Notes under the pieces: generated by a model
The model's input: the letters and a program-made list of their open reading frames with translations, nothing else
Told to the model about the DNA's origin: nothing
The model's database searches: none
NCBI GenBank assembly: GCA_965220325.1
Contig: OZ244821.1
Location: forward strand, 1,179,428-1,243,427
Reading direction: 5' to 3'
DNA from: Candidatus Poribacteria bacterium
Lineage (GTDB): Bacteria; Poribacteria; WGA-4E; WGA-3G
Length of the DNA: 64,000 bases
Position numbers and translations under genes: made by a program
Part shown: one piece after another, positions 1-64,000 of the stretch
Position numbering within the stretch: the first letter of the stretch is position 1
How the letters are laid out: every line of letters begins with the position of its first letter

Positions 1-267
1 GGCTATCCCACGCAAAAACCGCTCGGAATCCTTAATCGTATTGTCAAAGTGCATTCAGCACCAGGCGATAGCCTTTTAGATTTTTTTGCGGGCAGTGGGA
101 CGCTTGGTGAAGCCGCAGCACTACATGGCCGTTCCTCAATTTTGGTCGATGATAATATCCCCGCAATCAAAATTATTATGGAAAGGTTGGCATCTTATGA
201 CATTCAACTTACTAACACTGACTATGATGCATTGATGGAGGTAACCAATGGAAAATCCTCAGCGTGA
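1..267 (+). CDS. DNA methyltransferase (N4/N6 DNA_methylase family, beta-class), C-terminal fragment; 5' end lies outside the window
   Basis: Frame 1 from base 1 reads GYPTQKPLGILNRIV...DFFAGSGTLGEAA. The PTxKP and DPF/DFFxGSGT motifs are characteristic of the C-terminal half of PF01555 amino-methyltransferases. Confidence 0.7.
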   Translation, partial: GYPTQKPLGILNRIVKVHSAPGDSLLDFFAGSGTLGEAAALHGRSSILVDDNIPAIKIIMERLASYDIQLTNTDYDALMEVTNGKSSA

Positions 268-814
268 CTCGGCTGTGAGGGAAATAATCTCTATTGCTGA
301 AGACCTACGCAACGAATACAAAAATTATAATTCAGACTGGGTAGAAAGCCCATTCGCGTGGATTAAAGATCTACCATCCAGAACAAGAGGAAAAGTTGGC
401 GAACAACTTATAGAGTACTGGTGTACGGGGCAAAATTTTGAGGTCAGACCTTCGCCAGATTCTGAGGCTGACCGTATCATTAGCGGGCTGCGTGTGGAAA
501 TAAAATCTTCGACCCTATGGAAAAGTGGTATTTATAAGTTTCAGCAATTAAGAGATCAGGCTTACGATGTTGTTGTTTGTTTAGGTCTTAGTCCGCACAA
601 TGTCCACTGTTGGGTACTATCCAAAGAGGTGATACTGGAGCAATGGAGATCTGGTGGAATAGGTTCACAACATGGAGGAAGCCAGGGCGTAGATACCGCG
701 TGGTTGGAGGTTAATCCGAATACCCCTCAGACTTGGTTAATACCGCAGAGTGGTAAACCTGCTGATGCCATCAAAATACTTCGCCAATTTGCAGAGGCGA
801 GACATTGTGAATAA
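248..814 (+). CDS. putative type II restriction endonuclease partner (PD-(D/E)XK fold)
   Basis: Overlaps the methyltransferase stop by 20 nt, suggesting coupling. RPSPDSEAD...GLRVEIKSS provides a PD...(E)IK catalytic signature. No other recognisable family. Confidence 0.45.
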   Translation: MENPQRDSAVREIISIAEDLRNEYKNYNSDWVESPFAWIKDLPSRTRGKVGEQLIEYWCTGQNFEVRPSPDSEADRIISGLRVEIKSSTLWKSGIYKFQQLRDQAYDVVVCLGLSPHNVHCWVLSKEVILEQWRSGGIGSQHGGSQGVDTAWLEVNPNTPQTWLIPQSGKPADAIKILRQFAEARHCE

Positions 815-904
815 GTAGGTATTTGATAACGCAAGTTGCCAGGGCGATTTAGTTTTCGGTTTTGGCTTGGGTTTTCGTTTACATAAGTTGATGTTTTCTT
901 ATGA

Positions 905-986
905 AAGATCGCGAGCACAGCTCGCTCCTACAAGGGAGAAATATTTACATAGATAAAGTAAATATGTAAAACTAAGTACCCCTGCG
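905..986 (+). repeat. REP element copy (GATCGCGAGCACAGCTCGCTCCTAC hairpin followed by TTTACATAGATAAAGTAAATATGTAAA hairpin)
   Basis: The same roughly 80 bp unit recurs at about 14415, 21497, 26310 and 61180. It has a GTAG/CTAC tetranucleotide next to an imperfect palindrome, the classic REP architecture. It is preceded by a CAGGGCGATTTAGTTTTCGGTTTT module that is also seen at 6821 and 61113. Confidence 0.6.
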
Positions 987-1004
987 CAAGTTGCCACCTT
1001 TTAT

Positions 1005-1080
1005 TGACATAGCACTCCTACGGAGTGTAAGACGTTGGATATACTGTTTTCTATAGATATATCACCCCTACGGGGTGAGG
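1005..1080. repeat. paired-hairpin repeat (CACTCC-TAC-GGAGTG ... CACCCC-TAC-GGGGTG), core-only copy
   Basis: Homologous to the cores at about 21650-21740 and 23775-23860 (GCCCC-GCT/TAC-GGGGC pairs separated by ...CGTTTCTATAGACATA...). The stem sequence differs here but pairing is preserved. Confidence 0.5.
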
Positions 1081-1490
1081 AAAATACTTGAAACCCTCAT
1101 TGAAGGACGCAGAAATACCCGAGCAAAACACGAAAATCTGTTAGTAGCAACTTGGGTTATTTGATAGCAGGACTTACGCACTTTTGACGATATGATGCTC
1201 CGTTAGCGGGTAAACTCTCAAAAAACAGAGGCGTTCTCAGTGCACAGGAGACCAACGGTTTCCTATGGTACAAAAGACCCACAGGCTAACAGCCTATGGT
1301 ACAAAAGAGCAACTTGGGTTATTTGATAGTATAAAACCTGTCAATACCAATTACGCAGTTTTTCTGAAAGAAACGGGAAGTTACTTTTGGACTATCTTTT
1401 ATCGGGGTAGACGTTTCTAATAGATAAGGGAAAATGGCCCGCTTATTTTTTATGGAACGGTTCGTCAGATAGACAAGGGAGGGATATACA

Positions 1491-2156
1491 ATGAAAGGAA
1501 TTAAAGAAATTTCGGAACAGATTCGAGAAGGGATAACCCGATTTATAGAAGCAGTAGACGACACCGAATCCGCGCTTGATAAAACTATCGTCGATATGAA
1601 GGAGCGGCTCGCCGAGGCAAAAGACCTCGTCGCTACAGCAATCGCAGAGGAACAGAGACTTAAACGCGCCTATCAAGAGGCTATGGATGCCGCTGAAATC
1701 TGCCGTAAAAAAGCACACGCTGCTTCTCAATCGGAGGACCTTGAGTTTGCAAGGGACGCACGCCAACGCCGGCAACAACATCTATTACGCGCAGACGACT
1801 ATAAACGTCAGATAGATACCCAAGCGGCAGTTGTTGACCGTCTCAAAACTGAGATCCACGACTTTTATCACCGGTTCCGAGATGCAGTGAAACGCGCGGA
1901 GACCCTCTGTTATCATCAGAGACAGACAGAAACGCGCGCAAAACTCTATAAATTGCTGTCCGATGAGGTAGACAACGACGTGTCTAAAGCCTTTGAACAA
2001 GCGGAGCAGAAATTAAAAGCGACAGAAGCCGAAGCGGAGGTTTGGGAGCGAAAGCGTCTGCACACTACGACCGAAGCAGAAACGACAGAAGACGCTACTA
2101 ACTTGGACCAAGCACTCACGAAACTTAAAGAAGAGGTCTTGGGCAGTCGTGATTAA
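1491..2156 (+). CDS. pspA: PspA/IM30 (phage shock protein A / Vipp1) family protein
   Basis: 221 aa coiled-coil protein. The N-terminus MKGIKEISEQIREGITRFIEAVDDTESALDKTIVDMKERLAEAKDLVATAIAEEQRLKR is typical of PspA/IM30. Confidence 0.75.
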   Translation: MKGIKEISEQIREGITRFIEAVDDTESALDKTIVDMKERLAEAKDLVATAIAEEQRLKRAYQEAMDAAEICRKKAHAASQSEDLEFARDARQRRQQHLLRADDYKRQIDTQAAVVDRLKTEIHDFYHRFRDAVKRAETLCYHQRQTETRAKLYKLLSDEVDNDVSKAFEQAEQKLKATEAEAEVWERKRLHTTTEAETTEDATNLDQALTKLKEEVLGSRD

Positions 2157-2907
2157 CCTCTTGGCGTTGACAAAATACTTTGGTAAGTTATGTGCCGTTG
2201 ATGCGCTCACGTTGCAAGTAGCGGCAGGTGAGATATTCGGGTTTCTTGGACCCAATGGTGCAGGAAAGACAACAACCATCAATATGCTCACAGGCTTGCT
2301 CCGTCCGACATCTGGCACAGCGACCCTCGCCGGATACGACATTCAGAAACAAGGGCTCCAGGCAAAGGCGATTCTTGGGCTGATGCCGGATACCCCGCAG
2401 CTGTATGAAGCGTTGACGGGTAGGCAGTTTGTCCGTATGATCGCCGATCTATATGAGGTACCACCGAAACAAGCCGAAAATGAGATGGATAGCCTACTTG
2501 CACAACTTGAGCTTAACGATGCCGCGGATGATCAGATTAAAGGATATTCCTACGGTATGCAGAAGAAGATATTGCTTATCTCACTCCTCGTGCATCACCC
2601 GAAGATACTCTTTCTTGATGAACCTACCAGCGGTCTGGACCCGAGAAGTGCGCGTACCGTCCGCGAGATCTTGCGTCAACGTTGTGAACACGGATGCACG
2701 GTCTTCATGACAACACATATCCTCGAAATCGCGGAACGGATATGCGACCGCGTCGGTATCATTAGTAAGGGACGACTTATCGCTGTCGGGACGATAGCGG
2801 ACCTACAGCAGAGAAAGCGCGAAACCCATGCAGACCCTACCAGCGATAACCCGCAGCAGACCGAAACGTTGGAGGATATTTTCCTGGATCTAACGGCGGA
2901 TGCCTAA
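2149..2907 (+). CDS. ABC transporter ATP-binding protein
   Basis: Walker A GPNGAGKTTT, signature-like YSYGMQKK, Walker B ILFLDEPTSGLD. The GTG start overlaps the pspA stop by 8 nt. Confidence 0.85.
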   Translation: MINLLALTKYFGKLCAVDALTLQVAAGEIFGFLGPNGAGKTTTINMLTGLLRPTSGTATLAGYDIQKQGLQAKAILGLMPDTPQLYEALTGRQFVRMIADLYEVPPKQAENEMDSLLAQLELNDAADDQIKGYSYGMQKKILLISLLVHHPKILFLDEPTSGLDPRSARTVREILRQRCEHGCTVFMTTHILEIAERICDRVGIISKGRLIAVGTIADLQQRKRETHADPTSDNPQQTETLEDIFLDLTADA

Positions 2908-2966
2908 AACTCAGCAGTTAACTACGAACCGGTCTTGCTGATAGGCGAAAGCCGACGCCATTTCCC

Positions 2967-4595
2967 ATGTTAAAAAATATCCGGATCCTATTAAAAGCCG
3001 ATTATCAAGGATGGGTGAATAACCTTAAACACAGCGGAGAGACGTGGCGGAAAGGTGCTTTAAAGGGTGTCGCTTATCTCGTTCTCATCATCGCTCTGGC
3101 GGTGTTAGGCAACTCCCTTTTCAGCCATTTGCGTCTCACCGAAGCAGAACCGACGCTTCTATTAGGCGTAATCAATGGGTTCATAGCATTTGGCGTTATT
3201 GTCGTCGCAAAGGAGTTGATGGAAGGTTCCCTGAAGATTCTATATGAGGCACCAGACACCGCACGCTTACACGCTACACCGATGCGTTCGGTGGCGATTT
3301 TCGGATATAAGTTCCTCCACCTCACCATCACACGCTTTCTGAGCATTCTCTGTTTCCTCGGACCCCCGTGGGTGATGTTCGGGGTAATCTTTGAACTGCC
3401 GTGGTATTTTTATATAGGACTATTTCCAACGTGCCTGGGTCTGCTCATCGTCATCGCGAGTTATGTCACCATCAGTATGATGCTCATTGCCCGCTTCTTC
3501 TCATCTGGCGGACTCATTACCACACTCAAGGTGCTCGGTACAGCCGTCAGCGTGATGGTCGGTTTTCTTTTGCCGTTGACACTGTTTACCTCGTTTGATG
3601 CAATACCGGTGAAACAGATTTTGCTCGATTGGGCAGCCCCAGAAACGACAGACGCAGGCACTAAATGGTATCCACACGAATGGATTGGGCAACTCTTATT
3701 AATCTGGACGACTGAATCCACAATACAAGACCGATGGCGATGGGTACTCGGAGGTATCGGCGGAAGTGTTGCCTCTATGGCGGTGGCAATTCTCGTTGCA
3801 CAACTGATCTATCAGCGCGGTTGGGAAAATATCCGTCTGTTGAAAACGAAGCGTAAATCTATACGCCACAACGGTGATTCTAAAGCATCGTCGCTAAAAG
3901 GTATTACCGTGGCACTCGGACGGGGACCAATAAAAGCCATGATGCTAAAAGATTTTCTAATCTATGTCAGGCACAGTGGGCGACTCATTGCGATACTAAT
4001 GCTTACGCTTTTTCTTGCACTTCACATCGGTGTCCTATTTATACACGGCGGTGGGATGAACGCTGCCGAAAGTCTTACGGTACAAATTGTACTTTACAGC
4101 CTTCTGATTACCTTCGGTATTAGTTGTAACGGTTTTCGGGATGAAGGAAAAACGTGGTGGATGCTGAAATCTGCACCTGTCACACCAAGATTGGTATTTA
4201 TCGGAAAATTCCTGACTGCCCTCCTCTGTGCGTTGGTTTATGCTGAATTCTGGTCGTTGGTCGCCGTTTATCTACTTCCGATTCCGAGGCACAATTGGAT
4301 GCCGTTGCTGCTGATGCCTATAATAACGCTGCCAGCGGGATGCGCATTAAATACTGCGATCGGAACGTTGCCGTGGATGGCGGAATTAACACAACAACCC
4401 AAACCCGTTTTACGGGTTATAACCTTCACAGGAATACTCATTGTTGATGTGGGACTTATCATTGTGCCGGTGATAGCTTGGTACACAGAAAGTTTCGTTC
4501 TCTTTACAGGGTTAATGCTCGTCCTCGTCGTTGTGTTTATAGTGTGCTATAGATGGGGCATAAATAACCTTCGCAAGTTGTTAGTCGCACAATGA
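2967..4595 (+). CDS. polytopic membrane protein, probable ABC-2-type permease partner
   Basis: 542 aa with many hydrophobic helices. Lies immediately downstream of the ABC ATPase in the same orientation. Confidence 0.5.
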   Translation: MLKNIRILLKADYQGWVNNLKHSGETWRKGALKGVAYLVLIIALAVLGNSLFSHLRLTEAEPTLLLGVINGFIAFGVIVVAKELMEGSLKILYEAPDTARLHATPMRSVAIFGYKFLHLTITRFLSILCFLGPPWVMFGVIFELPWYFYIGLFPTCLGLLIVIASYVTISMMLIARFFSSGGLITTLKVLGTAVSVMVGFLLPLTLFTSFDAIPVKQILLDWAAPETTDAGTKWYPHEWIGQLLLIWTTESTIQDRWRWVLGGIGGSVASMAVAILVAQLIYQRGWENIRLLKTKRKSIRHNGDSKASSLKGITVALGRGPIKAMMLKDFLIYVRHSGRLIAILMLTLFLALHIGVLFIHGGGMNAAESLTVQIVLYSLLITFGISCNGFRDEGKTWWMLKSAPVTPRLVFIGKFLTALLCALVYAEFWSLVAVYLLPIPRHNWMPLLLMPIITLPAGCALNTAIGTLPWMAELTQQPKPVLRVITFTGILIVDVGLIIVPVIAWYTESFVLFTGLMLVLVVVFIVCYRWGINNLRKLLVAQ

Positions 4596-4650
4596 TCCAG
4601 TCCCTACGACTTGACAAAATATTTACACACCCATGAGAAAGAAGGAAAAA

Positions 4651-5175
4651 ATGTTAATAGAATATGAGGGTATAACACCAAAAATACACGCCTCTGTCTT
4701 CGTCGCACCGGGTGCGATGATTATTGGCGATGTAACCGTTGGTGAAGAATCGAGCATCTGGTTTAACTGTGTGCTCCGCGGGGATTTAGAACCCATCCGC
4801 ATCGGGTGCCGCACGAACGTACAGGACGGTTCCGTTATACACATGGACAAAGAAATCCCATGCCTTATCGGAGATGATGTCACGATCGGACACGGCGCGA
4901 TTCTCCACAGCTGCACCATCGGCAACGAAGCACTGATCGGTATGGGCGCGATCCTCTTAACCGGTTCAGTCATCGGTGAACGTGCTATTGTCGCAGCGGG
5001 GACACTTGTCCGGGAAGGGCAAGAAATCCCCGCAGGAACGCTCGCAATGGGGGTACCCGCAGTTGTGCGCCGTGAGGCTACCGAAGCGGAACTTGAACGC
5101 GTCCAACGCGGCAAGGACGATTATGTCTTACGTGGCAAACTGATGCAAGAAGCAGGTGTTAGCCAGAGCACGTGA
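4651..5175 (+). CDS. gamma-carbonic anhydrase family / hexapeptide-repeat (LbH) protein
   Basis: MLIEYEGITPKIHASVFVAPGAMIIGDVTVGEESSIWFNCVLRGD... is a typical gamma-CA/YrdA family sequence. GAAGGA Shine-Dalgarno lies 6 nt upstream of the ATG at 4651. The track ORF begins at 4633. Confidence 0.8.
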   Translation: MLIEYEGITPKIHASVFVAPGAMIIGDVTVGEESSIWFNCVLRGDLEPIRIGCRTNVQDGSVIHMDKEIPCLIGDDVTIGHGAILHSCTIGNEALIGMGAILLTGSVIGERAIVAAGTLVREGQEIPAGTLAMGVPAVVRREATEAELERVQRGKDDYVLRGKLMQEAGVSQST

Positions 5176-5263
5176 ACCCAAGCATCGCGCCGGGAAACCG
5201 GATATACGGAGAAGGATATTCTTCGCAAAACTAACCTGAACGAACCGCAAGGAAATTAAAAAT

Positions 5264-6307
5264 ATGGCAAAACGAACATGTTTGATGATTGGTGGCAGTG
5301 GTATGGCAGGCGGCTGGATCCACAACTTCACGACTAATTTCAGGGACCGGATTCAGATCATCGGTCTCGCGGACGTGAATACCGATGTTCTCGCAACACA
5401 AGGCGAGGCGTTAGGACTCAGCACCTCACAACTATTCACAGACTTTAACGAGGCGTGTGCAGAGGTCAAAGCAGACTTTTGTGGCGTTGCGACCCCACCC
5501 CAATTTCACAGTCCGGCAGCAATCGCTGCTATGGAAAACGGGATGCCTGTTATCTGCGAAAAACCGATCGCGGATACCTTGGACGCAGCGAAGGCGATGG
5601 TACACACCGCACAGAAAACCGGATTACCGTGTGCAATTATCCAAAACTATCGTTACGCCAATAACAAACAGGAATTAATCCGTATCCGTGATGAAGGCAG
5701 ATTGGGACGACTTCAGCATATCGTGGGCAGATACGCGTGCGACTATCGGCGCTATCTCTCTTGGGGAAAAGAGTGGCGACACGATATGGATTTTTCACTC
5801 CTCTTTGAAGCCTCCGTTCATCATTTAGACATGCTACGGTTCCTATCCGGCGGCGATTGTGAAACGTTGATCGGATTTGGCTGGAACCCCGAATGGTCGA
5901 GCTTCCAGCACTACTCCAGCGGCCTCTATATGATGCGGATGGATAACGGCGTTCATACCGCTTATGAAGGGAATAGCTCCGCGGCCGGTATCATCAACTG
6001 CTGGAACCATGAACACTATCGCGCAGAGTTTGAGCAGGGTGCCGTCGAGATCGCAGGCGGAAACCAGATGACGATCCACCGCGTCGGCGGTGAAAGAGAG
6101 GTCTATGAGGCACCACCGATCCCCTATCACGCACATACCCATCTGTTCGATGAATTCTTGAATTGGCTTGATGGCGGCGAACCGTCTGATACTCGGATTG
6201 AGGACAACATCAAAAGCTTTGTGCTGGTCATCGCCGCAATGGAAACGAGCGTTGATGGGCAACCGAAACACATTGCTGACTATCTCAGCGACTTGAACCT
6301 TAATTAA
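5264..6307 (+). CDS. Gfo/Idh/MocA family NAD(P)-dependent oxidoreductase
   Basis: N-terminal Rossmann fold GGSGMAGGW and the EKP motif (VICEKPIADTLDAAKAM). Confidence 0.8.
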   Translation: MAKRTCLMIGGSGMAGGWIHNFTTNFRDRIQIIGLADVNTDVLATQGEALGLSTSQLFTDFNEACAEVKADFCGVATPPQFHSPAAIAAMENGMPVICEKPIADTLDAAKAMVHTAQKTGLPCAIIQNYRYANNKQELIRIRDEGRLGRLQHIVGRYACDYRRYLSWGKEWRHDMDFSLLFEASVHHLDMLRFLSGGDCETLIGFGWNPEWSSFQHYSSGLYMMRMDNGVHTAYEGNSSAAGIINCWNHEHYRAEFEQGAVEIAGGNQMTIHRVGGEREVYEAPPIPYHAHTHLFDEFLNWLDGGEPSDTRIEDNIKSFVLVIAAMETSVDGQPKHIADYLSDLNLN

Positions 6308-6412
6308 GTAGGACTTACGCATGGTAGAGATATTGATGGACGGAAGGATGGAAGGAACGGAAGGATGGCGGGACACCCCCAATCTTCCAATCTTCCAATC
6401 TTGCGTAAGTCC
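6308..6412. repeat. hairpin microsatellite element: GGACTTACGCA inverted repeats enclosing a (GGAAGGATGG)n / (CCAATCTTCC)n palindromic core
   Basis: AGGACTTACGCATGG at 6311 and CGTAAGTCC at about 6402. The interior is GGAAGG-type repeats followed by their reverse complement. The same family occurs at 33205-33335, with single arms at 25192, 29938 and 38805. Confidence 0.55.
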
Positions 6413-6427
6413 TGTTAAGTGTAAACT

Positions 6428-6736
6428 ATGCTCAATCCAAACGACGAACTGAACAACGAAATACCGACTGTCCTTGAGGATATTCCAGAATCGGAACAGC
6501 GCGCCTTACTTGAAAAAGCAGCGACCTGGATTGTCCGGCGGGGTCTCACCGCGCCGGCAATTATCGCCTTAGAGACTTGCAAGCCTCTCAATTTTTTGGG
6601 CAGTCAATTTCTGATCGCCTTCAGTCCTTTTGTTCAAGCGATTTTCAAAGGCGAAGAATACCACAAATTCGCACTCGTCATAGAAAAAGATGCGAATGTT
6701 GAACTCCTAATTGAATTGATTGAGGCACAATCATAG
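6428..6736 (+). CDS. hypothetical protein (102 aa)
   Basis: ORF bracketed by GGACTTACGCA motifs at 6311 and 6764. No recognisable domain. Confidence 0.35.
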   Translation: MLNPNDELNNEIPTVLEDIPESEQRALLEKAATWIVRRGLTAPAIIALETCKPLNFLGSQFLIAFSPFVQAIFKGEEYHKFALVIEKDANVELLIELIEAQS

Positions 6737-6987
6737 GGTGTGTCAATATTTCGTCAATTGTTTAGGACTTACGCATCCGGAAACCCTTTTGTAGCAAGTG
6801 GTTGTTGGTTGTTGGTAAGACAGGGCGATTTAGTTTTAAGAAATTATTGGGTTTCAGGTCTTTCTTTACAGATCCGGTTCGGTTAGGAAACCGAACCTAC
6901 CGTGCCTGGGTGGACGGTGTATTGTTAATGCGATATAAACTTTTAGAAATGGTATAACCTTACCGAACCGCAAGGAAAATTAAAAAT

Positions 6988-8328
6988 ATGGCAGTAGAAC
7001 TAAAAATGCTTCAGATGGATCAGACCATGACCAAAGGCAAAATCGGGAAATGGCTCGTTAAAGAAGGCGATACCGTCACCGAGGGACAACCCTTATTAGA
7101 GATTGAGACCGATAAGGTCGTCCATGAACAGGAGTCCCCTACCGACGGGATTATTGCCCAGATCCTTGCTGAAGAGGGCACCAATGTTCCCGTCAACGCT
7201 ATACTAGCTGTTATCGGTGCCCAAGGGGAAGAGGTTGCGCGCATTGAAGCGGACACCGCACCAGAGCAAGAGGTACAAGCGAAACCTGAACAACCGACAC
7301 CATCGCCTACCGGTGATGCACCGAAAGCCTCCCCAGCCGCGCGTCAACTTGCAGAGAAACTCGCTATCAACCTCACCGAAGTCAAACCATCCGGACCCGG
7401 TGGCCGTATCCTTGAAAGCGATGTCCAACGGTATATCGACTTGAGGGAACCGGTGCCTTCAGTTGAAACCCCGCGCCTTAAGGCATCTCCGCTCGCAAGG
7501 CGACTCGCGAAAGAGCAGGGTGTTAATCTCACTTCAATTGCCGGTTCTGGCCCCGAGGGTAGAATCGTCCGAGACGATGTGTTACAAGCCGCCAGTGCAG
7601 CCCCTGAAGTGCCTGTTGTAGAGACACCAGCGATTCAACAAGCAGCAGAAGTTATCGCTATGGACGGTATCCGCGGAATTATTGCGGAACGGATGACCCT
7701 CAGCGTTCAGACGAACGCCAGCGTCACGCTCCATACCGAGACTGACGCAACGGCACTTGTTGAATTGCGGGGGATGCTCAATGAGAAACTACAAGCAAGA
7801 GAGGTGAACATCACTTACACGGATCTGCTTGTGAAGGTCGTCGCAAACGCTTTACGGGAACATCCGCGACTCAATGCGACACTCACGGATGAAGGCATCC
7901 ATCTATTACCAGAAATTAACATCGGGGTTGCCGTCGCACTGGCGGATGGACTCGTGGTGCCGGTGGTTCGGAATGCTGATAAGGAGCGGTTATCGGAGAT
8001 TTCAGGACAGGTGAAAAATTTCGCTGAACGGGCACGGCGTAATCAACTAACACCTGGAGAACTTCAAGGTGGGACCTTTACGATTACGAATCTCGGAAAC
8101 TTCGGGATTGATGCGTTCACGCCGATCATCAATCCGCCGGAGAGTGCTATTCTTGGCGTAGGGCGGATTCTGAAGAAGCCAGTCGTCGATAACGATGAGA
8201 TTGTTATCCGAAGCATGTTGACGCTAAGTCTGACATTTGACCATCGTGTTGTAGATGGTGCACCTGCAGCGCAGTTCCTGCAAACAGTTTCTAACTATAT
8301 TCAGGATCCGTATCTGTTGTTGGTGTAG
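6988..8328 (+). CDS. dihydrolipoamide acyltransferase (E2 component of a 2-oxo-acid dehydrogenase complex)
   Basis: Lipoyl domain (LEIETDKV), two peripheral-subunit-binding domains (SPLARRLAKEQGVNLTSIAGSGPEGRI), and catalytic domain DHRVVDG. Confidence 0.85.
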   Translation: MAVELKMLQMDQTMTKGKIGKWLVKEGDTVTEGQPLLEIETDKVVHEQESPTDGIIAQILAEEGTNVPVNAILAVIGAQGEEVARIEADTAPEQEVQAKPEQPTPSPTGDAPKASPAARQLAEKLAINLTEVKPSGPGGRILESDVQRYIDLREPVPSVETPRLKASPLARRLAKEQGVNLTSIAGSGPEGRIVRDDVLQAASAAPEVPVVETPAIQQAAEVIAMDGIRGIIAERMTLSVQTNASVTLHTETDATALVELRGMLNEKLQAREVNITYTDLLVKVVANALREHPRLNATLTDEGIHLLPEINIGVAVALADGLVVPVVRNADKERLSEISGQVKNFAERARRNQLTPGELQGGTFTITNLGNFGIDAFTPIINPPESAILGVGRILKKPVVDNDEIVIRSMLTLSLTFDHRVVDGAPAAQFLQTVSNYIQDPYLLLV

Positions 8329-8331
8329 TGT

Positions 8332-8751
8332 CTACCAACATTCTGTCTGTAGCGATTCGACTTCATCGAAATGTGTGTCTCGTGTGACGAGGATTAAATC
8401 GTGTTGCATAGCAATTGCAGCGATCCAAATATCATTATTCGGGATAGGTCTACCTTTCCTTCGCAGCCGTTCTTTGATGATTCCGTACCACTGTGCCGTT
8501 TCCAAATCACAAGAAAGAAAAATATATTCTTCTACGAATACATTGATTCTGTGAAGATTTTCTGTAACCTTATTCGATTTCTGTGCGCCGTAGTAGAGTT
8601 CACCAACTGTCGGAGAAGCTAAGAACAAGTTATTACCATTTTGCATTTTTTCTTCGATCGCCGTGTCACCGGTAAGCATTCCGATAACGATGTTGGTGTC
8701 CAAAAGATAGTTACCATTCTGATTCATCGACCTGTCCGCAGTCCTCTTCAA
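8332..8751 (-). CDS. vapC: type II toxin-antitoxin system VapC family toxin (PIN domain)
   Basis: N-terminal YLLDTNIVIGML is a PIN signature. Convergent with the E2 gene and overlaps the upstream antitoxin ORF. Confidence 0.7.
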   Translation of the reverse strand: MKRTADRSMNQNGNYLLDTNIVIGMLTGDTAIEEKMQNGNNLFLASPTVGELYYGAQKSNKVTENLHRINVFVEEYIFLSCDLETAQWYGIIKERLRRKGRPIPNNDIWIAAIAMQHDLILVTRDTHFDEVESLQTECW

Positions 8752-8941
8752 TTGCGCGCTTTATTTCTTCAAGATCCTCAGGTGGGAACAATCCGACAAA
8801 TTTAAGCAGTTCCTTACCTGGGATGCCTCTTATGGGTTCGCCTAAAAAAGAGAGGATAGAATTCAAAATCTGTTTCTGTTGCACAGGCGTAAGTTTGTCT
8901 AATCGCTGGACAATCTCTTGGATAGTTGTTGGGTTTTCCAT
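8711..8941 (-). CDS. putative antitoxin (DUF2281-like) of the VapC pair
   Basis: Start placed at MENPTTIQEIVQRLDKL, 9 nt downstream of a perfect AAGGAGGT Shine-Dalgarno. The longer track ORF to 9031 lacks an RBS. Sequence is similar to ORF 10540-10761. Confidence 0.5.
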   Translation of the reverse strand: MENPTTIQEIVQRLDKLTPVQQKQILNSILSFLGEPIRGIPGKELLKFVGLFPPEDLEEIKRAIEEDCGQVDESEW

Positions 8942-9099
8942 CGTTTTACCTCCTTTTTGCGTAAAACCAGAAACGTGATAGTAGGGGTTGGGTAACCCAA
9001 CCTCTCCTATTATACAACGAGAAAATGGCAATTTTCAAGGTTAAAAGGAGATTATATACAAGTTGAAAAACGAAAACGGTTTATGATATAATAAGAATC

Positions 9100-10503
9100 A
9101 TGAAAACACAAACGATGTATGAAAAAATATGGGAGGCGCATCTCGTGCGCGCTTCCGCTGATGAGGTGCCGATTCTTTATATCGACACGCATCTCGTCCA
9201 CGAAGTCACATCCCCGCAAGCGTTTGAGGGGCTGCGACTCAACAACCGAAAGGTACGCCGACCTGATCTGACCTTCGCAACGATGGATCACAACGTGCCG
9301 ACGACAGATAGATCGCTACCGATCACCGACCTGATCGCAGCGAAACAGATGGAGACGCTGGCAGAAAATTGCACTGAGTTTGACATCCCGCTCTACGACA
9401 TTGATAGTCCTGATCAAGGGATCGTCCATGTCATCGGACCGGAACTCGGTATCACACAACCCGGTAAGACCATCGTCTGCGGTGATAGCCATACCTCAAC
9501 GCACGGTGCACTCGGTGCACTCGCCTTCGGGATCGGCACGAGTGAGATTGAACATGTCCTCGCGACGCAGTGCCTCTTGCAACAGAAATCAGAGACATTC
9601 GAGATTCGGATTGATGGCACACTCCCCTACGGCGTGACCGCAAAAGACATTATCCTCTCGATTATCGGGCATATCGGTATCGACGGCGGCAACGGCGCTG
9701 TCGTCGAGTATACCGGTTCTGCGATCCGCGCTCTTAGTATTGAGGAGCGGATGACAGTTTGCAATATGTCGATTGAGGCAGGCGCACGCGCCGGTATGAT
9801 CGCACCCGACGATACGACCTATGAATATATCGCTGGCAAACGTTTCGCACCGAAAGGTGAAGATTTTGAGGCAGCGGTTGAACGTTGGAAGCAGCTACCG
9901 ACTGACGAAGGCGCGACTTATGACCGAACGCTACAACTCGATGCAGCTGACATCGCGCCGCAGGTGACATGGGGGACAAACCCCGGTATGGTCACCGATG
10001 TGACAGGACGTGTCCCGGACCCAGCAGCCATGACGACAACCGACGACAAGCGCGCCGCAGAACACGCTTTAGAATATATGGACCTCCAACCCGGCACCCC
10101 GATAACAGATATTCCTGTCGATAGGGTTTTCATCGGTAGCTGCACGAACTCTCGTATCAGCGATTTACGGGCTGCTGCGGAAGTCGCTAAAGGAAGGAAA
10201 GTCGCAGAGAACGTCAGCGCGATGGTCGTCCCGGGTTCGCAGGCGGTTAAACGTCAAGCGGAGGTGGAAGGGCTTGACAAGGTTTTTCAAGAAGCCGGCT
10301 TTGAATGGCGTGAAGCGGGTTGTAGTATGTGCCTCGGTATGAATCCTGATACCCTGATGCCGGGTCAACGTTGTGCCAGCACATCGAACCGGAATTTTGA
10401 AGGTAGACAGGGCAAAGGTGGACGCACGCATCTCGTCAGTCCACAGATGGCGGCTGCGACGGCGGTTACAGGCCGTTTCGTGGACATCCGAAAGTTTCAA
10501 TAG
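9100..10503 (+). CDS. leuC: 3-isopropylmalate dehydratase large subunit
   Basis: [10 protein letters not shown]...[21 protein letters not shown]...[10 protein letters not shown] closely matches LeuC. Confidence 0.9.
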
Positions 10504-10539
10504 GAAGGCTCAAAGGTTGGAAGATACTGGAAAGGAAAT

Positions 10540-10761
10540 GTGGAGGTAATAATGGAATCTACCATCATTGAAAAAATCAGGGAGCTTCCTCCAGAGCTCC
10601 AAGAAGAAGTCATTAATTTCATTGATTTCTTGCGAACAAAAGAGAGTTCAAAACGAAAAAAGAAGAAACCAAACTTGGAATGGATTGGCGGATTAAAAGC
10701 GTATCGCGACCAGTTTACGGCTCTCGAACTTCAGAAAAAAGCATCAGATTGGAGGGATTAG
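10540..10761 (+). CDS. orphan DUF2281-like antitoxin
   Basis: TIIEKIRELPPELQEEVINFIDFL parallels TIQEIVQRLDKLTPVQQKQILNSILSFL in the antitoxin at 8711-8941. Sits between leuC and leuD. Confidence 0.5.
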   Translation: MEVIMESTIIEKIRELPPELQEEVINFIDFLRTKESSKRKKKKPNLEWIGGLKAYRDQFTALELQKKASDWRD

Positions 10762-10856
10762 TGTACCTCGCGGATACCAATATTTTCCTTGAAGCCTTGT
10801 TGGAACAAGACCAAAACGAAAAGAACCCATTGAGGTGTTATAATGGAAGCGTTTAA
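10761..10856 (+). pseudogene. decayed VapC (PIN) toxin remnant, about 31 codons
   Basis: GTG-initiated [31 protein letters not shown] then a stop, which is only the PIN N-terminal strand. It overlaps the leuD start. Confidence 0.4.
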
Positions 10857-11433
10857 AGAACACGTTGGACGTGTTGTCCCACTTGACCGGATTAATGTTG
10901 ATACAGACCAGATCATCCCGAAGCAATTCTTGAAACGGATTGAACGGACAGGCTTCGGTGAATTTCTTTTTAACGATTGGCGTTACCTTGAAAATGGTGA
11001 TCCGAACCCAGAATTCGTGCTGAACTTCCCGCGCTATGCAGGTGCCAGTATTCTTGTTGCTGGTGCGAATTTCGGTTGCGGTAGCTCGCGTGAGCATGCC
11101 CCGTGGGCACTTCAGCAGTACGGGTTCAAAGCGATCCTCGCGCCATCGTTTGCGGACATTTTCCGCAATAACTGCTATAAGAACGGTATCCTTCCGATAA
11201 CGCTGCCTGCGGACGTTATCGCATCGCTCAGCCAAGAGGTACACGACACTGAGGGCTATCAATTGATGGTAGATTTGGAGGAGCAATCGGTGATCTGCGC
11301 TGACGGCACTGTACACACTTTTGAGATCGGGGATTTTGAGAAGCACTGCTTGCTGAATGGACTCGATGAAATCGGTTGGACTTTGCAATATGAAGCGGAC
11401 ATCGCAGCGTTTGAAAACCGAGGCAGCGCGTAA
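10843..11433 (+). CDS. leuD: 3-isopropylmalate dehydratase small subunit
   Basis: [49 protein letters not shown] closely matches LeuD. Confidence 0.9.
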
Positions 11434-11513
11434 AAAGTTCTGTGGAAACTGCAGATTTCTGAATCGCAGATATGCGTTGAAAAAGAAAAACGGCTTATAG
11501 TATAATAAAAATC

Positions 11514-12590
11514 ATGAACGTTTCAAACATAGATCTCTACCGTTTTTTTCCATCGCCGCTGGCACACTTTCCGGACAGAAGCGCGCGGTGGTTGTTTATA
11601 GACCCAGAGAACGTTAAAGGTTTAGTAGAACTCGTCGCGGGGCGTATCGCTACCCTATTGGATTTTAGCCAACTCACAGCCCTCAACCGGGACTTTCTGT
11701 CCGACACGCTCCGTGAACAGGAAGCCGACCTCGTTTTTAGTGTCCCGTTTCGCGATACCTCAGCAGACCAAGAACTGATCATCCACATCCTCATAGAGCA
11801 TCAATCTGGGGTGGACAAAGAGATGTGGTTTCGGTTTTTAGGATATATGTATAATCTCTGGGTTGCAGAACGTCAACGGTGGACAGCGGAGGAGGTTCCG
11901 AAAGAGGAACGCCGGTTGCTTCCGATTCTCCCGATCCTCTTTTACACCGGCGATCAGTCTTGGAGCCTCCCGCTGGCTCCAACTTCACTGATGGAAATCC
12001 CAGAGATACTTGCGCCGTTTGTTCCGACGTTTAACGTACTTTTGTTGGATGTCAAACAGACTGAACCAATCGAACTGACCAAAACAGGACATCCCCTCGG
12101 GTGGTTGCTTACGGTGCTCCAAAAGGAATTATCTTCAAAAGAAGAACTTACTGAGGCCTTAGTGACAGCACTCGATAGTTTAGATACGGTGCAAACCGAG
12201 CAGCATAGACGTGCGATGATATACTTGGCATCGCTCGTATATCATCGACGCCCCCCTGAAGAACGCGATACTTTGATAAAGGTCATAGACGCGCATTCGC
12301 GTGGAATGGAGGTAAAAACCATGTTTCAATCAATGGCAGAAGTCACATTTCAAAAAGGGATAGAGCAAGGGATAGAGCAAGGGATAGAGCAAGGGATAGA
12401 GCAAGGGGAAGCCCGCGCAAAACAGGTGGCACTCCTGAAACTCTTACACCACCAATTTCAGAGCATTCCCGAAACGTTAACAACATGGATTCAGACCCTC
12501 CACGATCCTGTTCATCTTGATAGGCTCTTTGAGAAGGTTCTGAACGCGGAAAACCTTCAAGATATTGACTGGGAGACCGATGACGCGTAA
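11514..12590 (+). CDS. Rpn family recombination-promoting nuclease / putative transposase (PD-(D/E)XK, YhgA-like)
   Basis: IIHILIEHQSGVDKEMWFRFLGYMYNLW core motif. C-terminal tandem (GIEQ)x4 encoded by 12-bp repeats at 12359-12406. Confidence 0.75.
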   Translation: MNVSNIDLYRFFPSPLAHFPDRSARWLFIDPENVKGLVELVAGRIATLLDFSQLTALNRDFLSDTLREQEADLVFSVPFRDTSADQELIIHILIEHQSGVDKEMWFRFLGYMYNLWVAERQRWTAEEVPKEERRLLPILPILFYTGDQSWSLPLAPTSLMEIPEILAPFVPTFNVLLLDVKQTEPIELTKTGHPLGWLLTVLQKELSSKEELTEALVTALDSLDTVQTEQHRRAMIYLASLVYHRRPPEERDTLIKVIDAHSRGMEVKTMFQSMAEVTFQKGIEQGIEQGIEQGIEQGEARAKQVALLKLLHHQFQSIPETLTTWIQTLHDPVHLDRLFEKVLNAENLQDIDWETDDA

Positions 12591-12749
12591 CAACCTCCGC
12601 CTGGTCCCAGGACCCGAGACGGTTATTGGGTTCATTACAGGCACCGATGATGGATTTCTTTAGCATCGGCGCAGTCGCGGCATTATAGCGATGTAGATTG
12701 TTGGTTCATTTGGTACTTGCAGCTCCTTGAAAATCTGTTTGAACTCAGT

Positions 12750-12872
12750 CCTATAGTCGCTGGAAAATAGGATGTTGTGGTGTGCTAACGCTGGGTGCTT
12801 GGGCTTGCATTTTTTCTGCTGTGCCGATCTCTCTTCCGTTAGGGTCGACGAGTATTACGTGTTCTTGGGTCA
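12750..12872 (-). pseudogene. isopentenyl-diphosphate delta-isomerase (idi) 5' fragment, 40 codons
   Basis: Minus-strand translation MTQEHVILVDPNGREIGTAEKMQAQAPSVSTPQH... resembles the Idi N-terminus ([25 protein letters not shown]...) and then terminates. It lies between the Rpn gene and Uma2 gene amid repeats. Confidence 0.4.
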
Positions 12873-12892
12873 TTTATATTTTTTCCTTCTGG

Positions 12893-13095
12893 CACAGGTT
12901 AAGAGATTATGCTACAAAGTGAACAGGAGACCAACAGACTATTCTACAAAAGAACGAACTGGCGATAATAACAGATTATGCTACAAAGAGAACAGGCTAA
13001 CAGCCTATTCTACAAAGAGAACACACGATAACAGCGAACAGGCTAACAGCCTATTCTACAAAAGAGGGAACTGGAGACCAACAGCCTATTTTACT
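12893..13095. repeat. tandem/dispersed AGGCTAACAGCCT-type palindromic repeats (ACAGGCTAACAGCCTATTCTACAAAAGAG units)
   Basis: Four or more units here. Related copies at 1262-1312 and 20207-20338. Confidence 0.5.
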
Positions 13096-13153
13096 GTTGA
13101 ACGGGTGTCACCGAAATTGGGAAAGCCTGTCTATTCGGATGACCGGAATATCT

Positions 13154-13981
13154 CTATTCTTCTGAAGGGCGTGTTTGGAAGCGTGCAAGTTGTTCTCGGA
13201 GACGTTCGACTTCTGCTTCGGCGTTTTCTGCTCGGTCGTGCTGCTGCTGACGTGCAATCGCTTCCCGCTCTGCTTGGGCTTCGGCTGTTTCTGCTCGGGC
13301 TTCGGCTGTTTCTGCTCGGGCTTCGGCTGTTTCTGCTCGGGCAGCCTGCATCTCCTCCGGCGTTTGCAACCACTTGCCACCCATCGGATCGTAAACCCGC
13401 AAACGCCCCTCTTGTATAACGAAATCTAAACTCAGAACATCTGAATGGATACGTCCATCAGCATCCGGTTCTATCGGCACATACACACCCGCTACAAGCC
13501 GAAAACCCATGAGCGGTGGAGACAGATAAAGTGACTCGGCATCATAGAGCAGATAGTTCGATATGCCGAGTGCAGCGTAGAGTGCTTTCTTGTCGGTGAG
13601 GTCGTTCCGATACGTCGTCTTACTTGAGAATTCCATCACAAAATCTGGAACTTTGCCCTCTTCCCAGACTTTGTATGTGTGTCGCCGTTTTTGACCGATG
13701 TCGAAAGCGACGAGAACATCAGGGGCAACGACATCACGAGGGTTGCCCTCGGTGTAATAAGTGAGAATATCACCGGAGACGTAAGTATCGGGCATAGCGG
13801 CGAAATGTTCCCGCAGTGCTTGTATAAGCCAGATAAGGATTTCCAAGTGGAGGTCGCTTGCTGCCATCGGTTTACCGTCCGTATCAGGGTAGAGGTCTGC
13901 TGTATCTGTGGGTGCGTAAGATATATTGCGTCTATTTGTGTGCGTCCGCATCGGTGTTTCTCCTCTGCCGTGAGGCATCAA
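13154..13981 (-). CDS. Uma2 family (DUF820) endonuclease with C-terminal AETAEAR repeat extension
   Basis: YPDTDGKPMAASDLH...VVAPDVLVAFDIGQKRRHTYKVWEEGKVPDFVMEFSSKTT...YAALGISNYLLYD are Uma2 motifs. The C-terminus carries (AETAEARA)x3 from 24-bp tandem repeats at 13255-13330. The start may be M11 (13951). Confidence 0.75.
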   Translation of the reverse strand: MMPHGRGETPMRTHTNRRNISYAPTDTADLYPDTDGKPMAASDLHLEILIWLIQALREHFAAMPDTYVSGDILTYYTEGNPRDVVAPDVLVAFDIGQKRRHTYKVWEEGKVPDFVMEFSSKTTYRNDLTDKKALYAALGISNYLLYDAESLYLSPPLMGFRLVAGVYVPIEPDADGRIHSDVLSLDFVIQEGRLRVYDPMGGKWLQTPEEMQAARAETAEARAETAEARAETAEAQAEREAIARQQQHDRAENAEAEVERLREQLARFQTRPSEE

Positions 13982-14101
13982 AAACGTATCTTAAGGTTCT
14001 GAAGCGTATTATACCTTTTTCGGTAGCAGGATGTCAATCTTTTTATCACGACTGAATCCGTCGGTTTGCTATGTAGCGTTCGATTACCGCACATGAACCG
14101 C

Positions 14102-14407
14102 CTACACATCAGAACCGTTTTGTGGTACGCCGGGGGGCGGTTCTGTAAATTCCTCACTCCGCGCCGCCGCTTCTTTTCTTCGGCGATCCCATTCCACGAT
14201 TTCTTGATAAACTGCGGCCTTGCCTTCAGCAATGCCCTCGGCCTTGCCTTCAGCAATGCCCTCGGCTTTGGCAGCCTGAATCCGTTTTTCTCGCCTGTCA
14301 AGATACCAATCTGACAATAACATAATTACGTCAATGCCTCCTACTATCATTCCAGGATCATTCAATTCTCGATTTGGATATTGGTTTTGCTTTACGTAAG
14401 TGAACAC
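14102..14407 (-). CDS. hypothetical small protein with (AEGIAEGK) tandem repeats
   Basis: GTG start. C-terminal W..RRKEAA...E.F.EP.P tail is shared with 20812-21351. The N-terminal 16 codons are also found as a remnant at 21440-21497 next to a REP copy. Confidence 0.35.
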   Translation of the reverse strand: MFTYVKQNQYPNRELNDPGMIVGGIDVIMLLSDWYLDRREKRIQAAKAEGIAEGKAEGIAEGKAAVYQEIVEWDRRRKEAAARSEEFTEPPPGVPQNGSDV

Positions 14408-14414
14408 CCTTAGG

Positions 14415-14496
14415 AAAGATCGCGAGCGCAGCTCGCTCCTACAGGGGAGGAGTATTTACATAAACAAAGTGAATATGTAAAATTGAATGGTCCTGC
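14415..14496 (+). repeat. REP element copy
   Basis: AAAGATCGCGAGCGCAGCTCGCTCCTACAGGGGAGG...TTTACATAAACAAAGTGAATATGTAAA. Same family as 905-986. Confidence 0.6.
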
Positions 14497-14647
14497 TATG
14501 ATTCCGACTAAAACGCCACCAATAGGAATAAATGCCGAAATATCTTTTACGACATTCTGAACAGAGGGGTGTCCCTTCCAACCTTCTGCTATTTCATAAT
14601 CCACAGCGATGAAACCGTAGATGCTAACAAAAAACGAAATAAGGAAA

Positions 14648-14775
14648 AGTGCTCGCGATAAATATAACGACTCTTTTGTAGGAGCGAGCTGCGCTCGCGA
14701 TCTTCCTCATGCCATCGCGATCTTCCTCATGCCATCGCGATCTTCCTCATGCCATCGCGATCTTCCTCATTCCAT
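14648..14775 (-). repeat. inverted REP copy (TGTAGGAGCGAGCTGCGCTCGCGATC) plus a x4 tandem 20-mer (CATCGCGATCTTCCTCATGC) flanking the RAYT 3' end
   Basis: Reverse complement of the REP core, oriented opposite to the REP array on the other side of the RAYT gene. Confidence 0.55.
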
Positions 14776-15240
14776 CTCATATTTACATCGCCAAAATGGA
14801 TAATCCCGCGCAGCCTTTACCAATCCTGCTCTCACCGGGTTATGATAACAATATTCGATAATAGCGTTCAACGATTCATCCCGTCGAATACCGTGATCAT
14901 GGTAAGCAGGTTGCCAAATCGAACCGCTACGATCCAAACACGCATTAATCTGTTTCGCTGTGTGGCTTTTGAAGGACTGTATGAGTCTTGATAATGTTTG
15001 TTTACTGCCGAGTTGGATAACGGTGTGGATATGATCTGGCATCACACAGATACAAAACCATCTGAGTCGATCATTGGTTTCGAGCCAATCAAATGACTGA
15101 AAAATGATGTCAGCGATTTTGGGAGTTGCAAGCAGCGGTTTTTTCTTAAGTGTCGTAAGCGTGAGATAATAGTAGGTACCGGGTATGGAGTATCTGCCTT
15201 TACGGAGTTGTCGGTGTCCGCGGGTGGGTGTTCGTTGCAT
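14767..15240 (-). CDS. REP-associated tyrosine transposase (RAYT, IS200/IS605-like HuH transposase)
   Basis: 157 aa. HuH motif VMPDHIHTVIQL, SIWQPAYHDHGIR, and catalytic-Tyr region EYCYHNPVRAGLVKAARDYPFW, collinear with E. coli TnpA_REP. Flanked by inverted REPs. Confidence 0.9.
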   Translation of the reverse strand: MQRTPTRGHRQLRKGRYSIPGTYYYLTLTTLKKKPLLATPKIADIIFQSFDWLETNDRLRWFCICVMPDHIHTVIQLGSKQTLSRLIQSFKSHTAKQINACLDRSGSIWQPAYHDHGIRRDESLNAIIEYCYHNPVRAGLVKAARDYPFWRCKYEME

Positions 15241-15274
15241 TTCATATTCCTATAAGTTAGAGATTGTTTTTAGT

Positions 15275-15608
15275 GCCAAGATCGCGAGCACAGGGTCAAG
15301 ATCGCGAGCATAGTGCCAAGATCGCGAGCGACAAGAAACACCGTTTTTGCTTGGGCGTTTCTTGTAAGCAAAAACACTCGCTCCTACACAAGAGACGTTA
15401 GAATAATCGCGAGCACAGCTCGCTCCTACACAAGAGACGTTAGAATAATCGCGAGCACAGCTCGCTCCTACACAAGAGACGTTAGAATAATCGCGAGCAC
15501 AGCTCGCTCCTACACAAGAGACGTTAGAATAATCGCGAGCACAGCTCGCTCCTACACAAGAGACGTTAGAATAATCGCGAGCACAGCTCGCTCCTACACA
15601 AGAGGTGT
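15275..15608 (+). repeat. REP tandem array (about 7 units; five near-identical 42-bp units AATCGCGAGCACAGCTCGCTCCTACACAAGAGACGTTAGAAT)
   Basis: Direct tandem repeats with no spacers, so not CRISPR. The first units carry a 45-bp insertion in the hairpin loop identical to that in copy 21497. Confidence 0.65.
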
Positions 15609-15743
15609 TGAAGCATGTAAAAATGGTATAAGGCGCGAGTTGTTGGTCGAAACCGAAAGATTTTTTCGGAGAAAAAATCGTACCAACAACCAACAACCAA
15701 CAACCAACAACCAACAACCAATAACCCTTAAAAAAGCAAATAG

Positions 15744-15775
15744 CGGTGGACAGGGGATCCACCGCTATTTTTTCG
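15744..15775 (-). terminator. stem-loop AGCGGTGGACAGGGGATCCACCGCT with flanking T/A runs, probable bidirectional terminator downstream of the LTD-protein gene
   Basis: 9-bp perfect stem. TTTTTT follows on the plus strand and ATTTGCTTTTTT on the minus strand. Confidence 0.45.
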
Positions 15776-15821
15776 GTTAGTTCTTCGGTTATAATTCATC
15801 CCTGAATAACCGAGTTGTTGC

Positions 15822-18800
15822 TTATTGCAACGATTTTAGTTCACCCCATGTCGTTGTCGCTTTACCAGTAGGGGAGACATGACCACGAAGGTGTGTGACC
15901 TTTAGAACCTGGATATCACCATCAATGGAGACATCTTGGATCTGGTAGTAGTAGACGACATTGGGTTTCGCGGTCTTGTCAACGAACTCGTAAGCCGTAC
16001 GTTCGCTCGTTGTACCTTGACCTGCGATTAACTGCGTATTAAGTTTCGTGAATTGACCGTCTCGGGTGTCACTCCGGAGGATGTTGAATCCTGCGTTGTC
16101 CAACTCAGATTCGGTGATCCAACGGATAGCGACAGAACCGTCGTCAAGACGTGTCGGACGGAACGTTGATAGTTCAACAGGAAGGACACCACCAGCGTTA
16201 TGGCCAGGGCTGCCTTGATCACTCGTGTGCCCGTAAGAGGTCGCATCAAGCGTCCGACCTAACTGTTGACTCATATCGAAGAACTTCCAAGCATTCTTGT
16301 CCATTCCGTCAATCGGTCCCATAGTATCCGATACACGAACCAGAGAGATACGGTTGCTATTAGCGCCTATAGTGTTAGGCAGCATCCAACTGATTGGCAC
16401 GAAGGACTGACCGTTTGAACGACGATCATTTTCCGGTGCTGGACCGAGGTTACCAATCGTATCAACAGCGTGATAGACGCTATCCTTTTCCCACGCTTCA
16501 ACCTTTATCTGGAACCCGTAAGTATTCAGTAGCAACTGACTACCTCTCCTATTGACCGAATGGATACGTTCCTTAGGAAGCATGGTATTGTTGCGAGCCG
16601 AACGGGCAACAATCAGATACGACTGTCTCGGTGGGATAACATGATTCGGGAGCCTGAAGGATATAGTCAGATCACCATCGAATGAACCAACGCCACCATC
16701 GGCACTATCCATGTCGTGGTTCGTGACAGTGATTCTCCAACCCTGGACACTGACAGCCTCCGTACGAGATGTATTGAAGAGCTCAATCCACTCTGGCAGA
16801 TTTCGAGGTCCCTGGTCTATCATTATTTCGCTAACGATCACCGAGCTACGTGTGGTCGCATCGAATCTGTTATGTCTGGCATGTGCGCTATGCGGATGTC
16901 CCGGTGTGCCACCGTTCTGTGCATTCGGCTTGGCTTTCCGTTTATAACCAATACCCGACCAACCGTTATCATCATCACGGAAAGCAACCTTATCGCTGTT
17001 GTTGTTATTCTCTTTCGACTTGGTGCCATCAATATCCGCGTGTTGACGACGTTGAACCGTTCCCACTGTCAATTTGTTGTTCTCACGGTTAGGTGCTGGG
17101 AAGTTACTCAAAGGCCAGAGATTCGTGAACCGGGTGCCATCATCAACTTTCAGATTAGGGTGATAACCCGCGATGTCTCGGATGTTGTTATCGCCGGTAG
17201 AACCGTTCCGATCCTGGCGATTTCGCAGGACTAAGACGAAGTTACTATGGTCGTCCGGCAGTTCGTTGAAGGTGTGCGCAACCATATAACGTGCCGAATT
17301 CTCGTTAACACCAGGCACATAGTTGGCTTCACCGGGTTTCGCAACTGTCCACGTATTTCTGACACCGAAATTCCAACCCGCGGCTAACGGATGGTTCGGA
17401 TCGCCTGTCGGATCCTTCTTAACAACGAGCAGAATACCACCCGCAGGGACGTTCCGATCTGCAGTCGTGAAATCAATCAAGTCATCATCCTTATCTAAAC
17501 CGGTTATCATCGTGACTTCATAGTTCTTGAGGTTAACGTTACCACCAGAGACGTTACGCAGTTCAATCCATTCGTAATCTGGATTGTCGTGGTTAGCGAT
17601 CTCATTGAAGATGATTGGACCACGATTGGCGTTGGTTGTTCCGACGAGTTGAACGCCAGCACGTTCTTTTTGACCCGGTGTGCCTCTATGGTTCGTTGCA
17701 TAGAGCTCCGTCGATTTCGTCCAATGACCGGATTGATGTCCTGGTCCACCTCCATTGCTCCGGTACATAGAGATGAACTCTACCATACCAGTGACCATAC
17801 CACTGCCATCAGTGGCACCACTGTTACCGTTCTGACCTTTACCAAGCACCCAGTCATCACCAGCACCAACGACGTTACTGATACGGTCAGTCTCTTCGGC
17901 AAGTGCCGGACGCCTTGCTTGACTACTAATTTTTATAGCAGAAATCGCGAAGTTTTTATCAGATGTACGGTTGTGGAGTTCAATCCACTGTTCACCGAGG
18001 TACGCAGCTCTGTTATCAATCTGACCTTGGTCAACAGCCCACATAACTTCGCTGAAGACGACTTGCAGACGGGTCGCACCCGTAACTTTCACATTGATCG
18101 TACCGCCAATGTCAAACAACTCTTCCAGGTCCGGCATCTCTTCTTCATCTGATACCTCTGACCAACTCACCACATCAGGTGAGAGATTACCGAAAGATGG
18201 CGGACTGTCTTTATCACGGACGACGACGAGGTATTTACCGGCAGCAAGCATCGCTGCTGCTGGTGGTGTTTTTGCTGTGACTGTTTCCTTCATACCGGTT
18301 GCTTTCATTGCTGAAACACTAACTTCTACACTTGTCGCACCAGCAGTAGGCGTAATTTCTACAGTCCACATCGTGTCCATTGTGGCATCTGCCGTAGCTG
18401 GCATAGGTGTGCCAGCGGTACCGCCCATAACCATAATATCAGCCATTGCTAACTCGACTTTTTCAGAAAAGTTCAAGGTGACGGTAAACTTTTTATCAAC
18501 CGTGGCAGTAGAATCTGCCAAGATCGTTACAGTCGGTGGTGACTCGGCTGTGACTTCTAGCTCAGCACCAGTTGCTTCCTTTTCTGCGACATCAACTACT
18601 ACACTTGCCGCATCAAGAACAGGGCTAATTTCTACAGTCCACATCGTGTCCATTGTGGCATCTGCCGTAGCTGGCATAGGTGTGCCAGCTTCACCGCCCG
18701 TAACGATAATATCAGCCTTTTCTAACATAACTGGCTTATTGAATGTCAAGGTAGCAGTAAACTTTTTATCAACCGTGGCATCGGGAGCAGTGATTGTCAC

Positions 18801-19550
18801 TGTCGGTAGGGTTACCGGATCAAACATATCAACGATGGTGAACTTCTCTCTCATTGACGCGGAATTAGCTGTACCGTAGGTGGTCGTTCCATCAACAAGC
18901 CCGGTTGGGACAAACCCTGCCTCCGCATCCACGGTAACCCAGACATCTATCGGAAGATCAGAATCCTCACCAGTCTGATTACCAAAGAGGCTTAGACCTA
19001 CTCTAAATGTAGCGAAGAAAACCTTGCTTTGCACAGATTCGTCAACACCAGTAGTAGCGGTATCATCTGCTACGCCTGTAATCGCAACACTGACTGCACC
19101 GTCACCAGAAGTATCAGCATATAAATCCTTAGAAGGAGCTGATTGTGCTGCGGCAGTAACTGTAAGGTCAATGTCATCAGATTCTATACGAGAACCACCA
19201 CTTACAGCATCATATAGATGATCACTAAATGTGATCTTCGCTGTAAACACCCCAGCAACAGTACCATCCGCCGCAAATGCAATAGGAGTCGCGTCGGGAT
19301 CAACCACAAGCCTCACATTATTACCGTCTACGGTAGAACCCATAATATGATCCACCAATTCAATAGATTCGACGGTTGGTGCAGGCAGGTGCTGTGCATC
19401 GTGCGCAGCTTTAGTGAGCGTAGCACCACCAGTAGCGGCATGTTGAAGTCCAGCAGTCGTGCCATCAAGATCATGCGCCATGGCAGGTATCGCTGCAAGT
19501 GCGAAAATTAAAATTAAACTTGCTAAGGAAAATGTCAATCGATTTGACAT
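15822..19550 (-). CDS. large secreted protein with three lamin-tail (LTD) domains and duplicated Ig-like modules
   Basis: Signal peptide MSNRLTFSLASLILIFALAAIPAMA. LTD motifs (...EWIELRN..., ...EWIELFN..., ...EQWIELHN...). Duplicated roughly 100 aa module TATLTFNKPVMLEKADIIVTGGEAGTPMPATADATMDTMWTVEI. C-terminus is ...GKATTTWGELKSLQ. Confidence 0.75.
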   Translation of the reverse strand: MSNRLTFSLASLILIFALAAIPAMAHDLDGTTAGLQHAATGGATLTKAAHDAQHLPAPTVESIELVDHIMGSTVDGNNVRLVVDPDATPIAFAADGTVAGVFTAKITFSDHLYDAVSGGSRIESDDIDLTVTAAAQSAPSKDLYADTSGDGAVSVAITGVADDTATTGVDESVQSKVFFATFRVGLSLFGNQTGEDSDLPIDVWVTVDAEAGFVPTGLVDGTTTYGTANSASMREKFTIVDMFDPVTLPTVTITAPDATVDKKFTATLTFNKPVMLEKADIIVTGGEAGTPMPATADATMDTMWTVEISPVLDAASVVVDVAEKEATGAELEVTAESPPTVTILADSTATVDKKFTVTLNFSEKVELAMADIMVMGGTAGTPMPATADATMDTMWTVEITPTAGATSVEVSVSAMKATGMKETVTAKTPPAAAMLAAGKYLVVVRDKDSPPSFGNLSPDVVSWSEVSDEEEMPDLEELFDIGGTINVKVTGATRLQVVFSEVMWAVDQGQIDNRAAYLGEQWIELHNRTSDKNFAISAIKISSQARRPALAEETDRISNVVGAGDDWVLGKGQNGNSGATDGSGMVTGMVEFISMYRSNGGGPGHQSGHWTKSTELYATNHRGTPGQKERAGVQLVGTTNANRGPIIFNEIANHDNPDYEWIELRNVSGGNVNLKNYEVTMITGLDKDDDLIDFTTADRNVPAGGILLVVKKDPTGDPNHPLAAGWNFGVRNTWTVAKPGEANYVPGVNENSARYMVAHTFNELPDDHSNFVLVLRNRQDRNGSTGDNNIRDIAGYHPNLKVDDGTRFTNLWPLSNFPAPNRENNKLTVGTVQRRQHADIDGTKSKENNNNSDKVAFRDDDNGWSGIGYKRKAKPNAQNGGTPGHPHSAHARHNRFDATTRSSVIVSEIMIDQGPRNLPEWIELFNTSRTEAVSVQGWRITVTNHDMDSADGGVGSFDGDLTISFRLPNHVIPPRQSYLIVARSARNNTMLPKERIHSVNRRGSQLLLNTYGFQIKVEAWEKDSVYHAVDTIGNLGPAPENDRRSNGQSFVPISWMLPNTIGANSNRISLVRVSDTMGPIDGMDKNAWKFFDMSQQLGRTLDATSYGHTSDQGSPGHNAGGVLPVELSTFRPTRLDDGSVAIRWITESELDNAGFNILRSDTRDGQFTKLNTQLIAGQGTTSERTAYEFVDKTAKPNVVYYYQIQDVSIDGDIQVLKVTHLRGHVSPTGKATTTWGELKSLQ

Positions 19551-19867
19551 AGATTATTTTCCTCCAAAATGTAAAAAGAAAAAACAGTGTTAAGTCTCGC
19601 TTCTTTAAAGTGAGCGAAAACTTCCATTCAACAGTCGAATGGATTCAGGGAAGTAAACCCATTCTGAAACAATAAACTAACCTTTTTGGTGCGTAGGTGC
19701 GTTGTCCGCAACGCTACGCTTTTGTGTCAAATTTTACGGAGGTAATGACGACTCATCCGAGAGACTGTTTTTGGCGAGAGGCTGTTTCAAGCGAATCTCC
19801 CGAATTAAACCTCAAATATACATTAAGACGTTTTATTTTATCGAAAGTTACAACAATTTTGCCTTAA

Positions 19868-20650
19868 TTTACTAATATTATACAAAATTAATTGTATTAA
19901 GTCAAATTTATTTGCGTTTTTTTGAATAAAAAACCATTTTTATCGGCAATTACACAAAATATTATCAATTTAATTAACAGTTAGCCGAAATTTACGAAAC
20001 TATATGCGTAGTAAACCCATTTATATTTTGTTTAATCGTGAATTATGTTTATTTTTTACCAAATACATTAATATTATACGAAATAAATTGTATTAAGTCA
20101 AATTTATTTGTGTTTTTTTTGAATATAATCGGATATTTCTCGGTTTTTTGGGGGCGTTTGGGGGATTTGTATTGCGTTTGGGTGGTATTTTGGAGGTGGT
20201 ACAAATACAAAGACCACAGGCTAACGGTCTCCTATGCTACAAAGATTCGGAATTTTTTATTGTTGTTTAGAGAGATGGTACAAATACAAAGACCACAGGC
20301 TAACGGTCTCCTATGCTACAAAGATAGCGTATCGTAGGTTGGGTTGAACGGATGCGACCAAACCGCTGGGAAGCTATAGGTTTGCACGTAGAAGCCGGTT
20401 CGGTTGGGAAACCGAACCTACCAGGACGGGGTCGGACCAGGACGGGATCGGAAGTGTGGGTAGGTTTTTAACCCGAAACACGCGCTGGATGCACACTCTT
20501 TTCAGGGTTCCCTAGGCCTTGAAACGTGATGCACGGCGCGTGTTGGCGGGTGTTTTTGTTTTCTTTGGAGGAGAATAACATCTTCCTCACACTTTAATTA
20601 TACGCTAAAATTTAAAATTAAGTCAAATTTATTTTGTTTTTTGAAAAGAT
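19868..20650. repeat. three copies of an AT-rich repeat (ATTATACRAAATNAATTGTATTAAGTCAAATTTATTTGYGTTTTTTTGAATA) in a non-coding AT-rich tract
   Basis: Copies at about 19868-19935, 20066-20135 and 20590-20650. No credible ORF in 19560-20800. Confidence 0.5.
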
Positions 20651-20811
20651 CGGCATAGGAATAGGAGATAGGTTTGTAGCATAGAAGACTGTTGGCAGGC
20701 ATTTCCGAAGCCCTGAAAAGCCATGATTCAAACAGTAATTGATAAAGTATCTATCCATTCCACTCAAACCGAGGTAATTGGCGAAGGTATTGGTCTAGTA
20801 TACGCATATAG

Positions 20812-21351
20812 TTAATTCGGCTGCTGCTCAGCAGGAGATGGTTCGTCAAAGGGTTCACCCGCAGCTTCAGCTGCTTCTTTTCGCTTGAACCATTCAATCC
20901 ATGCTTGATTTGCCATCTGGAACCCCTCGGCTTTGCCCTCGGCTTTGCCTTCCGCTTTGCCCTCGGCTTTGCCCTCGGCTTTGCCCTCGGCTATACCTTC
21001 CGCTATACCTTCCGCTTTACCCTCGGCATAAACTCGGTCTCTAAATAACTTTGCATACCCAAACATGATTTCCTCCAGTATATGTGAAAAAATGAAAAAG
21101 AAGCCAACAATCAACGCCATCAGAACAGACGTTCGCGTTAATAACGTTCCACCTAATGCCTCCAACCTCCAACCAAAGAGAACTTCAAGTAATAGATTCA
21201 GTATTACAAGACTTGAAAAAATCCGAGCGAATACATAGAACCATTTTCGCGGGATCCGGACTAACGATACATAGTCCTTATCATTTGATGCCATCAACTG
21301 AAACATCCTTTCAAAATAGGGCGTGATAAAAGGTGCAATACACAGGACCAT
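20812..21351 (-). CDS. small membrane protein with C-terminal (AEGK)n repeat tract
   Basis: Three predicted TM helices, then AEGKAEGIAEGIAEGKAEGKAEGKAEGKAEGKAEG from 12-bp tandem repeats, then a W..KRKEAAEAAGEPFDEP tail paralogous to 14102-14407. Confidence 0.5.
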   Translation of the reverse strand: MVLCIAPFITPYFERMFQLMASNDKDYVSLVRIPRKWFYVFARIFSSLVILNLLLEVLFGWRLEALGGTLLTRTSVLMALIVGFFFIFSHILEEIMFGYAKLFRDRVYAEGKAEGIAEGIAEGKAEGKAEGKAEGKAEGKAEGFQMANQAWIEWFKRKEAAEAAGEPFDEPSPAEQQPN

Positions 21352-21377
21352 CGCTTTACTTTCATGTTGATATGTTA

Positions 21378-21407
21378 ATTATAATTCAGCGTGGATAGAG
21401 ATGTCAA
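21378..21407 (-). promoter_or_regulatory. sigma70-type promoter (TTGACA-N18-TATAAT) for 20812-21351
   Basis: Minus-strand TTGACATCTCTATCCACGCTGAATTATAAT, about 27 nt upstream of the start codon. Confidence 0.45.
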
Positions 21408-21496
21408 GGATTTTTTTATCAAGATTTTGATGCAGGGCCATTCAATTCTCGATTTGGATATTGGTTTTGCTTTACAGAGGTGAACATTCTTACGGA

Positions 21497-21621
21497 AAAT
21501 CGCGAGCGTGAAGAAACACCGTTTTTGCTTGGGCGTTTCTTAAGCAAAAACACTCGCTCCTACCGGGGAATCATATTCACAGATATAAAGTGAATAGGTA
21601 CAATTGAATGGCCCTGATAGT
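21497..21621 (+). repeat. REP copy with 45-bp hairpin-loop insertion
   Basis: CGCGAGCG[TGAAGAAACACCGTTTTTGCTTGGGCGTTTCTTAAGCAAAAACAC]TCGCTCCTAC...TTCACAGATATAAAGTGAATAGGTACA. The insert is itself a hairpin (GTTTTTGCTT/AAGCAAAAAC). Confidence 0.6.
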
Positions 21622-21866
21622 ATATTACTAAACTTTGGACAATTTTAGGTGCGATACACATGTCGCCCCGCTGGGGCTTAGACCTTGGGAGACCTGACGT
21701 TTCTATAAACATACCGCCCCGCTGGGGCTGCTCTTTAGTTCATTCGTGTTTATTTTCTTGTGAGTTGGGTTTGCATGAAAAACTTTTAGAAAAATCGGAA
21801 ATACTTCGGAAATAGGTCATGAACTCAACAGAAATTGTCCAAACTATAGTAGTATATTATCAAAAA
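21618..21866 (+). mobile_element. MITE-like element (about 250 bp) with terminal inverted repeats ACTAAACTTTGGACAATTTT / AAATTGTCCAAACTATAG and a paired-hairpin core
   Basis: Homologous over its whole length to 23735-23972 in the same orientation. The core is GCCCC-GCT-GGGGC x2. Confidence 0.55.
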
Positions 21867-21885
21867 TGTCCGAAAATGACAATGC

Positions 21886-21912
21886 AAAATTCTATATTGT
21901 CAAAATTGCGTA
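21886..21912 (+). promoter_or_regulatory. palindrome TGACAAT-N13-ATTGTCA plus direct repeats AATTCTATATTRTCAAAA upstream of fic, a possible operator
   Basis: Located 40-60 nt upstream of the Fic start in an AT-rich leader. Confidence 0.3.
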
Positions 21913-21948
21913 AAAATGATAATATAGAATTCTATATTATCAAAAACA

Positions 21949-23091
21949 GTGAAAAATAATAATATGAAAAAGTTTATAGCAGGCGAATACAGACAACAGA
22001 GAGAATATAAGAGTTTTACACCGTCCCTCGTAAACCGCTATTTTGTTTGGGAAGACCCACAGATAAATATTCTAATGGCAAGGGCAATGCAGCTCTTAGG
22101 AGAGTTAAATGCTTATGCCGAACTCATACCAGATGTAGATTTCTTCATTCAAATGACAATTACGAAAGAAGCTCGAGATTCAAATCTGCTTGAAGGGACG
22201 AGAACCGAACTTGATGAAGTTGTTCTTCCGCACACGGAAATTCCGCCGACCAGACGCGGTGATAGACAAGAGGTTCAAAATTATATTGAAGCGATGAATT
22301 TCGCAATAGCCGAACTTCCAAAAATTCCGATTTCGATGCGACTTCTCAAGGATGTACATAAAATACTACTTTCCGGTGTTCGCGGAAAACACAAGGCACC
22401 CGGTGAAATTCGCAGAAGTCAAAACTGGATTGGCGGTTCCTCGGTTTCTGATGCTTTTTTCGTTCCACCTTCTCCAGAAGAAGTCCCAGATCTTTTAAGT
22501 GATTTGGAGAAATTTTGGCACAACCGATCCCTGCAAATTCCGGAACTGATTAAAATCGCTATCACACATTATCAGTTTGAGACCATTCACCCCTTCCTTG
22601 ATGGAAACGGTAGGTGCGGGAGACTGTTAATCGTCTTGCAACTCATTGATGCAAAGATACTTGAGAAGCCGGGGCTTTATGTATCTACTTTTTTTCAGAG
22701 ACATAAAGATGCGTACTATGATTCACTTACTACGGTCCGTAAATTGAATAAATTAGATCAATGGATATTGTTTTTCTTAGAAGGAATCGCTGATGCTGCC
22801 AAGGATACAAGAGAAACGTTCAAGTCGATTACTGCGCTTCGTCAAGAATATGATACAGCGATTTTTACCTTGGGTTCTCGGGCAAAGAACGCTCAAAAAT
22901 TACTACTTTTTATGTACTCCCAACCGATTGTTAACGTAAATTGGGTTGCAACGGAATTAAACATAAACTATCCAACCGCGAACCGTCTCCTAAAATGTTT
23001 GACAGAACTTGACATACTAAAGGAAATTACGGGATACTCGCGTAATCGCTTTTTTGTCTTGGAGAAATACCTGAACCTCTTCAGAAGTTAG
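21949..23091 (+). CDS. fic: Fic family protein (class II, intramolecular inhibitory helix), probable AMP-transferase
   Basis: Canonical HPFLDGNGRCGRLL (HPFx[DE]GNGR) motif. The inhibitory motif SNLLEG ([ST]xxxE[GN]) lies N-terminal to the core. C-terminal wHTH-like region. Confidence 0.85.
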   Translation: MKNNNMKKFIAGEYRQQREYKSFTPSLVNRYFVWEDPQINILMARAMQLLGELNAYAELIPDVDFFIQMTITKEARDSNLLEGTRTELDEVVLPHTEIPPTRRGDRQEVQNYIEAMNFAIAELPKIPISMRLLKDVHKILLSGVRGKHKAPGEIRRSQNWIGGSSVSDAFFVPPSPEEVPDLLSDLEKFWHNRSLQIPELIKIAITHYQFETIHPFLDGNGRCGRLLIVLQLIDAKILEKPGLYVSTFFQRHKDAYYDSLTTVRKLNKLDQWILFFLEGIADAAKDTRETFKSITALRQEYDTAIFTLGSRAKNAQKLLLFMYSQPIVNVNWVATELNINYPTANRLLKCLTELDILKEITGYSRNRFFVLEKYLNLFRS

Positions 23092-23233
23092 CGGATTTCA
23101 GGCAAGCACTTTGATATCCTTGTACAGTACAGCCCGTTGATGCGTCGCACGCATTTCCGAAGCCGTGAAAAGCCATGATTCAAACAACAATTGACAAAAT
23201 ATTTACGCCCCGCTATGGATAACAGATATAAAT

Positions 23234-23262
23234 TTGACAAACTTACACATCTTTTGTATAAT
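23234..23262 (+). promoter_or_regulatory. consensus sigma70 promoter TTGACA-N17-TATAAT
   Basis: TTGACAAACTTACACATCTTTTGTATAAT, about 45 nt upstream of ORF 23308. Confidence 0.5.
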
Positions 23263-23307
23263 TACAATACACAAATAATAGATGCTCATAGAAAGGAGTG
23301 TTAAACT

Positions 23308-23508
23308 GTGAATGAAAATTTGGATTTCTCCGAGAAGCAGAAGGAATTTTTAAGAGATTTGCTCGGAGAAACTTTTTTACCTCTCGAAAGAAGGGTGAAT
23401 AGAGCACTCAATCGTTATGACCTTGTATCCGAGCATGTATTAAATCTTGACCGTGTTATCACTGAGGCAATTACAAGACTTGAGAATAACCTTAATGATA
23501 GCCATTGA
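23308..23508 (+). CDS. small hypothetical protein (66 aa, helical), possible Fic-associated partner
   Basis: GTG start 10 nt after GAAAGGAG Shine-Dalgarno, with a perfect upstream promoter. No homology recognised. Confidence 0.35.
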   Translation: MNENLDFSEKQKEFLRDLLGETFLPLERRVNRALNRYDLVSEHVLNLDRVITEAITRLENNLNDSH

Positions 23509-23734
23509 CTACTTCAGTCGATGGCTATTGTCTTTTCTAAACCTCTATACTATCTTTGATAAAGCGAATATGTAAAACTATAACGGATTTCAAAATTAAT
23601 GAGACCCTTTACAAGCGGACGAGGGAACCTCGCCCCTACAAGGGGTGGTCTCGGCAATCACTGAAATGTCTCTTTAATTATTGACTTTACTATAAATGCC
23701 CCTGATGGCCATGCTTTTTTTCGCTTGACTTTAC

Positions 23735-23972
23735 ATTATACTATAGTTTGGACAATTTTTGCGCAATAAACATGCCGCCCCTACGGGGCTTAGATTCGTG
23801 GCGGATGCCGTTTCTATAGACATATCGCCCCTACGGGGCTGCGTATCGGTGCATCGGCATTTATTTTTCTACGAGTTGCGTTTGTATCTGTAACACTCAG
23901 AAAATCCGAGAATGTGGTGGAAACAATGCCTGATCTGGATAGAAACTGTCCAAACTTTAGTACATTATATAT
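23735..23972 (+). mobile_element. second copy of the MITE-like element (TIRs TATAGTTTGGACAATTTTT / AAACTGTCCAAACTTTAG)
   Basis: Direct-orientation homolog of 21618-21866. Hairpins GCCCC-TAC-GGGGC x2. Confidence 0.55.
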
Positions 23973-24093
23973 AAGGCATGATTTATAGTAGGTGTTTTCA
24001 ATTTTGTAGATGCGTTTAAACACATCTATTTCTCCATAATATCATGTCGTTCAAATAGAATCAACGCTCTTTCAAGTTATACCCTTTTGATTT

Positions 24094-25191
24094 ATGAAAA
24101 TTCGAGATATTAAAGTCTATCAAGTGGATCTGCCGCTTTATGAAGGCAGCTACAACTGGTCCGGCGGAAAATCTGTTTCCGTTTTCGACAGTACGATTGT
24201 CTCCGTTGAAACAGACGAAGGTATTACCGGCTACGGTGAAGTCTGTCCGTTGGGACCGTTCTATCTGCCTGCTTACGCCACCGGTGCACGTACCGGTATC
24301 GCTGAACTTGCACAGCACCTCATCGGTGAAGACCCGACGCAACTCCTCCCGCTCAACCGACAGATGGACATCGCACTCAAGGGGCATCCGTACGTGAAAT
24401 CTGCAATCGACATGGCGTGCTGGGATATCCTCGGGAAAGCTTCAAACGCATCTATCTGCACGCTTCTCGGTGGGCGGTATGGCGAGGACTTCATGCTCTA
24501 TCGCGCGATCTCACAGGAATCGCCTGACGAGATGGCGGCGAAGGTTGCAACTTACCGGGCGGAGGGGTACCGTAAATTCCAGTTGAAAGTCGGCGGGGAT
24601 CCAAATACCGATATCGAACGTATCCACGCTGTCGCCGAGTTGATGGAATCGGGAGATGTGCTGATCGCGGATGCAAACACGGGGTGGTTGATGCACCAAG
24701 CTGCTCGCGTCGTCCGAGGTGTGAGCGATGTGGATGTCTATATCGAGCAGCCCTGTCTCTCATACGAAGAGTGCCTCGCCATCCGTCAGCGGACCGACCA
24801 CCCCTTTGTTCTCGATGAGACCATCGACGGCATCCACGCCTTATTACGCGGTCATGCCGACCGGGCGATGGATGTTGTGAATATCAAGATTAGCAAATTC
24901 GGCGGATTGACCAAAGCGAAACTCGCCAGAGACCTCTGCGTTGAACTCGGCGTAGCGATGACGATTGAAGACAGCTGGGGCGGCGATATTACAACCGCCG
25001 CGATTGCGCATCTGGCACACAGCACACCGCCAGAATTCCTTTTCACAGCGACGGATTTCAACAGTTATGTCACTGTCAGCACGGCGGAAGGCGCGCCGCA
25101 ACGGGTTAACGGCAGGATGGCAGCGTCAACGCAACCAGGTTTGGGGATTACACCGAAGATGGGGGTGTTGGGTGAAGAGCGGAAGAGGTGA
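24094..25191 (+). CDS. mandelate racemase/muconate lactonizing enzyme family (enolase superfamily) protein
   Basis: MR/MLE N-terminal capping domain plus barrel with metal-ligand region. 365 aa. Confidence 0.8.
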
Positions 25192-25270
25192 AGAGGGAAG
25201 GATGGAAGGCGGAAAGATGGAAGAGGGGAGGATGGAAGACCGGAGGATGGAAGAGGGGAGGCGGGAAGTT

Positions 25271-26236
25271 ATGTCTATTCGGATTCTCTCTGCGTCTGAT
25301 GTCCGGGCGGCATTACCGATGCCGAAAGCAGTTGATGCGATGCGGTACGCCTACGGTCAACTGTCGGCAGGTAAGGCGATCGCACCGCCCCGGCAACATA
25401 TCTCCACCGATAAAGGCGTTACGCTCATCATGCCTGCCTATCTCCCCGAACAGAACGAGTTTGGCATCAAAGTCGTCTCCGTTTACGACGATAACCCGAA
25501 CCTCGACCTACCGCGTATCACCGCGACAGTCTTAGTGCTTGACCCGACGACAGGGGCACCAAAAGCGTTCATTGACGGCGGCAGTCTGACGGCTATCCGT
25601 ACAGGTGCTGGTGGCGGTGTAGCGGCGGACCTGCTCGCGCGGCAGGACGCGAAAACGGTCGGACTCTTCGGCGCGGGTGTACAAGCGAGATCACAGTTAC
25701 AGGCGGTGATGGCAGTCAGAGACATCACGCGCGTGAACCTGATCAGTCGGACGGAAGCCTCTGCCGAACGACTGTCCGCTGAGATTTCGGCGTGGCGGAA
25801 TGCACCGCGGGTCCATCTTGCCCGTCATCCGAAAGCGGTCGTCACCGACGCTGACATCGTTATCTGCGCGACGACATCGGCAACCCCGCTTTTTGATGGA
25901 AACGCCTTACAACCTGGGACGCATATCACAGCCGTCGGTACGTTCGTACCTGAGAAACGGGAGGTCGATACCACAACAATAAGACGGGCAGACCGGATTG
26001 TTGTTGACTCGCGTGAAGCCTGTTTAGAGGAAGCCGGGGATTTGATTATCCCAAATGCCAAAATTGACGCAGAAATCGGTGAGATCGTCAACGGCGATAA
26101 ACAGGGTCGCGAGTCGGACGCGGAAATCACGTTTTTCAAATCGGTCGGTGTAGCGGTGCAAGATGCGGTCGCCGGTGCAGCCGTGCTTGCAGCAGCAGAA
26201 GCAGCAGGGTTAGGCACCGTCATTGAAATGGATTGA
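25271..26236 (+). CDS. ornithine cyclodeaminase / mu-crystallin family protein
   Basis: MSIRILSASDVRAALPM...GSLTAIRTGAGGGVAADLLARQDAKTVGLFGAGVQARSQ is typical OCD. The track ORF from 24965 starts in GGAAGG repeats that lack coding character, so the start is placed at the ATG at 25271, preceded by GGAGG. Confidence 0.8.
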   Translation: MSIRILSASDVRAALPMPKAVDAMRYAYGQLSAGKAIAPPRQHISTDKGVTLIMPAYLPEQNEFGIKVVSVYDDNPNLDLPRITATVLVLDPTTGAPKAFIDGGSLTAIRTGAGGGVAADLLARQDAKTVGLFGAGVQARSQLQAVMAVRDITRVNLISRTEASAERLSAEISAWRNAPRVHLARHPKAVVTDADIVICATTSATPLFDGNALQPGTHITAVGTFVPEKREVDTTTIRRADRIVVDSREACLEEAGDLIIPNAKIDAEIGEIVNGDKQGRESDAEITFFKSVGVAVQDAVAGAAVLAAAEAAGLGTVIEMD

Positions 26237-26309
26237 TTAGGACTTACGCATGCGGCTCTTTCGTACCACAAACTTTATGAAGATTAAATAAATATTTGGG
26301 TAATCGTTA

Positions 26310-26388
26310 AAGATCGCGAGCGCAGCTCGCTCCTACAGGGAAGAAGTATTTACATAGATAAAGTGAATATGTAAACTAAATACCCCTA
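26310..26388 (+). repeat. REP element copy
   Basis: AAAGATCGCGAGCGCAGCTCGCTCCTACAGGGAAGAAGTATTTACATAGATAAAGTGAATATGTAAA, immediately 3' of the LamG-protein gene. Confidence 0.6.
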
Positions 26389-26390
26389 GT

Positions 26391-27251
26391 CTATTCTGCT
26401 GATTTGAGTTTACCCCAGGTGGTAGCTGTTTTTCCTGCGGCATCAACTGCTAAAACACCTTCAATGCCACTGCCGAGTGCCTTAATTTCATCTGCGGAGA
26501 GCGGCACATTAAAGATGACAATTTCATCAATGATTCCGCTCCAATGACACCTTCCCTTACCGTTATTACAGCCTTCATCCGCGCCGATGTAGACGGCTTC
26601 AAAAGAATCCCAAGGTTGTCCGACTGCGTCTGCACTGTTCTGTAGTTCACCATCAACGTAGATATGGATTTTCGTTCCGTCCCACACGCCGACAAGGTGA
26701 ACCCACTCATTTACGGGAAGCGGGTCTCCGAGTGCTTCAAATCTTTCGGGTGCACTGTTGATACGATAATGGAACGAAGCTTGGTTAATTCTGCCGCCGA
26801 CGTTTTCATGGGCACCCGTGCCGAGTAGATACTGTGACCAACTCGAACAGCCTTGCCCTTTCCATATAACACATTTTCCGTTGGGCGGTGCCGTTGCCAA
26901 TACCCATGCGTGGATCGAGAACCCATTGGAGTCCTTGAAATTCAAGGCTGCCAAACTATCGGTATCCCTTTGCGTTCCGATACGCACATGGTTTTGTGCC
27001 GCAACGCCGCTGAACTCTATGCCGCCGCCGAATTTGGCTTTCGTCCATTTGACATCGCCAACAAACACACCGTCGCTACCGTTTCCAGAAAGATCTGTAA
27101 CGGTTTCACCTTTGCCTTCCTCAAATGTCCACATACCTTGAATCGTATTTTGAGCAATTTTTGCGTCACTTGTCGCTATCATTGCGAAACCGAGCACGGT
27201 AATAGTGCTAAGCGTGAGCATATAATTCAGATACCGTTTTGCGAAAAACAT
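26391..27251 (-). CDS. secreted LamG / concanavalin A-like lectin domain protein
   Basis: Signal peptide. LamG-like jelly-roll (WVHLVGVWDGTKIHIYVDGEL). C-terminal ...AAGKTATTWGKLKSAE matches the tail of the LTD protein. Confidence 0.6.
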   Translation of the reverse strand: MFFAKRYLNYMLTLSTITVLGFAMIATSDAKIAQNTIQGMWTFEEGKGETVTDLSGNGSDGVFVGDVKWTKAKFGGGIEFSGVAAQNHVRIGTQRDTDSLAALNFKDSNGFSIHAWVLATAPPNGKCVIWKGQGCSSWSQYLLGTGAHENVGGRINQASFHYRINSAPERFEALGDPLPVNEWVHLVGVWDGTKIHIYVDGELQNSADAVGQPWDSFEAVYIGADEGCNNGKGRCHWSGIIDEIVIFNVPLSADEIKALGSGIEGVLAVDAAGKTATTWGKLKSAE

Positions 27252-27961
27252 AATTTACCCTCCTGTATACTACTAAACTTTAATTTCACCCCAAACTCTC
27301 TGGCGACTTCTTCAAGTGTAACCATTTCCGCTTCTCCTGCCTCGTGATCGGCTACACGTTGCTCCAACTCTTCAGCAAACTCTGGGCGGAATTCTAACCC
27401 TTCGTCGGGATCGTAGTGGTAGTCCTCAAAGGCGACCTCCAAAAGCTCATAAGCGACGTAAAGTTCTCGAAACGCTAGATCTAACGCCCGATCTGTTGGG
27501 TTCTGCTTAAGCAGCGCGACGAGCCGCTCACGTACGGGGAAGAGCTCTTGAGCAACGAGGGAACGGAGCAGCGTCCGGTATTCGTCCGGTGGCAATTCGG
27601 TGATTTTTTTTTCTGGCATTGGATCGCTGTTTAAGTAAAGTCCCATCCTTCTGAAGTTCCGCTCTTTGAGCGTTGTTTTCCGGTTAGCGAGAACATATTC
27701 GCGTTGCCGTTTTAGTTTCTTGGTGAGCGGTGTATCCGGTGTGAGTCCATCAAGTGGGTCTTCCTCGTAACTCTCCAGCCAAAAGGCGAAATCCACATAG
27801 TCGCCGTGAAAATGAAAGAACTCCGCTTCCAATGCCTCTTGAGGACTATTTTTTCTTAGCAACGCCGCAAGCCGTTCCCGTGATTTAAACAGCTCCTCGT
27901 TGGCGAGGGTGTGAAGCAACTCTCGGAATTCAGTAGCGTTCATCTGTGTAATGTTTGGCAT
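27227..27961 (-). CDS. hypothetical protein with internal duplication (two ELF..RERL.ALL+.N modules)
   Basis: Start at MPNITQ with AGGGAG Shine-Dalgarno 7 nt upstream. The track ORF extends to 28105 without an RBS. Confidence 0.45.
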   Translation of the reverse strand: MPNITQMNATEFRELLHTLANEELFKSRERLAALLRKNSPQEALEAEFFHFHGDYVDFAFWLESYEEDPLDGLTPDTPLTKKLKRQREYVLANRKTTLKERNFRRMGLYLNSDPMPEKKITELPPDEYRTLLRSLVAQELFPVRERLVALLKQNPTDRALDLAFRELYVAYELLEVAFEDYHYDPDEGLEFRPEFAEELEQRVADHEAGEAEMVTLEEVAREFGVKLKFSSIQEGKLCFSQNGI

Positions 27962-28046
27962 GATTTTCTCCCTATGTTTTACAACCCTGGCGTTAAGTAT
28001 AACATAAAACCGAATGGATGTCCAATACCGGTGTATAACTATTTTG

Positions 28047-29144
28047 TCAATTGTCTTTTCGCAGCAGCATTGGAGACGTGAGGTCCCATAGGCGGACGGT
28101 GCCATCTTTACTGCCGCTCGCGAGCGTTACGCCATCCGGACTGAAAGCGACACTCTTAACAGGTGCCGTGTGCCCTGCAAGGGTCGCAATGTGCTTGCCG
28201 GCGGCAATATTCCAGAGTCGGATTGTCTTGTCCTCGCCACCACTTGCCAGCGTTAATCCATCCGGACTGAAGGCAACACTCCACACAACGGATGTATGCC
28301 CTATAAAGATTTTCAGTTGCTGCCCTGTGGTCGTATCCCAAAGTCGGATTGTCTTGTCCCAACTCCCACTCGCGAGTGTCCGTCCATCTGGACTGAAAGC
28401 GACACTAAAGACCCAATTCGTGTGCCCAATAAGCGTTTTCAATTTCTCACCGGTATCAATATCCCACAAACAGACGCTGTTTCCTGCATCGCCACTCGCT
28501 AACGTTTTGCCGTCGCTACTGAATGCGACGCTGAAGATGTTCTCGGTATCCTCAATCAGTGCTTTCAACCGTTTACCTGTTTCTACGTCCCATAGATAGA
28601 GATTCCCATCCTCGCTGCCACTTGCGAGTATCTTGCTATCCGTGCTGAATGCGACAGTATTGACCCAATGCAAACCATTCGGGGCATTTTCTTTCATTGA
28701 CCTGAGCAGCTCGCCGGTAGCAGCGTCCCAGAGGCAAATTACCTCACTTTCATCAATGCCACCTGCGATCATCTGTCCATCCGGACTAAAAGCGACGCTG
28801 TTAATATTCGCAGTGAAGTTCCGTTGAAAAGCCACCCAGAAATTTGCCGCCAATTTGATCTCTTCTCCCGTGACAGCATCCGAGAGTCGGACGGTGTTCT
28901 CCTTGTCACTGGCAACTATTGAACCATCCGGGCTAAACACAACGCTGTGGATGCCTCTCTTGACGGCTAAATCAATCGTGATATGAGACAGATCGGGCAC
29001 GAAAGTTGGTTCCATAGTGGATTTCTCCTTTTGGGTTGCGTCTTCAGATTCCACGGGTGCCACCCCAGTCAATATCAAAAATGTTATGATCATCGTAAAG
29101 ATGATGCCCCAAAAATTAGCTCTGCTGATAGTTGTATAAATCAT
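28047..29144 (-). CDS. WD40-repeat protein with N-terminal signal/TM segment
   Basis: At least 7 WD repeats (LASGSWDKTIRLWD, LASGGEDKTIRLWN, LASGSKDGTVRLWD). ATGA start/stop overlap with anmK. Confidence 0.75.
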   Translation of the reverse strand: MIYTTISRANFWGIIFTMIITFLILTGVAPVESEDATQKEKSTMEPTFVPDLSHITIDLAVKRGIHSVVFSPDGSIVASDKENTVRLSDAVTGEEIKLAANFWVAFQRNFTANINSVAFSPDGQMIAGGIDESEVICLWDAATGELLRSMKENAPNGLHWVNTVAFSTDSKILASGSEDGNLYLWDVETGKRLKALIEDTENIFSVAFSSDGKTLASGDAGNSVCLWDIDTGEKLKTLIGHTNWVFSVAFSPDGRTLASGSWDKTIRLWDTTTGQQLKIFIGHTSVVWSVAFSPDGLTLASGGEDKTIRLWNIAAGKHIATLAGHTAPVKSVAFSPDGVTLASGSKDGTVRLWDLTSPMLLRKDN

Positions 29145-30511
29145 GGCAGTACAAACTTTCCGAGGATTTTCCGAACAGATGCCCCTGTCGCTGAAGGCAG
29201 GTTCCCCGCATTTCCGTGGAGCGTCTCATTCGCCAGAATCGCGAACGCGATCGCCTCCTTCGCATCCGCTGAGATACCAGAGGTGTTCACAGGTTCAACT
29301 GTCGTGTTTTCCAATACTTCGCTCAACCGTTGCATGAGGGTCTGATTGTGGACACCGCCGCCACTCACATAAAGCACGTCTATCGGATTTTGTCCCGCTA
29401 TAAATTGTGCGATGTAGCCGGTAATCGTTTGGACCGTCAACTCGGTCAGTGTCGCGATGCAGTCGTTATCTGAAAGTGTGCGCTTCCGGCAAGCTGTGAG
29501 ACATTCCATCGCATAATTGCGTCCAAACATCTCACGTCCAGTCGTTTTTGGCGGTGGCAGATGGAAAAACGGGTGCTTCAACCATTCGTCAATGATCGGT
29601 TGGTGCGGCGTACCCTGCGCGGCACGCTGCCCCGCTGCGTCATACCGTTCTGTCCCTTCCGTGATCTCTGTTATGACAGCGTCAATACACATATTGCCGG
29701 GCCCCGTATCCGCGGCACAGACAGTATCGAATGCGCCATTTGCCGGAAGCACCGTGAGATTCGCAATCCCGCCGATATTCAAGAGTCCGACTGTTTCAGT
29801 GCTGTTGTGGAACAGCAGATAATCTGGGTATGATACCAACGGTGCACCTTGTCCGCCTGCTGCCATATCCGCGACGCGGAAATCCGCTATCGTTGGAATC
29901 CCTGTTTCGTGTGCAATGACTGCAGGCTCCCCAATCTGCAATGTCGATGACAGGGTGGAAGGGTGGAAGGGTGGAAGGGTGGAAGGGATTGGAAGGGATT
30001 GGAAGGATGGAAGGGCGGAAGGATGGGGGGGATTGGAAGGGTGGATGGGTGGAAGGGTGGAAGGGATTGGAAGGGATTGGAAGGATGGAAGGGCGGAAGG
30101 ATGGAGGGGATTGGAAGGATGGAAGGGTGGAAGGGTGGAAGGGATGTTTGGGTCTTTCGGGAGGTGATGGATCGTTTGGCCGTGTGAACCGATGAGGTCA
30201 ATATCGCTGGTAGACATTTCGCTTTTTTGTAGGATGTGTTTAACTGCCTCAGCGAAGAGGTATCCGATATAGAAATTCATTTCACAGATGTCGTCAACAC
30301 GACCCGTATCGGGTTGACAGAGCGCAAGGATACGTTGTGGCACGCCAGATGGAAACGGAACAGTCTCAAAAGCGATCAGGTCTACTTTAGTTTCCAAACC
30401 GTGTCCGACAATTTCGACAATAGCAGCATCAATGCCGTCAACTGAGGTACCGGACATTAACCCGATAACCAATTTTTTATCTTTCTTGAGAAGTTCAAAA
30501 AAATGTTTCAT
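29141..30511 (-). CDS. anmK: anhydro-N-acetylmuramic acid kinase with an in-frame roughly 65 aa Pro-rich repeat insertion
   Basis: GLMSGTSVDGIDAAIVEI..., GSHGQTIHH..., TLQIGEPAVIAHETGIPTIADFRVADMAAGGQGAPLV are collinear with E. coli AnmK. The insert TLPPFHPSNPLHPSALPSFQSLPIPS... is encoded by CCTTCC repeats. Confidence 0.85.
   Translation of the reverse strand: MKHFFELLKKDKKLVIGLMSGTSVDGIDAAIVEIVGHGLETKVDLIAFETVPFPSGVPQRILALCQPDTGRVDDICEMNFYIGYLFAEAVKHILQKSEMSTSDIDLIGSHGQTIHHLPKDPNIPSTLPPFHPSNPLHPSALPSFQSLPIPSTLPPIHPSNPPHPSALPSFQSLPIPSTLPPFHPSTLSSTLQIGEPAVIAHETGIPTIADFRVADMAAGGQGAPLVSYPDYLLFHNSTETVGLLNIGGIANLTVLPANGAFDTVCAADTGPGNMCIDAVITEITEGTERYDAAGQRAAQGTPHQPIIDEWLKHPFFHLPPPKTTGREMFGRNYAMECLTACRKRTLSDNDCIATLTELTVQTITGYIAQFIAGQNPIDVLYVSGGGVHNQTLMQRLSEVLENTTVEPVNTSGISADAKEAIAFAILANETLHGNAGNLPSATGASVRKILGKFVLP
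29938..30172. repeat. (GGAAGG[GA]TGG)n microsatellite block lying inside the anmK reading frame
   Basis: GGGTGGAAGGGTGGAAGGGTGGAAGGGATTGGAAGG... on the plus strand. Same repeat family as 6337-6400, 25192-25268, 33215-33300 and 38805-38850. Confidence 0.6.
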
Positions 30512-30765
30512 CTGCTAAAAGTTGTCAGTTGTCAGTACGATTTTTTTCTGCGAAAAAAATCTTTCAGTTGTCAGTAGTTTTCAGTTTTCAGTACGGTTTT
30601 TCTGCGAAAAACCTTTCAGTCGTCAGAAAGAGACTTGTGGAACTATCACAACCCTCTTTTAACTGATAACCGATAACCGAAAGGAATCGTACCCGATTCC
30701 GTACTGATAACCATTCCCTCTGATAACTGACAACTGATAACTGACAACTATTTCCTCTGATAACT
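30510..30765. repeat. CAGTTGTCAGT / CTGATAACTGACAA simple repeats in the anmK-namZ intergenic region
   Basis: Multiple direct and inverted copies. A similar tract is at 39296-39340. Confidence 0.4.
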
Positions 30766-30769
30766 ATTT

Positions 30770-31969
30770 TTACTGGTAAACGTGATACTGTGTTGCGCGG
30801 TCTTGCCACTTTTGAAGGTCTGGCATCCACTGTCCCTGAATGGAATCCACTGAATTCCGGTTTGATAGTGCTTCTCGGAGCCACGTGTTGCCTGCCAATC
30901 TATCGAAATGTGATGCTTTGAACGCGAACTGGTCGCTGTATTCGGTGGTTAGGGTAGATAGCATCTGAACGGCTGTCTCTATCGGACGGAAACGTTCTCT
31001 GTCGGTAATATGGATTGCGACACCGTGGCAGGTCTGTTTCGCGTATTTTGTGGTCTCGGACACAGGGGCGGGTGTAAAGACAACGGAACGAAAGCGAACC
31101 CCCGGCAGTCGGCAGTCGTTGAGGTGTCCTGCCCATTTTTCGCCGTTGCACCAAGGCGCGCCGATATATTCAAACGGCTTTGTCGTGCCGCGTCCTTCGC
31201 TCATATTCGTCCCTTCAAATAGACATAAACCGGGATAGAGTGTCGCGGTCGTCAGCGTCGGCATATTCGGTGAGGGCGGCACCCACGGCAAGCCGGTATC
31301 ATCGAACCCCATCGCCCGCTTGTACCCGTGCATCCACGCAACTTTTAACTGACAAGACGGCACGCGCTCCGCTTTTAATAGCCTCGCCAATTCGCCGATT
31401 GTCAACCCGTAACGGATCGGTATCTGGTGTATTCCAACAAATGATTCAGACCCACTTTCCAATACCGGTCCCTCTACAGCATTACACGCAATCGGATTCG
31501 GTCGGTCGGCAACGATGAACGCAATCCCACAGTCCGCGGCGGCTTCCATCGCATACAGCATCGTCGAAATATAGGTGTAATAACGCGCCCCGACATCTTG
31601 CATATCGTAGACCAATACGTCTATGCCTTCAAGTTGATTCGCTGTCGGACGCATCGATTGCCCATATAGACTCAAAACCGGCACATTTATTGAATTTTTG
31701 TCATTGACACCGATACCGTTCGGATTTTTGTTGATAGCAATGCCATCTTGTACTGCACCCCAGAGTCCATGCTCTGGCGTGAAAATCGCGGAGAGTCGGC
31801 ACCCCGGCACTTCTGCGAAAAGCCGATAGTTGTTTTGTAAGGTGGCATCGACACCGGTGTGATTTGTAATAAGTCCGATGGATTTCCCGTGAATCCAGTC
31901 GCGTTTCTCAGTGCGTAGGACGCTTAACCCTAATTCGACGAGTGTTTGAGAATGTGTTGTAGTAGACAT
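30770..31969 (-). CDS. DUF1343 family exo-beta-N-acetylmuramidase (NamZ-like)
   Basis: IGLITNHTGVDATLQNNYRLF...LSAIFTPEHGLWGAVQDG is typical DUF1343/YbbC. Confidence 0.7.
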   Translation of the reverse strand: MSTTTHSQTLVELGLSVLRTEKRDWIHGKSIGLITNHTGVDATLQNNYRLFAEVPGCRLSAIFTPEHGLWGAVQDGIAINKNPNGIGVNDKNSINVPVLSLYGQSMRPTANQLEGIDVLVYDMQDVGARYYTYISTMLYAMEAAADCGIAFIVADRPNPIACNAVEGPVLESGSESFVGIHQIPIRYGLTIGELARLLKAERVPSCQLKVAWMHGYKRAMGFDDTGLPWVPPSPNMPTLTTATLYPGLCLFEGTNMSEGRGTTKPFEYIGAPWCNGEKWAGHLNDCRLPGVRFRSVVFTPAPVSETTKYAKQTCHGVAIHITDRERFRPIETAVQMLSTLTTEYSDQFAFKASHFDRLAGNTWLREALSNRNSVDSIQGQWMPDLQKWQDRATQYHVYQ

Positions 31970-31971
31970 AT

Positions 31972-33264
31972 CTATATAGTGTACACGATGTTGTGGAACA
32001 TCCTCCGAAAGTCGATGATACCGCGCCGGTCAGCATCAGGGTGCACCCGATTTGTCAGCAGGATAGCCGCGAGTTTCCTTTTCAGGCATATCCGTATTGA
32101 GGTACCGGTGAATCCTGTATGATAGAGACACCCATCGTCTGTTACGATCCAACCGATACAACGGCGTTCTCCTTCCGCTGAAACGACTTGACGCATCGTG
32201 TTAAGACTCTCCGGCCGCAATAAACCGTTTCCGCCGCTATCCATCAACGCTTTACAAAACTTTCCGAGGTCTGTTGACGTAGAAAAGAGACCTGCGTTTC
32301 CTGAAATCCCGCCGAGGAAATGTGCGTTTTCGTCGTGTACCTGTCCGATAATCACGCCTTCGCGCCAGTCGTAGCGTTCGTAGTTGACCATCCGACGTTC
32401 AAAACTGTTTGAATCCTCAGTCGCTGCACAATTCTTATGCCATTCCTGCGGTGGATTGAACCGCGTCCACTCCATACCGAGCGGCGCGAAAATCCGCTCT
32501 TCTGATAGTTCGTCAAGCGACTGTCCTGTTACCCTTTCAAGCAATTTACCGAGTACGATATACCCTAAGCAGCTATACACCGTCTTTTCTCCGGGTTGAG
32601 ATGCCAAAGCGATCTGACCGAGGTAAGAGACAACCCGCTCACGAGATTCCGCCCGTAGATAGAGCGGTATCCATGCCGGGAGTCCAGAGGTATGCGCCAG
32701 CAGGTGTGTGAGCGTTACGCCCTTCTGTCGGAATTCCGGCAGATATTCCTGCACCGGTCTACGCAGTGAAAGTTCACCGCTTTCAACGAGTTGCATGCAA
32801 AGTGTTCCGACAACAATAGGTTTTGTCAGCGATGCTAAGTCAAAGAGTGTCCTGCGAAGCATCGGGAGGCGTTTCGGTTTTACGCATCGGAAGCCGAACG
32901 CTTCATGGTAAATCACTCGCTCGCTAGTGAGAATGTATGCAACAGCTCCGGGGAACACCTTTTCCGAAATGCTATTTTGAATAAGTGTCGAAATCGTATT
33001 TTTAATTATTGGCCTCCGTACATCGTTCCACTTCGTTTCACGATGGTTTCTGATCAAGGACGCAACACAAGTAGAAACAAACACATCGGAAATAACCAAA
33101 AACCTGCTCGAAATGTAATGGAGAGCAGAAAAAGTACCTCTAATTATTGGCCTCCGTACATCGTTCCACTTCGTTTCACGGCAGAAAAAGAGCCAATATC
33201 TTAAATAGGACTTAGGCAAAAGTGGAAGAGTGGAAGAGTGGAAGAGTGGAAGGTGTCCTTCCAT
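31972..33264 (-). CDS. beta-lactamase-fold serine hydrolase (AmiE/YbbE-like, probable MurNAc-peptide amidase); start uncertain
   Basis: SxxK motif LASLTKP. N-terminal FPGAVAYILTSERVIYHEAFG. Coupled to namZ with a 2 nt gap. The first 90 or so codons of the track ORF are repeat-derived (GGAAGG block plus a 40-bp direct repeat). Confidence 0.55.
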   Translation of the reverse strand: MEGHLPLFHSSTLPLLPKSYLRYWLFFCRETKWNDVRRPIIRGTFSALHYISSRFLVISDVFVSTCVASLIRNHRETKWNDVRRPIIKNTISTLIQNSISEKVFPGAVAYILTSERVIYHEAFGFRCVKPKRLPMLRRTLFDLASLTKPIVVGTLCMQLVESGELSLRRPVQEYLPEFRQKGVTLTHLLAHTSGLPAWIPLYLRAESRERVVSYLGQIALASQPGEKTVYSCLGYIVLGKLLERVTGQSLDELSEERIFAPLGMEWTRFNPPQEWHKNCAATEDSNSFERRMVNYERYDWREGVIIGQVHDENAHFLGGISGNAGLFSTSTDLGKFCKALMDSGGNGLLRPESLNTMRQVVSAEGERRCIGWIVTDDGCLYHTGFTGTSIRICLKRKLAAILLTNRVHPDADRRGIIDFRRMFHNIVYTI

Positions 33265-33335
33265 CCTTCCGTTCCTTCCATCCTTCCGTTCCTTCCATCC
33301 TTCCGTCCATCAATATCTCTACCATGCGTAAGCCC
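33205..33335. repeat. hairpin microsatellite element (GTGGAAGA)n-(TTCCATCCTTCCG)n bounded by AGGACTTAGGCA / TGCGTAAGCCCT
   Basis: Reverse-complement arrangement of the 6308-6412 element, including TAGAGATATTGATGGACGGAAGG. Confidence 0.55.
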
Positions 33336-33438
33336 TGTTAAAATTAGTTGACTGAGATACTACCTATATGATACACTATTTCTCGTATTTTTGTCAGCAA
33401 CTTTTGATACATGCAAGCCGCCGCCCAGGGAATCAATC

Positions 33439-33804
33439 ATGCAATCACTACCAAAAGAACTTCAAGAAATAACAACAACCGAAAAACCGTGGGGGCACTT
33501 TATACAGTATGTGTTGAATCAACCGGTTACGGTCAAAATTTTAGAAATTCGGGCAGGCGAGCAAGTCAGTTATCAGTATCACCACCACCGAAGCGAATTA
33601 TGGATCCCACTCGATGAGGGTGCCTGTTTGAAACTTGACGGCACCATTCAACGTCCTGAACCGATGGAACCTGTGTTTATCCCCCAAGGTGCAAAACATC
33701 AACTTATCGGTGAATCGAAAGACTACCGGATACTCGAAATTGCGTTTGGACACTTTGACGAAGCAGATATCGTCCGGCTTTCAGACAAATATGGAAGAGT
33801 CTAA
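33439..33804 (+). CDS. cupin domain protein (phosphomannose-isomerase-type cupin)
   Basis: VKILEIRAGEQVSYQYHHHRSELWIPLDEGACLKLDG is a cupin two-His motif. Confidence 0.55.
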   Translation: MQSLPKELQEITTTEKPWGHFIQYVLNQPVTVKILEIRAGEQVSYQYHHHRSELWIPLDEGACLKLDGTIQRPEPMEPVFIPQGAKHQLIGESKDYRILEIAFGHFDEADIVRLSDKYGRV

Positions 33805-35272
33805 AAAAGAGGAGGATTTTTTGGATAGGGAACTTAAGCTATGGATTGATGGCCAGACAATTGAGAGTCAGACACCAGATTCAGCCCCGGCGTCTGCATC
33901 CGTTACTGCGGAGGCGCAAGCGGTACAACAGAGCGTTGATGCCGATTTGCAAGCGATTCACGGACGTTTTCAGGCGGAGCGATCGGTATCCCCTGCTGAA
34001 TTGGCGGCTACACTGCGTGCTTGGACCCGTAGCCATCTCCAAAACGAGGATATTGCTCAGGTCGGAATGTTAGCCGCGCGGGCACGTGCGGAATTTTCGG
34101 TGCTGGTCACCATCGGTATAGGCGGCTCTGATCTCAGTGCTCGCGTCTTTCACGATTCCTTTAATCACCCGTACCATAATTTAGTATCGCCTGAAGAGCG
34201 CGGCGACGCGCCGGAAGTCTATTTCACCGGCGATACTTTCGATCCCCGTAAACTCACCGGCTTAATTGAGATGCTCAAAGCACGGAACCGCCTTCAGAAG
34301 ACACTTTTCAACGTTATCAGCAAATCCGGTACCACAACTGAGACGATGGCAACGCTGATGGTTATCCGTGAAGTGCTTGGTGACGCGAATTGGCAGCGGC
34401 AGGTACTTGTGACGACCGGTCTAACCGATGAGAGTGTGCTGTTCCGCATGCATGCCGAATGCCCATTTTATGGTGAGACACTACTTCCTGTTCCAGAGGG
34501 TGTCGGTGGACGCTTCTCAGCTTTTTCTCCGGTGGGGCTATTCTTTCTGGCGATGACAGCCGGAAAAGATGAAACGCCAGAGACGCGCATCCGCAGTGCA
34601 GTGGAAGGTGTACAGCAGGCACACGAAGATTTTTTCTCTGAGCGTGAATATCAGGACAAGATCGCTTATCAACTCGCTCGATGGATTCATCTTGCTGGAG
34701 AAGTCAAAGGTCGTAAACCGCCAAGCAAAAACACTATTGTCTTCTATAACTATGCCGACAACAGCTGCCTCGGTGAGTGGTTCGTTCAACTCTGTACGGA
34801 GTCTATTCAAGAGCGCGGTACCGGTCCTAACGTCATAAATGCAAAGGGACCTACCAGTAACCACTCAATACTCAACGGTATCATCGCTGGCCCGAGAGAT
34901 AAAATTGTACTTTTTATCCATTGGGAAGACCTTAGTCCCGATTTAGTCCTGCCGACGGACACTGGAATGGATGAGAAATTGGTGGATATTGAAGGACTCT
35001 CCATGACGCACATGCAGACGGCTTCCTATCGCGGCACCGCCTTAGATTTTTCTCAAAACAGTGTTCCTAACGCAACGCTGGTACTCCCGAAACGTGATGT
35101 TCAGTCTGTTTGTCGATTGATGCGGACGTTAATGGATACTATCGCCGTGAAAGGCAGGCTCCAAGGGTTACATCTTGACAACAAGGGCAGAAATGAGTTA
35201 ACATATCTCCAAGATGGCGTTGAAGGTTATAAACAGAATTTCCGATCTTTTGCCAAGGTGTGCCGAGAATGA
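33791..35272 (+). CDS. pgi: glucose-6-phosphate isomerase
   Basis: ISKSGTTTETMA and PEGVGGRFSAFSPVGL are PGI signature motifs. Start at ATG 33791 (MEESKKEED), overlapping the cupin gene end. Confidence 0.75.
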   Translation: MEESKKEEDFLDRELKLWIDGQTIESQTPDSAPASASVTAEAQAVQQSVDADLQAIHGRFQAERSVSPAELAATLRAWTRSHLQNEDIAQVGMLAARARAEFSVLVTIGIGGSDLSARVFHDSFNHPYHNLVSPEERGDAPEVYFTGDTFDPRKLTGLIEMLKARNRLQKTLFNVISKSGTTTETMATLMVIREVLGDANWQRQVLVTTGLTDESVLFRMHAECPFYGETLLPVPEGVGGRFSAFSPVGLFFLAMTAGKDETPETRIRSAVEGVQQAHEDFFSEREYQDKIAYQLARWIHLAGEVKGRKPPSKNTIVFYNYADNSCLGEWFVQLCTESIQERGTGPNVINAKGPTSNHSILNGIIAGPRDKIVLFIHWEDLSPDLVLPTDTGMDEKLVDIEGLSMTHMQTASYRGTALDFSQNSVPNATLVLPKRDVQSVCRLMRTLMDTIAVKGRLQGLHLDNKGRNELTYLQDGVEGYKQNFRSFAKVCRE

Positions 35273-37341
35273 GGAATAGACTCTCTGCTCTCCATTTTCA
35301 GGATAAAATATTTATCGCTTACGGTTTTGTGTTCCTCGTTATGTTTGGTGCTGTTTTTGGGAGCACCCGTTTTTTGATCCATCTCGCTTTTAAAAGGGAA
35401 ATTGACGACTATGTCGAGACGCGACAAGCTCGGATTTCAAACAATTACCAAGCCTTCCTTAACCAGGTTCAGAAGGATGTTCACGCCGCAGCTGCTGATG
35501 AAAGGTTACACAGCGCCATTGAGATAAAACAGTCCTACCCTTATCAGCCGACATCAGAGTTCGATCTATTCGAGTATGGCACTCCAGACGGAAAGCTTCT
35601 ATATCCGGATCCGCAGCTGCGAAGAAACGCGCCTGTATACCGTTCTTTAGACAACAGAGAAGCACATATAGAGTTCAGGCGTATTCCACAACGGAGCGAT
35701 CTCGGTCAACAGTTTGTCGTTCAAGGAACGGCAGCCGGTGAATGGGGGTTTGTTACAGGCGGCTATAACTTACAGACATGGCTTGAGGAGAAAGAGACGA
35801 TTATCCAGTCGGATGAGCATCCGGTTTTCCTGGTCAGGAAACCACCGATCCCTGAACCGCCGGTCTTTGATGCCGAATTGAGCGAGATGACAGCAGAGGA
35901 TTGGCTACCGTTGAACAATGCAGCCCGAGGCGTGCCTTTTGACGGTTGGCTTCAATCGTTCTCTGGTACACAACCCCAACAAAAGGTCGTTATACCTGGA
36001 TCCGAAGAGACCGATGGGAGCCCTTTTACGGCTTCCCTGATAAATCCGTTCCACTCAGCTTTCGCGACGCCCCGCGGGGCAGCACCGGTCGGACTGATTG
36101 TCGCCTATTCACACGCGCGCCAGATCCAGTGGCAGCGGCAGTTGACACTCACACTCCTTTTAAGTGGGGTCGGCGGATTGGTGTTGGTTTACCTCATTAG
36201 TTACATCGTCAGTCGGAGCATTGCGCGTCCGATCGCAGTGCTACGCGAAGGCGTCAATCATATTGCTGCTGGCGATCTTAATCATCGTGTTAACATCCGA
36301 TCCGGCAACGAGATGCGCCAACTCGCGGAAGGGTTCAACCAGATGGCGCGGGACCTCAAGCGGAGTTTAGATGCGCGCATGGCAGCAGAACGGGCAGCGA
36401 CATGGCGGGACGTCGCACGGCAGGTGGCACATGAAATCAAAAACCCGCTTTTTCCGATTCGGTTGTCTGTTGAAAACTTGCAACAGGCGAAATCTAAACC
36501 TGAAGTCTTTGAGAAAATATTTAGTGAATGTACCGACACCGTCATCGAAGAAGTCGATCGTATCGGGAAACTCATAGATGAATTCCATCAATTCGCACGG
36601 ATGCCGAGCGCTCAGCGGAAACCGAACCATTTAAATGATATTGTCAAGTCTGTTCTGACGTTATATACCGGTGGACGGGTGCCGGATTCCGGTCAAGCCG
36701 ATGGCGCCACAGCAGTCGGTTCGGAACACAAGGACTTAATACCCAAGGATTCTATCGAAGGTATCTGGCTCGAAAATATTTCTAAGGTGAAAGTCGAAAC
36801 CGAGTTAGGAGAGACACCGAAACTGTTGCTGGATCCTGAGCAGATCGCACAAGCACTCGGCAATCTTCTAAAGAATGCGATTGAAGCGATGCCGGACGGC
36901 GGCACCCTTAAGGTGACAACCTATTTCACACCAAGCACACCATACGGAAATTCTGAAGACCTACAAAACGGCGACAACAAAGCGCAAGAAAATAGAGACA
37001 CGGACCCCAACGGCATCGTTTCACTCGAAATCCAAGATACCGGTTGTGGTATGTCCGATGAAACGATGGCGAATCTCTTTGTCCCTTACTACACCACCAA
37101 GTCTGATACGGACGGGACAGGGCTCGGTATACCGATTGTTAAAAGAATTGTTGAGGAACACGGCGCCGAGATCGAATTTGAGAGTACCGAAGCTGTCGGC
37201 ACAACAGTCCGCATCTATTTTTCGTACAACCGAAATGAACGCGCCGAAGAATTAGCCCTCGGACCGGAAGGATTAATACCGCTCACAGGTTTGACACCGA
37301 AATTAGAGATAAAAGATCGGTCAGTAGACTCGACAGATTAA
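35260..37341 (+). CDS. sensor histidine kinase (TM-HAMP-HisKA-HATPase)
   Basis: HAMP region. H-box HEIKNPLFPIRLSVENL. G-boxes DTGCGM and GTGLGIPIVKRIVEEHG. Confidence 0.8.
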   Translation: MPRMRNRLSALHFQDKIFIAYGFVFLVMFGAVFGSTRFLIHLAFKREIDDYVETRQARISNNYQAFLNQVQKDVHAAAADERLHSAIEIKQSYPYQPTSEFDLFEYGTPDGKLLYPDPQLRRNAPVYRSLDNREAHIEFRRIPQRSDLGQQFVVQGTAAGEWGFVTGGYNLQTWLEEKETIIQSDEHPVFLVRKPPIPEPPVFDAELSEMTAEDWLPLNNAARGVPFDGWLQSFSGTQPQQKVVIPGSEETDGSPFTASLINPFHSAFATPRGAAPVGLIVAYSHARQIQWQRQLTLTLLLSGVGGLVLVYLISYIVSRSIARPIAVLREGVNHIAAGDLNHRVNIRSGNEMRQLAEGFNQMARDLKRSLDARMAAERAATWRDVARQVAHEIKNPLFPIRLSVENLQQAKSKPEVFEKIFSECTDTVIEEVDRIGKLIDEFHQFARMPSAQRKPNHLNDIVKSVLTLYTGGRVPDSGQADGATAVGSEHKDLIPKDSIEGIWLENISKVKVETELGETPKLLLDPEQIAQALGNLLKNAIEAMPDGGTLKVTTYFTPSTPYGNSEDLQNGDNKAQENRDTDPNGIVSLEIQDTGCGMSDETMANLFVPYYTTKSDTDGTGLGIPIVKRIVEEHGAEIEFESTEAVGTTVRIYFSYNRNERAEELALGPEGLIPLTGLTPKLEIKDRSVDSTD

Positions 37342-37372
37342 AACCGAAACACACTGCGATAGGACAAACGAA

Positions 37373-38803
37373 ATGGAAACTTTTTTGATTGTAGACGACG
37401 AAAAAAATATACTTAAGATGTTATCCCTAGGGCTCGAAATGCGGGGGTATCAAACCTTGACAGCTGCGAGCGGTGAGGAAGCTTTGCAGCAAGCGATGAA
37501 ATCTGATGTTGACCTCGTTCTGTTGGATATCCGTATGGAGGATGGTATGGACGGCGTCCAGACGCTCGTCAAACTCCGTGAACGTTATCCTGAATTGAAC
37601 GTCGTGATGATGTCCGCGCAGCAAGATATTGAAATCGCTGTTAAAACGATGGAACTCGGCGCGAAACGGTACATCACGAAGCCGATCGATATTGATAAGA
37701 TTTTGTCGAGTGTCCAACCGTTTTTGGAGATATCGCGCTTATCGCAAGAGAATGAGATCCTGAAGTCTCAAATTGTCCGTATTGATGAGATGGTCGGAGA
37801 AAGTACGGCTATCAAGCACCTCCGTTCACAGATTAATCGGGTCGCTGGTAGTAGGCTCGGTGTCCTTATCTCTGGCGAGAACGGTACCGGCAAGCAGCTT
37901 GTCGCCAATGCTATCCATGAAAAAAGCGAACGTGCAGCGAAAACCTTTATTCCGCTCAATTGTGCTGCTTTGCCAGATGAACTCATTGAGAGCGAACTCT
38001 TCGGACATGAGCGCGGCGCATTCACAGGGGCGGATTCCCGTAGGCAGGGACGTTTTGAACTCGCGGACGGTGGCACCCTTTTTCTTGATGAGATCGGCGA
38101 TATGAGTTTAAAGGCACAAGCGAAGGTCCTTCGCGTGATTGAAACCGGTGAAGTCGAACGTCTCGGCGGCAATCAGATTCGCACTGTAGATGTACGGATT
38201 ATCGCTGCGACGAACAAAAATCTGCCGGAAGAGATTGAGAACGGACGGTTCCGACGGGACCTCTTCTATCGGTTGAATGTTGTCCCTATTGCGGTGCCGC
38301 CGCTTCGCGAACGCACGGAGGATGTTCCATCATTAGTCAAGTACTTCGCCGAGCGCCTGCAGCTCAATATGGCATCTACGCCGAAGGCTATTGATCCGGG
38401 TGCTTACGCCGTGTTTCAAAGTTACCATTGGCCCGGGAACATCCGAGAGTTAAAGAACATCGTTGAACGCCTCCTTATTATGGTGAACCGAGATGTTGTG
38501 ATGGCACCCGATGTTGCAGAGGCTTTGTCTCTGGTGCCGCAAGTGCCTTCTTCACCGAATTTTGACGGTGATACGACGGAGTATCACGGTTCGCAGGCTC
38601 TACCGAACTCGGTACTTTACAAACCCGGAACCCCGTTGAGTCAGATGATGGATACCGCCGAGGCGCAGTGTATTCTCACGGCTTTGGAAGAATTTAACTG
38701 GAATATCCGACGGACAGCGGAAGCATTAGAGGTTGAACGGAGCAACTTGTACAAAAAAATGAACAAGTACGGTATCTCCCGACCAAATTCCGAGGAAGGA
38801 TAG
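37373..38803 (+). CDS. sigma-54-dependent Fis-family response regulator (NtrC-like)
   Basis: Receiver domain (LLDIRMEDGMDG). AAA+ region GENGTGKQLVA, GAFTGA-type ERGAFTGADSRRQGRFELADGGTLFLDEIGDM. C-terminal HTH. Confidence 0.85.
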   Translation: METFLIVDDEKNILKMLSLGLEMRGYQTLTAASGEEALQQAMKSDVDLVLLDIRMEDGMDGVQTLVKLRERYPELNVVMMSAQQDIEIAVKTMELGAKRYITKPIDIDKILSSVQPFLEISRLSQENEILKSQIVRIDEMVGESTAIKHLRSQINRVAGSRLGVLISGENGTGKQLVANAIHEKSERAAKTFIPLNCAALPDELIESELFGHERGAFTGADSRRQGRFELADGGTLFLDEIGDMSLKAQAKVLRVIETGEVERLGGNQIRTVDVRIIAATNKNLPEEIENGRFRRDLFYRLNVVPIAVPPLRERTEDVPSLVKYFAERLQLNMASTPKAIDPGAYAVFQSYHWPGNIRELKNIVERLLIMVNRDVVMAPDVAEALSLVPQVPSSPNFDGDTTEYHGSQALPNSVLYKPGTPLSQMMDTAEAQCILTALEEFNWNIRRTAEALEVERSNLYKKMNKYGISRPNSEEG

Positions 38804-38862
38804 AGATTGGAAGATTGGAAGATTGGAAGGGTGGAAGAGGGGAAGAAAGGTAGATCGGAACG

Positions 38863-39297
38863 ATGCTAAGGAAGCACATTAGTGAAAATGGTGGGATGAC
38901 TCGCCTTCAATTGCTTATTCTGGTTGTTTTAACAGCTGTGATTGGTGGGCTCTCGTTTCCACCATGGCTAGAGTATCGTAAGGTCGGGACAGCGGATGTC
39001 GATGTGGAAACGATTGCCGTTGCTATCAAGAAATACCATAGGCATACCGGCAGTTATCCGACGCGTCTGGACGCACTCGTGACGGACCCCGGCCTCGAAG
39101 GATGGCGTGGGAATTATCTCGAATCTATCCCTGAAACACCGTGGGGTGGCAGCTACGTCCTGTTTCAAGACAGGTATAAAGTCGGGATAGCGAAAGATCA
39201 CCGGCGTGTCCCCGAAAAATATCGAGTCGGCGGCGTTGCGGAGATCAGTCGAGTCTATCATGTCGACGCGCCCCTCGGTGAGAAATATTGGTGGTAA
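38863..39297 (+). CDS. type II secretion pseudopilin GspG-like protein
   Basis: Short leader ending ...ENGG, then hydrophobic MTRLQLLILVVLTAVIGG. GspG-like core (YPTRLDALVTDP...TPWGGSY). Position +5 is Q rather than E. Confidence 0.55.
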   Translation: MLRKHISENGGMTRLQLLILVVLTAVIGGLSFPPWLEYRKVGTADVDVETIAVAIKKYHRHTGSYPTRLDALVTDPGLEGWRGNYLESIPETPWGGSYVLFQDRYKVGIAKDHRRVPEKYRVGGVAEISRVYHVDAPLGEKYWW

Positions 39298-39429
39298 TTA
39301 GTTATTAGTTGTCAGTACGTTACGTTTTCAGTACTCAGTTAAAGAGGTATCTTGTGGTAGTAGCCTGAAAGTAACCGCCACAATGTGCTAACTGAAAACG
39401 GCACTGACACCTGAAAACCGAAAAAAAAT

Positions 39430-40236
39430 ATGTGGGTCTTTATTTTTCTCCTCGGTTTAGCAATCGGTAGTTTCCTTAATGTCTGTATCTACCGTATCTC
39501 TTACCGTATCCTTCATCCTGATTCAAACGTGTCCATCCATTCTCCGCGTCGCTCTTTTTGTCCGGCATGCAACGCAACAATAAGTATTTATGACAACATC
39601 CCGGTTTTGAGTTATCTGCTTTTACGTGGCAAATGTCGGCATTGCAGCGCGTCGATTTCCGTACTTTATCCGTTGGTTGAGCTTGCCACGGCGGGGTTGT
39701 TCCTCGTGATGTACTATCGCTTTGGACTCACCCTCGAATTTCTGCTTGCACTTGTTTTCGTTGCGGTATTAGTACCAATTTTTGTCATCGATGCACAGCA
39801 CTATATCATTCCAAATGTCCTCATTGTCACTGGACTGATTCTCGGTTTCGGCATTGTCTGTGCAATCGCGTATCAACGCAGCGATGTCTGGTATCTGCTT
39901 ATCCGTCTCATCGGTGCTGTTGCGGGTGGGTCGGCGTTGTGGTTGGTCGCTGTTATCGGGAGCGCGGTCTTACGCAAAAAAGCGATGGGGGGCGGCGACA
40001 TCAAGTTGATGGCACTCATCGGATTGTTCCTCGGTGCCTGGCCCGAACTCGCGATGGTGATAGGTTTTTCTGCCTTCAGTGGCGCGATTGTCGGGACGAC
40101 ACTCATCGTCTCAGGCGTGAAAAGCCGTGAGAGTCCTATCCCTTACGGTCCGTTTCTTGCCGGTGCTGCGGTGCTTGTCCTCTTGTGGGGAGATAGCCTC
40201 TGGCGTTTGTACTTGCAATCTGTGGGGTGGCATTAA
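39430..40236 (+). CDS. prepilin peptidase (A24 family, PilD/GspO-like)
   Basis: GSFLNVCIYRI...SFCPACNATISIYDNIPVLSYLLLRGKCRHCS zinc motif plus multiple TM helices. Confidence 0.8.
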   Translation: MWVFIFLLGLAIGSFLNVCIYRISYRILHPDSNVSIHSPRRSFCPACNATISIYDNIPVLSYLLLRGKCRHCSASISVLYPLVELATAGLFLVMYYRFGLTLEFLLALVFVAVLVPIFVIDAQHYIIPNVLIVTGLILGFGIVCAIAYQRSDVWYLLIRLIGAVAGGSALWLVAVIGSAVLRKKAMGGGDIKLMALIGLFLGAWPELAMVIGFSAFSGAIVGTTLIVSGVKSRESPIPYGPFLAGAAVLVLLWGDSLWRLYLQSVGWH

Positions 40237-40312
40237 TCGTAGGCGGGATTTGTAATCCCGATCAGGCACATTCTGTGTGCTGTTAGCCATCATCTAATGC
40301 AATGGAGGAACT

Positions 40313-41656
40313 ATGAAAACCTTTTGCCTAATCATCTGCCTTTTGATGTTAGCCTTGAGCCAACAGGTTGCGTCCGCACAGCAGCAGCAAATTAAGGAAG
40401 AATCTGCTGAGGACTTTGTTAAATTAGGAATACCGCTCGAAGAAGCACTCACCAAAGCTACGTTTGTCGTTGAGTGGTTAAGCGGAGACGGAAGTACTGA
40501 AGTAAATTTTCAAGGTGAGAACGTAATCCGCACCCCTGATTACATAGAGCTCCGCTCTGATGAAGATGAACGGGGCAGGTCCAGTTATTATAGGGTCCTA
40601 CCTCAGCATACTGTTGAAGGAAATCGGTATATTTTTGTGCCGTTAGCCCAAAGTGGTGGCGGTTCTGGGGTCCTTTGGAATCTCCATATAGTAGATAAAA
40701 AAACGCTCCGAACTGTTGATACAGCCGGTCTCGGAGATCGCGCGAGGATTGAAAAGGTTGGCTTGGCTGTTCCTAATAGTGATACTGTCTCTATCACCTA
40801 TATTAAGCGGGAGGTTATTAAAGGTAAAGCCGTACATGACCTGAAAAAAGCAATAACGAAACACTTTCGGATGATACAAGGAACCCTTCAGGAGGTGGAA
40901 ACCCCTATGGGGAGCAACGCCGAGGCAATTACACCGAAAATATCCGAGGAGCCCGACGTTATTTTTCAATTGGTTGAGCGTCTACAATTCGCTGATGGCA
41001 CGGCAGTAAAATCCATCGCTAAAGACGATATTGACGCACTTCGGGACCGACCTATTCGCCTTGGTCCGAACGATCATATTGACGGTGTAACGCTAACAAA
41101 CGAGAAAGGCGAAGATATCCAAGTGCGAACGTGTAGAGAATATGACGATGCGCTTAAGCGTGGTTACTATGCCAACACGAATTTTGATGCACAAATGTCT
41201 ATGTGGTTTATGCATCAGTGTGGATTGTTGAACGCGTTAGAGGGGGCAGCTGCTCCTCGGCAAAGTTATATCTCAAATCCTAAAGTGGGAATAACGAATT
41301 TAGAGTTGATGCCTTTTTCCGTTTTTCCTTACGCGTCGGACGAGGAGATAAAATCAGGAGCGACATTTCAGACAAAGATCAAGAATGGGGAACTCAGAGT
41401 TGTAGAAAAAAATCAAAACACTCTGACGACTGAGGAAATCGATACGGGACAATTTTTACAGGAAGTGGTACGTGCTGACTTTAACGATGACGGTATTGAA
41501 GATATTTTTCTATTTGAGTATCATTATTCAATACGAGGCACATTCGGCTCTGGTGGAATTATTGTCTTGACCCGTAAATCGGTGGATGGGAAGTTTGAAG
41601 TTGTGCGTCCCTCCAACCCAGCCCAATCTTCCGGACATCCATATTGGTTTGATTGA
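40313..41656 (+). CDS. secreted hypothetical protein (447 aa)
   Basis: Signal peptide MKTFCLIICLLMLALSQQVASAQQ. GGAGG RBS. No recognisable domain. Confidence 0.5.
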   Translation: MKTFCLIICLLMLALSQQVASAQQQQIKEESAEDFVKLGIPLEEALTKATFVVEWLSGDGSTEVNFQGENVIRTPDYIELRSDEDERGRSSYYRVLPQHTVEGNRYIFVPLAQSGGGSGVLWNLHIVDKKTLRTVDTAGLGDRARIEKVGLAVPNSDTVSITYIKREVIKGKAVHDLKKAITKHFRMIQGTLQEVETPMGSNAEAITPKISEEPDVIFQLVERLQFADGTAVKSIAKDDIDALRDRPIRLGPNDHIDGVTLTNEKGEDIQVRTCREYDDALKRGYYANTNFDAQMSMWFMHQCGLLNALEGAAAPRQSYISNPKVGITNLELMPFSVFPYASDEEIKSGATFQTKIKNGELRVVEKNQNTLTTEEIDTGQFLQEVVRADFNDDGIEDIFLFEYHYSIRGTFGSGGIIVLTRKSVDGKFEVVRPSNPAQSSGHPYWFD

Positions 41657-41879
41657 AAACTTGTATTATAGGGAATCCTAAAAATAAATAGACATCTTTG
41701 TAGCATAACCTGTTAGGTTGTGCCAGTCTGATTGCCTGTTATAGGCATTCAGACTGTTTGAGTGTGCCCAATTAATTATAGATTTTACTATAATCTGAAC
41801 GAAAACATCTATTTTTTTTGAACTCACATTATGTTATCATTTCCACATTAATGGACAATCCGTGTTTTGGAGAAAATCA

Positions 41880-43706
41880 ATGAGAACAGTACCATATCCA
41901 CGGGATCATATTTTCTATAATAATCGCGGTATTGATTACGGTGAAAAGGGTGAGCATGATCTTGCCATCAAAGATTTTACCAAAGCAATTGAACTTAATC
42001 CGGACTATGCGATCGCCTATAACAATCGCGGTGCTGTCTATCGTGATAAAGGTGAGCACGACCAAGCCATTGAAGACTGCAGCAAAGCCATACAACTGCA
42101 ACCCAATTATGCCGAACCCTATAACAATCGCGGTGCTGCTTATGGCAACAAAGGCGATTATGACCTTGCGATTAAAGACTATAACATAGCGATAAAACTG
42201 CAGCCGGATTTTGTTCAGGCTTATTACAACCGTGGTCTTGCCTACCACGAGAAACGTGAATTTGATCGCGCTATTAAGGATTATAGCAAAGCGACAAAAC
42301 TGAATCCGAAACTTTTTCATCCGTATTACAATCGTGGCAATGTTTACCTCCAAAAAGGTAATTTTGATAGAGCTATTGAAGACTATAGTAAGGCAATAGA
42401 ATTGAATCCAACACTTGGTCCTGCATATTGCAATCGCGGTGAAGTTTGGTTACATTTAAAAGAATGGGATAAGGCAAAAGCCGATTTGACCACTGCCAAA
42501 GATAAAGGGGTTGATATCATCGCTGCGTTTCATAACTCTTATAGAGACGTTGCGACTTTTGAGCGGAGAAATAGTGTTAAACTGCCGAAAGACATCGTGG
42601 CAATGTTGAGGCAATATCCAGTCAACAATTTTACAACAACGCAAAGAACCTTGACTGCTGATGGCGAAACACAAGAATCTTATGCGGTGTTAGAACTGTT
42701 GGAGAAATTTCGCAATACTGGCAAGCCACTGAGCGAATATCTCCACGGGCAACCCTCTCGTGGTATTACGACAGGGTGCAACGAAGTATTTATAGTAAAG
42801 CGTGAAACGTATGATGCCCTCATTGCGGAACACCCGTCGTCTGCTGATATTTTAAAACCGTTTCTGATGGCGCGCGACATCCAACGTTGGCGGGTGAAGC
42901 CAACAGACGAGTCGCGGAGAGAACTACAAGACAAATGGCTGATCTTTACGCATCAAGGCATAGACATTGATGCATATCCGGCAATCGAGAAACACTTAGG
43001 AAAACACCGTGATGCGCTGGAAAAACGATCAGGGAAACAGGAGTGGTACGAACTGCAAACGGCTCCAACGGATACGACGCGGTTTACGCAACCGAAGTGT
43101 ATCTATGCAGATATGGCAAGTGAAACTGCGTTTGCTTTTGATGATGAAGGCTACTATGTAGGCAGCCCCGCATCTCTGTTGCCTACAAGTGAACTGTGGC
43201 TTCTCGGTGTGTTGAACACCAGAGCGGTTTCCTGGTTTTATGCGCGGACAGCTCCACAGGTTCGAGGTCCGTTTTTAAAATTCGTGCCTCAGTATGTCTC
43301 ACAAATCCCAATCCCTGATATGGAACCGGAGCAGAAGGCACTCATCCACAAACTCGTTGAATATATCCTTTATCTCAAGAAACAGTCCACGGTAAAAAGT
43401 AGAGATTTAAAATACGCCCGTGCCCGCGTGATGGTTGGATATTTTAATCAAATTATTGATGGTCTGGTTTATGAATTATATTTGCCGGACGAGCTTCATA
43501 AAAGCCGCAAACACCTTTTTCAACCGTTGTTCGATGAACAGTTGCCACCCCTTGAGGAGATTCAAGGTGATAAAATGTCCGCGTGCCGAGACATTTTTGA
43601 GCGGTTATATGAAAAAACGCATCCGGTTGCGGTCAATCTATTCTTTTTGGATAGTGTCAAACCTATCTGTATCGTTGAGAGTAAGGCGTCAATAACCCCC
43701 CGCTAA
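41880..43706 (+). CDS. TPR-repeat protein fused to a type IIG / TaqI-like C-terminal target-recognition domain, with no methyltransferase catalytic domain
   Basis: N-terminal roughly 220 aa is 6-7 TPRs (AIELNPDYAIAYNNRGAVY...). The C-terminal roughly 380 aa has GITTGCNEVFIV, FLMARDIQRW, LWLLGVLNTRAVSWFYART...SQIPIP, IDGLVYELYLPDEL, matching the TRD and C-terminal helical region of Eco57I/MmeI/PglX-type enzymes. No (D/N/S)PP(Y/F/W) motif. Confidence 0.6.
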   Translation: MRTVPYPRDHIFYNNRGIDYGEKGEHDLAIKDFTKAIELNPDYAIAYNNRGAVYRDKGEHDQAIEDCSKAIQLQPNYAEPYNNRGAAYGNKGDYDLAIKDYNIAIKLQPDFVQAYYNRGLAYHEKREFDRAIKDYSKATKLNPKLFHPYYNRGNVYLQKGNFDRAIEDYSKAIELNPTLGPAYCNRGEVWLHLKEWDKAKADLTTAKDKGVDIIAAFHNSYRDVATFERRNSVKLPKDIVAMLRQYPVNNFTTTQRTLTADGETQESYAVLELLEKFRNTGKPLSEYLHGQPSRGITTGCNEVFIVKRETYDALIAEHPSSADILKPFLMARDIQRWRVKPTDESRRELQDKWLIFTHQGIDIDAYPAIEKHLGKHRDALEKRSGKQEWYELQTAPTDTTRFTQPKCIYADMASETAFAFDDEGYYVGSPASLLPTSELWLLGVLNTRAVSWFYARTAPQVRGPFLKFVPQYVSQIPIPDMEPEQKALIHKLVEYILYLKKQSTVKSRDLKYARARVMVGYFNQIIDGLVYELYLPDELHKSRKHLFQPLFDEQLPPLEEIQGDKMSACRDIFERLYEKTHPVAVNLFFLDSVKPICIVESKASITPR

Positions 43707-44118
43707 AGCATGGGGCTTGTGCGAAGCGTAGCCAGCGTTCACTCCACAAGTTAAACTATTGACTACAGTAAAATATCACGGTATCGTGGCATGGCAGTCA
43801 CAAAGTCTGTCTTAAAACGATATGTTGAACTGGTAGTAGGCATATCTAAGGATGCTCCCCAAGTCTGACGTAAAGGCTGATACCTGTGATCTGGATGGGG
43901 CAACATACAACCCGAAAGGGATTTTACCTGTTTTCTCAAAGATACCGTGTCAGGTCGGATTGGAGATGGTGACAGCACTTCCAAAAAGAAGCAGCACAGT
44001 CAGAGAGAAACGGAGACCCCGAAACCGTGCCGAAAAAAACGGAACGCTTATATTCTAAACTAAAAATTGTATCTTCTATTCAACTTACACTGATACTCGA
44101 GACTACGTTGGTGCAACT

Positions 44119-44406
44119 GTGGATACTATAGCGCAAGTGCTTCAACAGCACGTGCCAAATACAGGAACACACGGGATAATAGTTGTAATTGATGGACTGG
44201 ATAAGCAAGAAAAACAACAGATCGCCAAACGATTAAAGCGGGCAGGGGTGATGTATAAAAAGGTACGTGGAGCCAAAGATGAAGGGAGCGCGTGGATAAG
44301 ATTAGCCGATGCCATTGCGGGATTTAGTTGGGATGTTTACAAAAACAAACCATATACGCAAAGCCTACATGCTGACATGCCATCGGGACCTTTTATTCAA
44401 ATATAA
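44119..44406 (+). CDS. hypothetical small protein, possibly a gene remnant
   Basis: GTG-initiated 95 aa ORF in a 1.2 kb low-coding tract. A weak NYN/LabA-like pattern (GIIVVIDGLD) is unconfirmed. Confidence 0.2.
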   Translation: MDTIAQVLQQHVPNTGTHGIIVVIDGLDKQEKQQIAKRLKRAGVMYKKVRGAKDEGSAWIRLADAIAGFSWDVYKNKPYTQSLHADMPSGPFIQI

Positions 44407-44854
44407 AAAAAAGCTAGAGTGTCTGGCTCTAGCAACCCAACATAGACATACCACAGCGGCAGAGGTCACGGTTGGCTGGCCCTAGTTTTCCCGGGGAAAA
44501 CACCGTCCATACGGCACGTATTCGGGCAAAGTACACATTCGACATATATTATAACGAAAAAAAAACAGATTGTCAAGTTTTTTGTCTAATTTTCAATTAT
44601 GGTAAAATCTATCGTTATTCAGGCACCGTGGTAGGCGCGGTTTTGCGGCGTATTCGCCCAAATGCGACCGGCATTCAAACTGCGCCTACTAGGAAATTGT
44701 GTAAGTCCCACTTCATACAGTTTGCGTGATGGTTATCTGTCAACATTTCTAATCCTGCAAATCCTGATTCGGGTAATTAACGCGTTCCGCTTCCATCCTT
44801 CCGATCCAAATTTTTGATGGAATATGGATACGTGCCCCAAAACATAATCCTTTG

Positions 44855-44883
44855 CAATTAACACCCTTATACGCTATAATTCA
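44855..44883 (+). promoter_or_regulatory. sigma70-type promoter TTGCAA-N17-TATAAT for the nitroreductase gene
   Basis: TTGCAATTAACACCCTTATACGCTATAAT, followed by AAGGAGGA RBS and ATG 44908. Confidence 0.45.
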
Positions 44884-44907
44884 ATTTCATAAGGAGGATG
44901 CAACATA

Positions 44908-45477
44908 ATGGATGTTAAAGACGCGATTCTTACACGACGTACGATTTTTAAATTCAAACAGGAACCCGTGCCAAACGATGTCATCGAACAGGTTTTCAGT
45001 TACGGGATATGGGCACCGAATCACCATGTCACGGAGCCTTGGCGTTTTACTGTGATTGGCAAGGAGACAAAGCTAATCCTGGCAGACCGCTACCGCGAAA
45101 TCAAGATGGAGGATACACCCGACCACGTTGATGCCGAAAATCTCGCCAAAATCGGTGAACTCGCTTACGATAAATTCATGTCCAAGCCGACGATTATTGC
45201 CGTTTCGTGCTTACAGGAAGGCGATGAACAACGTCGACGTGAAGACTACGCCGCTGCGTGTTGTGCAATGCAAAACGTCCAACTCGCTGCATGGGATGCG
45301 GGGGTCGGTATGCAATGGAGCACCGGCAGGATCACGATGGAAGAACAGACGTATCAGTTGTTAGGGATTGATTCGTCACAGGAGTATATCATCGGTTTCT
45401 TCTATACCGGTTACCCCGCCGACATCGGGCAACCGAAAAGGCAACCTGCAGGTGAGTTTATTCGGTGGGTAGCGTAA
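44908..45477 (+). CDS. nitroreductase family protein
   Basis: AILTRRTIFKFKQEPVPNDVIEQVFSYGIWAPNHHVTEPWRFTVI is a typical NADH/FMN nitroreductase fold signature. Confidence 0.8.
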   Translation: MDVKDAILTRRTIFKFKQEPVPNDVIEQVFSYGIWAPNHHVTEPWRFTVIGKETKLILADRYREIKMEDTPDHVDAENLAKIGELAYDKFMSKPTIIAVSCLQEGDEQRRREDYAAACCAMQNVQLAAWDAGVGMQWSTGRITMEEQTYQLLGIDSSQEYIIGFFYTGYPADIGQPKRQPAGEFIRWVA

Positions 45478-45614
45478 AAGCCGTCAGCAATCAGCCATCG
45501 GCTTTCAGCAAAGAGTTGTTTGTAGCAGGCGAGAATTAACTTAACACATGCTCTACTAATGGTTGAAAGCCGACTGCTGACAGTGAGCGTAGCGAATGCC
45601 CTGACTGCTGACAA

Positions 45615-46448
45615 CTATTGAAGTTTGTACGCTGCCTTGGCGTTCTGCCAGAAAAACTTCGCCTTGACGGCATCGCCTTTCGCGCTGAAATAGCCGTCCA
45701 CGATCTGTTGCACGACTTTGTACGGTGCGAAACGTTCCGACACGGGCCAGTTGCTCCCGTAGATAAGCCGATCCTCGCCAAACGCATCCCATAGGACATC
45801 AATCGTTGGCGTGTAATAGGCGACATCCGTCGGTGCAGGCGTTTGCCCGGTGTGTTCTGCCAATCCGGAAACCTTACAATAGATATTCGGATAGCGTGCC
45901 ACTTCATTGATAGCAGAAACCCACGCCGGATCCGGCGGATCTTCTGATATGCGCGCACCGGCAATATGATTGATAACGATACGCATCTCCGGTGTATGTT
46001 CAACCAGTGTCGGTAGAATCGATAACGCGTCAGGGTTAATCAGGAGGTCTAAGGTGAGTTCTTTCGCCGCCAGTCTTTCGATATTTGCCATGAAGGTCGT
46101 GTTGCCGATGGCGCGTAGATGTCCGCTGCCGAGGCGTATCCCGCAGAAGAGTGGATTCGCGGCGAAACGGTTCAGGTGCTTTCCAAAATCCACGTCGTCG
46201 GGTTCTAAATGTCCAACGAACCCGACAATAAACGGTTCGTCTGCGGCGAGGTCGAGAATCCACTGGTTATCTTCAAGCCACTTGCTCGCTTCAACGACGA
46301 CAGTACCCGTCGCGCCTTCAGGGACCGCGAGAGCCTTGTAGTCATCCGGCATAACCCGTCGATAGAGCACCTCATCATTAGGGTTCGGCCACGGAACACC
46401 TTCCGGGCGCGTGGGATCGTAGAAATGCGTATGTGTATCAATAATCAT
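45615..46448 (-). CDS. amidohydrolase-2 family metal-dependent hydrolase (TIM barrel)
   Basis: MIIDTHTHFYDP... N-terminal metal-binding HxH and conserved C-terminal Asp region. Confidence 0.75.
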   Translation of the reverse strand: MIIDTHTHFYDPTRPEGVPWPNPNDEVLYRRVMPDDYKALAVPEGATGTVVVEASKWLEDNQWILDLAADEPFIVGFVGHLEPDDVDFGKHLNRFAANPLFCGIRLGSGHLRAIGNTTFMANIERLAAKELTLDLLINPDALSILPTLVEHTPEMRIVINHIAGARISEDPPDPAWVSAINEVARYPNIYCKVSGLAEHTGQTPAPTDVAYYTPTIDVLWDAFGEDRLIYGSNWPVSERFAPYKVVQQIVDGYFSAKGDAVKAKFFWQNAKAAYKLQ

Positions 46449-46521
46449 TTTTCTCTATGCCTCTTGCTATGCTCAGCATGTTGTGCTGAGCATCGGTTTC
46501 TGATTAAGTTGGAATGTATCC

Positions 46522-47367
46522 ATGAATAAGTACGTTCTCTCTCTTTTTAAATTCAGGCATTTTACCATAATGCTAACAGTGCTTTTAGCAAGCAGTCTGT
46601 TTGGATGTCCGTCTCCTGACTCGGTACAGCAGGAGAAGCGTGAGCTGCAACGTGATGCGTTAAAACTGAGGATGGGACAGGCACTCAACCCGACGGATGC
46701 GGAAGGACATCTTCAACTCGGAAAAACCTATCGCGAATTAGGTGAACATGAGAAAGCGATAGAATCTTTTCAACATGCCCTCGCACTTGATGCCGAAAAT
46801 GCGCATGTCTATAACAATTTCGGTCTCGTTTACATGGATACCCGTCTGTTTATCCTCGCGATTGAAATGTTCCAAGCTGCGTTGGAGTTGTCCCCCGAAA
46901 ATCCTGCGTTCCTGAACAATCTCGGTTATGCGTACAATATGACCGACCGGTTTGAAGAAGCACTCACTGCTTACCGCAGCGCCATTGCGTCGGATCCGAC
47001 TTTCATTGACGCCTATTACAACCTCGCCGATACCTACCTCAACCGCGAGATGTATCCAGAGGCTGTTCAGTATTATGAGGCAGCCCTCGAGATGGAAGAA
47101 GGCGATGCCGACGCTGATGTCTATTTTAACGCCGGACTCGCTTATGAGAAAAACGGACAGTTCCTGCCCGCCATCCAATCCTACGAAAAAGGGGTATCAA
47201 TTGATGATGGCGATGCGGAGGCGTATTACCGTCTCGCCCAGACGTACAAGAAAAACGGCGATCCGCTTATGATGCGTCGCTATCTGGAGACGTTTTTAGA
47301 TCGGGCGCGGGGAGCTCCGCATCTTGAAAAAGAGATCCACGAGGCGGAGCAGCTGTTCGACAAATAG
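46522..47367 (+). CDS. TPR-repeat lipoprotein
   Basis: Lipobox LFGC after the signal peptide. At least 6 TPRs (AHVYNNFGLVY, PAFLNNLGYAY, IDAYYNLADTY...). Confidence 0.65.
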   Translation: MNKYVLSLFKFRHFTIMLTVLLASSLFGCPSPDSVQQEKRELQRDALKLRMGQALNPTDAEGHLQLGKTYRELGEHEKAIESFQHALALDAENAHVYNNFGLVYMDTRLFILAIEMFQAALELSPENPAFLNNLGYAYNMTDRFEEALTAYRSAIASDPTFIDAYYNLADTYLNREMYPEAVQYYEAALEMEEGDADADVYFNAGLAYEKNGQFLPAIQSYEKGVSIDDGDAEAYYRLAQTYKKNGDPLMMRRYLETFLDRARGAPHLEKEIHEAEQLFDK

Positions 47368-47385
47368 CGTGCTATTGTCACTGGC

Positions 47386-48696
47386 TCAAGGCTGTCTTAA
47401 GATCAGCAGAAATTCTGATTTCATCCCGTCCGGATTCTTATTCCTCCGAGCACCGAATAGTTTCCTTGTTTTAATCCTATCCTCATAGACTTTTTCAAAC
47501 GTCCATCCGCGTTCCGTGAAATACTCCGCCAGTATCCGCCACAATTCGACCGTTATACCGTCAATTCGAGGGTTACCAACGAAGATACACGCTGCAGCGT
47601 TCGGTTTCAGTTGCTTCATTGCGTTCTCAAGTGCGTTGACCGTATGACAAAAATAGGAATCGAGCCGTTTTCGGAGGTCGTCTCGGGTGAGCATCTCTCG
47701 GACGTTAGCCAACGTTTGGGTCTGAACGATCCGATCTGTCTTCCGATACGGGATTTCAAGCCGTGATAGTTCTCGGATCTCTTCCTCCGTGTGTCCTAAC
47801 CAGAACAGTTCCATTTTCGTTGAACGGATATACTCCTGCGCTTGGAGGTATGGTGGTGATGTTATGAGCGCGTCGCATTCTCTCGGCACCGTAATATAAG
47901 ACGAATCCACACCCCCTTGCCACTGTATTTCAGGCGTCCGATCGTTGTGATGCGCCTGTGTGTACACAACGAAATCGTTAAGACTTCTTAACGTCTTGAG
48001 CGAGAGCGTGTCAACCATCTCATCTAACTGCGCTCTCCAATTCTCCTTAAGCAGTTCCGCTATGGCACTCAACTTCCGTTTCGATCTCGCAAGTTTAGGG
48101 GTCCTATCTTCTGTGTTAGAGAAACGTTTGCTTGCCTTCAACAGTGCAGCCTTAATAATGGAAGAAAAGACATCGTCGTCCGCCTGATGGATAAATCCCC
48201 AGTAGTATGATAAGACCTCTAACATTTCCGGTGCGTACCAATAATCAACGTTTGACCAATCGGGTATGAACCGGTGTTTACTCGCTCGCATGCCCTCCAA
48301 AAGTTTATGCAAATCTGCTTCGTGCAGTCTCCCTTTACCGCGGTAAACCTTGAGCGGCATAATGTGATTCAGGAGAAGGTTAAGATCAAGTAACACAGCA
48401 TTGCGTTTGCACAAATACGCCTCAACACCAACCGTTCCTGAACCTGCAAACGGATCTATAATCCAATCCCGTTCCTTTGTGTAGGTATTAATCGCGTAGC
48501 GGACGATTTGTGGGATGAATTTCGCAGGATAGGCATAGATAGCGTGTGTCAAGTAGCCAGTATCGTCGATTTCAGGAACGAGATCGCGAAAGGAGACCCA
48601 TTCGACCCCATCAGATGCCGTTTTCTCTGCCGGTGTTTCAAACTCGGTGTCTATCGAAAAAAGCGTGAACTGTTCTTCCAGATTTCGGTTTTGCAT
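47386..48696 (-). CDS. DNA N6-adenine/N4-cytosine methyltransferase, motif order I then IV (alpha-class), apparently orphan
   Basis: YPAKFIPQIVRYAI...WIIDPFAGSGTVGVEAY (AdoMet motif I) at about residue 90, and ALITSPPYLQ (catalytic motif IV) at about residue 275. No adjacent nuclease gene. Confidence 0.65.
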   Translation of the reverse strand: MQNRNLEEQFTLFSIDTEFETPAEKTASDGVEWVSFRDLVPEIDDTGYLTHAIYAYPAKFIPQIVRYAINTYTKERDWIIDPFAGSGTVGVEAYLCKRNAVLLDLNLLLNHIMPLKVYRGKGRLHEADLHKLLEGMRASKHRFIPDWSNVDYWYAPEMLEVLSYYWGFIHQADDDVFSSIIKAALLKASKRFSNTEDRTPKLARSKRKLSAIAELLKENWRAQLDEMVDTLSLKTLRSLNDFVVYTQAHHNDRTPEIQWQGGVDSSYITVPRECDALITSPPYLQAQEYIRSTKMELFWLGHTEEEIRELSRLEIPYRKTDRIVQTQTLANVREMLTRDDLRKRLDSYFCHTVNALENAMKQLKPNAAACIFVGNPRIDGITVELWRILAEYFTERGWTFEKVYEDRIKTRKLFGARRNKNPDGMKSEFLLILRQP

Positions 48697-48735
48697 AGAT
48701 CTCTACGAGGTTTGTAGAGCAAGTTTGACCAAAGG

Positions 48736-49944
48736 TTATTGTTGTTCCTCTTCAACTTCTACTGCGTTTTCTATCTCTTCCTCTGTGAGTTGGAAGTCAA
48801 ACACCGCTTCTCCTTCATCGACCTGTTCTGTTTCCGGTGTAGCAGCCCCTTGGCGTTGCTCTGTGGGTTGTGTAGTCTCCTGTACGGCGACATCTGTCGT
48901 TTCAAGTTTCTTTGAAGTGCCACCGAGGATCGTCAAAGCCACAATCCCGACGACGCAGACACTCGTGACCGTCAGCGCGATAGGACGTTTCCAGAGGACA
49001 GTGCGTTCGCTTCTGTCTAAGAACGGGAGGAAGAGGAGTAGCAACATGCCAACCGTCGGAATCACAAACGTCCCGAGGATTTCAAAGGGACCTTGGAAAT
49101 ATTTCAGCAGCTGGAACAGGAACAGGAAATACCATTCCGGGCGCGGATCGTAGTCGGCGTTCGTCGGATCGGCGACATCTTCGAGCGGGACAGGAACGAA
49201 CAGTGCAACCGCAGCGAGGGCAACGAACAGGATGAGCATACCGACGACATCTTCAAATACCTGATCCGGATAGAACGGTTTGCCGGTTTTCATCTCCTCT
49301 GGTGTGTTCTGTGGTTTACCTGAAGACCCGTAATATCGGACGAAGAAGAGGTGCACACCGACCAGTCCGAAGGCTAACCACGGCAACCAGATGGTGTGGA
49401 GCGCATAAAACCGCGACAGCGTCACCGCACCGATCTCTGTACCGCCGCGCATCACCTTCGCCACGAAGTCGCCTAATCCGGGCGCGGTGCTGGCGATTTC
49501 TACACCGACAACCGTTGCCCAATACGCCTTCTCATCCCACGGAAGCAGATAGCCTGTAAACCCGAAACCCAGGACAACCAATAGGAGAAGAACGCCGAAT
49601 ATCCACGTCAGTTCCCGCGGTGCTTTGTATGAGCTGTAGAGGACGACGCGCAGCAGATGCAGGACAACGATGATGACCATCGCACTCGCACCCCAGTGGT
49701 GTAAACCGCGCACAAACGCACCGAACGGGACCTCTGTGCTAATGTAGGTTACCGCGTTATGCGCGTGTTCTGGGGAAGGCGAATAGTAGAATGCCAGAAA
49801 CGCACCTGTTACGGCTTGTAATATAAGCAGAAACATCGCTAAGCTGCCGAGTGAGAAAAGCAAGTTGATGTGTTTCGGCAGTGGTTTGCGTAAATGCGCG
49901 GAAAACTCCGTTAATGGGAGACGTTCGTTGAGAAATTGTCGCAT
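48736..49944 (-). CDS. cytochrome b subunit of a cytochrome bc-type complex
   Basis: HHWGASAMVIIVVLHLLRV...YKAPRELTWIFGV...GYLLPWDEKAYWATVV is a cytochrome b heme-ligand pattern. Confidence 0.8.
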   Translation of the reverse strand: MRQFLNERLPLTEFSAHLRKPLPKHINLLFSLGSLAMFLLILQAVTGAFLAFYYSPSPEHAHNAVTYISTEVPFGAFVRGLHHWGASAMVIIVVLHLLRVVLYSSYKAPRELTWIFGVLLLLVVLGFGFTGYLLPWDEKAYWATVVGVEIASTAPGLGDFVAKVMRGGTEIGAVTLSRFYALHTIWLPWLAFGLVGVHLFFVRYYGSSGKPQNTPEEMKTGKPFYPDQVFEDVVGMLILFVALAAVALFVPVPLEDVADPTNADYDPRPEWYFLFLFQLLKYFQGPFEILGTFVIPTVGMLLLLFLPFLDRSERTVLWKRPIALTVTSVCVVGIVALTILGGTSKKLETTDVAVQETTQPTEQRQGAATPETEQVDEGEAVFDFQLTEEEIENAVEVEEEQQ

Positions 49945-50412
49945 CTACGTCTCCTTTACGTATAGGATACCTGCTTCGACTTTAGTTTCCAGTTTCTGCA
50001 AGGGTTCCGGCGGTGGACCGGCAATAACGGCACCCGTCTTATCGAATATCGCACCGTGGCACGGGCAGAGGAACGATTCCTGTTTTTCATCCCACCGGAC
50101 GAGGCAGCCGAGGTGTGAACATATCCGAGAAAAGACACTCCATTCCCCGTTACCGACATCGGTTACGTAAACGGAACGTTTTTTTCTCGCCTGAACCCAA
50201 CCGTCTTTAGCGGTGAAGGTATAATCCACTTTTTTAAATCGACTGTTTTTAAGCCGGTCTGCAAGCCCCAAATCGACCCATTTCGATTCCGCTTTTTTGA
50301 AGGCGGGTGAAATTGCGAAGCCGATCAGCGGAATACCGGCAGCGAGACTTATAATCCCACCAATAAACGCCGTTATAATTTCCAAAAATGAGCGTCTACC
50401 CCTCTTTTCCAT
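49945..50412 (-). CDS. Rieske [2Fe-2S] protein
   Basis: CSHLGCLV...CPCHGAIF Rieske boxes. N-terminal TM anchor. Abuts the cytochrome b gene. Confidence 0.8.
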   Translation of the reverse strand: MEKRGRRSFLEIITAFIGGIISLAAGIPLIGFAISPAFKKAESKWVDLGLADRLKNSRFKKVDYTFTAKDGWVQARKKRSVYVTDVGNGEWSVFSRICSHLGCLVRWDEKQESFLCPCHGAIFDKTGAVIAGPPPEPLQKLETKVEAGILYVKET

Positions 50413-50429
50413 CCGTTCCCTCCTTTAAA

Positions 50430-51494
50430 TCATCTCTTCCGTGTCTGCCCTTCAAAGGGTGTGCGGAGGTCGTAACGTCCCTCTTCCAGAACCGGTAGCG
50501 TGCCGTCATTGACCATGAGTTCGAGCGGCAATTCTTTGGTTTCCATCGGCATCGTGACGACGTTCTTGATCCGCAGAGACTCATAGATAGCCAGCATAAT
50601 TTCGAGGGTGTAGCGGGCTTGAACGCCACTGCCGCGGTGATCGGAGATGTCGCCTTCAATCCACTCGATTAACTCTTGGAATTGGTTCTTCGGCTCTGGT
50701 GGCGGTGTGATGGTTTGCCATCCCTGCGCGTCTCCGTTTTGAAGGAGAAGTGTTCCATCGGGTCCGTTGCGAATTTGCCCTTCTGTGCCAGCGATTTTCG
50801 GCATTGAGACGGGTGGTTCGGGGAGATCACCTTCGTAGATGCCGCGGGCGCCACCTTCAAAGCAGACTAACCCCATACAGAGGTCTTCACAGATCGTGCG
50901 GCGCTCCCAGCGGTCAGTCGTACGCGATGTCTGTCCAATCACCCACAAAGTTTCCGGATCAGACAACGTGAAACGCCATCCGTCAATTGCGTGTGTGCCT
51001 GTATTCAACAGTCCAGCGTGCTGTTTTGCTCTGTGGTGGAGCGTTGTCGGTTCCCCGATCGCTCCTGCAGCGACGAGTCTACGTGCCTCTATATTTGCCG
51101 CGGAATACCTACCTTGGTGACCGATGATAAGTTTGACATCGTTCGCTTCGCAAGCCTCAAGCATAGCGTCGGCTTGTCCGAGTGAGGCAGCCATCGGTTT
51201 CTCACCGATAATCCCTTTCACACCTGCCTTCGCCGCTGCGACGGTGGCTTCCGCCCGCGGTCCCTGCCATGTTGTGATACTGACGATGTCCAAATCCTCT
51301 TTTGCCAACATGTCTTCAACATCGGTGTAGGTAGCGGGGACATCGTACTCGTCCGAGACCCGTTTCGCCGCTTCTTCGTAGATGTCCATCGCTGCGACGA
51401 CTTCTGCCCTGGCGTTATTTCCCCACGCTCTGGAGTGGGACCTACCCATCCCACCGCAACCGATGATCCCGACGCGATATGTCTGATTTGCCAT
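50430..51494 (-). CDS. Gfo/Idh/MocA family oxidoreductase
   Basis: GIIGCGGMGRSH Rossmann fold and GEKPMAASLGQADAML motif. Confidence 0.8.
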   Translation of the reverse strand: MANQTYRVGIIGCGGMGRSHSRAWGNNARAEVVAAMDIYEEAAKRVSDEYDVPATYTDVEDMLAKEDLDIVSITTWQGPRAEATVAAAKAGVKGIIGEKPMAASLGQADAMLEACEANDVKLIIGHQGRYSAANIEARRLVAAGAIGEPTTLHHRAKQHAGLLNTGTHAIDGWRFTLSDPETLWVIGQTSRTTDRWERRTICEDLCMGLVCFEGGARGIYEGDLPEPPVSMPKIAGTEGQIRNGPDGTLLLQNGDAQGWQTITPPPEPKNQFQELIEWIEGDISDHRGSGVQARYTLEIMLAIYESLRIKNVVTMPMETKELPLELMVNDGTLPVLEEGRYDLRTPFEGQTRKR

Positions 51495-51685
51495 CTGTGT
51501 GCCTCCTTATTTTTGCATCCAAGAAACTCCTAAAACCGTGTTGACCATTTTATCATCTCACCGTATTTTTGTCAAATTTTCTCGCAATGCTTTATATCGT
51601 TTTCCTTGACAAACCTTCAAAAACATTGCAAACTATAGAAAGCAGTATAAACTTGTAGACTACATCAAAAGAGAGGCATTTTAAG

Positions 51686-52783
51686 ATGGCTGGTTATGAA
51701 GATAAAGGTTCACAGATTCGGGTAACAAACCTTGAGGCTTACCCGATGGGTGTGAAGGCGTACGTCAAAATTGAAACGAACATGGACGTTACGGGTTGGG
51801 GCGAGATCAACAATATGGAGACCACTGTCACCTGTGCGTTGGCGCGTTCCTTATCCGAGATGATCATCGGAGAAAACCCGACACGGATTGAGCATCACTG
51901 GCAGCGACTGTTCCGGGCACATCGCAATATCCGAGGCGGCGGATTGATGGTGCATACCATCTCCGCAATTGATATGGCACTCTGGGATATTACGGGGAAA
52001 CTCTGGGGTGTACCGGTGTACCGGCTCCTCGGGGGTCCTTGTCGCGATAAAATCTGGAAATATCCGAGTCCAAAGGCGATAAAAACGGGACCCGGCGGTT
52101 CTAAACCGTTTGCGGGTACCCCTGATGAGATCGCTGACATGGTTAAACGTGTGCATGATGCGCGAGAGAAGGTCGGTTCCGATGGTGCCGTGATGTTTGA
52201 TGCACATAGTTGTTTACCACCGCCTATCGTCAAACAATTTGCGAGTTACTTGAAGCCTGATGATTTACTTTTCCTTGAGGAGGCGTGGGTGCCGGGCAAT
52301 ATTGAGGTGATGCGGAAAATCCGAGAATCCGTCCCTGTCCCGCTGGCGACAGGAGAACGCGATCGTACAATATGGGAAGTCCGCGAAATCCTTGAGGCGC
52401 AGGTAATTGACATCCTGCAACCCGATGTTGGACACGGTGGCGGTATTACACAGGTCAAGAAAGTCGCAGCACTCGCGGAAGCGCATCACGTCCCGATCGC
52501 ACCGCACTGTACGATGTCCTACCTCGGTCTCACTGCGAGTTTTCATTTATCGGCTGCCGTGCCGTTTTTCCTTATCCATGAGGGCTATGAGAACGTCCTT
52601 CCGGCAGGTGTTGCCCGCAAGGCGTGGGAGATGGACGAAGAAGGGTACGTTTCACTACCTGAGGGACCCGGTTTAGGTGTTGAGGTGGATGAGGCAAAAG
52701 TTATTGAAGTTGGACAGGATGAGCGGAGACGCTTCACCTGGCCGAATAGCCGATTGGTAGACGGTTCTATTGCTGATTATTAG
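51686..52783 (+). CDS. enolase-superfamily MR/MLE sugar-acid dehydratase (D-galactonate/L-fuconate dehydratase-like)
   Basis: MR/MLE N-terminal domain. DILQPDVGHGGGITQVKKVAALAEAHHVPIAPHC at the C-terminus. Divergent from the Gfo gene. Confidence 0.8.
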   Translation: MAGYEDKGSQIRVTNLEAYPMGVKAYVKIETNMDVTGWGEINNMETTVTCALARSLSEMIIGENPTRIEHHWQRLFRAHRNIRGGGLMVHTISAIDMALWDITGKLWGVPVYRLLGGPCRDKIWKYPSPKAIKTGPGGSKPFAGTPDEIADMVKRVHDAREKVGSDGAVMFDAHSCLPPPIVKQFASYLKPDDLLFLEEAWVPGNIEVMRKIRESVPVPLATGERDRTIWEVREILEAQVIDILQPDVGHGGGITQVKKVAALAEAHHVPIAPHCTMSYLGLTASFHLSAAVPFFLIHEGYENVLPAGVARKAWEMDEEGYVSLPEGPGLGVEVDEAKVIEVGQDERRRFTWPNSRLVDGSIADY

Positions 52784-52954
52784 TCCAACACATCAGTATG
52801 AGCATTATATAGGCGCGCCTTAGCAGCGCGCCTAAATCTGAAGTTAGACTGGATCTCGTTAGCAGCACTGTAATAAGGCACTAACGATTTCTTCTTTCTC
52901 AGATACAGTGATTTTCACAGTATGTCCCACCAATGCTGCTGATCCTGTGCGTCA

Positions 52955-54166
52955 CTAAAGTGATTCAAGGAAGGCAATAACGGCTTGTTGTTTCTCTACA
53001 GACAGGTTGAAGAACTTTTCCTTAGCATTCTGTGCCTCGCCACCGTGGGCTCGAATCGCACCTTCAAGTGTTGTTGCGCGACCGTCATGAAGGAAAAACG
53101 GTGTACCCCCGAGAAATTCCGCAACCAAACGTGTGCCCCAAAGTGGAGCAGTCCGCCATTCTGTTCCTGTCGCTTCACCATCAGGACGGTTATCTGCTAA
53201 TTCTTCACCCATATCATGCAAAAGGAAATCGGAGTAAACGTGGACATCTACCCTGTTCAAAGCATCAATAGGAGACGGTCCCGTCTGCATCGTCGGGACG
53301 TGGCAGGAGGCACACCCAATCCGGTTGAAAATCGCATCGCCCCTTTTGACTTCCCCCGTTATCTCACCACGTGGCGGCGGAGAAAGCAACCGCATGAAAA
53401 CGACGATATCCATAACCGTTGATCTTTCAATCTCTGGGTCAGGAACAGTGTCCCCAGTATTGGAAGGTTCCTCTTGTAGAAAACTGCTGGTAACACCCAT
53501 ATCTTGTTGGAATGCCATTGCGGTCTGTTGTACCAACGATGAAACGGATGCCTTGCGTCCAAACCTTCCAAGCTGCTCACCCGGTCCGCCGCCAATCTCC
53601 GTAGTTGGTACAAAATCGGCGGCAGCGACCCAGTGCGGTCTGCCAGAAATACCGTCGCCATCGGCATCGTCTTCATCGGCGTAGGATAATATGGTTTCAA
53701 CCGATATATTTTCGATAAGTCCCATTCCGAAAACGGGGGGCGGGAGTCGTGTGGATTTATCCACACCCACCGGAAGTGTCTCGTAAGACACACCTGGGAT
53801 GACTTTGTCTTGAAGCTGGGGACCTCCCATATCAAGCATCAGATTATGTCCCATACTAAATCGGATGAGCGATAGGTCCGGCATACCACGCCCATTTCCA
53901 GGGTGGCAACTTACACACGCCGCCTGATTAAAAATGGGACCTAAACCTTCTTCTACTGTGAAGACTTTCATGAATGCTTCCTCACCTCGTGTGAATGTGG
54001 CACTCAGGTCAGAAGGCAACATTTCAAAAGGGGTCTCAAAATTACCAAGCGCAGGTTCAACATTATCGGCTTTGGGTATTATTAATTTAGTCCTGCCGTC
54101 ACAACCATTCATAGATACGAGAACAATCAAAACAATAAAAAAAATGCAAGATATTTCCAATTTCAA
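52955..54166 (-). CDS. di-heme c-type cytochrome, DUF1111 family (putative thiol oxidoreductase/peroxidase)
   Basis: Two CxxCH motifs (AACVSCH, GCASCH). C-terminal FLHDGRATTLEGAIRAHGGEA is typical of DUF1111. Confidence 0.6.
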   Translation of the reverse strand: MKLEISCIFFIVLIVLVSMNGCDGRTKLIIPKADNVEPALGNFETPFEMLPSDLSATFTRGEEAFMKVFTVEEGLGPIFNQAACVSCHPGNGRGMPDLSLIRFSMGHNLMLDMGGPQLQDKVIPGVSYETLPVGVDKSTRLPPPVFGMGLIENISVETILSYADEDDADGDGISGRPHWVAAADFVPTTEIGGGPGEQLGRFGRKASVSSLVQQTAMAFQQDMGVTSSFLQEEPSNTGDTVPDPEIERSTVMDIVVFMRLLSPPPRGEITGEVKRGDAIFNRIGCASCHVPTMQTGPSPIDALNRVDVHVYSDFLLHDMGEELADNRPDGEATGTEWRTAPLWGTRLVAEFLGGTPFFLHDGRATTLEGAIRAHGGEAQNAKEKFFNLSVEKQQAVIAFLESL

Positions 54167-54504
54167 CTCCTTGTAGATGCAGTTAGATCAATATATCGTA
54201 GATTTTAGAATGATTTAGACACTCTCAACGCACAAGCAACCGCCTAAACCCTCACCCTATATCTTCCATTACCTAAGGAGTAGCGAATTAACCCCTAAAT
54301 CCGCCACTCCTTATCCCCAACGTCCCATCCCCTATCACGGGTTAGGCGACTTTGGAGGCTTCACGAAGAGACAGAACGACCCGGAAGGAACTGCTTAATG
54401 TAATTCACCATATTTGATACTGAAGATCGCCTACAGAAAACAAGTCTATTGAGAAAGCGACCCTCCGAGTGTCTAATTTCTACAATAAATCTAAAATTTT
54501 GGGG

Positions 54505-55842
54505 TCATTTGTCATTGACATTCAGCGGTATCGGCTCCGTTTGTTTCATCGGTTTTGATAGCAGATGTGCCGGTGGCGATTCGCCCGTCAAAGTCTTGAG
54601 AAATTCGACCAAATCGTTTTGCTCCGCTTCACTGAGATTCAGCGGTGCTATCGGCAACGCAGCCATCCTAGGAAACGCCACAGTAGAACCTCCAGCATTC
54701 TTGAACGCAATCACAGACAAAAGCGTCGGAAACTCTCCCGTATGAAAATACGGTGCCGTCACGGCAACGTTGCGGAGGGGCGGTGTCCGGAACGCACCCT
54801 GGTCTTCAGACTTCGCTGCCATAACACCTAACATCTCTTCGGACCCCGACCGCCAATCGCTATAGATACCCGCACTGTTAAACATATTATTGAGAAGTTT
54901 CGGAATACCTTGGAAACGCCCCTTATCCTCTACAGGCCCCGATGGCACGCCGATATTATGGAAACCGTTGTCCGTAAACCTCGGTGTATTGTGGCAATCA
55001 ACGCATCCACCTTTGCCAATGAATAGCTTTAAGCCCCGCTTGGCTTCCGGGGAAATCGCAGACGCATCGCCTGCGACATACCTGTCAAACGGCGCATCCC
55101 GACTAATCAGAAGCCGTTGGTAGGCTTCAAAGGCTTTACCGATATTCGAGAAGATGGTGTTTATAGCAATCTGGTCTGCTTCGGACATGCCATCAAATGC
55201 CGGATCTCCGGGTTTGCCGTCATCGGGGAAGCGGGCTGTATCTTCGAGTTCAGGGAGCGGAGCAAAAACTGCTTCATATTCCGTTTTATAGTGTTGATGG
55301 ATAACATAGGCATACTGTGCACGGGTTCCCGCCATTTCATCTTCACCTTCAAGCGCAAATAACGCTTGGGCCCACATCGTTTCTGCCCTGCCGTCCCAAA
55401 GCTGCCATTCGTTATACGCAGCATTGAGCACAGTCGGTGTGTTTCTTGTCCCTCGTCCGGTCGCTAATGACGTTGATTCTATATCCGCAAAGGCATAAAA
55501 CGGCGAGTGGCAGGTCGAACATGCTATTGTGCTATGTTTGGAGAATCGAAAATCAAAGAAAAACGCCTGTCCCAACAGTGCCGCAGCTGGGTCATCAGCA
55601 AGACGATTCGTCGGATTTGCCGGCGGGACGGCAGGTAAAGGTGATAACCCCATGATAATGTCCCACTCAGCTTCGCTAAAGAAGTCGGGCGTTTCTGTCG
55701 GATGTTCAAGCGTAGTAAGTGTTTCCCCGACGCGTTCCCTATCACATCCTATGAAAAATAGGACAACATTACATAGAAAAAACATGAAAACCATTGAAAA
55801 TCTGTTGAAATCAGATACCATATATTTATTTCCTCCGCTCAC
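54505..55842 (-). CDS. di-heme cytochrome c peroxidase (CCP/MauG family)
   Basis: CSTCHSP and CVDCHNTPRFTDNGFHNIGVP heme motifs. RTPPLRNVAVTAPYFHTGEFPTL conserved CCP region. Confidence 0.8.
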   Translation of the reverse strand: MSGGNKYMVSDFNRFSMVFMFFLCNVVLFFIGCDRERVGETLTTLEHPTETPDFFSEAEWDIIMGLSPLPAVPPANPTNRLADDPAAALLGQAFFFDFRFSKHSTIACSTCHSPFYAFADIESTSLATGRGTRNTPTVLNAAYNEWQLWDGRAETMWAQALFALEGEDEMAGTRAQYAYVIHQHYKTEYEAVFAPLPELEDTARFPDDGKPGDPAFDGMSEADQIAINTIFSNIGKAFEAYQRLLISRDAPFDRYVAGDASAISPEAKRGLKLFIGKGGCVDCHNTPRFTDNGFHNIGVPSGPVEDKGRFQGIPKLLNNMFNSAGIYSDWRSGSEEMLGVMAAKSEDQGAFRTPPLRNVAVTAPYFHTGEFPTLLSVIAFKNAGGSTVAFPRMAALPIAPLNLSEAEQNDLVEFLKTLTGESPPAHLLSKPMKQTEPIPLNVNDK

Positions 55843-56139
55843 ATAATTTATTATTGAGCACTGTGTATCGTTGCCTTTAAGGTAACTGTAACAGATAACG
55901 GTAACTGTAACAGATAACGTGAATTTGATAAATACTTAGGGCAGCCGCATTTGCGCTTAAAGTCCTCCTGATAAGGGGATTTAGGGGGTGTTTTTGCTGG
56001 GGTGTTTCTTAAATCACTAAAACTGCCCTTCTTTTGCCCAATTTGCGCCTGTTCTGAATTCTAAGTTCGCGTTAACAGGTAAATGGGTTTTATGATGATA
56101 GAAGGTTTCCATCACAGCAAAAACACAATTCAGTTAATA

Positions 56140-56262
56140 TAATGATGTTAGGACAATTTTAAAAATTTATGTATTTTACAATAAATTGTCCCAACATCAG
56201 TAAATTATACTCTGCTTCAATTGATAAGTCAAATTAAATTTTCAGAAAATTACTTAACTTGT
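56140..56262 (-). promoter_or_regulatory. duplicated promoter-operator module: consensus sigma70 promoter (TTGACT-N17-TATAAT, minus strand) immediately followed by a 55-bp palindrome GATGTTGGGACAAT-N-ATTGTCCTAACATC
   Basis: Minus-strand reading TTGACTTATCAATTGAAGCAGAGTATAAT, with -10 at about 56204-56209 and -35 at about 56227-56232. About 90% identical to 60893-61022. Upstream of the CCP gene. Confidence 0.55.
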
Positions 56263-56283
56263 TAGGCTGTGAGCTTGGAAAGC

Positions 56284-59200
56284 CTATTTCCGTATCAACA
56301 GTTTCCGGGTCGCAAAATAATTGCCCGCTTTGAGGGTGTAGAAATACACGCCTGTCGCAACCTTTTCACCGAGCTGATTCCGTCCATCCCAATGCGCCGC
56401 CTTGCTCCGACTTTGGTAGATACCCGCAGGCTGGTGCCCCAATCGCAACTTCCGCACGATCCGCCCCCGCACATCGTAGATCGTTAGCGTAACTTCTGCC
56501 GGTTTGGCGAGCTGATACGGTATCCACGTTTCAGGGTTGAACGGGTTCGGGAAGTTAGTCAAGAGTGCAGTATTATCAGGAATCACAAGAGATGTTTCAA
56601 GGGATGGCGCAGCACCTACGACATCCGTGACATTGATGGTAACGGTAATACTATCAGTCCCACCCTTCCCATCAGAGACAGCGACTTTGACCGTATAAGT
56701 GCTCTTCGTTTCAGCATCAAGTTCAGCGTTAGTTTGGAGTTGACCGGATGATTTAACAATACGAAACGAATCCGCATCCGTGCCACCGAGATGATAAGTG
56801 AGTGTATCCCCGGTATCCTCATCTGTGGCAGCGACCACACTGCCGATGTTTGTACCGGAAGCGGTGTTTTCTGCTACAGAACGGGTTGTGCTATCACCAT
56901 CGCTAAACACAGGGGCGTTATTATTTGCTACTGCAGGAATTGTAATATCTAAGGTTAAACCTGGATGACCTTCAATTACCTCAATTGCTGCCTTGAGTCG
57001 ACGGAGGGGACCATAATCCAAAATCTGATTCCCCGACAGACCAAGTTCTGTGAGTGCGGTCAAGTTTTCAAGCGCAGAAACATCGCTTATGGAATTGTTA
57101 TTCAGAGCGAGTTCTGTGAGTGCGGTCAAGTTTTCAAGGGCGGATATATCACTGATCCAATTGTTAGACAGAATGAGTCGTTTCAGTGAAGTCAAGTTTT
57201 CAAGGGCGGATATATCGCTTATGGGATTCCAATGCAGATTGAGGTCTGTGAGTGCGGTCAAGTTTTTAAGGGCGGATATATCGCTTATGGAATTCCAATC
57301 CATCTTGAGGTTTGTGAGTGCGGTCAAGTTTTTAAGGGCGGATATACTGCTTATGGAATTACGAGACAGATCGATCCAATTCAGTGCGGTCAAGTTTTTA
57401 AGGGCGGATATATCGCTTATGGAATTGTAACTCAGAAAGAGCTGTTTCAGTGAAGTCAAGTTTTTAAGTGTGGATATATCGCTTATGGAATTATTATGCA
57501 GATATAACCATTCCAGTGCGGTCAAGTTTTTAAGGGCGGATATATCGCTTATGGGATTGAAACCCAGAAAGAGCCATTTCAGTGAAGTCAAGTTTTTAAG
57601 GGCGGATATATCGCTTATGGAATTGTGTTTCAGAACGAGGTTTGTCAGTGAAGTAAATCCATCAAAATCACCAACCTTTAGTGCCGTTATTCTTCTGTAG
57701 TCAATGCTAAGGGAAGTTATTGCAGCAAGATGGGCTGCAGTCACATCGGCGGCATTATTAACATTCGGTACCGCAGCAACAATTGCATCTCGCACCTGTC
57801 GTGTGCGTTCATTGACCGGAGTAAATTCGGATACATCCGTCACATTTATGGTAACGGCGATGCTATCACTCCCGCCGCTGCCATCAGAGACAGACACTGA
57901 CACGGAATAAGACGACTTGCTTTCATAATCCAAGGCGGCACTCGTCTGCAGTTGCCCAGAGGTCGAAACAATACGAAACGAACTTGCATCCGTGCCCCCC
58001 AAAGTATACGTGAGTGTATCGCCGCTATCCGTATCTGTCGCAGCAATAGCACTGCCGATGTTTCTGCCGGAGGGAGTGTTCTCTGCGATGGAGCGCGTCG
58101 TCTCGGTGCCATCGTTGAAGACAGGTGCGTTGTTAGGAGCCGCACTCACTTGAATTGAGAACGTCAGCGTGGCTGAAAGTGTTCCATCACTCGCCGTATA
58201 GGTATAGGTCGCTGAAGCTGTCTCAGTTGTAGGTGTTCCAGAAAGCGTGCGCGTTGAAGCCGTAAAGGTCAACCCGGCAGGGAGTGCTGGTGTCACCGTG
58301 TATGTGATCGTATTGCCAGCATCAACATCGGTTGCTTCAGGCAAGGCCACCGACGTGATTGCTGTTCCTGCGGTGGCAGAAATATTACTGATGCTTGCTC
58401 CCGCACTGAACGCTGGTGCCTCGTTGACGTTCGTGACATTAATCGTGACGGCGATGCTATCACTCCCGCCGTTTTTATCAGAAACAGATACTGACACAGA
58501 ATAAGACGACTTGCTTTCGTAGTTTAGGGCAGCACTAGTTCGGAGTTGCCCGGATGTGCCGACAATACTGAACAAGGAGGCATCTGCGCCACCTAAAGTA
58601 TAGGTGAGTGTGTCGCTGGTATCCGCATCTGTCGCAGCAACGGGACTTCCGATGTTTGTACCTGAACGGGTGTTCTCAGCAACAGACCGAGTAGTGCTGG
58701 TGCCATCGTTGAATGCGGGGGCGCGGTTCTCATTCACATCTGTAATATTGATGGTGACGAGGACGCTATTGACAAGACCCCCGCTATCCGTCGCGCGGAC
58801 AGCCAGATTGTTGTAAGTGCGCTTCGTTTCATAGTCAAGAGCCGCGCGGGTTTGCAGCTGCCCTGTCCTTGCGTCAATACGAAATACGTTTTTATCGCCC
58901 CGCTGAAGCGAATAGGTCAGTGTATCGCCACTATCGGGGTCTGTGGCCTGGAAGGGCCTGCCGATGTTTCTGCCGGAAGCCGTGTTCTCTGGGACGGAGA
59001 GTGTGACCCTTCCAAAAGTGCTGAAACTCGGTTTCTCATTGACATCTGTAACACTGATCGTGACGGCGATGCTATCTGTGCCGCCATTGCCGTCGGAGAC
59101 AGAAACCGTGACAGCGTAGGAGTTGTCTGCTTCATGGTTCAGGGCAACATTGGTTTGCAGCTGCCCGGAGGTGGAAACAATGCGAAACGAGGACGCATCC

Positions 59201-60672
59201 GTGCCACCAAGCGTATACGTTAGTGTGTCGCCGGTATCCACATCTGTCGCAGCAATAGCACTCCCTATGTTTGTACCTAAAGCGGTGTTCTCAGCAACAG
59301 ACCGCGTCGTGCTAGTGCCTTCACTGAATGCGGGAGCACGATTCTCATTGACATCTGCAACGTTGACGGTGACGGCGATACTATCACTCCCACCATTACC
59401 ATCAGAAACAGACACCGTCACGGAATAAGATGATTTCGTTTCATAATCTAACGCAGCACTCGTCTGCAGCTGTCCTGATGTAGAAACAATGCTAAATGAA
59501 GACGCATCCGTACCACCAAGCGTATACGTTAGTGTGTCGCCGGTATCCGCATCTGTCGCAGCAATAGCACTCCCGATGTTTGTGCCAGATGCCGCGTTCT
59601 CCGCAACAGACCGCGTCGTGCTGGTGCCGCTTGTGAACACGGGTGCGCGGTTCTCACTGACATCCGTGACCTTGATGGTGACGAGGACGCTATTGACAAG
59701 ACCCCCGCTATCCGTCGCGCGGACGGCCAGATTGTTGTAAGTGCGCTTCGTTTCATAGTCAAGTGCCGCGTGGGTTCGCAGCTGCCCTGTATTTGCGTCA
59801 ATACGAAACGCTTTCTTATCGCCCCGCTGCAGCGAATAGGTCAGTGTATCCCCGCTATCGGGGTCTGTTGCTTGGAAGGGAGCACCGATATTTGTGCCGG
59901 AAGCCGTGTCCTCTTCGACGGAGAGTGTGACCCTACCCGAAATGTTGAAACTCGGTTTCTCATTGACATCTGTAACATTGATCGTGACGGCGATGCTATC
60001 TGTGGCGCCATTACTATCGGAGACAGAAATCGATACCGAGTAGGACGACTTGCTTTCATAGTTTAGGGCAGCACTGGTTCGGAGTTGGCCCGATGTGCTG
60101 ACAATACTGAACGATGCCGCATCCGTGCCACCCAAAGTATAGGTGAGTGTGTCGCCGGTATCCGCATCTGTTGCAGCAATAGGATTCCCGATGTTTCTGC
60201 CAGAAGCCGTGTTCTCAGCAACAGATCGCGTGGCACTGTCGCCATCGGTGAAGGTCGGAGCGTTGTTTCCAGCCGTTTCATCAACATCCGTGACATTGAT
60301 TGTGACGCTAATGACACGTCTACCCCCATTGCCATCGTCGACAAAAATGGCAAACGAGTAGACGCTCTTCGTTTCATAGTCCAAGGGTGCTTTGGTGCGG
60401 ATTTGACCGGTATTGCTGTCGAGAGTAAATGCTGTTCCATCCAGCCACCCCTTAGTATAGGTGAGTGTATCGTTATCTGCATCCGTTGCAGCGACCGGTG
60501 CGCCGATGTTTACCCCGGCCGGTGTGTTCTCTGCAATAGAGCGTATTGTGCGGTTACCGTCTATGAATACAGGTGCACTGTTCTCATCGGCATAACCTAA
60601 TATATGTGTGCAAAAAATTATAAAAGCGGTTAGGAAAATTGATACGATATACTTTTTGTTTTTAAATAGCAA
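56284..60672 (-). CDS. giant secreted adhesin: about 12 cadherin-like repeats, a central leucine-rich-repeat block, and a T9SS-type C-terminal sorting domain
   Basis: Signal peptide. Repeated APVF.DG..TTRSVAEN...NIG..IAATD.D.GDTLTY.LGG.D...F.I....GQL.T..ALDYE modules. LRRs (LTSLK.LFL..N.ISDISALKNLTAL...). The C-terminus NFPNPFNPETWIPYQLAKPAEVTLTIYDVRGRIVRKL...WDGRNQLGEKVATGVYFYTLKAGNYFATRKLLIRK matches the Por/T9SS CTD. Confidence 0.8.
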   Translation of the reverse strand: MLFKNKKYIVSIFLTAFIIFCTHILGYADENSAPVFIDGNRTIRSIAENTPAGVNIGAPVAATDADNDTLTYTKGWLDGTAFTLDSNTGQIRTKAPLDYETKSVYSFAIFVDDGNGGRRVISVTINVTDVDETAGNNAPTFTDGDSATRSVAENTASGRNIGNPIAATDADTGDTLTYTLGGTDAASFSIVSTSGQLRTSAALNYESKSSYSVSISVSDSNGATDSIAVTINVTDVNEKPSFNISGRVTLSVEEDTASGTNIGAPFQATDPDSGDTLTYSLQRGDKKAFRIDANTGQLRTHAALDYETKRTYNNLAVRATDSGGLVNSVLVTIKVTDVSENRAPVFTSGTSTTRSVAENAASGTNIGSAIAATDADTGDTLTYTLGGTDASSFSIVSTSGQLQTSAALDYETKSSYSVTVSVSDGNGGSDSIAVTVNVADVNENRAPAFSEGTSTTRSVAENTALGTNIGSAIAATDVDTGDTLTYTLGGTDASSFRIVSTSGQLQTNVALNHEADNSYAVTVSVSDGNGGTDSIAVTISVTDVNEKPSFSTFGRVTLSVPENTASGRNIGRPFQATDPDSGDTLTYSLQRGDKNVFRIDARTGQLQTRAALDYETKRTYNNLAVRATDSGGLVNSVLVTINITDVNENRAPAFNDGTSTTRSVAENTRSGTNIGSPVAATDADTSDTLTYTLGGADASLFSIVGTSGQLRTSAALNYESKSSYSVSVSVSDKNGGSDSIAVTINVTNVNEAPAFSAGASISNISATAGTAITSVALPEATDVDAGNTITYTVTPALPAGLTFTASTRTLSGTPTTETASATYTYTASDGTLSATLTFSIQVSAAPNNAPVFNDGTETTRSIAENTPSGRNIGSAIAATDTDSGDTLTYTLGGTDASSFRIVSTSGQLQTSAALDYESKSSYSVSVSVSDGSGGSDSIAVTINVTDVSEFTPVNERTRQVRDAIVAAVPNVNNAADVTAAHLAAITSLSIDYRRITALKVGDFDGFTSLTNLVLKHNSISDISALKNLTSLKWLFLGFNPISDISALKNLTALEWLYLHNNSISDISTLKNLTSLKQLFLSYNSISDISALKNLTALNWIDLSRNSISSISALKNLTALTNLKMDWNSISDISALKNLTALTDLNLHWNPISDISALENLTSLKRLILSNNWISDISALENLTALTELALNNNSISDVSALENLTALTELGLSGNQILDYGPLRRLKAAIEVIEGHPGLTLDITIPAVANNNAPVFSDGDSTTRSVAENTASGTNIGSVVAATDEDTGDTLTYHLGGTDADSFRIVKSSGQLQTNAELDAETKSTYTVKVAVSDGKGGTDSITVTINVTDVVGAAPSLETSLVIPDNTALLTNFPNPFNPETWIPYQLAKPAEVTLTIYDVRGRIVRKLRLGHQPAGIYQSRSKAAHWDGRNQLGEKVATGVYFYTLKAGNYFATRKLLIRK

Positions 60673-60892
60673 TATCTAAGCTCCTTTATCGGTATTCAAT
60701 GAAGGTTAGCAATCCCAGTCCTTATCTGCTTTCAAGAGCGGTTAAATTGACATTCAGCGGTATCCGATCCGGTTGTTTTGATTGAAATCAGATACTATAG
60801 ATATACTTATATCCTTTTTTAGATAAAAATGAATATAGTACTTTATGATGCGATAAATAGAGGATATCTATCACAGGAAAAGGACACAACTT

Positions 60893-61022
60893 AGTTAACG
60901 TAAATGATGTTGGGACAGTTTCAAAAATTTATGTATTTTACAACAAATTGACCCAACATCAGTAAATTATACTTTGCTTCAATTGATAAGTCAAATTAAA
61001 TTTTTAGAAAACTACCTAATTC
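60893..61022 (-). promoter_or_regulatory. second copy of the promoter-operator module, upstream of the giant adhesin gene
   Basis: Minus-strand TTGACTTATCAATTGAAGCAAAGTATAAT, then GATGTTGGGTCAAT...ACTGTCCCAACATC. The predicted TSS is about 285 nt upstream of the start codon. Confidence 0.55.
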
Positions 61023-61179
61023 GCCTAAGAAACGTCTAGTAAATTCAGAACGTCATATCAGACTTCACAACAAAAAATTTCTACCAAAATAGGTATACGT
61101 CTCTATCTTTTCTCAGGACAATTTAGTTTTCGGTTTCGATCTTGGTTTTGGTTGACAGATGTTAACGTTTAGATGCCAG

Positions 61180-61326
61180 GTCGCGAGCGTGAAGAAATCC
61201 GCAGAAATACCCAGGCAATACGCAGAAATACCCAAGCAAATACACCCCAAGCAAATACACTCGCTCCTACCGGGGAAGCGTATTCACATAGATAAAGTGA
61301 ATATGTAAAACTAAACACCCCTGCTA
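61180..61326 (+). repeat. REP copy with a 70-bp loop insertion made of CAGAAATACCCARGCAAATAC repeats
   Basis: GTCGCGAGCG[insert]CACTCGCTCCTACCGGGGAAGCGTATTCACATAGATAAAGTGAATATGTAAAACTAAACACCCCTG. Confidence 0.6.
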
Positions 61327-61446
61327 TCTTTTCTCTGAAAACCTTGAATTAGAGAGAGATTTTTGATATAATAATAAATTAACAGTAGTCGTGTTCGTTC
61401 GTATAAGAATAGATTCTACAATCCAGTTTAGGAGGCTCCGAATAGC

Positions 61447-64000
61447 AATGAATTCTCTGAAAGACCTTATTCAACGCTGTCATGAACGGCATGAAAAGCC
61501 TCTTCGACAACGCAAGACAGTGTCAACACCTGCGATGTATATAAAGGATCGCCCACGCCAGTACGCGGTTTACTGTGCACACCGCTTCCCTGTCATGCTT
61601 CATGATTTAGAACAAGCGGATATCTCTCTCATGCCTATGGGACGCGCACCTTGGCATGATCGGGGGCCCGGGGATTTTAGGGGCAAGCGGTTCTTGAAAC
61701 GCCAAGGCATAACGGATTGGAGCGCTAAACGATGGGATGCTTCGTGGGGTATTCAATTGTATACTGGTATCCCTTCGGAACGTAATGGTGCGAGATGGCA
61801 CGATCTACACTTCAAGTATGAGGCGATCTGTGCTGCACCAGAGGCAGTTGTCGCTTGTATTGAGGCACTTGTTAATATTGTTAATAACCCGCTTTTAACA
61901 TTAGGGAAGTCCGGCGGCATCCGCTTCTCCTGTAGAGTCCAAGATTATCTCCATCCCAATACCGAAGCAGCGAAATTATATATCTATAAAGACACCCTGA
62001 TACCGGAAAATGTGTATCAACGCGATGTATATCTCGAAATATTTGGTCAAGAAGGGCACACACGCTGGGATGCCCGCTATGAGATACTCATCGGGAATCT
62101 GTTAACGCCACCGGTCATCGCCAAAGAAGTCCTTTTCGCGCCTATTGACGCCCTCCGTGTGAAACTCCATGAACCTGCGCCTGATAGCACAGAAGCGAAG
62201 CAGATTGTCACCCCTGTACCGCTATCGCTCGGTTCAGAGAGCCTTGATCTCGCAAGAGAGGCGTTCTTGCAACGTGGATTCTCTTATGTCAGACAAGAGG
62301 ACGGCCTTTACTACTGGACGCTCCCTGAAGGCACTATTGGCAGCGAAGATGTCCTACTCTCGGAAAGCGATGGGGTGGTGTGGGTCAGCGCAGCTACGCC
62401 TGACATGGGGCTGCCAACGCAATCCACGCCAATCACAGAGGTTTGGGATGATACAGGTATTCTGTCCCCACTATCTGCAACAAGTACCTCTACACCTGTG
62501 AAAGTGAAACAGGTACGAAAAGATGAACTCAGCCCGTTGGCGATAAAACGTCCACCACCGGTATTAGGACAACACGGTAACACCGAAGAGGATGAAATAC
62601 TCCAAAGGGATGTGTTTCGGATAGAAAGCATCTTTGACGGAGGCGTACGTATTCTTGGGGTTATTACAGGGATAGGTCCTTGGGATAAAGAGTCAGAAGA
62701 CTCATATTTCCTTAGTGGCGGTGTAATTTCCGTAAATACGCCGGAAATCAAATTCGCTGAAAGCACTGAAAAATACTTTCGAGAGCAGAATATACCATCG
62801 GTGGCTTACTGGAAGCCTCGAACACACCGATGGGAACACGTGAAAGACATACCCACTAATGTCCGGATGAAAACACCTTTTCAACATGGAAATGTCTGTG
62901 AAGACTCAGAACGATGTTCAGCACTTGAGGAAAAAGGTGGAAATCCGAATGAAAGTATCTGTCCACAGTGCTCCGTCTATTCAGAGTGTCAGCAGCGTGG
63001 ATACTTATCCCAATTTGCCGCATTTCGACAGGCAAAAGTCCAAATGTTGACGATTCCGCAACTGTTTTTTGATCCCCAATATACTGAATTGGTGGAACAG
63101 ATCCTCGAAAGAGACGATGAAACCGAACGACTTTGTGTGCTCAACCAACAGCGCACACATAAACTATTCCTCGAATGTAAACTCTCAAAAAACATTATGG
63201 AGGAATGGGCTGCGAACTGGCAGAACTGTGCCTTAGGAAACTTCGCAAAAACATTGCTGAGTGCTTTGGAAATTGAAGGCAAATCTTACGACGATGCCGT
63301 CAAAGGCGTACGCGCAGTGATGCAGACTTTTGAATGGCAAGAGGACACACTTATCCAGCAGATGTGTCAAGTTAGAGTGCGGGGTAGGACGGTGGCGAGC
63401 GAGATCGTTGACACTGATACCGGAAAGACGTTGGCACGCTTTAGCATCAAATTTGAAGGTGGTGCCTCCGCTTACATCCCCTTAAACAAAAACGCAGCGG
63501 ATAAACTCAACGCAAAAGGACTTCCTGTCTTTCTGCAATCCGTTCCGCTTAATGAAGACATAAAAGTTGTAATGTCGATGGCGCAAGCGATTTCATTAGG
63601 GATATTGGATACAAAATCAGTTGAAAGCATTCAAGCGTTTCCAACCGTCTGTCGCGAGCAAAGTTGGACATTTTGGCATCAACTTAAGCGTTTCTTTGCA
63701 CATTACACGCGAGACTCAGACGCACCTATTCGATGGGATGGTGAAGTCCTGCAGTTTTGGGTGCCCCCTGTGCTCCATACAAGCGTCAAACGCCTTTTGT
63801 TGGTATCGTCAGTATTCTCAGAGCAACATCTCCACAGAGTGTTTCCCAATGAAAACCTTGAGACCTACTGGACCGAACCCATACCGTGGAGTCAGGGAAA
63901 CCGCGTCTTTCAGGTTCGCACAGGGGTCTATCCATCAGAAGCCATTCTCGACTACTACAACTGGAGTAATGTAAGTGTCTCTGAAACAGGTCAACGTTTT
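61447..64000 (+). CDS. large uncharacterised protein (>850 aa, 3' end outside the window) with a Cys-cluster zinc-ribbon-like motif
   Basis: ATG 61447, preceded by AGGAGG. Open to the window end. Contains C-x6-C...C-x2-C-x5-C (CEDSERCSALEEKGGNPNESICPQCSVYSEC). The N-terminal 170 aa has a weak primase-polymerase-like pattern (GIQLYTGIPSE...HDLHFKYE...LGKSGGIRFSCRV) lacking catalytic DxD/H. No Walker motifs. Confidence 0.5.

What the first reader, a model, noticed from the sequence alone, without database searches (positions are those of the whole stretch)
6308..6412. Genome-specific hairpin microsatellite family: (GGAAGG)n-(CCTTCC)n cores bounded by GGACTTACGCA inverted repeats
- **Full elements.** Complete copies at 6308-6412 and 33205-33335 are in opposite orientation to each other. 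Each has an 11-15 nt inverted repeat, AGGACTTACGCATGG / CGTAAGTCCT. The repeats flank a GGAAGG-rich arm followed by its reverse complement, predicting a long perfect hairpin.
- **Single arms.** Half-elements occur at 25192-25268, 29938-30172 and 38805-38850.
- **Standalone motif.** The AGGACTTACGCA motif also recurs alone directly after stop codons at 1173, 6764 and 26240.
- **Gene context.** Arms intrude into the anmK coding region, into the AmiE-like N-terminus, and into the region immediately upstream of the OCD gene, where a GGAGG from the repeat may serve as the Shine-Dalgarno.
- **Interpretation.** This is a third, uncharacterised small-repeat family in 64 kb.
Basis: seen in the sequence. 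Interest (0 to 1): 0.6.

Follow-up and report, generated by a model that had tools for sequence, protein, structure and literature searches.

The report
IS701-type miniature transposon with microsatellite arms
The repeated "hairpin microsatellite" is a small non-coding transposon (a MITE) in a sponge-symbiont Poribacteria genome. Its 13-base ends are those of IS701-family insertion sequences, and its GGAAG repeats are unstable internal filler, so it is an ordinary kind of element in a group where none has been described.

Summary

**What is there.** YAGGACTTACGCA occurs five times perfectly and twice with one mismatch in 64 kb. It bounds two elements, 6309-6414 and 33206-33337, which share 75 nt at 89% identity in opposite orientation.

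The arms are only partly complementary, so these are not perfect hairpins. The ends are not genome-specific either.

**Evidence for a transposon.**
- Each element is flanked by a 5-bp AT-rich direct repeat (TTAAG, TTAAA).
- A related Poribacteria genome carries the exact empty site for element 2, with a single copy of the 5-mer.
- The 13-nt terminus equals the ends of IS701-family insertion sequences. These are the published ISPlag1, a 1,102-bp IS found here, and a Methylomicrobium IS. The 1,102-bp IS has a 5-bp duplication and a 340-aa transposase scoring 407 bits on NCBIfam IS701.
- At least five other small elements from other genomes share the ends and have unrelated interiors.

**Conclusion.** These are MITEs of an IS701-type DDE transposon, not IS200/IS605 targets.

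**The GGAAG repeats.** The octamer arms are slippage-prone internal repeats that differ between strains. The arrays without terminal repeats (25174, 29952, 38804) are separate or decayed microsatellites.

**Gap.** No cognate transposase lies in the window.

**Verdict.** New member of a known kind, modest interest.

The parts
6309..6414 (+). Full MITE copy 1 (106 nt). Layout: TAGGACTTACGCA, then TGGTAGAGATATTGATGGAC, then a GGAAGG-type arm, a loop, (CCAATCTT)3, then TGCGTAAGTCCTG. It lies between the GFO/IDH/MocA oxidoreductase gene (stop at 6307) and a 102-aa ORF (start at 6428).
   Evidence: Present at the same site in four other strains with internal length differences.
6304..6308 (.). Left copy of the 5-bp target duplication TTAAG of copy 1. 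It contains the TAA stop of the upstream gene. The right copy is at 6415-6419.
6415..6419 (.). Right copy of the target duplication TTAAG of copy 1.
33206..33337 (-). Full MITE copy 2 (132 nt), in opposite orientation to copy 1. It is inserted between a conserved promoter-like site and the beta-lactamase-family gene on the minus strand.
   Evidence: (I1, I6). Absent from three related genomes.
33201..33205 (.). Left copy of the 5-bp target duplication TTAAA of copy 2. The right copy is at 33338-33342.
   Evidence: L015 carries one copy at the empty site.
33338..33342 (.). Right copy of the target duplication TTAAA of copy 2.
1168..1312 (+). Truncated copy of a second subfamily. It has the same left end (CAGGACTTACGCA) but a different interior. 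The right terminal repeat is missing, and the copy is bracketed by a 21-bp direct repeat.
   Evidence: Homologous to the complete 123-nt element L015:19324-19446, which has a TTATA duplication.
6763..6775 (+). Solo terminal repeat (TAGGACTTACGCA). It lies inside a roughly 165-nt patchwork of repeat fragments that is absent from a related genome.
26238..26250 (+). Solo terminal repeat 1 nt after the OCD stop codon. It starts a roughly 140-nt insert that ends in a fragment of another MITE family.
   Evidence: The TGA stop is ancestral and the insert is absent in L015.
29952..30145 (+). GGAAGG octamer array with no terminal repeats. On the minus strand it encodes a 61-residue Pro/Ser-rich in-frame insert in AnmK.
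   Evidence: L015 has a two-armed insert at the same codon. L009 and L016 have none.
25174..25268 (+). GGAAG/GGAGG array (15-nt period) between the MR/MLE gene end and the OCD start, with no terminal repeats. It looks like an in-place expansion of a purine-rich ribosome-binding region.
38804..38846 (+). (AGATTGGA)n array between the sigma-54 activator stop and the pseudopilin gene start, with no terminal repeats. 23 nt are identical to the right arm of copy 1.
   Evidence: (I22).

Best explanation
[quoted passage not shown] They are non-coding derivatives, or hitch-hikers, of an IS701-family DDE insertion sequence of the ISPlag1-like subgroup.

**How it moves.** A transposase supplied in trans recognises the 13-bp terminal inverted repeats. 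It cuts the element out or copies it, then inserts it into a short AT-rich target. Staggered cleavage duplicates 5 bp of target (TTAAG, TTAAA). AT-rich pentamers often overlap TAA/TGA, so copies tend to land right after stop codons.

**Where the "hairpin microsatellite" look comes from (secondary).** In this species' subfamily the interior consists of GGAAG-type octamer repeats in inverted orientation in the two halves. At least the AAGATTGG arm is seeded by sequence immediately inside the terminal repeat; the same AGGACTTACGCAAGATTGGAA is found next to that end in an unrelated genome. These repeats expand, contract and lose segments by replication slippage, so copies differ between strains.

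**Other pieces.** Solo terminal repeats are truncated or overwritten copies. The GGAAG arrays without terminal repeats are either decayed insertions (anmK) or independent expansions of purine-rich ribosome-binding regions.

**Shown:** terminal repeats, target duplications, a filled-versus-empty site, identity of the ends to autonomous IS701 elements, and strain-level variation.

**Inferred:** trans-mobilisation, slippage as the source of the arms, and any effect on neighbouring genes.
For: - **Non-random termini.** Five perfect 12-mers in 64 kb.
- **Two related copies.** They share 75 nt at 89% identity, including non-repetitive sequence.
- **Target duplications.** 5-bp direct repeats flank both copies.
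- **Empty site.** Removing copy 2 plus one TTAAA reproduces the L015 sequence across the junction, 66 of the first 72 positions identical.
- **Strain polymorphism.** A one-ended copy, CAGGACTTACGCA-(AGATTGGA)8-9..., is present in four strains. It is absent from the window at a site holding a single CAAAAT.
- **Published IS.** ISPlag1 (IS701 group) has terminal repeats CAGGACTTACGCAAGCACGC... (PMC2464740).
- **Autonomous IS found here.** L076:9248-10349 is 1,102 bp. Its ends are CAGGACTTACGCAAG and CAGGACTTACGCAAA, and its duplication is the 5-bp ACTCG. Its single 340-aa ORF scores 407 bits on NCBIfam NF049921, IS701 family transposase (cutoff 250).
- **Second IS.** The Methylomicrobium IS has the same tips.
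- **Other MITE-sized elements with the same ends, different interiors and 5-bp duplications.** L015 (TTATA), L012 (TGAAT), L020 (ACCTA), L100 (AGAAA).
- **Strain-level array changes.** 8 vs 9 units, 2 vs 3 units, and a 27-30-nt segment present or absent in two arrays.
- **No competing RNA explanation.** No Rfam family and no terminator-like T-run.
Against: - **No cognate transposase seen.** None was found in the window or in about 100 kb of poribacterial loci (tblastn; Pfam). Current mobility in this genome is therefore unproven.
- **Small sample.** Only two full copies are available from this genome, and genome-wide copy number is unknown.
- **Duplication length.** The 2008 survey reports exactly 4 bp for nearly all IS701 members (PMC2266710). 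Here it is 5 bp, although the autonomous IS in L076 also shows 5 bp.
- **Limited similarity.** Similarity between the MITEs and the IS is limited to the 13-nt tip.
- **Exceptions.** Two elements (L094; L101/L102) show no duplication.
- **No clean empty site for copy 1.** Related genomes carry end-like remnants there.
- **Arrays not linked.** The arrays without terminal repeats show no significant remnant of the ends.
Confidence: 0.8

Rival explanations
1. REP-like element mobilised by a Y1 (IS200/IS605-type, RAYT) transposase that recognises hairpins.
For: - A 157-aa Y1_Tnp ORF lies at 14767-15240.
- Copy 1 happens to begin GTAGGA, resembling the GTAG head of REPs.
Against: - That ORF is flanked by its own, different repeats: GTAGGAGCGAGCTGCGCTCGC, in arrays at 14649-14776 and 15275-15604.
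- Other copies begin ATAGG, TTAGG or CAGG.
- Y1 transposition makes no target duplication, whereas 5-bp duplications and an empty site are seen.
- The ends equal those of a DDE-type IS.
Confidence: 0.03
2. A host-selected structured RNA or DNA hairpin (terminator, attenuator, mRNA stabiliser or protein-binding site) that was duplicated, rather than a transposon.
For: - Folding is more stable than shuffles on both strands.
- Copies sit in an operon spacer 13 nt before a start codon and in a likely 5' UTR.
Against: - No Rfam match.
- No T-run after the stem.
- Both strands fold equally well, and the interior is not conserved between strains.
- Target duplications and the empty site show insertion.
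- A secondary regulatory effect is not excluded, so this is partly compatible with the main explanation.
Confidence: 0.07
3. Plain microsatellite slippage of GGAAG-type repeats, with the flanking motif being coincidental.
For: GGAAG arrays without the motif occur at three other places. One of them looks like an in-place expansion.
Against: - The motif is about 600-fold over chance.
- It is inverted at both ends of both copies.
- It is shared with IS ends.
- The copies share non-repetitive sequence.
- Elements with the same ends but no microsatellite exist.
Confidence: 0.02
4. Dead relics: the elements are IS701-type MITEs, but no active transposase remains in this lineage. All present variation would be slippage and deletion, not transposition.
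For: - No transposase in about 160 kb examined.
- Copy 1 sits at the same site in all five strains.
- There are many solo or truncated ends.
Against: - The two full copies are still 89% identical over 75 nt.
- A one-ended copy is polymorphic between near-identical strains, with a clean single-copy site in the window. That could be recent insertion, although deletion between the repeats explains it too.
Confidence: 0.3

Closest known systems
ISPlag1 and related IS701-family insertion sequences (NCBIfam NF049921 subgroup)
   Same: - The terminal 13-15 nt are identical: CAGGACTTACGCA(AG).
- Terminal inverted repeats are present.
- The relative found here (L076) also makes a 5-bp duplication.
- Christiansen et al. 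2008 (PMC2464740) also describe short 197-bp remnants that keep the ends.
   Different: - The window elements are 106-132 nt with no transposase.
- They share nothing with the IS beyond the tip.
- They carry octamer microsatellites.
- The host is Poribacteria, not cyanobacteria or methanotrophs.
Bacterial MITEs in general, for example Correia elements of Neisseria and Nezha of Nostocales (from my own knowledge)
   Same: - Roughly 100-150 nt.
- Terminal inverted repeats and short target duplications.
- Intergenic location, often co-transcribed and able to fold into a hairpin.
- Presence/absence differences between relatives.
   Different: - Different parent IS family. Those have TA duplications and IS630-like or unknown partners; here the duplication is 5 bp and the ends are IS701-type.
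- The interior is tandem octamers that vary between strains.
Tandem-repeat-containing MITEs, for example DTC84 of the clam Donax trunculus (PMC3879986, listed; only title and abstract seen), and modular BOX elements of pneumococcus (from my own knowledge)
   Same: A mobile shell enclosing a variable number of short tandem repeats.
   Different: - Those repeats are longer units in direct orientation.
- Here two different octamer arrays face each other, giving a partial hairpin.
REP elements and RAYT transposases
   Same: Short, abundant, hairpin-forming extragenic repeats. A RAYT-like gene with its own REPs is present in the same window.
   Different: REPs have no terminal inverted repeats of this type and no target duplication. 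The window's REP sequence is unrelated.

Membership tests
MITE (miniature inverted-repeat transposable element) | Small size with no coding capacity | tested here: met
   The two copies are 106 and 132 nt. Their interior is made of octamer repeats.
MITE (miniature inverted-repeat transposable element) | Terminal inverted repeats | tested here: met
   Copy 1 has a 12-nt perfect core, 13 nt counting the Y tip (T at one end, C at the other, so the tips do not pair). Copy 2 has 11 of 12 core positions on each side.
MITE (miniature inverted-repeat transposable element) | Direct duplication of the target site | tested here: met
   TTAAG and TTAAA flank the two copies. 5-bp repeats also flank four other elements with the same ends, and one full IS.
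MITE (miniature inverted-repeat transposable element) | Filled versus empty site in related genomes | tested here: met
   L015 matches the window once copy 2 and one TTAAA are removed. The window is the empty site for the one-ended copy seen in L001-L004.
MITE (miniature inverted-repeat transposable element) | Multiple dispersed copies in one genome | tested here: inconclusive
   The 64 kb holds 2 full copies, 1 truncated copy and 2 solo ends. The rest of the genome could not be scanned. The species is not represented in the GTDB scan.
IS701-family-derived element | Ends identical to those of an autonomous IS | tested here: met
   CAGGACTTACGCA is shared with L076 and L094 and with published ISPlag1.
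IS701-family-derived element | That IS encodes an IS701-family transposase | tested here: met
   The L076 ORF scores 407 bits on NF049921 against a cutoff of 250. It also matches Pfam DDE_Tnp_1 and DDE_5.
IS701-family-derived element | Same target-duplication length as the parent IS | tested here: inconclusive
   The IS in L076 shows 5 bp, as the MITEs do. The 2008 family survey gives 4 bp. The Methylomicrobium copy shows none.
IS701-family-derived element | Sub-terminal similarity to the parent IS beyond the tip | tested here: not met
   Alignments of the ends show conservation only in the first 13 nt.
IS701-family-derived element | Autonomous partner in the same genome | not testable with these tools
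   tblastn found nothing in the window or in the poribacterial loci.
REP/RAYT system | No target duplication; a GTAG/GGAG head followed by a short palindrome; copies cluster around a Y1 transposase gene | tested here: not met
   Duplications are present. The heads vary. The Y1 gene in the window is surrounded by a different repeat.
Intrinsic terminator | GC-rich stem followed by a T-run | tested here: not met
   No terminator-like site overlaps either copy.
Known RNA family (Rfam) | Match at gathering score | tested here: not met
   No matches anywhere in the window.

The most novel reading that the evidence does not exclude
The octamer arrays carried by these MITEs, and spread to ribosome-binding regions and into anmK, could act as contingency loci in an uncultivated sponge symbiont. 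Strain-to-strain changes in repeat number would alter hairpin strength or the number of Shine-Dalgarno-like GGAGG/GGAAGG sites in front of genes (OCD, pseudopilin, the 102-aa ORF, the beta-lactamase-family gene). They would also alter the length of a Pro/Ser-rich loop in AnmK. Transposon-seeded microsatellites would then provide heritable, reversible tuning of expression.
Probability: 0.1. Interest if true: 0.55.

Novelty: new member of a known kind. Interest (0 to 1): 0.3.

Why it matters
- **Annotation.** It explains three puzzling features at once: the motif after stop codons, the inverted microsatellites, and the solo motifs. The explanation is a well-understood mechanism. It also shows that the long ORF over copy 2 is not a real N-terminus.
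- **Poribacteria biology.** These are uncultivated sponge symbionts. The library searched holds no paper describing such elements in them. The elements give a marker for strain typing, since repeat number and presence or absence differ between otherwise near-identical strains. They also show that intergenic regions here are being remodelled by at least three small-repeat families.
- **Transposon biology.** One 13-nt IS701-type end is shared by autonomous elements and many unrelated miniature elements across distant bacteria. Sequence just inside a terminal repeat can also seed microsatellites.
- **Overall.** None of this is surprising in kind.

Tried and rejected
- **GTDB scan.** The scan of representative genomes for CTTACGCATGGTAGAGAT gave only three chance hits in Firmicutes.
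- **JGI metagenome scan.** A degenerate 22-mer gave four chance hits and one informative one, L012.
- **Failed look-ups.** Exact-protein look-ups for NamZ, OCD, MR/MLE and P0001 were not on record.
- **Viral scan.** The 19-mer AGGACTTACGCAAGATTGG found nothing in viral contigs.
- **Poribacterial transposase.** The homology search returned only close methanotroph-type relatives and no taxonomy for the rest.
- **Empty site for copy 1.** The 91% and 84% orthologous loci have short spacers containing end-like fragments instead of a clean empty site.
- **anmK insert in L015.** A test for decayed terminal repeats was not significant for the tip. I therefore dropped the claim that the anmK array is a proven MITE remnant.
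- **Region upstream of PspA.** It differs wholesale between strains, so no empty site for the 1168 element could be defined.
- **Integron attC idea.** I considered that the GTTAAGT after copy 1 could be an attC site. I dropped it because the neighbouring genes are conserved housekeeping genes in fixed order, and the second copy does not fit GTTRRRY.
- **GC skew.** It follows gene orientation and says nothing about replication bias.

Full report

Yes, in its core.
- GGACTTACGCA with up to one mismatch occurs 9 times in the window against 0.93 expected. No shuffle out of 100 reaches 9.
- The 12-mer AGGACTTACGCA is perfect at 1169, 6310(+), 6413(-), 6764 and 26239. It has one mismatch at 33207(+) and 33336(-).
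- The motif bounds two elements, 6309-6414 and 33206-33337. They lie in opposite orientation and share 75 nt at 89% identity (I1). The shared part includes a non-repetitive stretch, TGGTAGAGATATTGATGGAC.
- GGAAG-type arrays exist at the other stated places.

The "long perfect hairpin" is not correct.
- The two arms are built from different units: GGAAGGAWSG vs AAGATTGG in copy 1, and AGTGGAAG vs a 17-mer in copy 2.
- They pair only partly. Predicted folds are still better than shuffles (z from -4.3 to -6.3), about equally on both strands.

**2. Whose genome**

Proteins of the window are found on MAG and metagenome contigs. NamZ homologues are named Candidatus Poribacteria. This is a poribacterium. 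The sponge-symbiont lifestyle is inferred from what is known of that group (my own knowledge), not read from the sample records.

**3. Anatomy**

- With the element ends set at Y-AGGAC, both copies are flanked by a 5-bp direct repeat: TTAAG for copy 1 and TTAAA for copy 2.
- Copy 1 lies 1 nt after the TAA of a GFO/IDH/MocA gene and 13 nt before the next start codon. The stop codon is inside the duplicated TTAAG.
- Copy 2 lies in a divergent intergenic region, downstream of a promoter-like site that is conserved in relatives.
- The long ORF running through copy 2 is not real. Orthologous beta-lactamase-family genes are 343-344 aa and start downstream.

**4. Comparative evidence for insertion**

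- Three related poribacterial genomes (85-87% NamZ identity) lack copy 2.
- In L015 the flanks align on both sides. Deleting the element and one TTAAA from the window reproduces the L015 sequence, with 66 of the first 72 positions identical across the junction. That is a classical filled-versus-empty site with a 5-bp duplication.
- Four near-identical strains (L001-L004) carry copy 1 at the same site, but with internal differences: one extra CCAATCTT unit in L002, and a 27-30-nt segment that the window lacks.
- The same strains carry a one-ended copy, CAGGACTTACGCA followed by 8-9 AGATTGGA units. It lies after the ABC-transporter gene. There the window has an uninterrupted site with a single CAAAAT.

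**5. What the ends are**

- A full-text search for the motif found that ISPlag1 of Planktothrix, assigned to the IS701 group, has terminal inverted repeats CAGGACTTACGCAAGCACGCTATATATAG (PMC2464740).
- I then found an autonomous element directly, L076:9248-10349.
  - It is 1,102 bp.
  - Its ends are CAGGACTTACGCAAG and CAGGACTTACGCAAA.
  - It is flanked by the 5-bp repeat ACTCG.
  - It has one 340-aa ORF. The ORF scores 407 bits on NCBIfam NF049921 "IS701 family transposase" (cutoff 250). It also matches Pfam DDE_Tnp_1 and DDE_5.
- Its closest named relatives are IS701 transposases of Methylomicrobium and Methylosarcina. The Methylomicrobium copy has the same tips.
- MITE-sized elements with the same tips but unrelated interiors occur in several places:
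  - another poribacterial species, L015:19324-19446, with duplication TTATA; a truncated homologue sits at window 1168-1312;
  - a 40%-GC JGI contig, L012, with TGAAT;
  - IMG/VR contigs L020 (ACCTA), L100 (AGAAA) and L101/L102 (no duplication).
- Similarity between the IS and the MITEs does not extend beyond the 13-nt tip.
- No IS701 transposase is encoded in the window or in the other poribacterial loci.

**6. Mechanism (best explanation, confidence about 0.8)**

- These are MITEs mobilised in trans by an IS701-type DDE transposase. The transposase recognises the 13-bp ends and inserts into AT-rich pentamers with a 5-bp duplication.
- Landing next to stop codons follows from the target preference. 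At 26239 the TGA is ancestral.
- The GGAAG arms are secondary. The sequence AGGACTTACGCAAGATTGGAA is shared with L012, so the AAGATTGG unit was already present next to the end. Arrays then expand, contract and lose segments between strains.
- Trans-mobilisation and slippage are inferred, not shown.

**7. The arrays without terminal repeats**

- The anmK array is a 61-codon in-frame insert. L015 has a two-armed GGAAG/CTTCC insert at the same codon, while L009 and L016 have none. No significant remnant of the terminal repeat is detectable.
- The array upstream of OCD replaces a purine-rich ribosome-binding region present in L015. The array at 38804 replaces a short spacer.
- In 21 kb each, L009 and L016 have neither the motif nor such arrays.
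- The link of these arrays to the MITE is plausible but unproven.

**8. Rivals**

- A REP/RAYT system is present in the window (Y1_Tnp at 14767-15240), but with its own unrelated repeats. Y1 transposition does not duplicate targets.
- A host-selected RNA hairpin is not supported: no Rfam hit, no T-run, and an interior that varies between strains. A side effect on expression is not excluded.
- Pure slippage is refuted for the full copies.
- Whether the family is still mobile in this genome is open.

**9. Novelty**

The kind is well known. The family appears undescribed in Poribacteria; only one unrelated paper in the library mentions both terms. Interest is modest at 0.3.

Noticed in passing
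window 14649-15604: A 157-aa Y1_Tnp (IS200-like, probably RAYT) ORF lies at 14767-15240(-). It is flanked by arrays of a REP-like repeat, GTAGGAGCGAGCTGCGCTCGCGATCTT. These include a perfect 42-nt x 5.4 tandem array at 15377-15604 and 20-nt repeats at 14695-14776 and 15275-15329.
   Followed up: partly
window 840-984, 14353-14495, 21433-21616, 61114-61323; fragments at 6821-6837 and 26284-26388: A second MITE-like family of about 145-210 nt has ends CAGGGCGATTTAGTTTT...AAAACTAAGTACCCCTG and an embedded copy of the REP. Two copies are flanked by 10-11-bp direct repeats (CGCAAGTTGC; CTATCTTTTCT). Fragments of it lie about 50-60 nt from two of the solo IS701-type ends.
   Followed up: partly
window 30512-30769: The spacer between anmK and namZ is 258 nt here, against 4-143 nt in relatives. 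It holds inverted heptamer arrays, (AGTTGTC)n facing (CTGACAA)n, around two copies of a hairpin CGATTTTTTTCTGCGAAAAAAATC. This is a second "hairpin microsatellite" with no IS701-type ends.
   Followed up: no
window 32990-33160: Next to copy 2, a roughly 57-nt segment is flanked by the 9-bp direct repeat CTTTTTCTG and is absent from L015. About 40 nt of it (CGTGAAACGAAGTGGAACGATGTACGGAGGCCAATAATTA) occurs twice, just upstream of the beta-lactamase-family gene.
   Followed up: partly
window 1147-1329: The truncated element at 1168-1312 lacks its right end. It is bracketed by a 21-bp direct repeat, GCAACTTGGGTTATTTGATAG, and has a 37-nt internal duplication. The origin of the long flanking repeat is unexplained.
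   Followed up: partly
L001:11117-11146, L002:9217-9243 and 11125-11154: A 27-30-nt segment with a mini-hairpin (TGTTTTTGCTGGGGTGTTTCCCCTAGG) sits at the same distance from the terminal repeat in two different arrays. It is present or absent depending on strain. It may be the ancestral interior, or it may be copied between arrays.
   Followed up: partly
L098:4042-4073 and L099:4042-4102: At the site orthologous to copy 1, related genomes have short spacers containing end-like fragments. L098 has CAGGACTTAGGTA (11 of 13). L099 has GTAGAGGATGG and TTAACAGGAG. This suggests an old or repeated occupation of this spacer.
   Followed up: partly
L076:9248-9262: In the autonomous IS the transposase stop codon is the TAA inside the terminal repeat (GCG TAA GTC CTG). 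Part of the conservation of the end may therefore be due to coding. The IS sits in an IMG/VR contig, between two unannotated ORFs.
   Followed up: no
window 11514-12590; 21949-23091; 13154-13981: A Transposase_31 (YhgA/Rpn-like) gene, a Fic/DOC gene and an Uma2-family endonuclease-like ORF lie in a low-GC stretch (about 43-47%) that differs from the gene order in strain L001.
   Followed up: no
window 56284-60672 and 28047-29144: A 1,462-aa ORF is built of about 300-nt repeats plus nine 66-nt (22-aa) repeats. A separate protein carries a 126-nt (42-aa) repeat. These periods suggest leucine-rich and WD40 repeats respectively, but the two ORFs were not scanned against any family library. TPR genes are present at 46522 (confirmed by Pfam) and probably at 41862 (102-nt repeat only).
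   Followed up: no

Follow-up and report, generated by a model that had tools for sequence, protein, structure and literature searches.

The window analysed is a 64-kb stretch of DNA from Candidatus Poribacteria. In it leuC, for the large subunit of 3-isopropylmalate dehydratase (9100-10503; Pfam Aconitase, E 2.4e-181), and leuD, for the small subunit (10843-11433; Pfam Aconitase_C, E 1.7e-39), form the left and right flanks of a small cassette, all on the forward strand. The cassette consists of an intact DUF2281 antitoxin gene of 69 aa plus a TAG stop codon (10552-10761), identified by Pfam PF10047 and its homologs, and a 31-codon open reading frame (10761-10856) carrying the remains of a PIN toxin gene.

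The antitoxin matched positions 1-64 of the 64 in the Pfam DUF2281 profile (PF10047) with an E-value of 2.8e-16 and 60.3 bits (cutoff 26.5), and reached 37.4 bits against NCBIfam TA_VapB (NF050009), which is below the cutoff of 60. The database held 103 homologs at 51-99% identity, nearly all of the named ones from Candidatus Poribacteria, and in loci spanning many phyla (L056-L085) DUF2281 consistently had a PIN partner. A preliminary description of this DNA, made from the letters alone, had placed a 73-aa DUF2281-like antitoxin at 10540-10761. The family assignment was upheld, but the start and length were not: the same MES... start is found in 103/103 homologs, so the gene begins at ATG 10552 (MESTII...) and not at GTG 10540, which falls in the ribosome-binding region beside the Shine-Dalgarno sequence GGAGG (10542-10546). 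That sequence is contained in the leuC-antitoxin spacer (10504-10551, forward strand), which is shorter than in close relatives by about 22-30 nt. The AF2 model of the antitoxin had four helices (pLDDT 78, pTM 0.37) and no recognisable DNA-binding fold; Foldseek returned no match for it, and neither the antitoxin nor the PIN had a sequence relative in the PDB. By analogy with other antitoxins, the C-terminal residues S65, D66, W67 and R68 probably bind the toxin, and their codons overlap the PIN Shine-Dalgarno sequence.

A strong sigma-70-like promoter, TTGAAA-18-TATAAT (9063-9092, forward strand; 11/12 consensus match, TG-extended), ends 7 nt short of the leuC ATG and was the sole promoter-like site seen upstream of the leuC-antitoxin-leuD unit in a sigma-70 consensus scan. 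Between the leuC stop and leuD, neither a sigma-70-like promoter nor an intrinsic terminator was seen on the forward strand in the window or in L008, L011 and L024, a weak negative since the scan used the sigma-70 consensus only and other promoter types would escape it. The earlier suggestion that a promoter and terminator belonging to the cassette might affect leuD expression thus found no support in the window or these three relatives. Because no promoter of its own was recognised, the cassette is probably co-transcribed with leuC and leuD, as judged from sequence. No Rfam match was found at the leuC-leuD junction.

What does bear on leuD is the origin of its Shine-Dalgarno sequence, which comes from the 3' end of the toxin gene. 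The Shine-Dalgarno-like GAGGTG (10832-10837, forward strand) precedes the leuD ATG by 5 nt and once coded for PIN residues (codons E-V); the leuD start codon and the original stop of the PIN gene overlap as TAATG. The arrangement of GAGGTG before leuD is identical in the toxin-intact relatives L008, L009, L170 and L171, and in L008 the PIN stop overlaps the leuD ATG (TTATAATGG) just as in the window.

The toxin remnant and its deletion

As now read, the stub runs on the forward strand from a GTG (10761-10763) to a TAA (10854-10856), 11 nt into leuD. Its start shares the letters TAGTG with the antitoxin stop (TAG, 10759-10761), an overlap common to all toxin-intact relatives. Alignment to relatives divided the stub into two pieces of the former gene. 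The first, 10761-10816 (forward strand), is PIN nt 1-56, codons 1 to about 19 (VYLADTNIFLEALLEQDQ). The second, 10817-10843 (forward strand), is the last 27 nt of the gene (nt 368-395 of the reference), comprising the last 8 codons and the stop, with the original frame RKEPIEVL*; the two pieces no longer share a frame. Stub codons 20-31 are an out-of-frame reading of this 3' remnant and of the first 14 nt of leuD. All 31 codons had been taken for the beginning of a PIN toxin, which is correct for codons 1 to about 19 and incorrect for the rest; that the stub runs into the leuD start was confirmed, as the open reading frame crosses the start at 10843.

The stub N-terminus aligned with the intact 130-aa PIN of L008 with a BLASTP E-value of 1e-9 (16/20 residues identical), and about 53-54/56 nt of the stub DNA were identical to the PIN 5' end. 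This is far better than chance, the outcome on which the first description had staked its identification. The stub alone matched Pfam PIN_3 weakly (E 0.11), and at the sequence level its PIN identity is established by the relatives and not by its own profile score. A complete PIN domain with acidic active-site residues is absent from this copy of the cassette and present in L008 and other relatives.

The distance from the antitoxin stop to leuD is 81 nt in the window and 391 nt in L008, the closest toxin-intact relative, whose antitoxin is 99% identical; this corresponds to a net internal deletion of 310 nt. The junction is at about 10816/10817 (GACCAAAA|CGAAAAG), within a short A-run. Since 310 is not divisible by three, the PIN reading of the stub stops after about 19 codons. 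The same junction was found in L010 (JAJEET01), a different MAG, and in L172 (Logan SRR33343647), which argues against an assembly artefact.

The weak PIN_3 score could also be expected if the stub were a chance open reading frame resembling a PIN N-terminus, and an assembly or chimera artefact might be suspected because mixed-strain metagenome assemblies can collapse indel variants. We regard both as extremely unlikely. The junction is identical in two independent assemblies (L010 and L172), and both ends of the stub align to the L008 gene at the DNA level, with the original frame recovered. The 31-codon open reading frame is a pseudogene remnant, part of which now serves as the leuD ribosome-binding site, and the 69-aa open reading frame is a true antitoxin gene that has been orphaned.

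The cassette in related genomes

The site of the DUF2281 and PIN cassette at leuC-leuD was traced, through the contigs that encode homologs and a one-genome-per-species scan, to about 46 species-level Poribacteria genomes, the cassette being found in many sponge-symbiont Poribacteria. The complete order leuC-DUF2281-PIN-leuD, with an intact PIN of 130-134 aa, was present in 23 species-representative Poribacteria genomes and several metagenome contigs, and relatives with 87-99% identical antitoxins have an intact 130-aa PIN at exactly the same place. The PIN of the relatives matched Pfam PF01850 over its full length (positions 1-119 of 120, E 3.6e-13), although its scores did not come near the NCBIfam VapC cutoffs. 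The acidic residues D5, D38, D92, D95 and D113 of this PIN are invariant, and its dN/dS was 0.12.

In the nearest outgroup, L090 (LeuC 77%, LeuD 74%), the leuC-leuD gap is 25 nt and holds no cassette, and in most other phyla the gap is 1-30 nt. The cassette is thus an insertion ancestral to the clade. The spacing comparison proposed in the preliminary description gave toxin-antitoxin homology in the spacer of relatives and only 25 nt in the outgroup. With the intact PIN of the relatives, the cassette-free L090 and the map of the deletion, it bore out the proposal that a toxin-antitoxin module was inserted at leuC-leuD and lost its toxin while the antitoxin was kept. Other Poribacteria (L006 and L049-L055) have a related DUF2281-PIN locus in a different setting, its PIN being about 72% identical. 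No report of a toxin-antitoxin module between leuC and leuD was found among the papers searched.

At silent sites the cassette was less diverged than its flanks, and some alleles were shared across lineages. Its GC content was 0.40, compared with 0.50-0.55 in the flanks. Wholesale horizontal transfer was considered as the source of the low silent-site divergence and is not favoured, since sister pairs agree between the cassette tree and the flank tree, with clear allele sharing for L045/L074. The agreement of sister pairs suggests that the low divergence is partly an effect of rate or composition, with some allele sharing on top, so vertical inheritance is only part of the history of the cassette.

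Toxin loss and retention of the antitoxin

The toxin was intact in 23 of the 46 species-level genomes and dead in the other 23. Intact and dead states interleave on the leuC+leuD NJ tree with a Dollo minimum of 21 losses, a count that assumes vertical inheritance and may overstate the number of independent losses. Independently of that assumption, and without any tree, at least 25 dead alleles were structurally distinct by their junction sequences. Many of them sit at microhomologies, among them the 9-nt repeat ATACCAATA (PIN nt 13-21 and 288-296). The L036 allele is a GGAG-to-GGAG deletion between two Shine-Dalgarno sites, and L011 shows a precise excision. The toxin is frameshifted in L014 and L043 and has an in-frame 64-codon deletion in L026, and in further alleles it is replaced by REP/MITE-like hairpin elements. 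No primary deletion among the dead alleles reaches leftward into the antitoxin, and every dead allele retains a leuD Shine-Dalgarno sequence.

The antitoxin breaks only after toxin loss. Its open reading frame was broken in 6/23 toxin-dead and 0/23 toxin-intact genomes (Fisher P = 0.022), leaving it intact in 17/23 toxin-dead species genomes. L010, which carries the same allele as the window, has a TAG at antitoxin codon 61. Residues S65, D66, W67 and R68 were changed in 9/19 orphans and in 1/24 paired antitoxins (P = 0.002). An identical 69-aa antitoxin stands beside an intact PIN in L170 and L171 and beside at least 4 different dead alleles, which places the losses as very recent on the time scale of the antitoxin.

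Pairwise dN/dS was 0.13 for intact orphan antitoxins and 0.11 for paired ones. Leave-one-out deviation counts, which compare orphan with paired antitoxins, showed no overall relaxation of the intact orphans: deviations at otherwise invariant positions averaged 0.70 versus 0.63 (P = 0.38). The lack of a relaxation signal is due to most of the divergence predating the toxin losses. In the dead allele shared by L036 and L005, whose flanks have diverged by about 5-6%, the antitoxin had 3 synonymous changes and no non-synonymous one, and the persistence of this allele indicates that some selection may act on orphan antitoxins. The window and L010 differed in the antitoxin by 11 synonymous, 0 missense and 1 nonsense change. 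The lack of missense changes was rejected as a sign of purifying selection after toxin loss, because the stub is equally coding-like, with 1 change at former codon positions 1 and 2 where about 8.8 are expected under neutrality (P = 0.0015). From this pattern, either most of the divergence between the window and L010 is older than their shared deletion, or the allele arrived by later transfer. Recency and weak selection are not separable in these data; the broken orphan copies make it unlikely that the antitoxin is strongly required.

These figures bear on whether the orphan has been retained by selection as an anti-addiction gene, cross-neutralising a related PIN elsewhere in the genome or on an incoming element, an idea discussed for orphan antitoxins in PMC7354431. 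Such a role would suit an intact reading frame with a good Shine-Dalgarno sequence in the window, the low orphan dN/dS and the 17 frames kept, the silent changes of L036/L005 and the absence of primary deletions into the antitoxin, and a possible target exists in the related locus of L006 and L049-L055.

The target first named in the preliminary description was the toxin of the VapBC pair that lies nearby on the reverse strand, with the DUF2281 antitoxin as a paralog of the pair's own antitoxin. The neighbouring VapC (8335-8727) resembles tRNA-fMet-specific VapC (NF047863, 1.2e-25, below cutoff), and the neighbouring VapB (8714-8941) is without a DUF2281 or VapB family match. Comparison of the two antitoxins gave a BLASTP E-value of 0.35 in the wrong register and an hhalign probability of 6%, with only a vague helix-LP-helix motif in common, and paralogy was rejected. 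The neighbouring VapC had no significant similarity to the lost PIN type (E 0.89). With dissimilar toxins and unrelated antitoxins, cross-neutralisation of this VapC was judged unsupported.

Searches further afield were also negative. No second copy of the DUF2281 antitoxin or of the toxin type was found in the 64-kb window by tblastn, the genome scan gave only one hit in each chromosome-level orphan genome, and no close relatives of the cassette were found among IMG/VR viral contigs, PLSDB plasmids or INPHARED phages. The second-locus type sits in genomes other than those of the orphans. Moreover, orphans do break, the window's own allele included, their putative toxin-binding C-terminus is altered in nearly half of those compared, and addiction logic and the recency of the deletion suffice to explain why the antitoxin survived it. 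We therefore consider selection for anti-addiction quite improbable.

Retention could alternatively concern leuD, if the antitoxin frame and stub were kept for a cis effect on leuD expression, by coupling of translation or by the context they give the mRNA, or if the protein were a regulator of the leu operon. The architecture invites this reading: the cassette, without a recognisable promoter, lies inside the leuC-leuD unit, its reading frames form a chain of overlaps (TAGTG, then the stub stop just inside leuD), and the leuD Shine-Dalgarno sequence, PIN-derived here, is kept by every dead allele. In the sub-lineage of the window the PIN stop overlaps the leuD ATG, and in L011 and L036 the antitoxin stop overlaps or abuts it. 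Nevertheless, L061, L074, L076 and L079 have frameshifted or truncated antitoxins, yet a normal leuD with its own Shine-Dalgarno sequence, and the outgroup and most bacteria manage with the short leuC-leuD gap given above. A regulator is also hard to reconcile with a four-helix model that has no recognisable DNA-binding fold and no PDB match, and the RNA around the junction folded no better than shuffled sequence (z = 0.41). A cis or regulatory role in leuD expression seems to us very unlikely.

Erosion of the cassette and known toxin-antitoxin systems

The locus most probably holds a recently orphaned antitoxin from a VapBC-like (DUF2281/PIN) type II cassette that is eroding toxin-first. The cassette would have entered the leuC-leuD site in an ancestor of a Candidatus Poribacteria clade and since then have been mostly inherited along with the operon. 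In the lineage of the window, a net 310-nt deletion at A-run microhomology took out toxin codons about 20 to about 122 and joined the PIN ends out of frame, destroying the toxin and leaving the antitoxin and the leuD ribosome-binding site untouched. By the logic of addiction, loss of the toxin is harmless and loss of the antitoxin first is not, so toxin-first loss is the order expected. The antitoxin is probably still made, with no toxin left to neutralise, and should in time decay, a step that several relatives have already taken. We infer that the intact PIN was toxic in the past and that the antitoxin is without function at present.

A more speculative and rather unlikely extension is that a cassette lodged without a promoter between the subunit genes of one enzyme has its toxin and antitoxin synthesis tied to leu-operon expression and is thereby protected from loss. 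If so, its position would shield it against deletions larger than about 0.7 kb, and the toxin stop would be coupled to the leuD start in one sub-lineage. This would explain both the long residence of the cassette (intact toxin in about half of 46 species, dN/dS 0.12) and its escape only through small internal toxin deletions. Antitoxin-only 'escape alleles' might then spread between lineages by homologous recombination, and in intact carriers the PIN could be a growth brake linked to leucine supply.

In VapBC modules one operon carries the antitoxin gene directly followed by the toxin gene, the stop codon of the first usually overlapping the start codon of the second, and the promoter is autoregulated through the DNA-binding domain of the antitoxin. 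The toxin of these type II systems stops the cell from growing, an effect that the antitoxin blocks by binding the toxin directly. The cassette shares the antitoxin-first two-gene layout with its TAGTG stop/start overlap, a toxin that in relatives is a full-length Pfam PIN with invariant acidic residues, and a small, helical DUF2281 antitoxin with a sub-threshold match to NCBIfam TA_VapB. It differs in that the toxin gene of this copy is destroyed, no promoter is recognisable for the cassette itself, which lies inside the leuC-leuD unit with its toxin stop overlapping the leuD start, the antitoxin has no recognisable DNA-binding fold and the relatives' PIN is far below the NCBIfam VapC cutoffs. 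In kind, and as far as sequence can tell, the ancestral cassette looks like a VapBC-type type II toxin-antitoxin module, of which the window copy is a remnant and not a functional member.

The intact chromosomal antitoxin gene without a cognate toxin recalls the chromosomal ccdA of Erwinia chrysanthemi, which neutralises CcdB of the F plasmid and so acts in anti-addiction (reviewed in PMC7354431). It differs from that case because no matching toxin was found in the window, the scanned genomes or the mobile-element collections, and because the orphans decay in relatives.

The order in which the toxin goes first and the antitoxin later is a known pattern of chromosomal toxin-antitoxin erosion. 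In Photorhabdus, pseudogenisation affected the toxin only 185 times and the antitoxin only 8 times (Belot et al. 2026, PMC13617665), and a further case, the decaying ccdO157 system of E. coli (Mine et al. 2009), is cited in PMC2654758. The leuC-leuD locus resembles both in that the toxin is inactivated first while the antitoxin persists and then decays, and in that many independent inactivations have occurred at one syntenic locus across related genomes. Toxin-first erosion is thus an established process; a promoter-less leuCD cassette, kept throughout a clade and with many independent toxin deletions, was not described in any of the papers searched. A difference from the earlier cases is that the toxin is inactivated here mainly through internal deletions at microhomologies, confined to about 0.7 kb between two essential genes.

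The main value of the locus is as a well-replicated example of toxin-antitoxin erosion. It offers toxin-antitoxin biology one orthologous site in about 46 species, half of them toxin-intact, with at least 25 dead alleles, at which the order of decay, the role of microhomology and the possible recombinational spread of dead alleles can be measured. In Photorhabdus, the linkage of toxin-antitoxin modules to their neighbourhoods was described as short-lived (Belot et al., PMC13617665). Here, in contrast, the locus lies inside an essential biosynthetic operon and is conserved in about 46 species-level genomes, the cassette having stayed at one site clade-wide.

Dead alleles and divergence of the cassette

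One broken-toxin allele was found to be common to two loci from other genomes, L045 and L074, in which a REP-like hairpin (GGTGCGGTTTCCTAACCGCACC) stands in place of the antitoxin C-terminus and the PIN toxin. The flanks of each locus were nearer to those of a toxin-intact genome, which suggests, from sequence comparison, that homologous recombination carries dead alleles between lineages. A third locus, L060, is also listed with the same hairpin allele.

The antitoxin-PIN cassette (window 10552-10843) and loci L008-L048 were compared with their leuC and leuD flanks. The cassette had a GC content of 0.40, lower than the 0.50-0.55 of the flanks, and its silent-site divergence was 0.52-0.64 (dS) versus 1.2-1.45 in leuD. 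Identity between the window and its relatives was 91-100% over the cassette versus 85-90% in leuC. The low silent-site divergence of the cassette may be an effect of rate or composition, or may represent recombinational homogenisation.

The antitoxin substitution S65L (TCA to TTA) was observed in five independent toxin-dead lineages (L014, L023, L034, L036/L005 and L043), in two of which (L014 and L043) the PIN was merely frameshifted, and was absent among 24 copies of the antitoxin paired with a toxin. Its recurrence could be explained by a mutational hotspot, by relaxed constraint, or by a change that preceded toxin loss.

Remnants at the former toxin site

The PIN was shortened in L026 (3707-3904), where an in-frame internal deletion of 64 codons has left a 66-aa mini-PIN ORF that joins residues 1-30 to 95-130 and is without the middle of the domain. 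Past the common deletion junction in L010 (3786-3925), the leuD sequence is abandoned between GAGGTGTTA and CTATAG, and the contig stops 140 nt on. No repeat of this new sequence was found in the window or the other loci, and it could have arisen by insertion or be a chimera at the contig end. In four further loci, the place of the toxin is taken by other small elements of hairpin or repeat type: G[GT]GCAATGAATTGC[CA]CTACTAC in L015 and L048, a GGCGCGTTTTGGAAAC pair in L032, and a tandem AACTAATAACCAACA repeat in L023.

Related copies and neighboring genes

A related DUF2281-PIN pair was found in other genomes at a second type of Poribacteria locus (L006, L007 and L049-L055), in the context PhyH / DUF815 ... 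GFO_IDH. The antitoxins there are 62-67% identical to that of the window and the PIN is ~72% identical to the leuCD type; toxin losses have occurred here too (L007, L050, L052 and L053). In the antitoxin homolog P0099, the N-terminus is that of LeuD (MEAFKEHVG) fused to antitoxin sequence, and this fusion points to a rearranged locus. In L065 and L073, which have a non-leu context, a near-full PIN match adjoins an antitoxin match without its N-terminus.

Just upstream of leuC, on the minus strand, lies an intact VapBC-like pair (window 8335-8941), the antitoxin of which was called a paralog of the cassette antitoxin in the preliminary description; the pair is unrelated to the cassette. Its 131-aa VapC matched the Pfam PIN family (E 2.4e-12) and was nearest to tRNA-fMet-specific VapC models, with scores below their cutoffs, while a family search with the 76-aa antitoxin gave no match. 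A divergent promoter-like site lies beside the pair at 9038-9009.

Two near-identical sigma-70-like promoters (TTGAAA-18-TATAAT) precede leuC (region 9063-9102, gene start 9100) and the ORF at 11514-12590 (region 11477-11516), which encodes a putative transposase of the YhgA/Rpn-like type (match to PF04754 at E 6e-25). Because each -10 box ends 7 nt 5' of the ATG (TATAATAARAATCATG), the sequence suggests that both promoters would give leaderless mRNAs.

The leuC-leuD junction in other phyla

Among metagenome loci from other phyla (L096-L162), leuC-leuD gaps of 150-340 nt usually contain an ORF for a ~40-aa entericidin-like lipoprotein (MKK..LAGCNTVQGVGKDVQKAGSAVEKAAK). The leuC-leuD junction has thus been host to small genes more than once.

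What the first reader, a model, noticed from the sequence alone, without database searches (positions are those of the whole stretch)
12340..14300. Consecutive mobile-element nucleases all carry in-frame acidic tandem peptide repeats
- **Repeat tracts.** Rpn has (GIEQ)x4. Uma2 has (AETAEARA)x3. The small proteins at 14102-14407 and 20812-21351 have (AEGIAEGK) and (AEGK)x8. In each case the encoding unit is a 12- or 24-bp perfect tandem DNA repeat.
- **Shared character.** The repeats are Ala/Glu/Gly-rich and lie in C-terminal extensions outside the catalytic folds.
- **Interpretation.** This may be a shared slippage-prone sequence context. It may also be a functional low-complexity module, for example phase-variable length, a linker, or multimerisation, common to this genome's selfish nucleases.
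Basis: seen in the sequence. Interest (0 to 1): 0.5.

Follow-up and report, generated by a model that had tools for sequence, protein, structure and literature searches.

The report
Length-variable helical repeats in three gene families
Four short in-frame DNA repeats in a sponge-symbiont (Poribacteria) genome encode helical peptide segments whose copy number changes between close relatives; one case is the already described Rpn toxin/antitoxin specificity helix, and the other two (a Uma2 nuclease tail and a small membrane protein) look like the same trick in other families.

Summary
The four tandem repeats are real and far beyond chance, but several details were wrong. The Uma2 unit is 21 bp / 7 aa, not 24 bp / 8 aa. 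Only the Rpn array is perfect. The two "small proteins" are not nucleases. They belong to an uncharacterised family of small proteins with two predicted membrane helices, and the copy at 14102-14407 is a fragment split by a REP/MITE-like insertion.

**Rpn.** (GIEQ)4 is the known hypervariable 4-aa repeat of the RpnL toxin / intragenic RpnS antitoxin (Zhong et al. 2023). A Shine-Dalgarno site plus ATG lies exactly 12 codons upstream, and this is conserved in 75 of 76 Poribacteria paralogs.

**Uma2.** The tail is a heptad repeat followed by a conserved end motif.

**Small family.** The repeats are (G-x-x-E)n, followed by a conserved W..RR.EA..GE.F.EPPP tail.

**Copy number.** In all three families it varies in whole units, even within clusters of at least 90% identity: Rpn 1-17, Uma2 1-6, small family 1-9 (0-15 in distant relatives).

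**Reading.** Slippage on in-frame units changes the length of helices that probably serve oligomerisation or spacing. This is not on/off phase variation and not one homologous "nuclease module". Rpn and the small family do share unit types, and natural chimeras are joined at the tract.

The Rpn part is known; the rest is a modest new variant.

The parts
11514..12590 (+). Rpn (RpnL) gene, 358 aa. YhgA-like PD-(D/E)XK nuclease domain at residues 28-228, followed by a C-terminal RpnS/DUF4351-like region.
   Evidence: Pfam PF04754 E=6e-25, 88 bits against a cut-off of 21. PF14261 scores 20.6 bits, below its cut-off of 25. 657 homologs found; those that carry a source name are Cand. Poribacteria.
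12308..12312 (+). GGAGG Shine-Dalgarno site for the internal start of RpnS, 8 nt upstream of ATG 12321.
   Evidence: Sequence. In 75 of 76 Poribacteria Rpn genes a Met lies 12 codons before the first repeat unit, with GGAGG/AGGAG 8-11 nt upstream. The Glu codon inside the SD is GAG in 75/75 against a 36% background (p=5e-34). Only 9 of 401 control internal Mets have any SD-like site.
12321..12590 (+). Predicted intragenic RpnS antitoxin ORF, 89 aa, in the same frame as Rpn.
   Evidence: Conserved internal start site. The AF2 model (pLDDT 80) has a long helix at residues 4-45 that holds the repeats, then helices at 51-59 and 63-75. This matches the description of E. coli RpnAS as a three-helix bundle with a long first helix (PMC10400941).
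12357..12416 (+). Rpn repeat tract: four perfect 12-bp units GGGATAGAGCAA (GIEQ), then GEAR.
   Evidence: TRF 12355-12407, 100%; codon layout. Close relatives carry 1, 2 or 3 GIEQ units (P0004, P0001/P0002, L004); the family range is 1-17 units.
13154..13951 (-). Uma2 family PD-(D/E)XK endonuclease gene, 265 aa from ATG 13951. The mechanical ORF extends to TTG 13981.
   Evidence: Pfam PF05685 E=6e-17. P0241 is 100% identical, 265 aa, on a 6.11-Mb Poribacteria contig.
13269..13342 (-). Uma2 heptad array: 21-bp unit x3.5, encoding (A)RAETAE repeats in the C-terminal tail.
   Evidence: TRF 98%; layout. Homologs have 1-6.4 heptads, and their lengths fall into classes 7 aa apart. The window's own >=90% cluster contains 3-heptad, 2-heptad and shorter forms.
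14102..14353 (-). 3' fragment of a gene of the small membrane-protein family: second predicted membrane helix, repeat, and conserved tail VYQEIVEWDRRRKEAAARSEEFTEPPPG.
   Evidence: 326 homologs, mostly ~150 aa, all without a Pfam family. blastn aligns L001 1576-2785 to window 14353-13144 at 97.5%.
14215..14270 (-). 24-bp x2.3 array encoding GIAE-GKAE-GIAE-GKAA.
   Evidence: TRF; layout. Members of the >=90% identity cluster have 2, 3 or 4 units.
14354..14490 (.). REP/MITE-like insertion of ~137 nt that splits the small gene. It is flanked by an imperfect 15-bp direct duplication (14339-14353 / 14491-14505).
   Evidence: Comparison with the intact ortholog locus L001. Partial copies lie at 898-971, 21439-21508, 26309-26375 and 61260-61310.
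14491..14649 (-). 5' fragment of the same small gene (first predicted membrane helix and loop). Its first ~72 nt are replaced by the RAYT/REP block.
   Evidence: blastn aligns L001 1432-1590 to window 14649-14491; translation.
20812..21351 (-). Second, divergent member of the small family (179 aa, hydrophobic N-terminal region), with the tail WIEWFKRKEAAEAAGEPFDEPSP.
   Evidence: BLASTP against the first copy gives E=6e-12 over repeat plus tail. It is included in family profile A1, which finds 968 representative clusters.
20924..21027 (-). 12-bp x8.7 array encoding AEGK/AEGI units. The units differ by synonymous changes.
   Evidence: TRF 88%; layout showing GCCGAGGGTAAA / GCGGAAGGTATA / GCCGAGGGCAAA / GCGGAAGGCAAA.

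Best explanation
The four tracts are in-frame short tandem DNA repeats of 12, 21 and 24 bp. They encode periodic alpha-helical peptide and sit in three unrelated multi-copy gene families of a Candidatus Poribacteria genome. They gain and lose whole units, most simply by replication slippage or unequal recombination, so the helix changes length while the reading frame stays intact.

1. **Rpn.** The tract lies in the first helix of the C-terminal domain. That domain is also translated on its own, from an internal SD+ATG at 12308/12321, as the RpnS antitoxin. In E. coli this helix is in the RpnS dimer interface, and the number of 4-aa units decides which RpnS neutralises which RpnL nuclease. The window gene is a new member of that system.
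2. **Uma2.** The tract is a heptad-periodic, Ala/Glu/Arg-rich stalk. It lies between the nuclease domain and a conserved C-terminal motif (AEAEVERLREQLARxQ). I infer a coiled-coil or stalk of adjustable length that mediates self-association or spacing.
3. **Small family.** After two predicted membrane helices and a basic stretch, a (G-x-x-E/Q)n helix of adjustable length carries a conserved W..RR.EA..GE.F.EPPP tail. By the positive-inside rule this is probably on the cytoplasmic side. I infer a variable-length stalk or oligomerisation helix.

**Shown here:** the repeats, their reading frames, the family assignments, the conserved internal start in Rpn, and unit-wise copy-number polymorphism in all three families.

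**Taken from the literature:** the Rpn mechanism.

**Inferred:** the slippage mechanism and the functional roles in Uma2 and the small family.
For: - **Arrays and frames:**. Chance is excluded.
- **Family assignment:** (PF04754, PF05685; small family, no Pfam family).
- **Rpn copy number:** homologs carry 1-16 units at the same site. 79 Poribacteria genomic loci carry 0-11 units.
- **Rpn internal start:** SD+ATG conserved in 75/76 genes, with GAG codon bias p=5e-34.
- **RpnS model:** a long helix containing the repeats plus two short helices.
- **Published Rpn mechanism:** repeats start 8-20 aa after the RpnS Met, their number varies among strains, and a mismatched number abolishes neutralisation (PMC10400941).
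- **Uma2 in Poribacteria:** 120 homologs show 1-6.4 heptads, and lengths cluster by 7 aa.
- **Uma2 in other phyla:** two of four plasmid Uma2 genes examined have heptad or 14-aa tandem repeats before a similar terminal motif.
- **Small family:** 1-9 units among close homologs and 0-15 among 150 distant representatives. Two adjacent, nearly identical paralogs in L002 differ by 9 versus 3 units.
- **Strain level:** all three families show whole-unit differences inside clusters of at least 90% identity.
- **Slippage plus selection on the peptide:** within Rpn arrays, 251 same-peptide unit pairs are DNA-identical and 123 differ only synonymously. The small2 units differ synonymously.
Against: - No experiment or read-level data exist for this organism.
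- PF14261 (DUF4351) is below threshold on the window protein (20.6 against 25 bits).
- For Uma2 and the small family there is no evidence of oligomerisation. AF2 gives low confidence in the small protein's repeat region (pLDDT <50 at residues 104-119).
- Within-genome Rpn paralogs are no more different in unit number than between-genome pairs (5/39 against 11%). So there is no statistical support here for an 'identity code'.
- The window's first small-family copy is broken, so its tract is not under current selection.
Confidence: 0.7

Rival explanations
1. One reading: the tracts are one shared, functionally equivalent low-complexity module carried by this genome's selfish nucleases, spread among them by a common sequence context.
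For: - Rpn and the small family use the same 4-aa unit types. GKAE/GIAE units occur in Rpn paralogs L048 and L077, and GIEQ/GLEQ units occur in small-family members.
- Chimeras are joined at the tract. P0362 has the small-family membrane N-terminus joined to an Rpn-type C-domain. P0497 has the Rpn pre-repeat motif MQSMAE..LEQ joined to the small-family tail.
- These chimeras sit on 4.6-5.6 Mb contigs.
Against: - Two of the four genes are not nucleases.
- Uma2 uses a 7-aa unit and shares no unit type with the other families.
- The DNA units in the window share no sequence.
- Flanking sequences are family-specific.
- The small family is not co-located with Rpn: 2 of 79 loci over 1.0 Mb of flanks.
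Confidence: 0.15
2. The small proteins with two predicted membrane helices are trans-acting, membrane-tethered RpnS-like partners. They would pair with RpnL through the shared G-x-x-E/Q helix, as an extra antitoxin or a sensor.
For: - The unit repertoire is shared and natural chimeras exist.
- Stand-alone RpnS-like genes (RpnSs) are known in E. coli (PMC10400941).
- They also occur downstream of some Poribacteria rpn genes, for example in L046 and L066.
Against: - There is no homology between the small-family tail and DUF4351/RpnS; profile hits to Rpn cover only the repeats.
- There is no genomic linkage: 2/79 Rpn loci, and six other contexts share no partner gene.
- The window tracts do not match each other: (GIEQ)4 against GIAE/GKAE units.
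Confidence: 0.08
3. The tracts are neutral by-products of a slippage-prone, repeat-rich genome and have no function in Uma2 or the small family.
For: - The window holds many other tandem arrays and REP/MITE repeats.
- Several arrays are DNA-perfect, which implies recent expansion.
- There is no within-genome avoidance signal for Rpn tracts.
Against: - The tract sits at the same position in hundreds of homologs and keeps helical periodicity.
- Synonymous divergence between units preserves the peptide.
- Every unit is a multiple of 3 bp.
- A conserved motif always follows the tract.
- Function is demonstrated for the Rpn case (PMC10400941).
Confidence: 0.15
4. The tracts are contingency loci that switch the genes on and off by frameshifting (classical phase variation).
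For: Only the presence of perfect tandem DNA repeats inside ORFs.
Against: - Units are 12, 21 and 24 bp, so gain or loss never shifts the frame.
- All length variants observed are in frame and full length.
Confidence: 0.02

Closest known systems
RpnL/RpnS toxin with intragenic antitoxin (E. coli RpnA-E, RpnP2; Zhong et al., PNAS 2023, PMC10400941; RpnAS structure PDB 7TH0)
   Same: - YhgA-like PD-(D/E)XK domain (PF04754).
- A C-terminal helical domain with its own SD+ATG.
- 4-aa units of one hydrophobic residue plus charged residues or Gly, starting 12 aa after the internal Met (published range 8-20).
- Copy number varies among close relatives, and there are many paralogs per genome.
- Neighbouring defence genes: SoFic, and a Uma2 with weak hits to a PADLOC candidate defence family.
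   Different: - Phylum Poribacteria; only ~23-28 bits to the E. coli RpnA-type NCBIfam models.
- DUF4351 is below the Pfam threshold.
- No experimental evidence here for toxicity, RpnS translation or phage defence.
- The tract reaches 17 units in relatives.
FliH/YscL AxxxG(xxxG)m glycine repeats (Trost & Moore, BMC Microbiol 2009, PMC2674601)
   Same: Glycine at every fourth residue in a helix, with the number of units varying widely between bacteria. NCBIfam FliH models give weak local hits to exactly the repeat region of RpnS and the small family.
   Different: There is no homology outside the repeat: 18-39 bits against cut-offs of 180-293. The protein context is different and no flagellar or type III secretion genes are nearby.
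Yae1/Lto1 deca-GX3 motif (Pfam Yae1_N, PF09811)
   Same: A G-x-x-x periodic helix. From my own knowledge (not checked here), it is used for heterodimerisation. The window's second small protein gives a weak hit.
   Different: The hit is below threshold (22.5 against 27.5 bits). It is a eukaryotic family with a fixed number of units.
EcoR124I/EcoR124II HsdS TAEL repeats (as cited in PMC10400941)
   Same: Gain or loss of one 4-aa unit in a helical spacer changes specificity, and it is produced by a 12-bp tandem repeat.
   Different: There the helix sets the spacing between two DNA-recognition domains. No such domains flank the tracts here.
Uma2 family (PF05685) endonucleases of cyanobacteria and other phyla
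   Same: The same nuclease domain. The tail plan is also the same: TPEE, then E/R/A-rich heptads, then a conserved A.RL.E.LR.LG-type end. It is seen in Thiodictyon with ~4 heptads and in Cylindrospermopsis with (EQETQRAEREKLLK)x6.
   Different: The unit is A/T-R-A-E-x-A-E, with Ala at the i, i+3 and i+4 positions. There is also a second 14-aa module (ARADREAIARQQQH) that varies in number. I found no published description of this variability.

Membership tests
Rpn (RpnL/RpnS) toxin-intragenic antitoxin | YhgA-like PD-(D/E)XK nuclease domain | tested here: met
   PF04754 E=6e-25, 88.4 bits against a cut-off of 21, residues 28-228. The conserved D..P / IEHQS columns are present.
Rpn (RpnL/RpnS) toxin-intragenic antitoxin | Internal translation start with a ribosome-binding site giving a small C-terminal protein | tested here: met
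   At sequence level only. GGAGG at 12308-12312 lies 8 nt before ATG 12321. The pair is conserved in 75/76 Poribacteria genes, with GAG in 75/75 (p=5e-34); controls 9/401. Translation itself is not testable here.
Rpn (RpnL/RpnS) toxin-intragenic antitoxin | 4-aa repeats starting 8-20 residues after the RpnS Met, with the number variable among strains | tested here: met
   The repeats start 12 residues after the Met. Relatives carry 1-17 units, including inside clusters of at least 90% identity.
Rpn (RpnL/RpnS) toxin-intragenic antitoxin | RpnS = DUF4351-type three-helix bundle that dimerises through a long first helix | tested here: inconclusive
Rpn (RpnL/RpnS) toxin-intragenic antitoxin | RpnL toxicity blocked by cognate RpnS; anti-phage activity | not testable with these tools
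   Needs expression and phage assays.
Uma2 family endonuclease (PF05685) | Uma2 PD-(D/E)XK domain | tested here: met
   E=6e-17, 62 bits against a cut-off of 27, residues 41-183. 1787 homologs.
Coiled-coil / heptad-repeat stalk | 7-residue periodicity with small or hydrophobic residues at a/d-like positions | tested here: met
   The 21-bp unit encodes ARAETAE, with Ala at i, i+3 and i+4. Actual coiled-coil formation is not testable here.
FliH/YscL glycine-repeat proteins | Homology to FliH beyond the GxxxG tract | tested here: not met
   Only local hits of 18-39 bits against cut-offs of 180-293, confined to the repeat.
Phase-variable contingency genes (SSR frameshift switches) | Repeat unit not divisible by 3, so that copy change shifts the frame | tested here: not met
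   Units are 12, 21 and 24 bp. All variants are in frame.
Nuclease (claimed for the two small ORFs) | Any recognisable nuclease domain | tested here: not met
   No Pfam, NCBIfam or PADLOC family. The AF2 model of the intact ortholog is three helices; the first two correspond to the hydrophobic segments.
Stand-alone RpnS (RpnSs) genes | Small-ORF homology to DUF4351/RpnS downstream of the repeat | tested here: not met
   The small-family tail (W..RR.EA..GE.F.EPPP) differs from the RpnS C-domain. Profile hits to Rpn cover only the repeat.

The most novel reading that the evidence does not exclude
The G-x-x-E/Q 12-bp repeat is a portable, recombinogenic junction shared between Rpn toxin-antitoxin genes and a large, undescribed family of small membrane proteins (968 representative clusters). 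Modules are swapped at the tract: a membrane N-terminus, an RpnS C-domain, or the 'GEPFDEPPP' tail. Variable-length helices would then act as partner-specificity codes in at least three multi-copy families (Rpn, Uma2, small family), possibly with the membrane proteins pairing with Rpn.
Probability: 0.12. Interest if true: 0.7.

Novelty: new variant of a known kind. Interest (0 to 1): 0.4.

Why it matters
- **Rpn.** The window adds a distant phylum to a recently described system. It also gives unusually clean comparative evidence (75/76 genes) that the internal RpnS start site is conserved. That supports the generality of 'antitoxin within toxin' genes.
- **Uma2 and the small membrane family.** Unit-wise length variation of a helix next to a conserved terminal motif suggests that tuning helix length by slippage is a general way for multi-copy defence or selfish gene families to diversify. 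If so, the question of what the Rpn repeats are for becomes testable in other families.
- **Practical point.** These tracts and the REP/MITE insertion are places where gene callers and assemblers will mis-annotate. The source genome's annotation calls a 73-aa protein from the broken gene.

Tried and rejected
- **Paralogs in the window.** A six-frame phmmer search found no further Rpn or Uma2 copy. A hit at 21422-21559 turned out to be the MITE sequence, not the gene family.
- **Exact look-up of the window's Uma2.** Not on record.
- **Co-localisation of the small family with Rpn.** 2 of 79 loci, so rejected as a linked pair.
- **Conserved neighbour of the small family.** Six contexts were examined and they share no partner.
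- **'Identity code' test.** Within-genome Rpn paralogs are no more different than between-genome pairs.
- **Internal start upstream of the Uma2 tail.** The Met in EEMQAARAE is not conserved in homologs, and GGAGGAG abuts the ATG without a spacer (sequence). Rejected.
- **Taxonomic spread of the small family beyond Poribacteria.** Unresolved.
- **Defence and curated-family libraries.** PADLOC and NCBIfam give no family for the small proteins.


Full report
**1. The observation**

Tandem Repeats Finder reports all four arrays:

| Coordinates | Unit | Copies | Identity |
|---|---|---|---|
| 12355-12407 | 12 bp | 4.4 | 100% |
| 13269-13342 | 21 bp | 3.5 | 98% |
| 14215-14270 | 24 bp | 2.3 | 96% |
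| 20924-21027 | 12 bp | 8.7 | 88% |

Laid out by codon, these arrays give:
- (GIEQ)4 followed by GEAR in ORF 11514-12590(+).
- (TAEARAE)x3.5 in ORF 13154-13981(-).
- GIAE-GKAE-GIAE-GKAA in ORF 14102-14407(-).
- Nine AEG[KI] units in ORF 20812-21351(-).

Thirty Markov-1 simulations of the window produced no array of score >=100 with a period divisible by three. The real window has 11 such TRF rows. The repeats are therefore real.

- The Uma2 unit is 7 aa / 21 bp, not AETAEARA / 24 bp.
- Only the Rpn array is perfect.
- AEGK is not acidic.
- The two small ORFs are not nucleases (below).

**2. What the genes are**

Pfam identifies ORF 11514-12590 as a YhgA-like Rpn protein (PF04754, E=6e-25). It also gives a sub-threshold DUF4351 match immediately after the repeat. 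ORF 13154-13981 is Uma2 (PF05685, E=6e-17). Both tracts lie C-terminal to the nuclease domains.

The small ORFs match no Pfam, NCBIfam or PADLOC family. They are homologous to each other across the repeat and a C-terminal tail (E=6e-12).

Named database hits place the window in Candidatus Poribacteria. A 100%-identical Uma2 (P0241) and a 100%-identical small fragment (P0126) come from a 6.11-Mb contig.

**3. Rpn**

*What is published.* Zhong et al. 2023 (PMC10400941) showed the following:
- rpn genes encode a toxic nuclease, RpnL, and an antitoxin, RpnS, which is translated from an internal start.
- RpnS is a three-helix bundle that dimerises through a long first helix.
- 4-aa repeats (one hydrophobic residue plus charged residues or Gly, e.g. 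KGIE) begin 8-20 residues after the RpnS Met.
- The repeat number varies among strains.
- An RpnS with a mismatched repeat number no longer neutralises RpnL.

*What the window shows.* The window gene fits this description:
- GGAGG at 12308-12312 lies 8 nt upstream of ATG 12321.
- The first GIEQ unit begins 12 codons later.
- Across the window gene plus 75 Poribacteria rpn genes fetched from genomes, 75 of 76 have a Met exactly 12 residues before the first unit.
- All 75 have an SD-like site 8-11 nt upstream (GGAGG in 62, AGGAG in 11, one GGAG, one GAGG).
- The Glu codon embedded in the SD is GAG in 75/75, against 36% GAG elsewhere in these genes (p=5e-34).
- Only 9 of 401 other internal Mets have any SD-like site.
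- An AF2 model of the 89-aa product (pLDDT 80) has a long helix at residues 4-45, which contains the repeats, and two short helices.

Structural searches of the PDB were non-specific and did not retrieve 7TH0. The fold criterion therefore stays inconclusive.

*Copy number.*
- The closest relatives have one to three GIEQ units: P0001 (93% identity) and P0002 have two, P0004 has one, and L004 has three. The window has four.
- The 120 best homologs range from 1 to 16 units.
- One cluster of at least 90% identity ranges from 4 to 17 units.

*How the arrays evolve.* Inside the arrays, 251 same-peptide unit pairs are DNA-identical and 123 differ only synonymously. This indicates recent slippage together with maintenance of the peptide.

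**4. Uma2**

All 120 best homologs are 65-100% identical to the window protein; the few that carry a name are Poribacteria. They share one tail plan:
- ...WLQTPxE.
- Then 1-6.4 units of [AT]RAE[TND]AE.
- In some members, one or two copies of a 14-aa module (ARADREAIARQQQH).
- Finally the conserved end AEAEVERLREQLARxQ.

Protein lengths fall into classes 7 aa apart. Inside the window protein's own cluster of at least 90% identity there are three forms. One has three heptads (265 aa, 8 members). One has two heptads and an otherwise identical tail (258 aa). The third is 237 aa.

Four plasmid Uma2 genes from other phyla were read:
- Thiodictyon has about four RA[DE]xER heptads.
- Cylindrospermopsis has (EQETQRAEREKLLK)x6.
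- Two others have short tails.
- All four end in an A.RL.E.LR.LG-type motif.

Analogous tracts therefore exist outside Poribacteria. There is no conserved internal start, so nothing suggests an Rpn-like intragenic antitoxin. A coiled-coil or stalk function is an inference from periodicity and position.

**5. The small proteins**

*The family.* The 101-aa ORF matches 326 proteins; the few that carry a name are from Poribacteria. Most are ~150 aa and have this plan:
- Two hydrophobic segments, predicted to be membrane helices.
- SDWYL.RREKRIQAAKAE.
- (G[IK]AE)n with n = 1-9.
- VYxEIxxWDxRRxEAxARGExFxEPPPG.

A profile search of 1.84 billion representatives finds 968 clusters (178 at E<=1e-10). 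All are small proteins with 0-15 G-x-x-E/Q units before a W..WN.RR.EAEA.GEPFDEPPP-like tail.

AF2 models the intact ortholog as three helices, with low confidence in the repeat region.

*The window copy is broken.* Comparison with the 97.5%-identical locus L001 shows two defects:
- A ~137-nt REP/MITE-like element at 14354-14490, flanked by an imperfect 15-bp duplication, splits the gene.
- Its first ~72 nt are replaced by a block containing an IS200-like/RAYT gene and REP arrays.

*Copy-number variation.* In L002 two adjacent, nearly identical paralogs differ by nine versus three units. A third paralog there carries (GLEQ)5. Members of the window copy's cluster of at least 90% identity have 2, 3 or 4 units.

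*Genomic context.* Contexts are scattered and share no conserved partner.

**6. Is there a shared module?**

Uma2 clearly stands apart, with a 7-aa unit and different residues.

Rpn and the small family share unit types:
- GKAE/GIAE runs occur in Rpn paralogs L048 and L077.
- GIEQ/GLEQ runs occur in small-family members.

Chimeras are joined at the tract:
- P0362 has the small-family membrane N-terminus plus an Rpn-type C-domain.
- P0497 has the Rpn pre-repeat motif plus the small-family tail.
- P0385 has a small-family tail followed by an RpnS-like region.

These sit on 4.6-6.2 Mb contigs. This hints that the 12-bp repeat can act as a recombination junction.

Against a functional link:
- The two families are not co-located: 2 of 79 Rpn loci in 1.0 Mb.
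- The tails are not homologous.
- The window's DNA units share no sequence.
- Rpn paralogs within one genome are no more different in unit number than pairs from different genomes.

**7. Verdict**

- The interpretation (slippage-prone, functional, length-variable, multimerisation) is partly supported.
- 'Common to the genome's selfish nucleases' and 'phase-variable' in the on/off sense are not supported.
- The Rpn tract is an instance of a published phenomenon.
- The Uma2 heptad variability and the G-x-x-E membrane-protein family are, as far as the searches here show, undescribed variants of the same kind.

Noticed in passing
window 14354-14490; related copies at 898-971, 21439-21508 (+21587-21611), 26309-26375 and 61260-61310: A ~137-nt REP/MITE-like element containing the palindrome GTAGGAGCGAGCTGCGCTCGCGATC. 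One copy is inserted into the small membrane-protein gene, with an imperfect 15-bp flanking duplication.
   Followed up: partly
window 14767-15240(-), with arrays at 14695-14776, 15275-15329 and 15377-15604: An IS200-like (Y1 transposase, RAYT-type) gene flanked by 20-bp and 42-bp tandem arrays of the same REP palindrome. This block is absent from the syntenic locus L001 and replaces the 5' end of the small gene.
   Followed up: partly
window 21949-23091(+): A Fic-domain gene that matches the PADLOC SoFic defence model at E=3e-113. It lies divergently next to the second small-family gene. Uma2 also weakly matches the PADLOC candidate family PDC-S03 (E~7e-8). Together with Rpn, the region looks like a defence / variable island.
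   Followed up: no
window 10540-10761(+), between leuC (9100-10503) and leuD (10843-11433): A DUF2281 antitoxin-like ORF (E=3e-16) is wedged between the two isopropylmalate dehydratase subunit genes. It is followed by what looks like a truncated PIN-like reading frame.
   Followed up: no
window 6335-6402, 25174-25268, 29952-30145, 33221-33308, 38804-38846: Several arrays with an 8-bp period of GGAAGG-type units (e.g. AGGGTGGA x22). Their coding context and meaning were not examined.
   Followed up: no
window 12880-13110 (between Rpn and Uma2): Repeated CTATTCTACAAA(A)GA and GATTATGCTACAAAG motifs in the intergenic region. Synteny with L001 ends just beyond the Uma2 stop, so this is a junction of independently acquired segments.
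   Followed up: no
L046 7175-7492, L066 7105-7341, and about 20 other Rpn loci whose tblastn match spans 1.3-1.6 kb: In L046 and L066 the rpn gene is followed by a second RpnS-like ORF with its own repeat tract (the RpnSs arrangement of Zhong et al.). In L046 the downstream copy has two more units than the copy inside the gene. The other long-match loci were not inspected individually.
   Followed up: partly
L002 10001-11790: Three small-family genes lie in tandem downstream of an LTD-domain protein. Two are nearly identical except for 9 versus 3 repeat units. The third uses GLEQ units.
   Followed up: partly
window 57047-57650: A 66-bp x9 (also 132/198-bp) tandem array of ~77-81% identity. 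It is probably a repeat-domain protein and was not examined.
   Followed up: no
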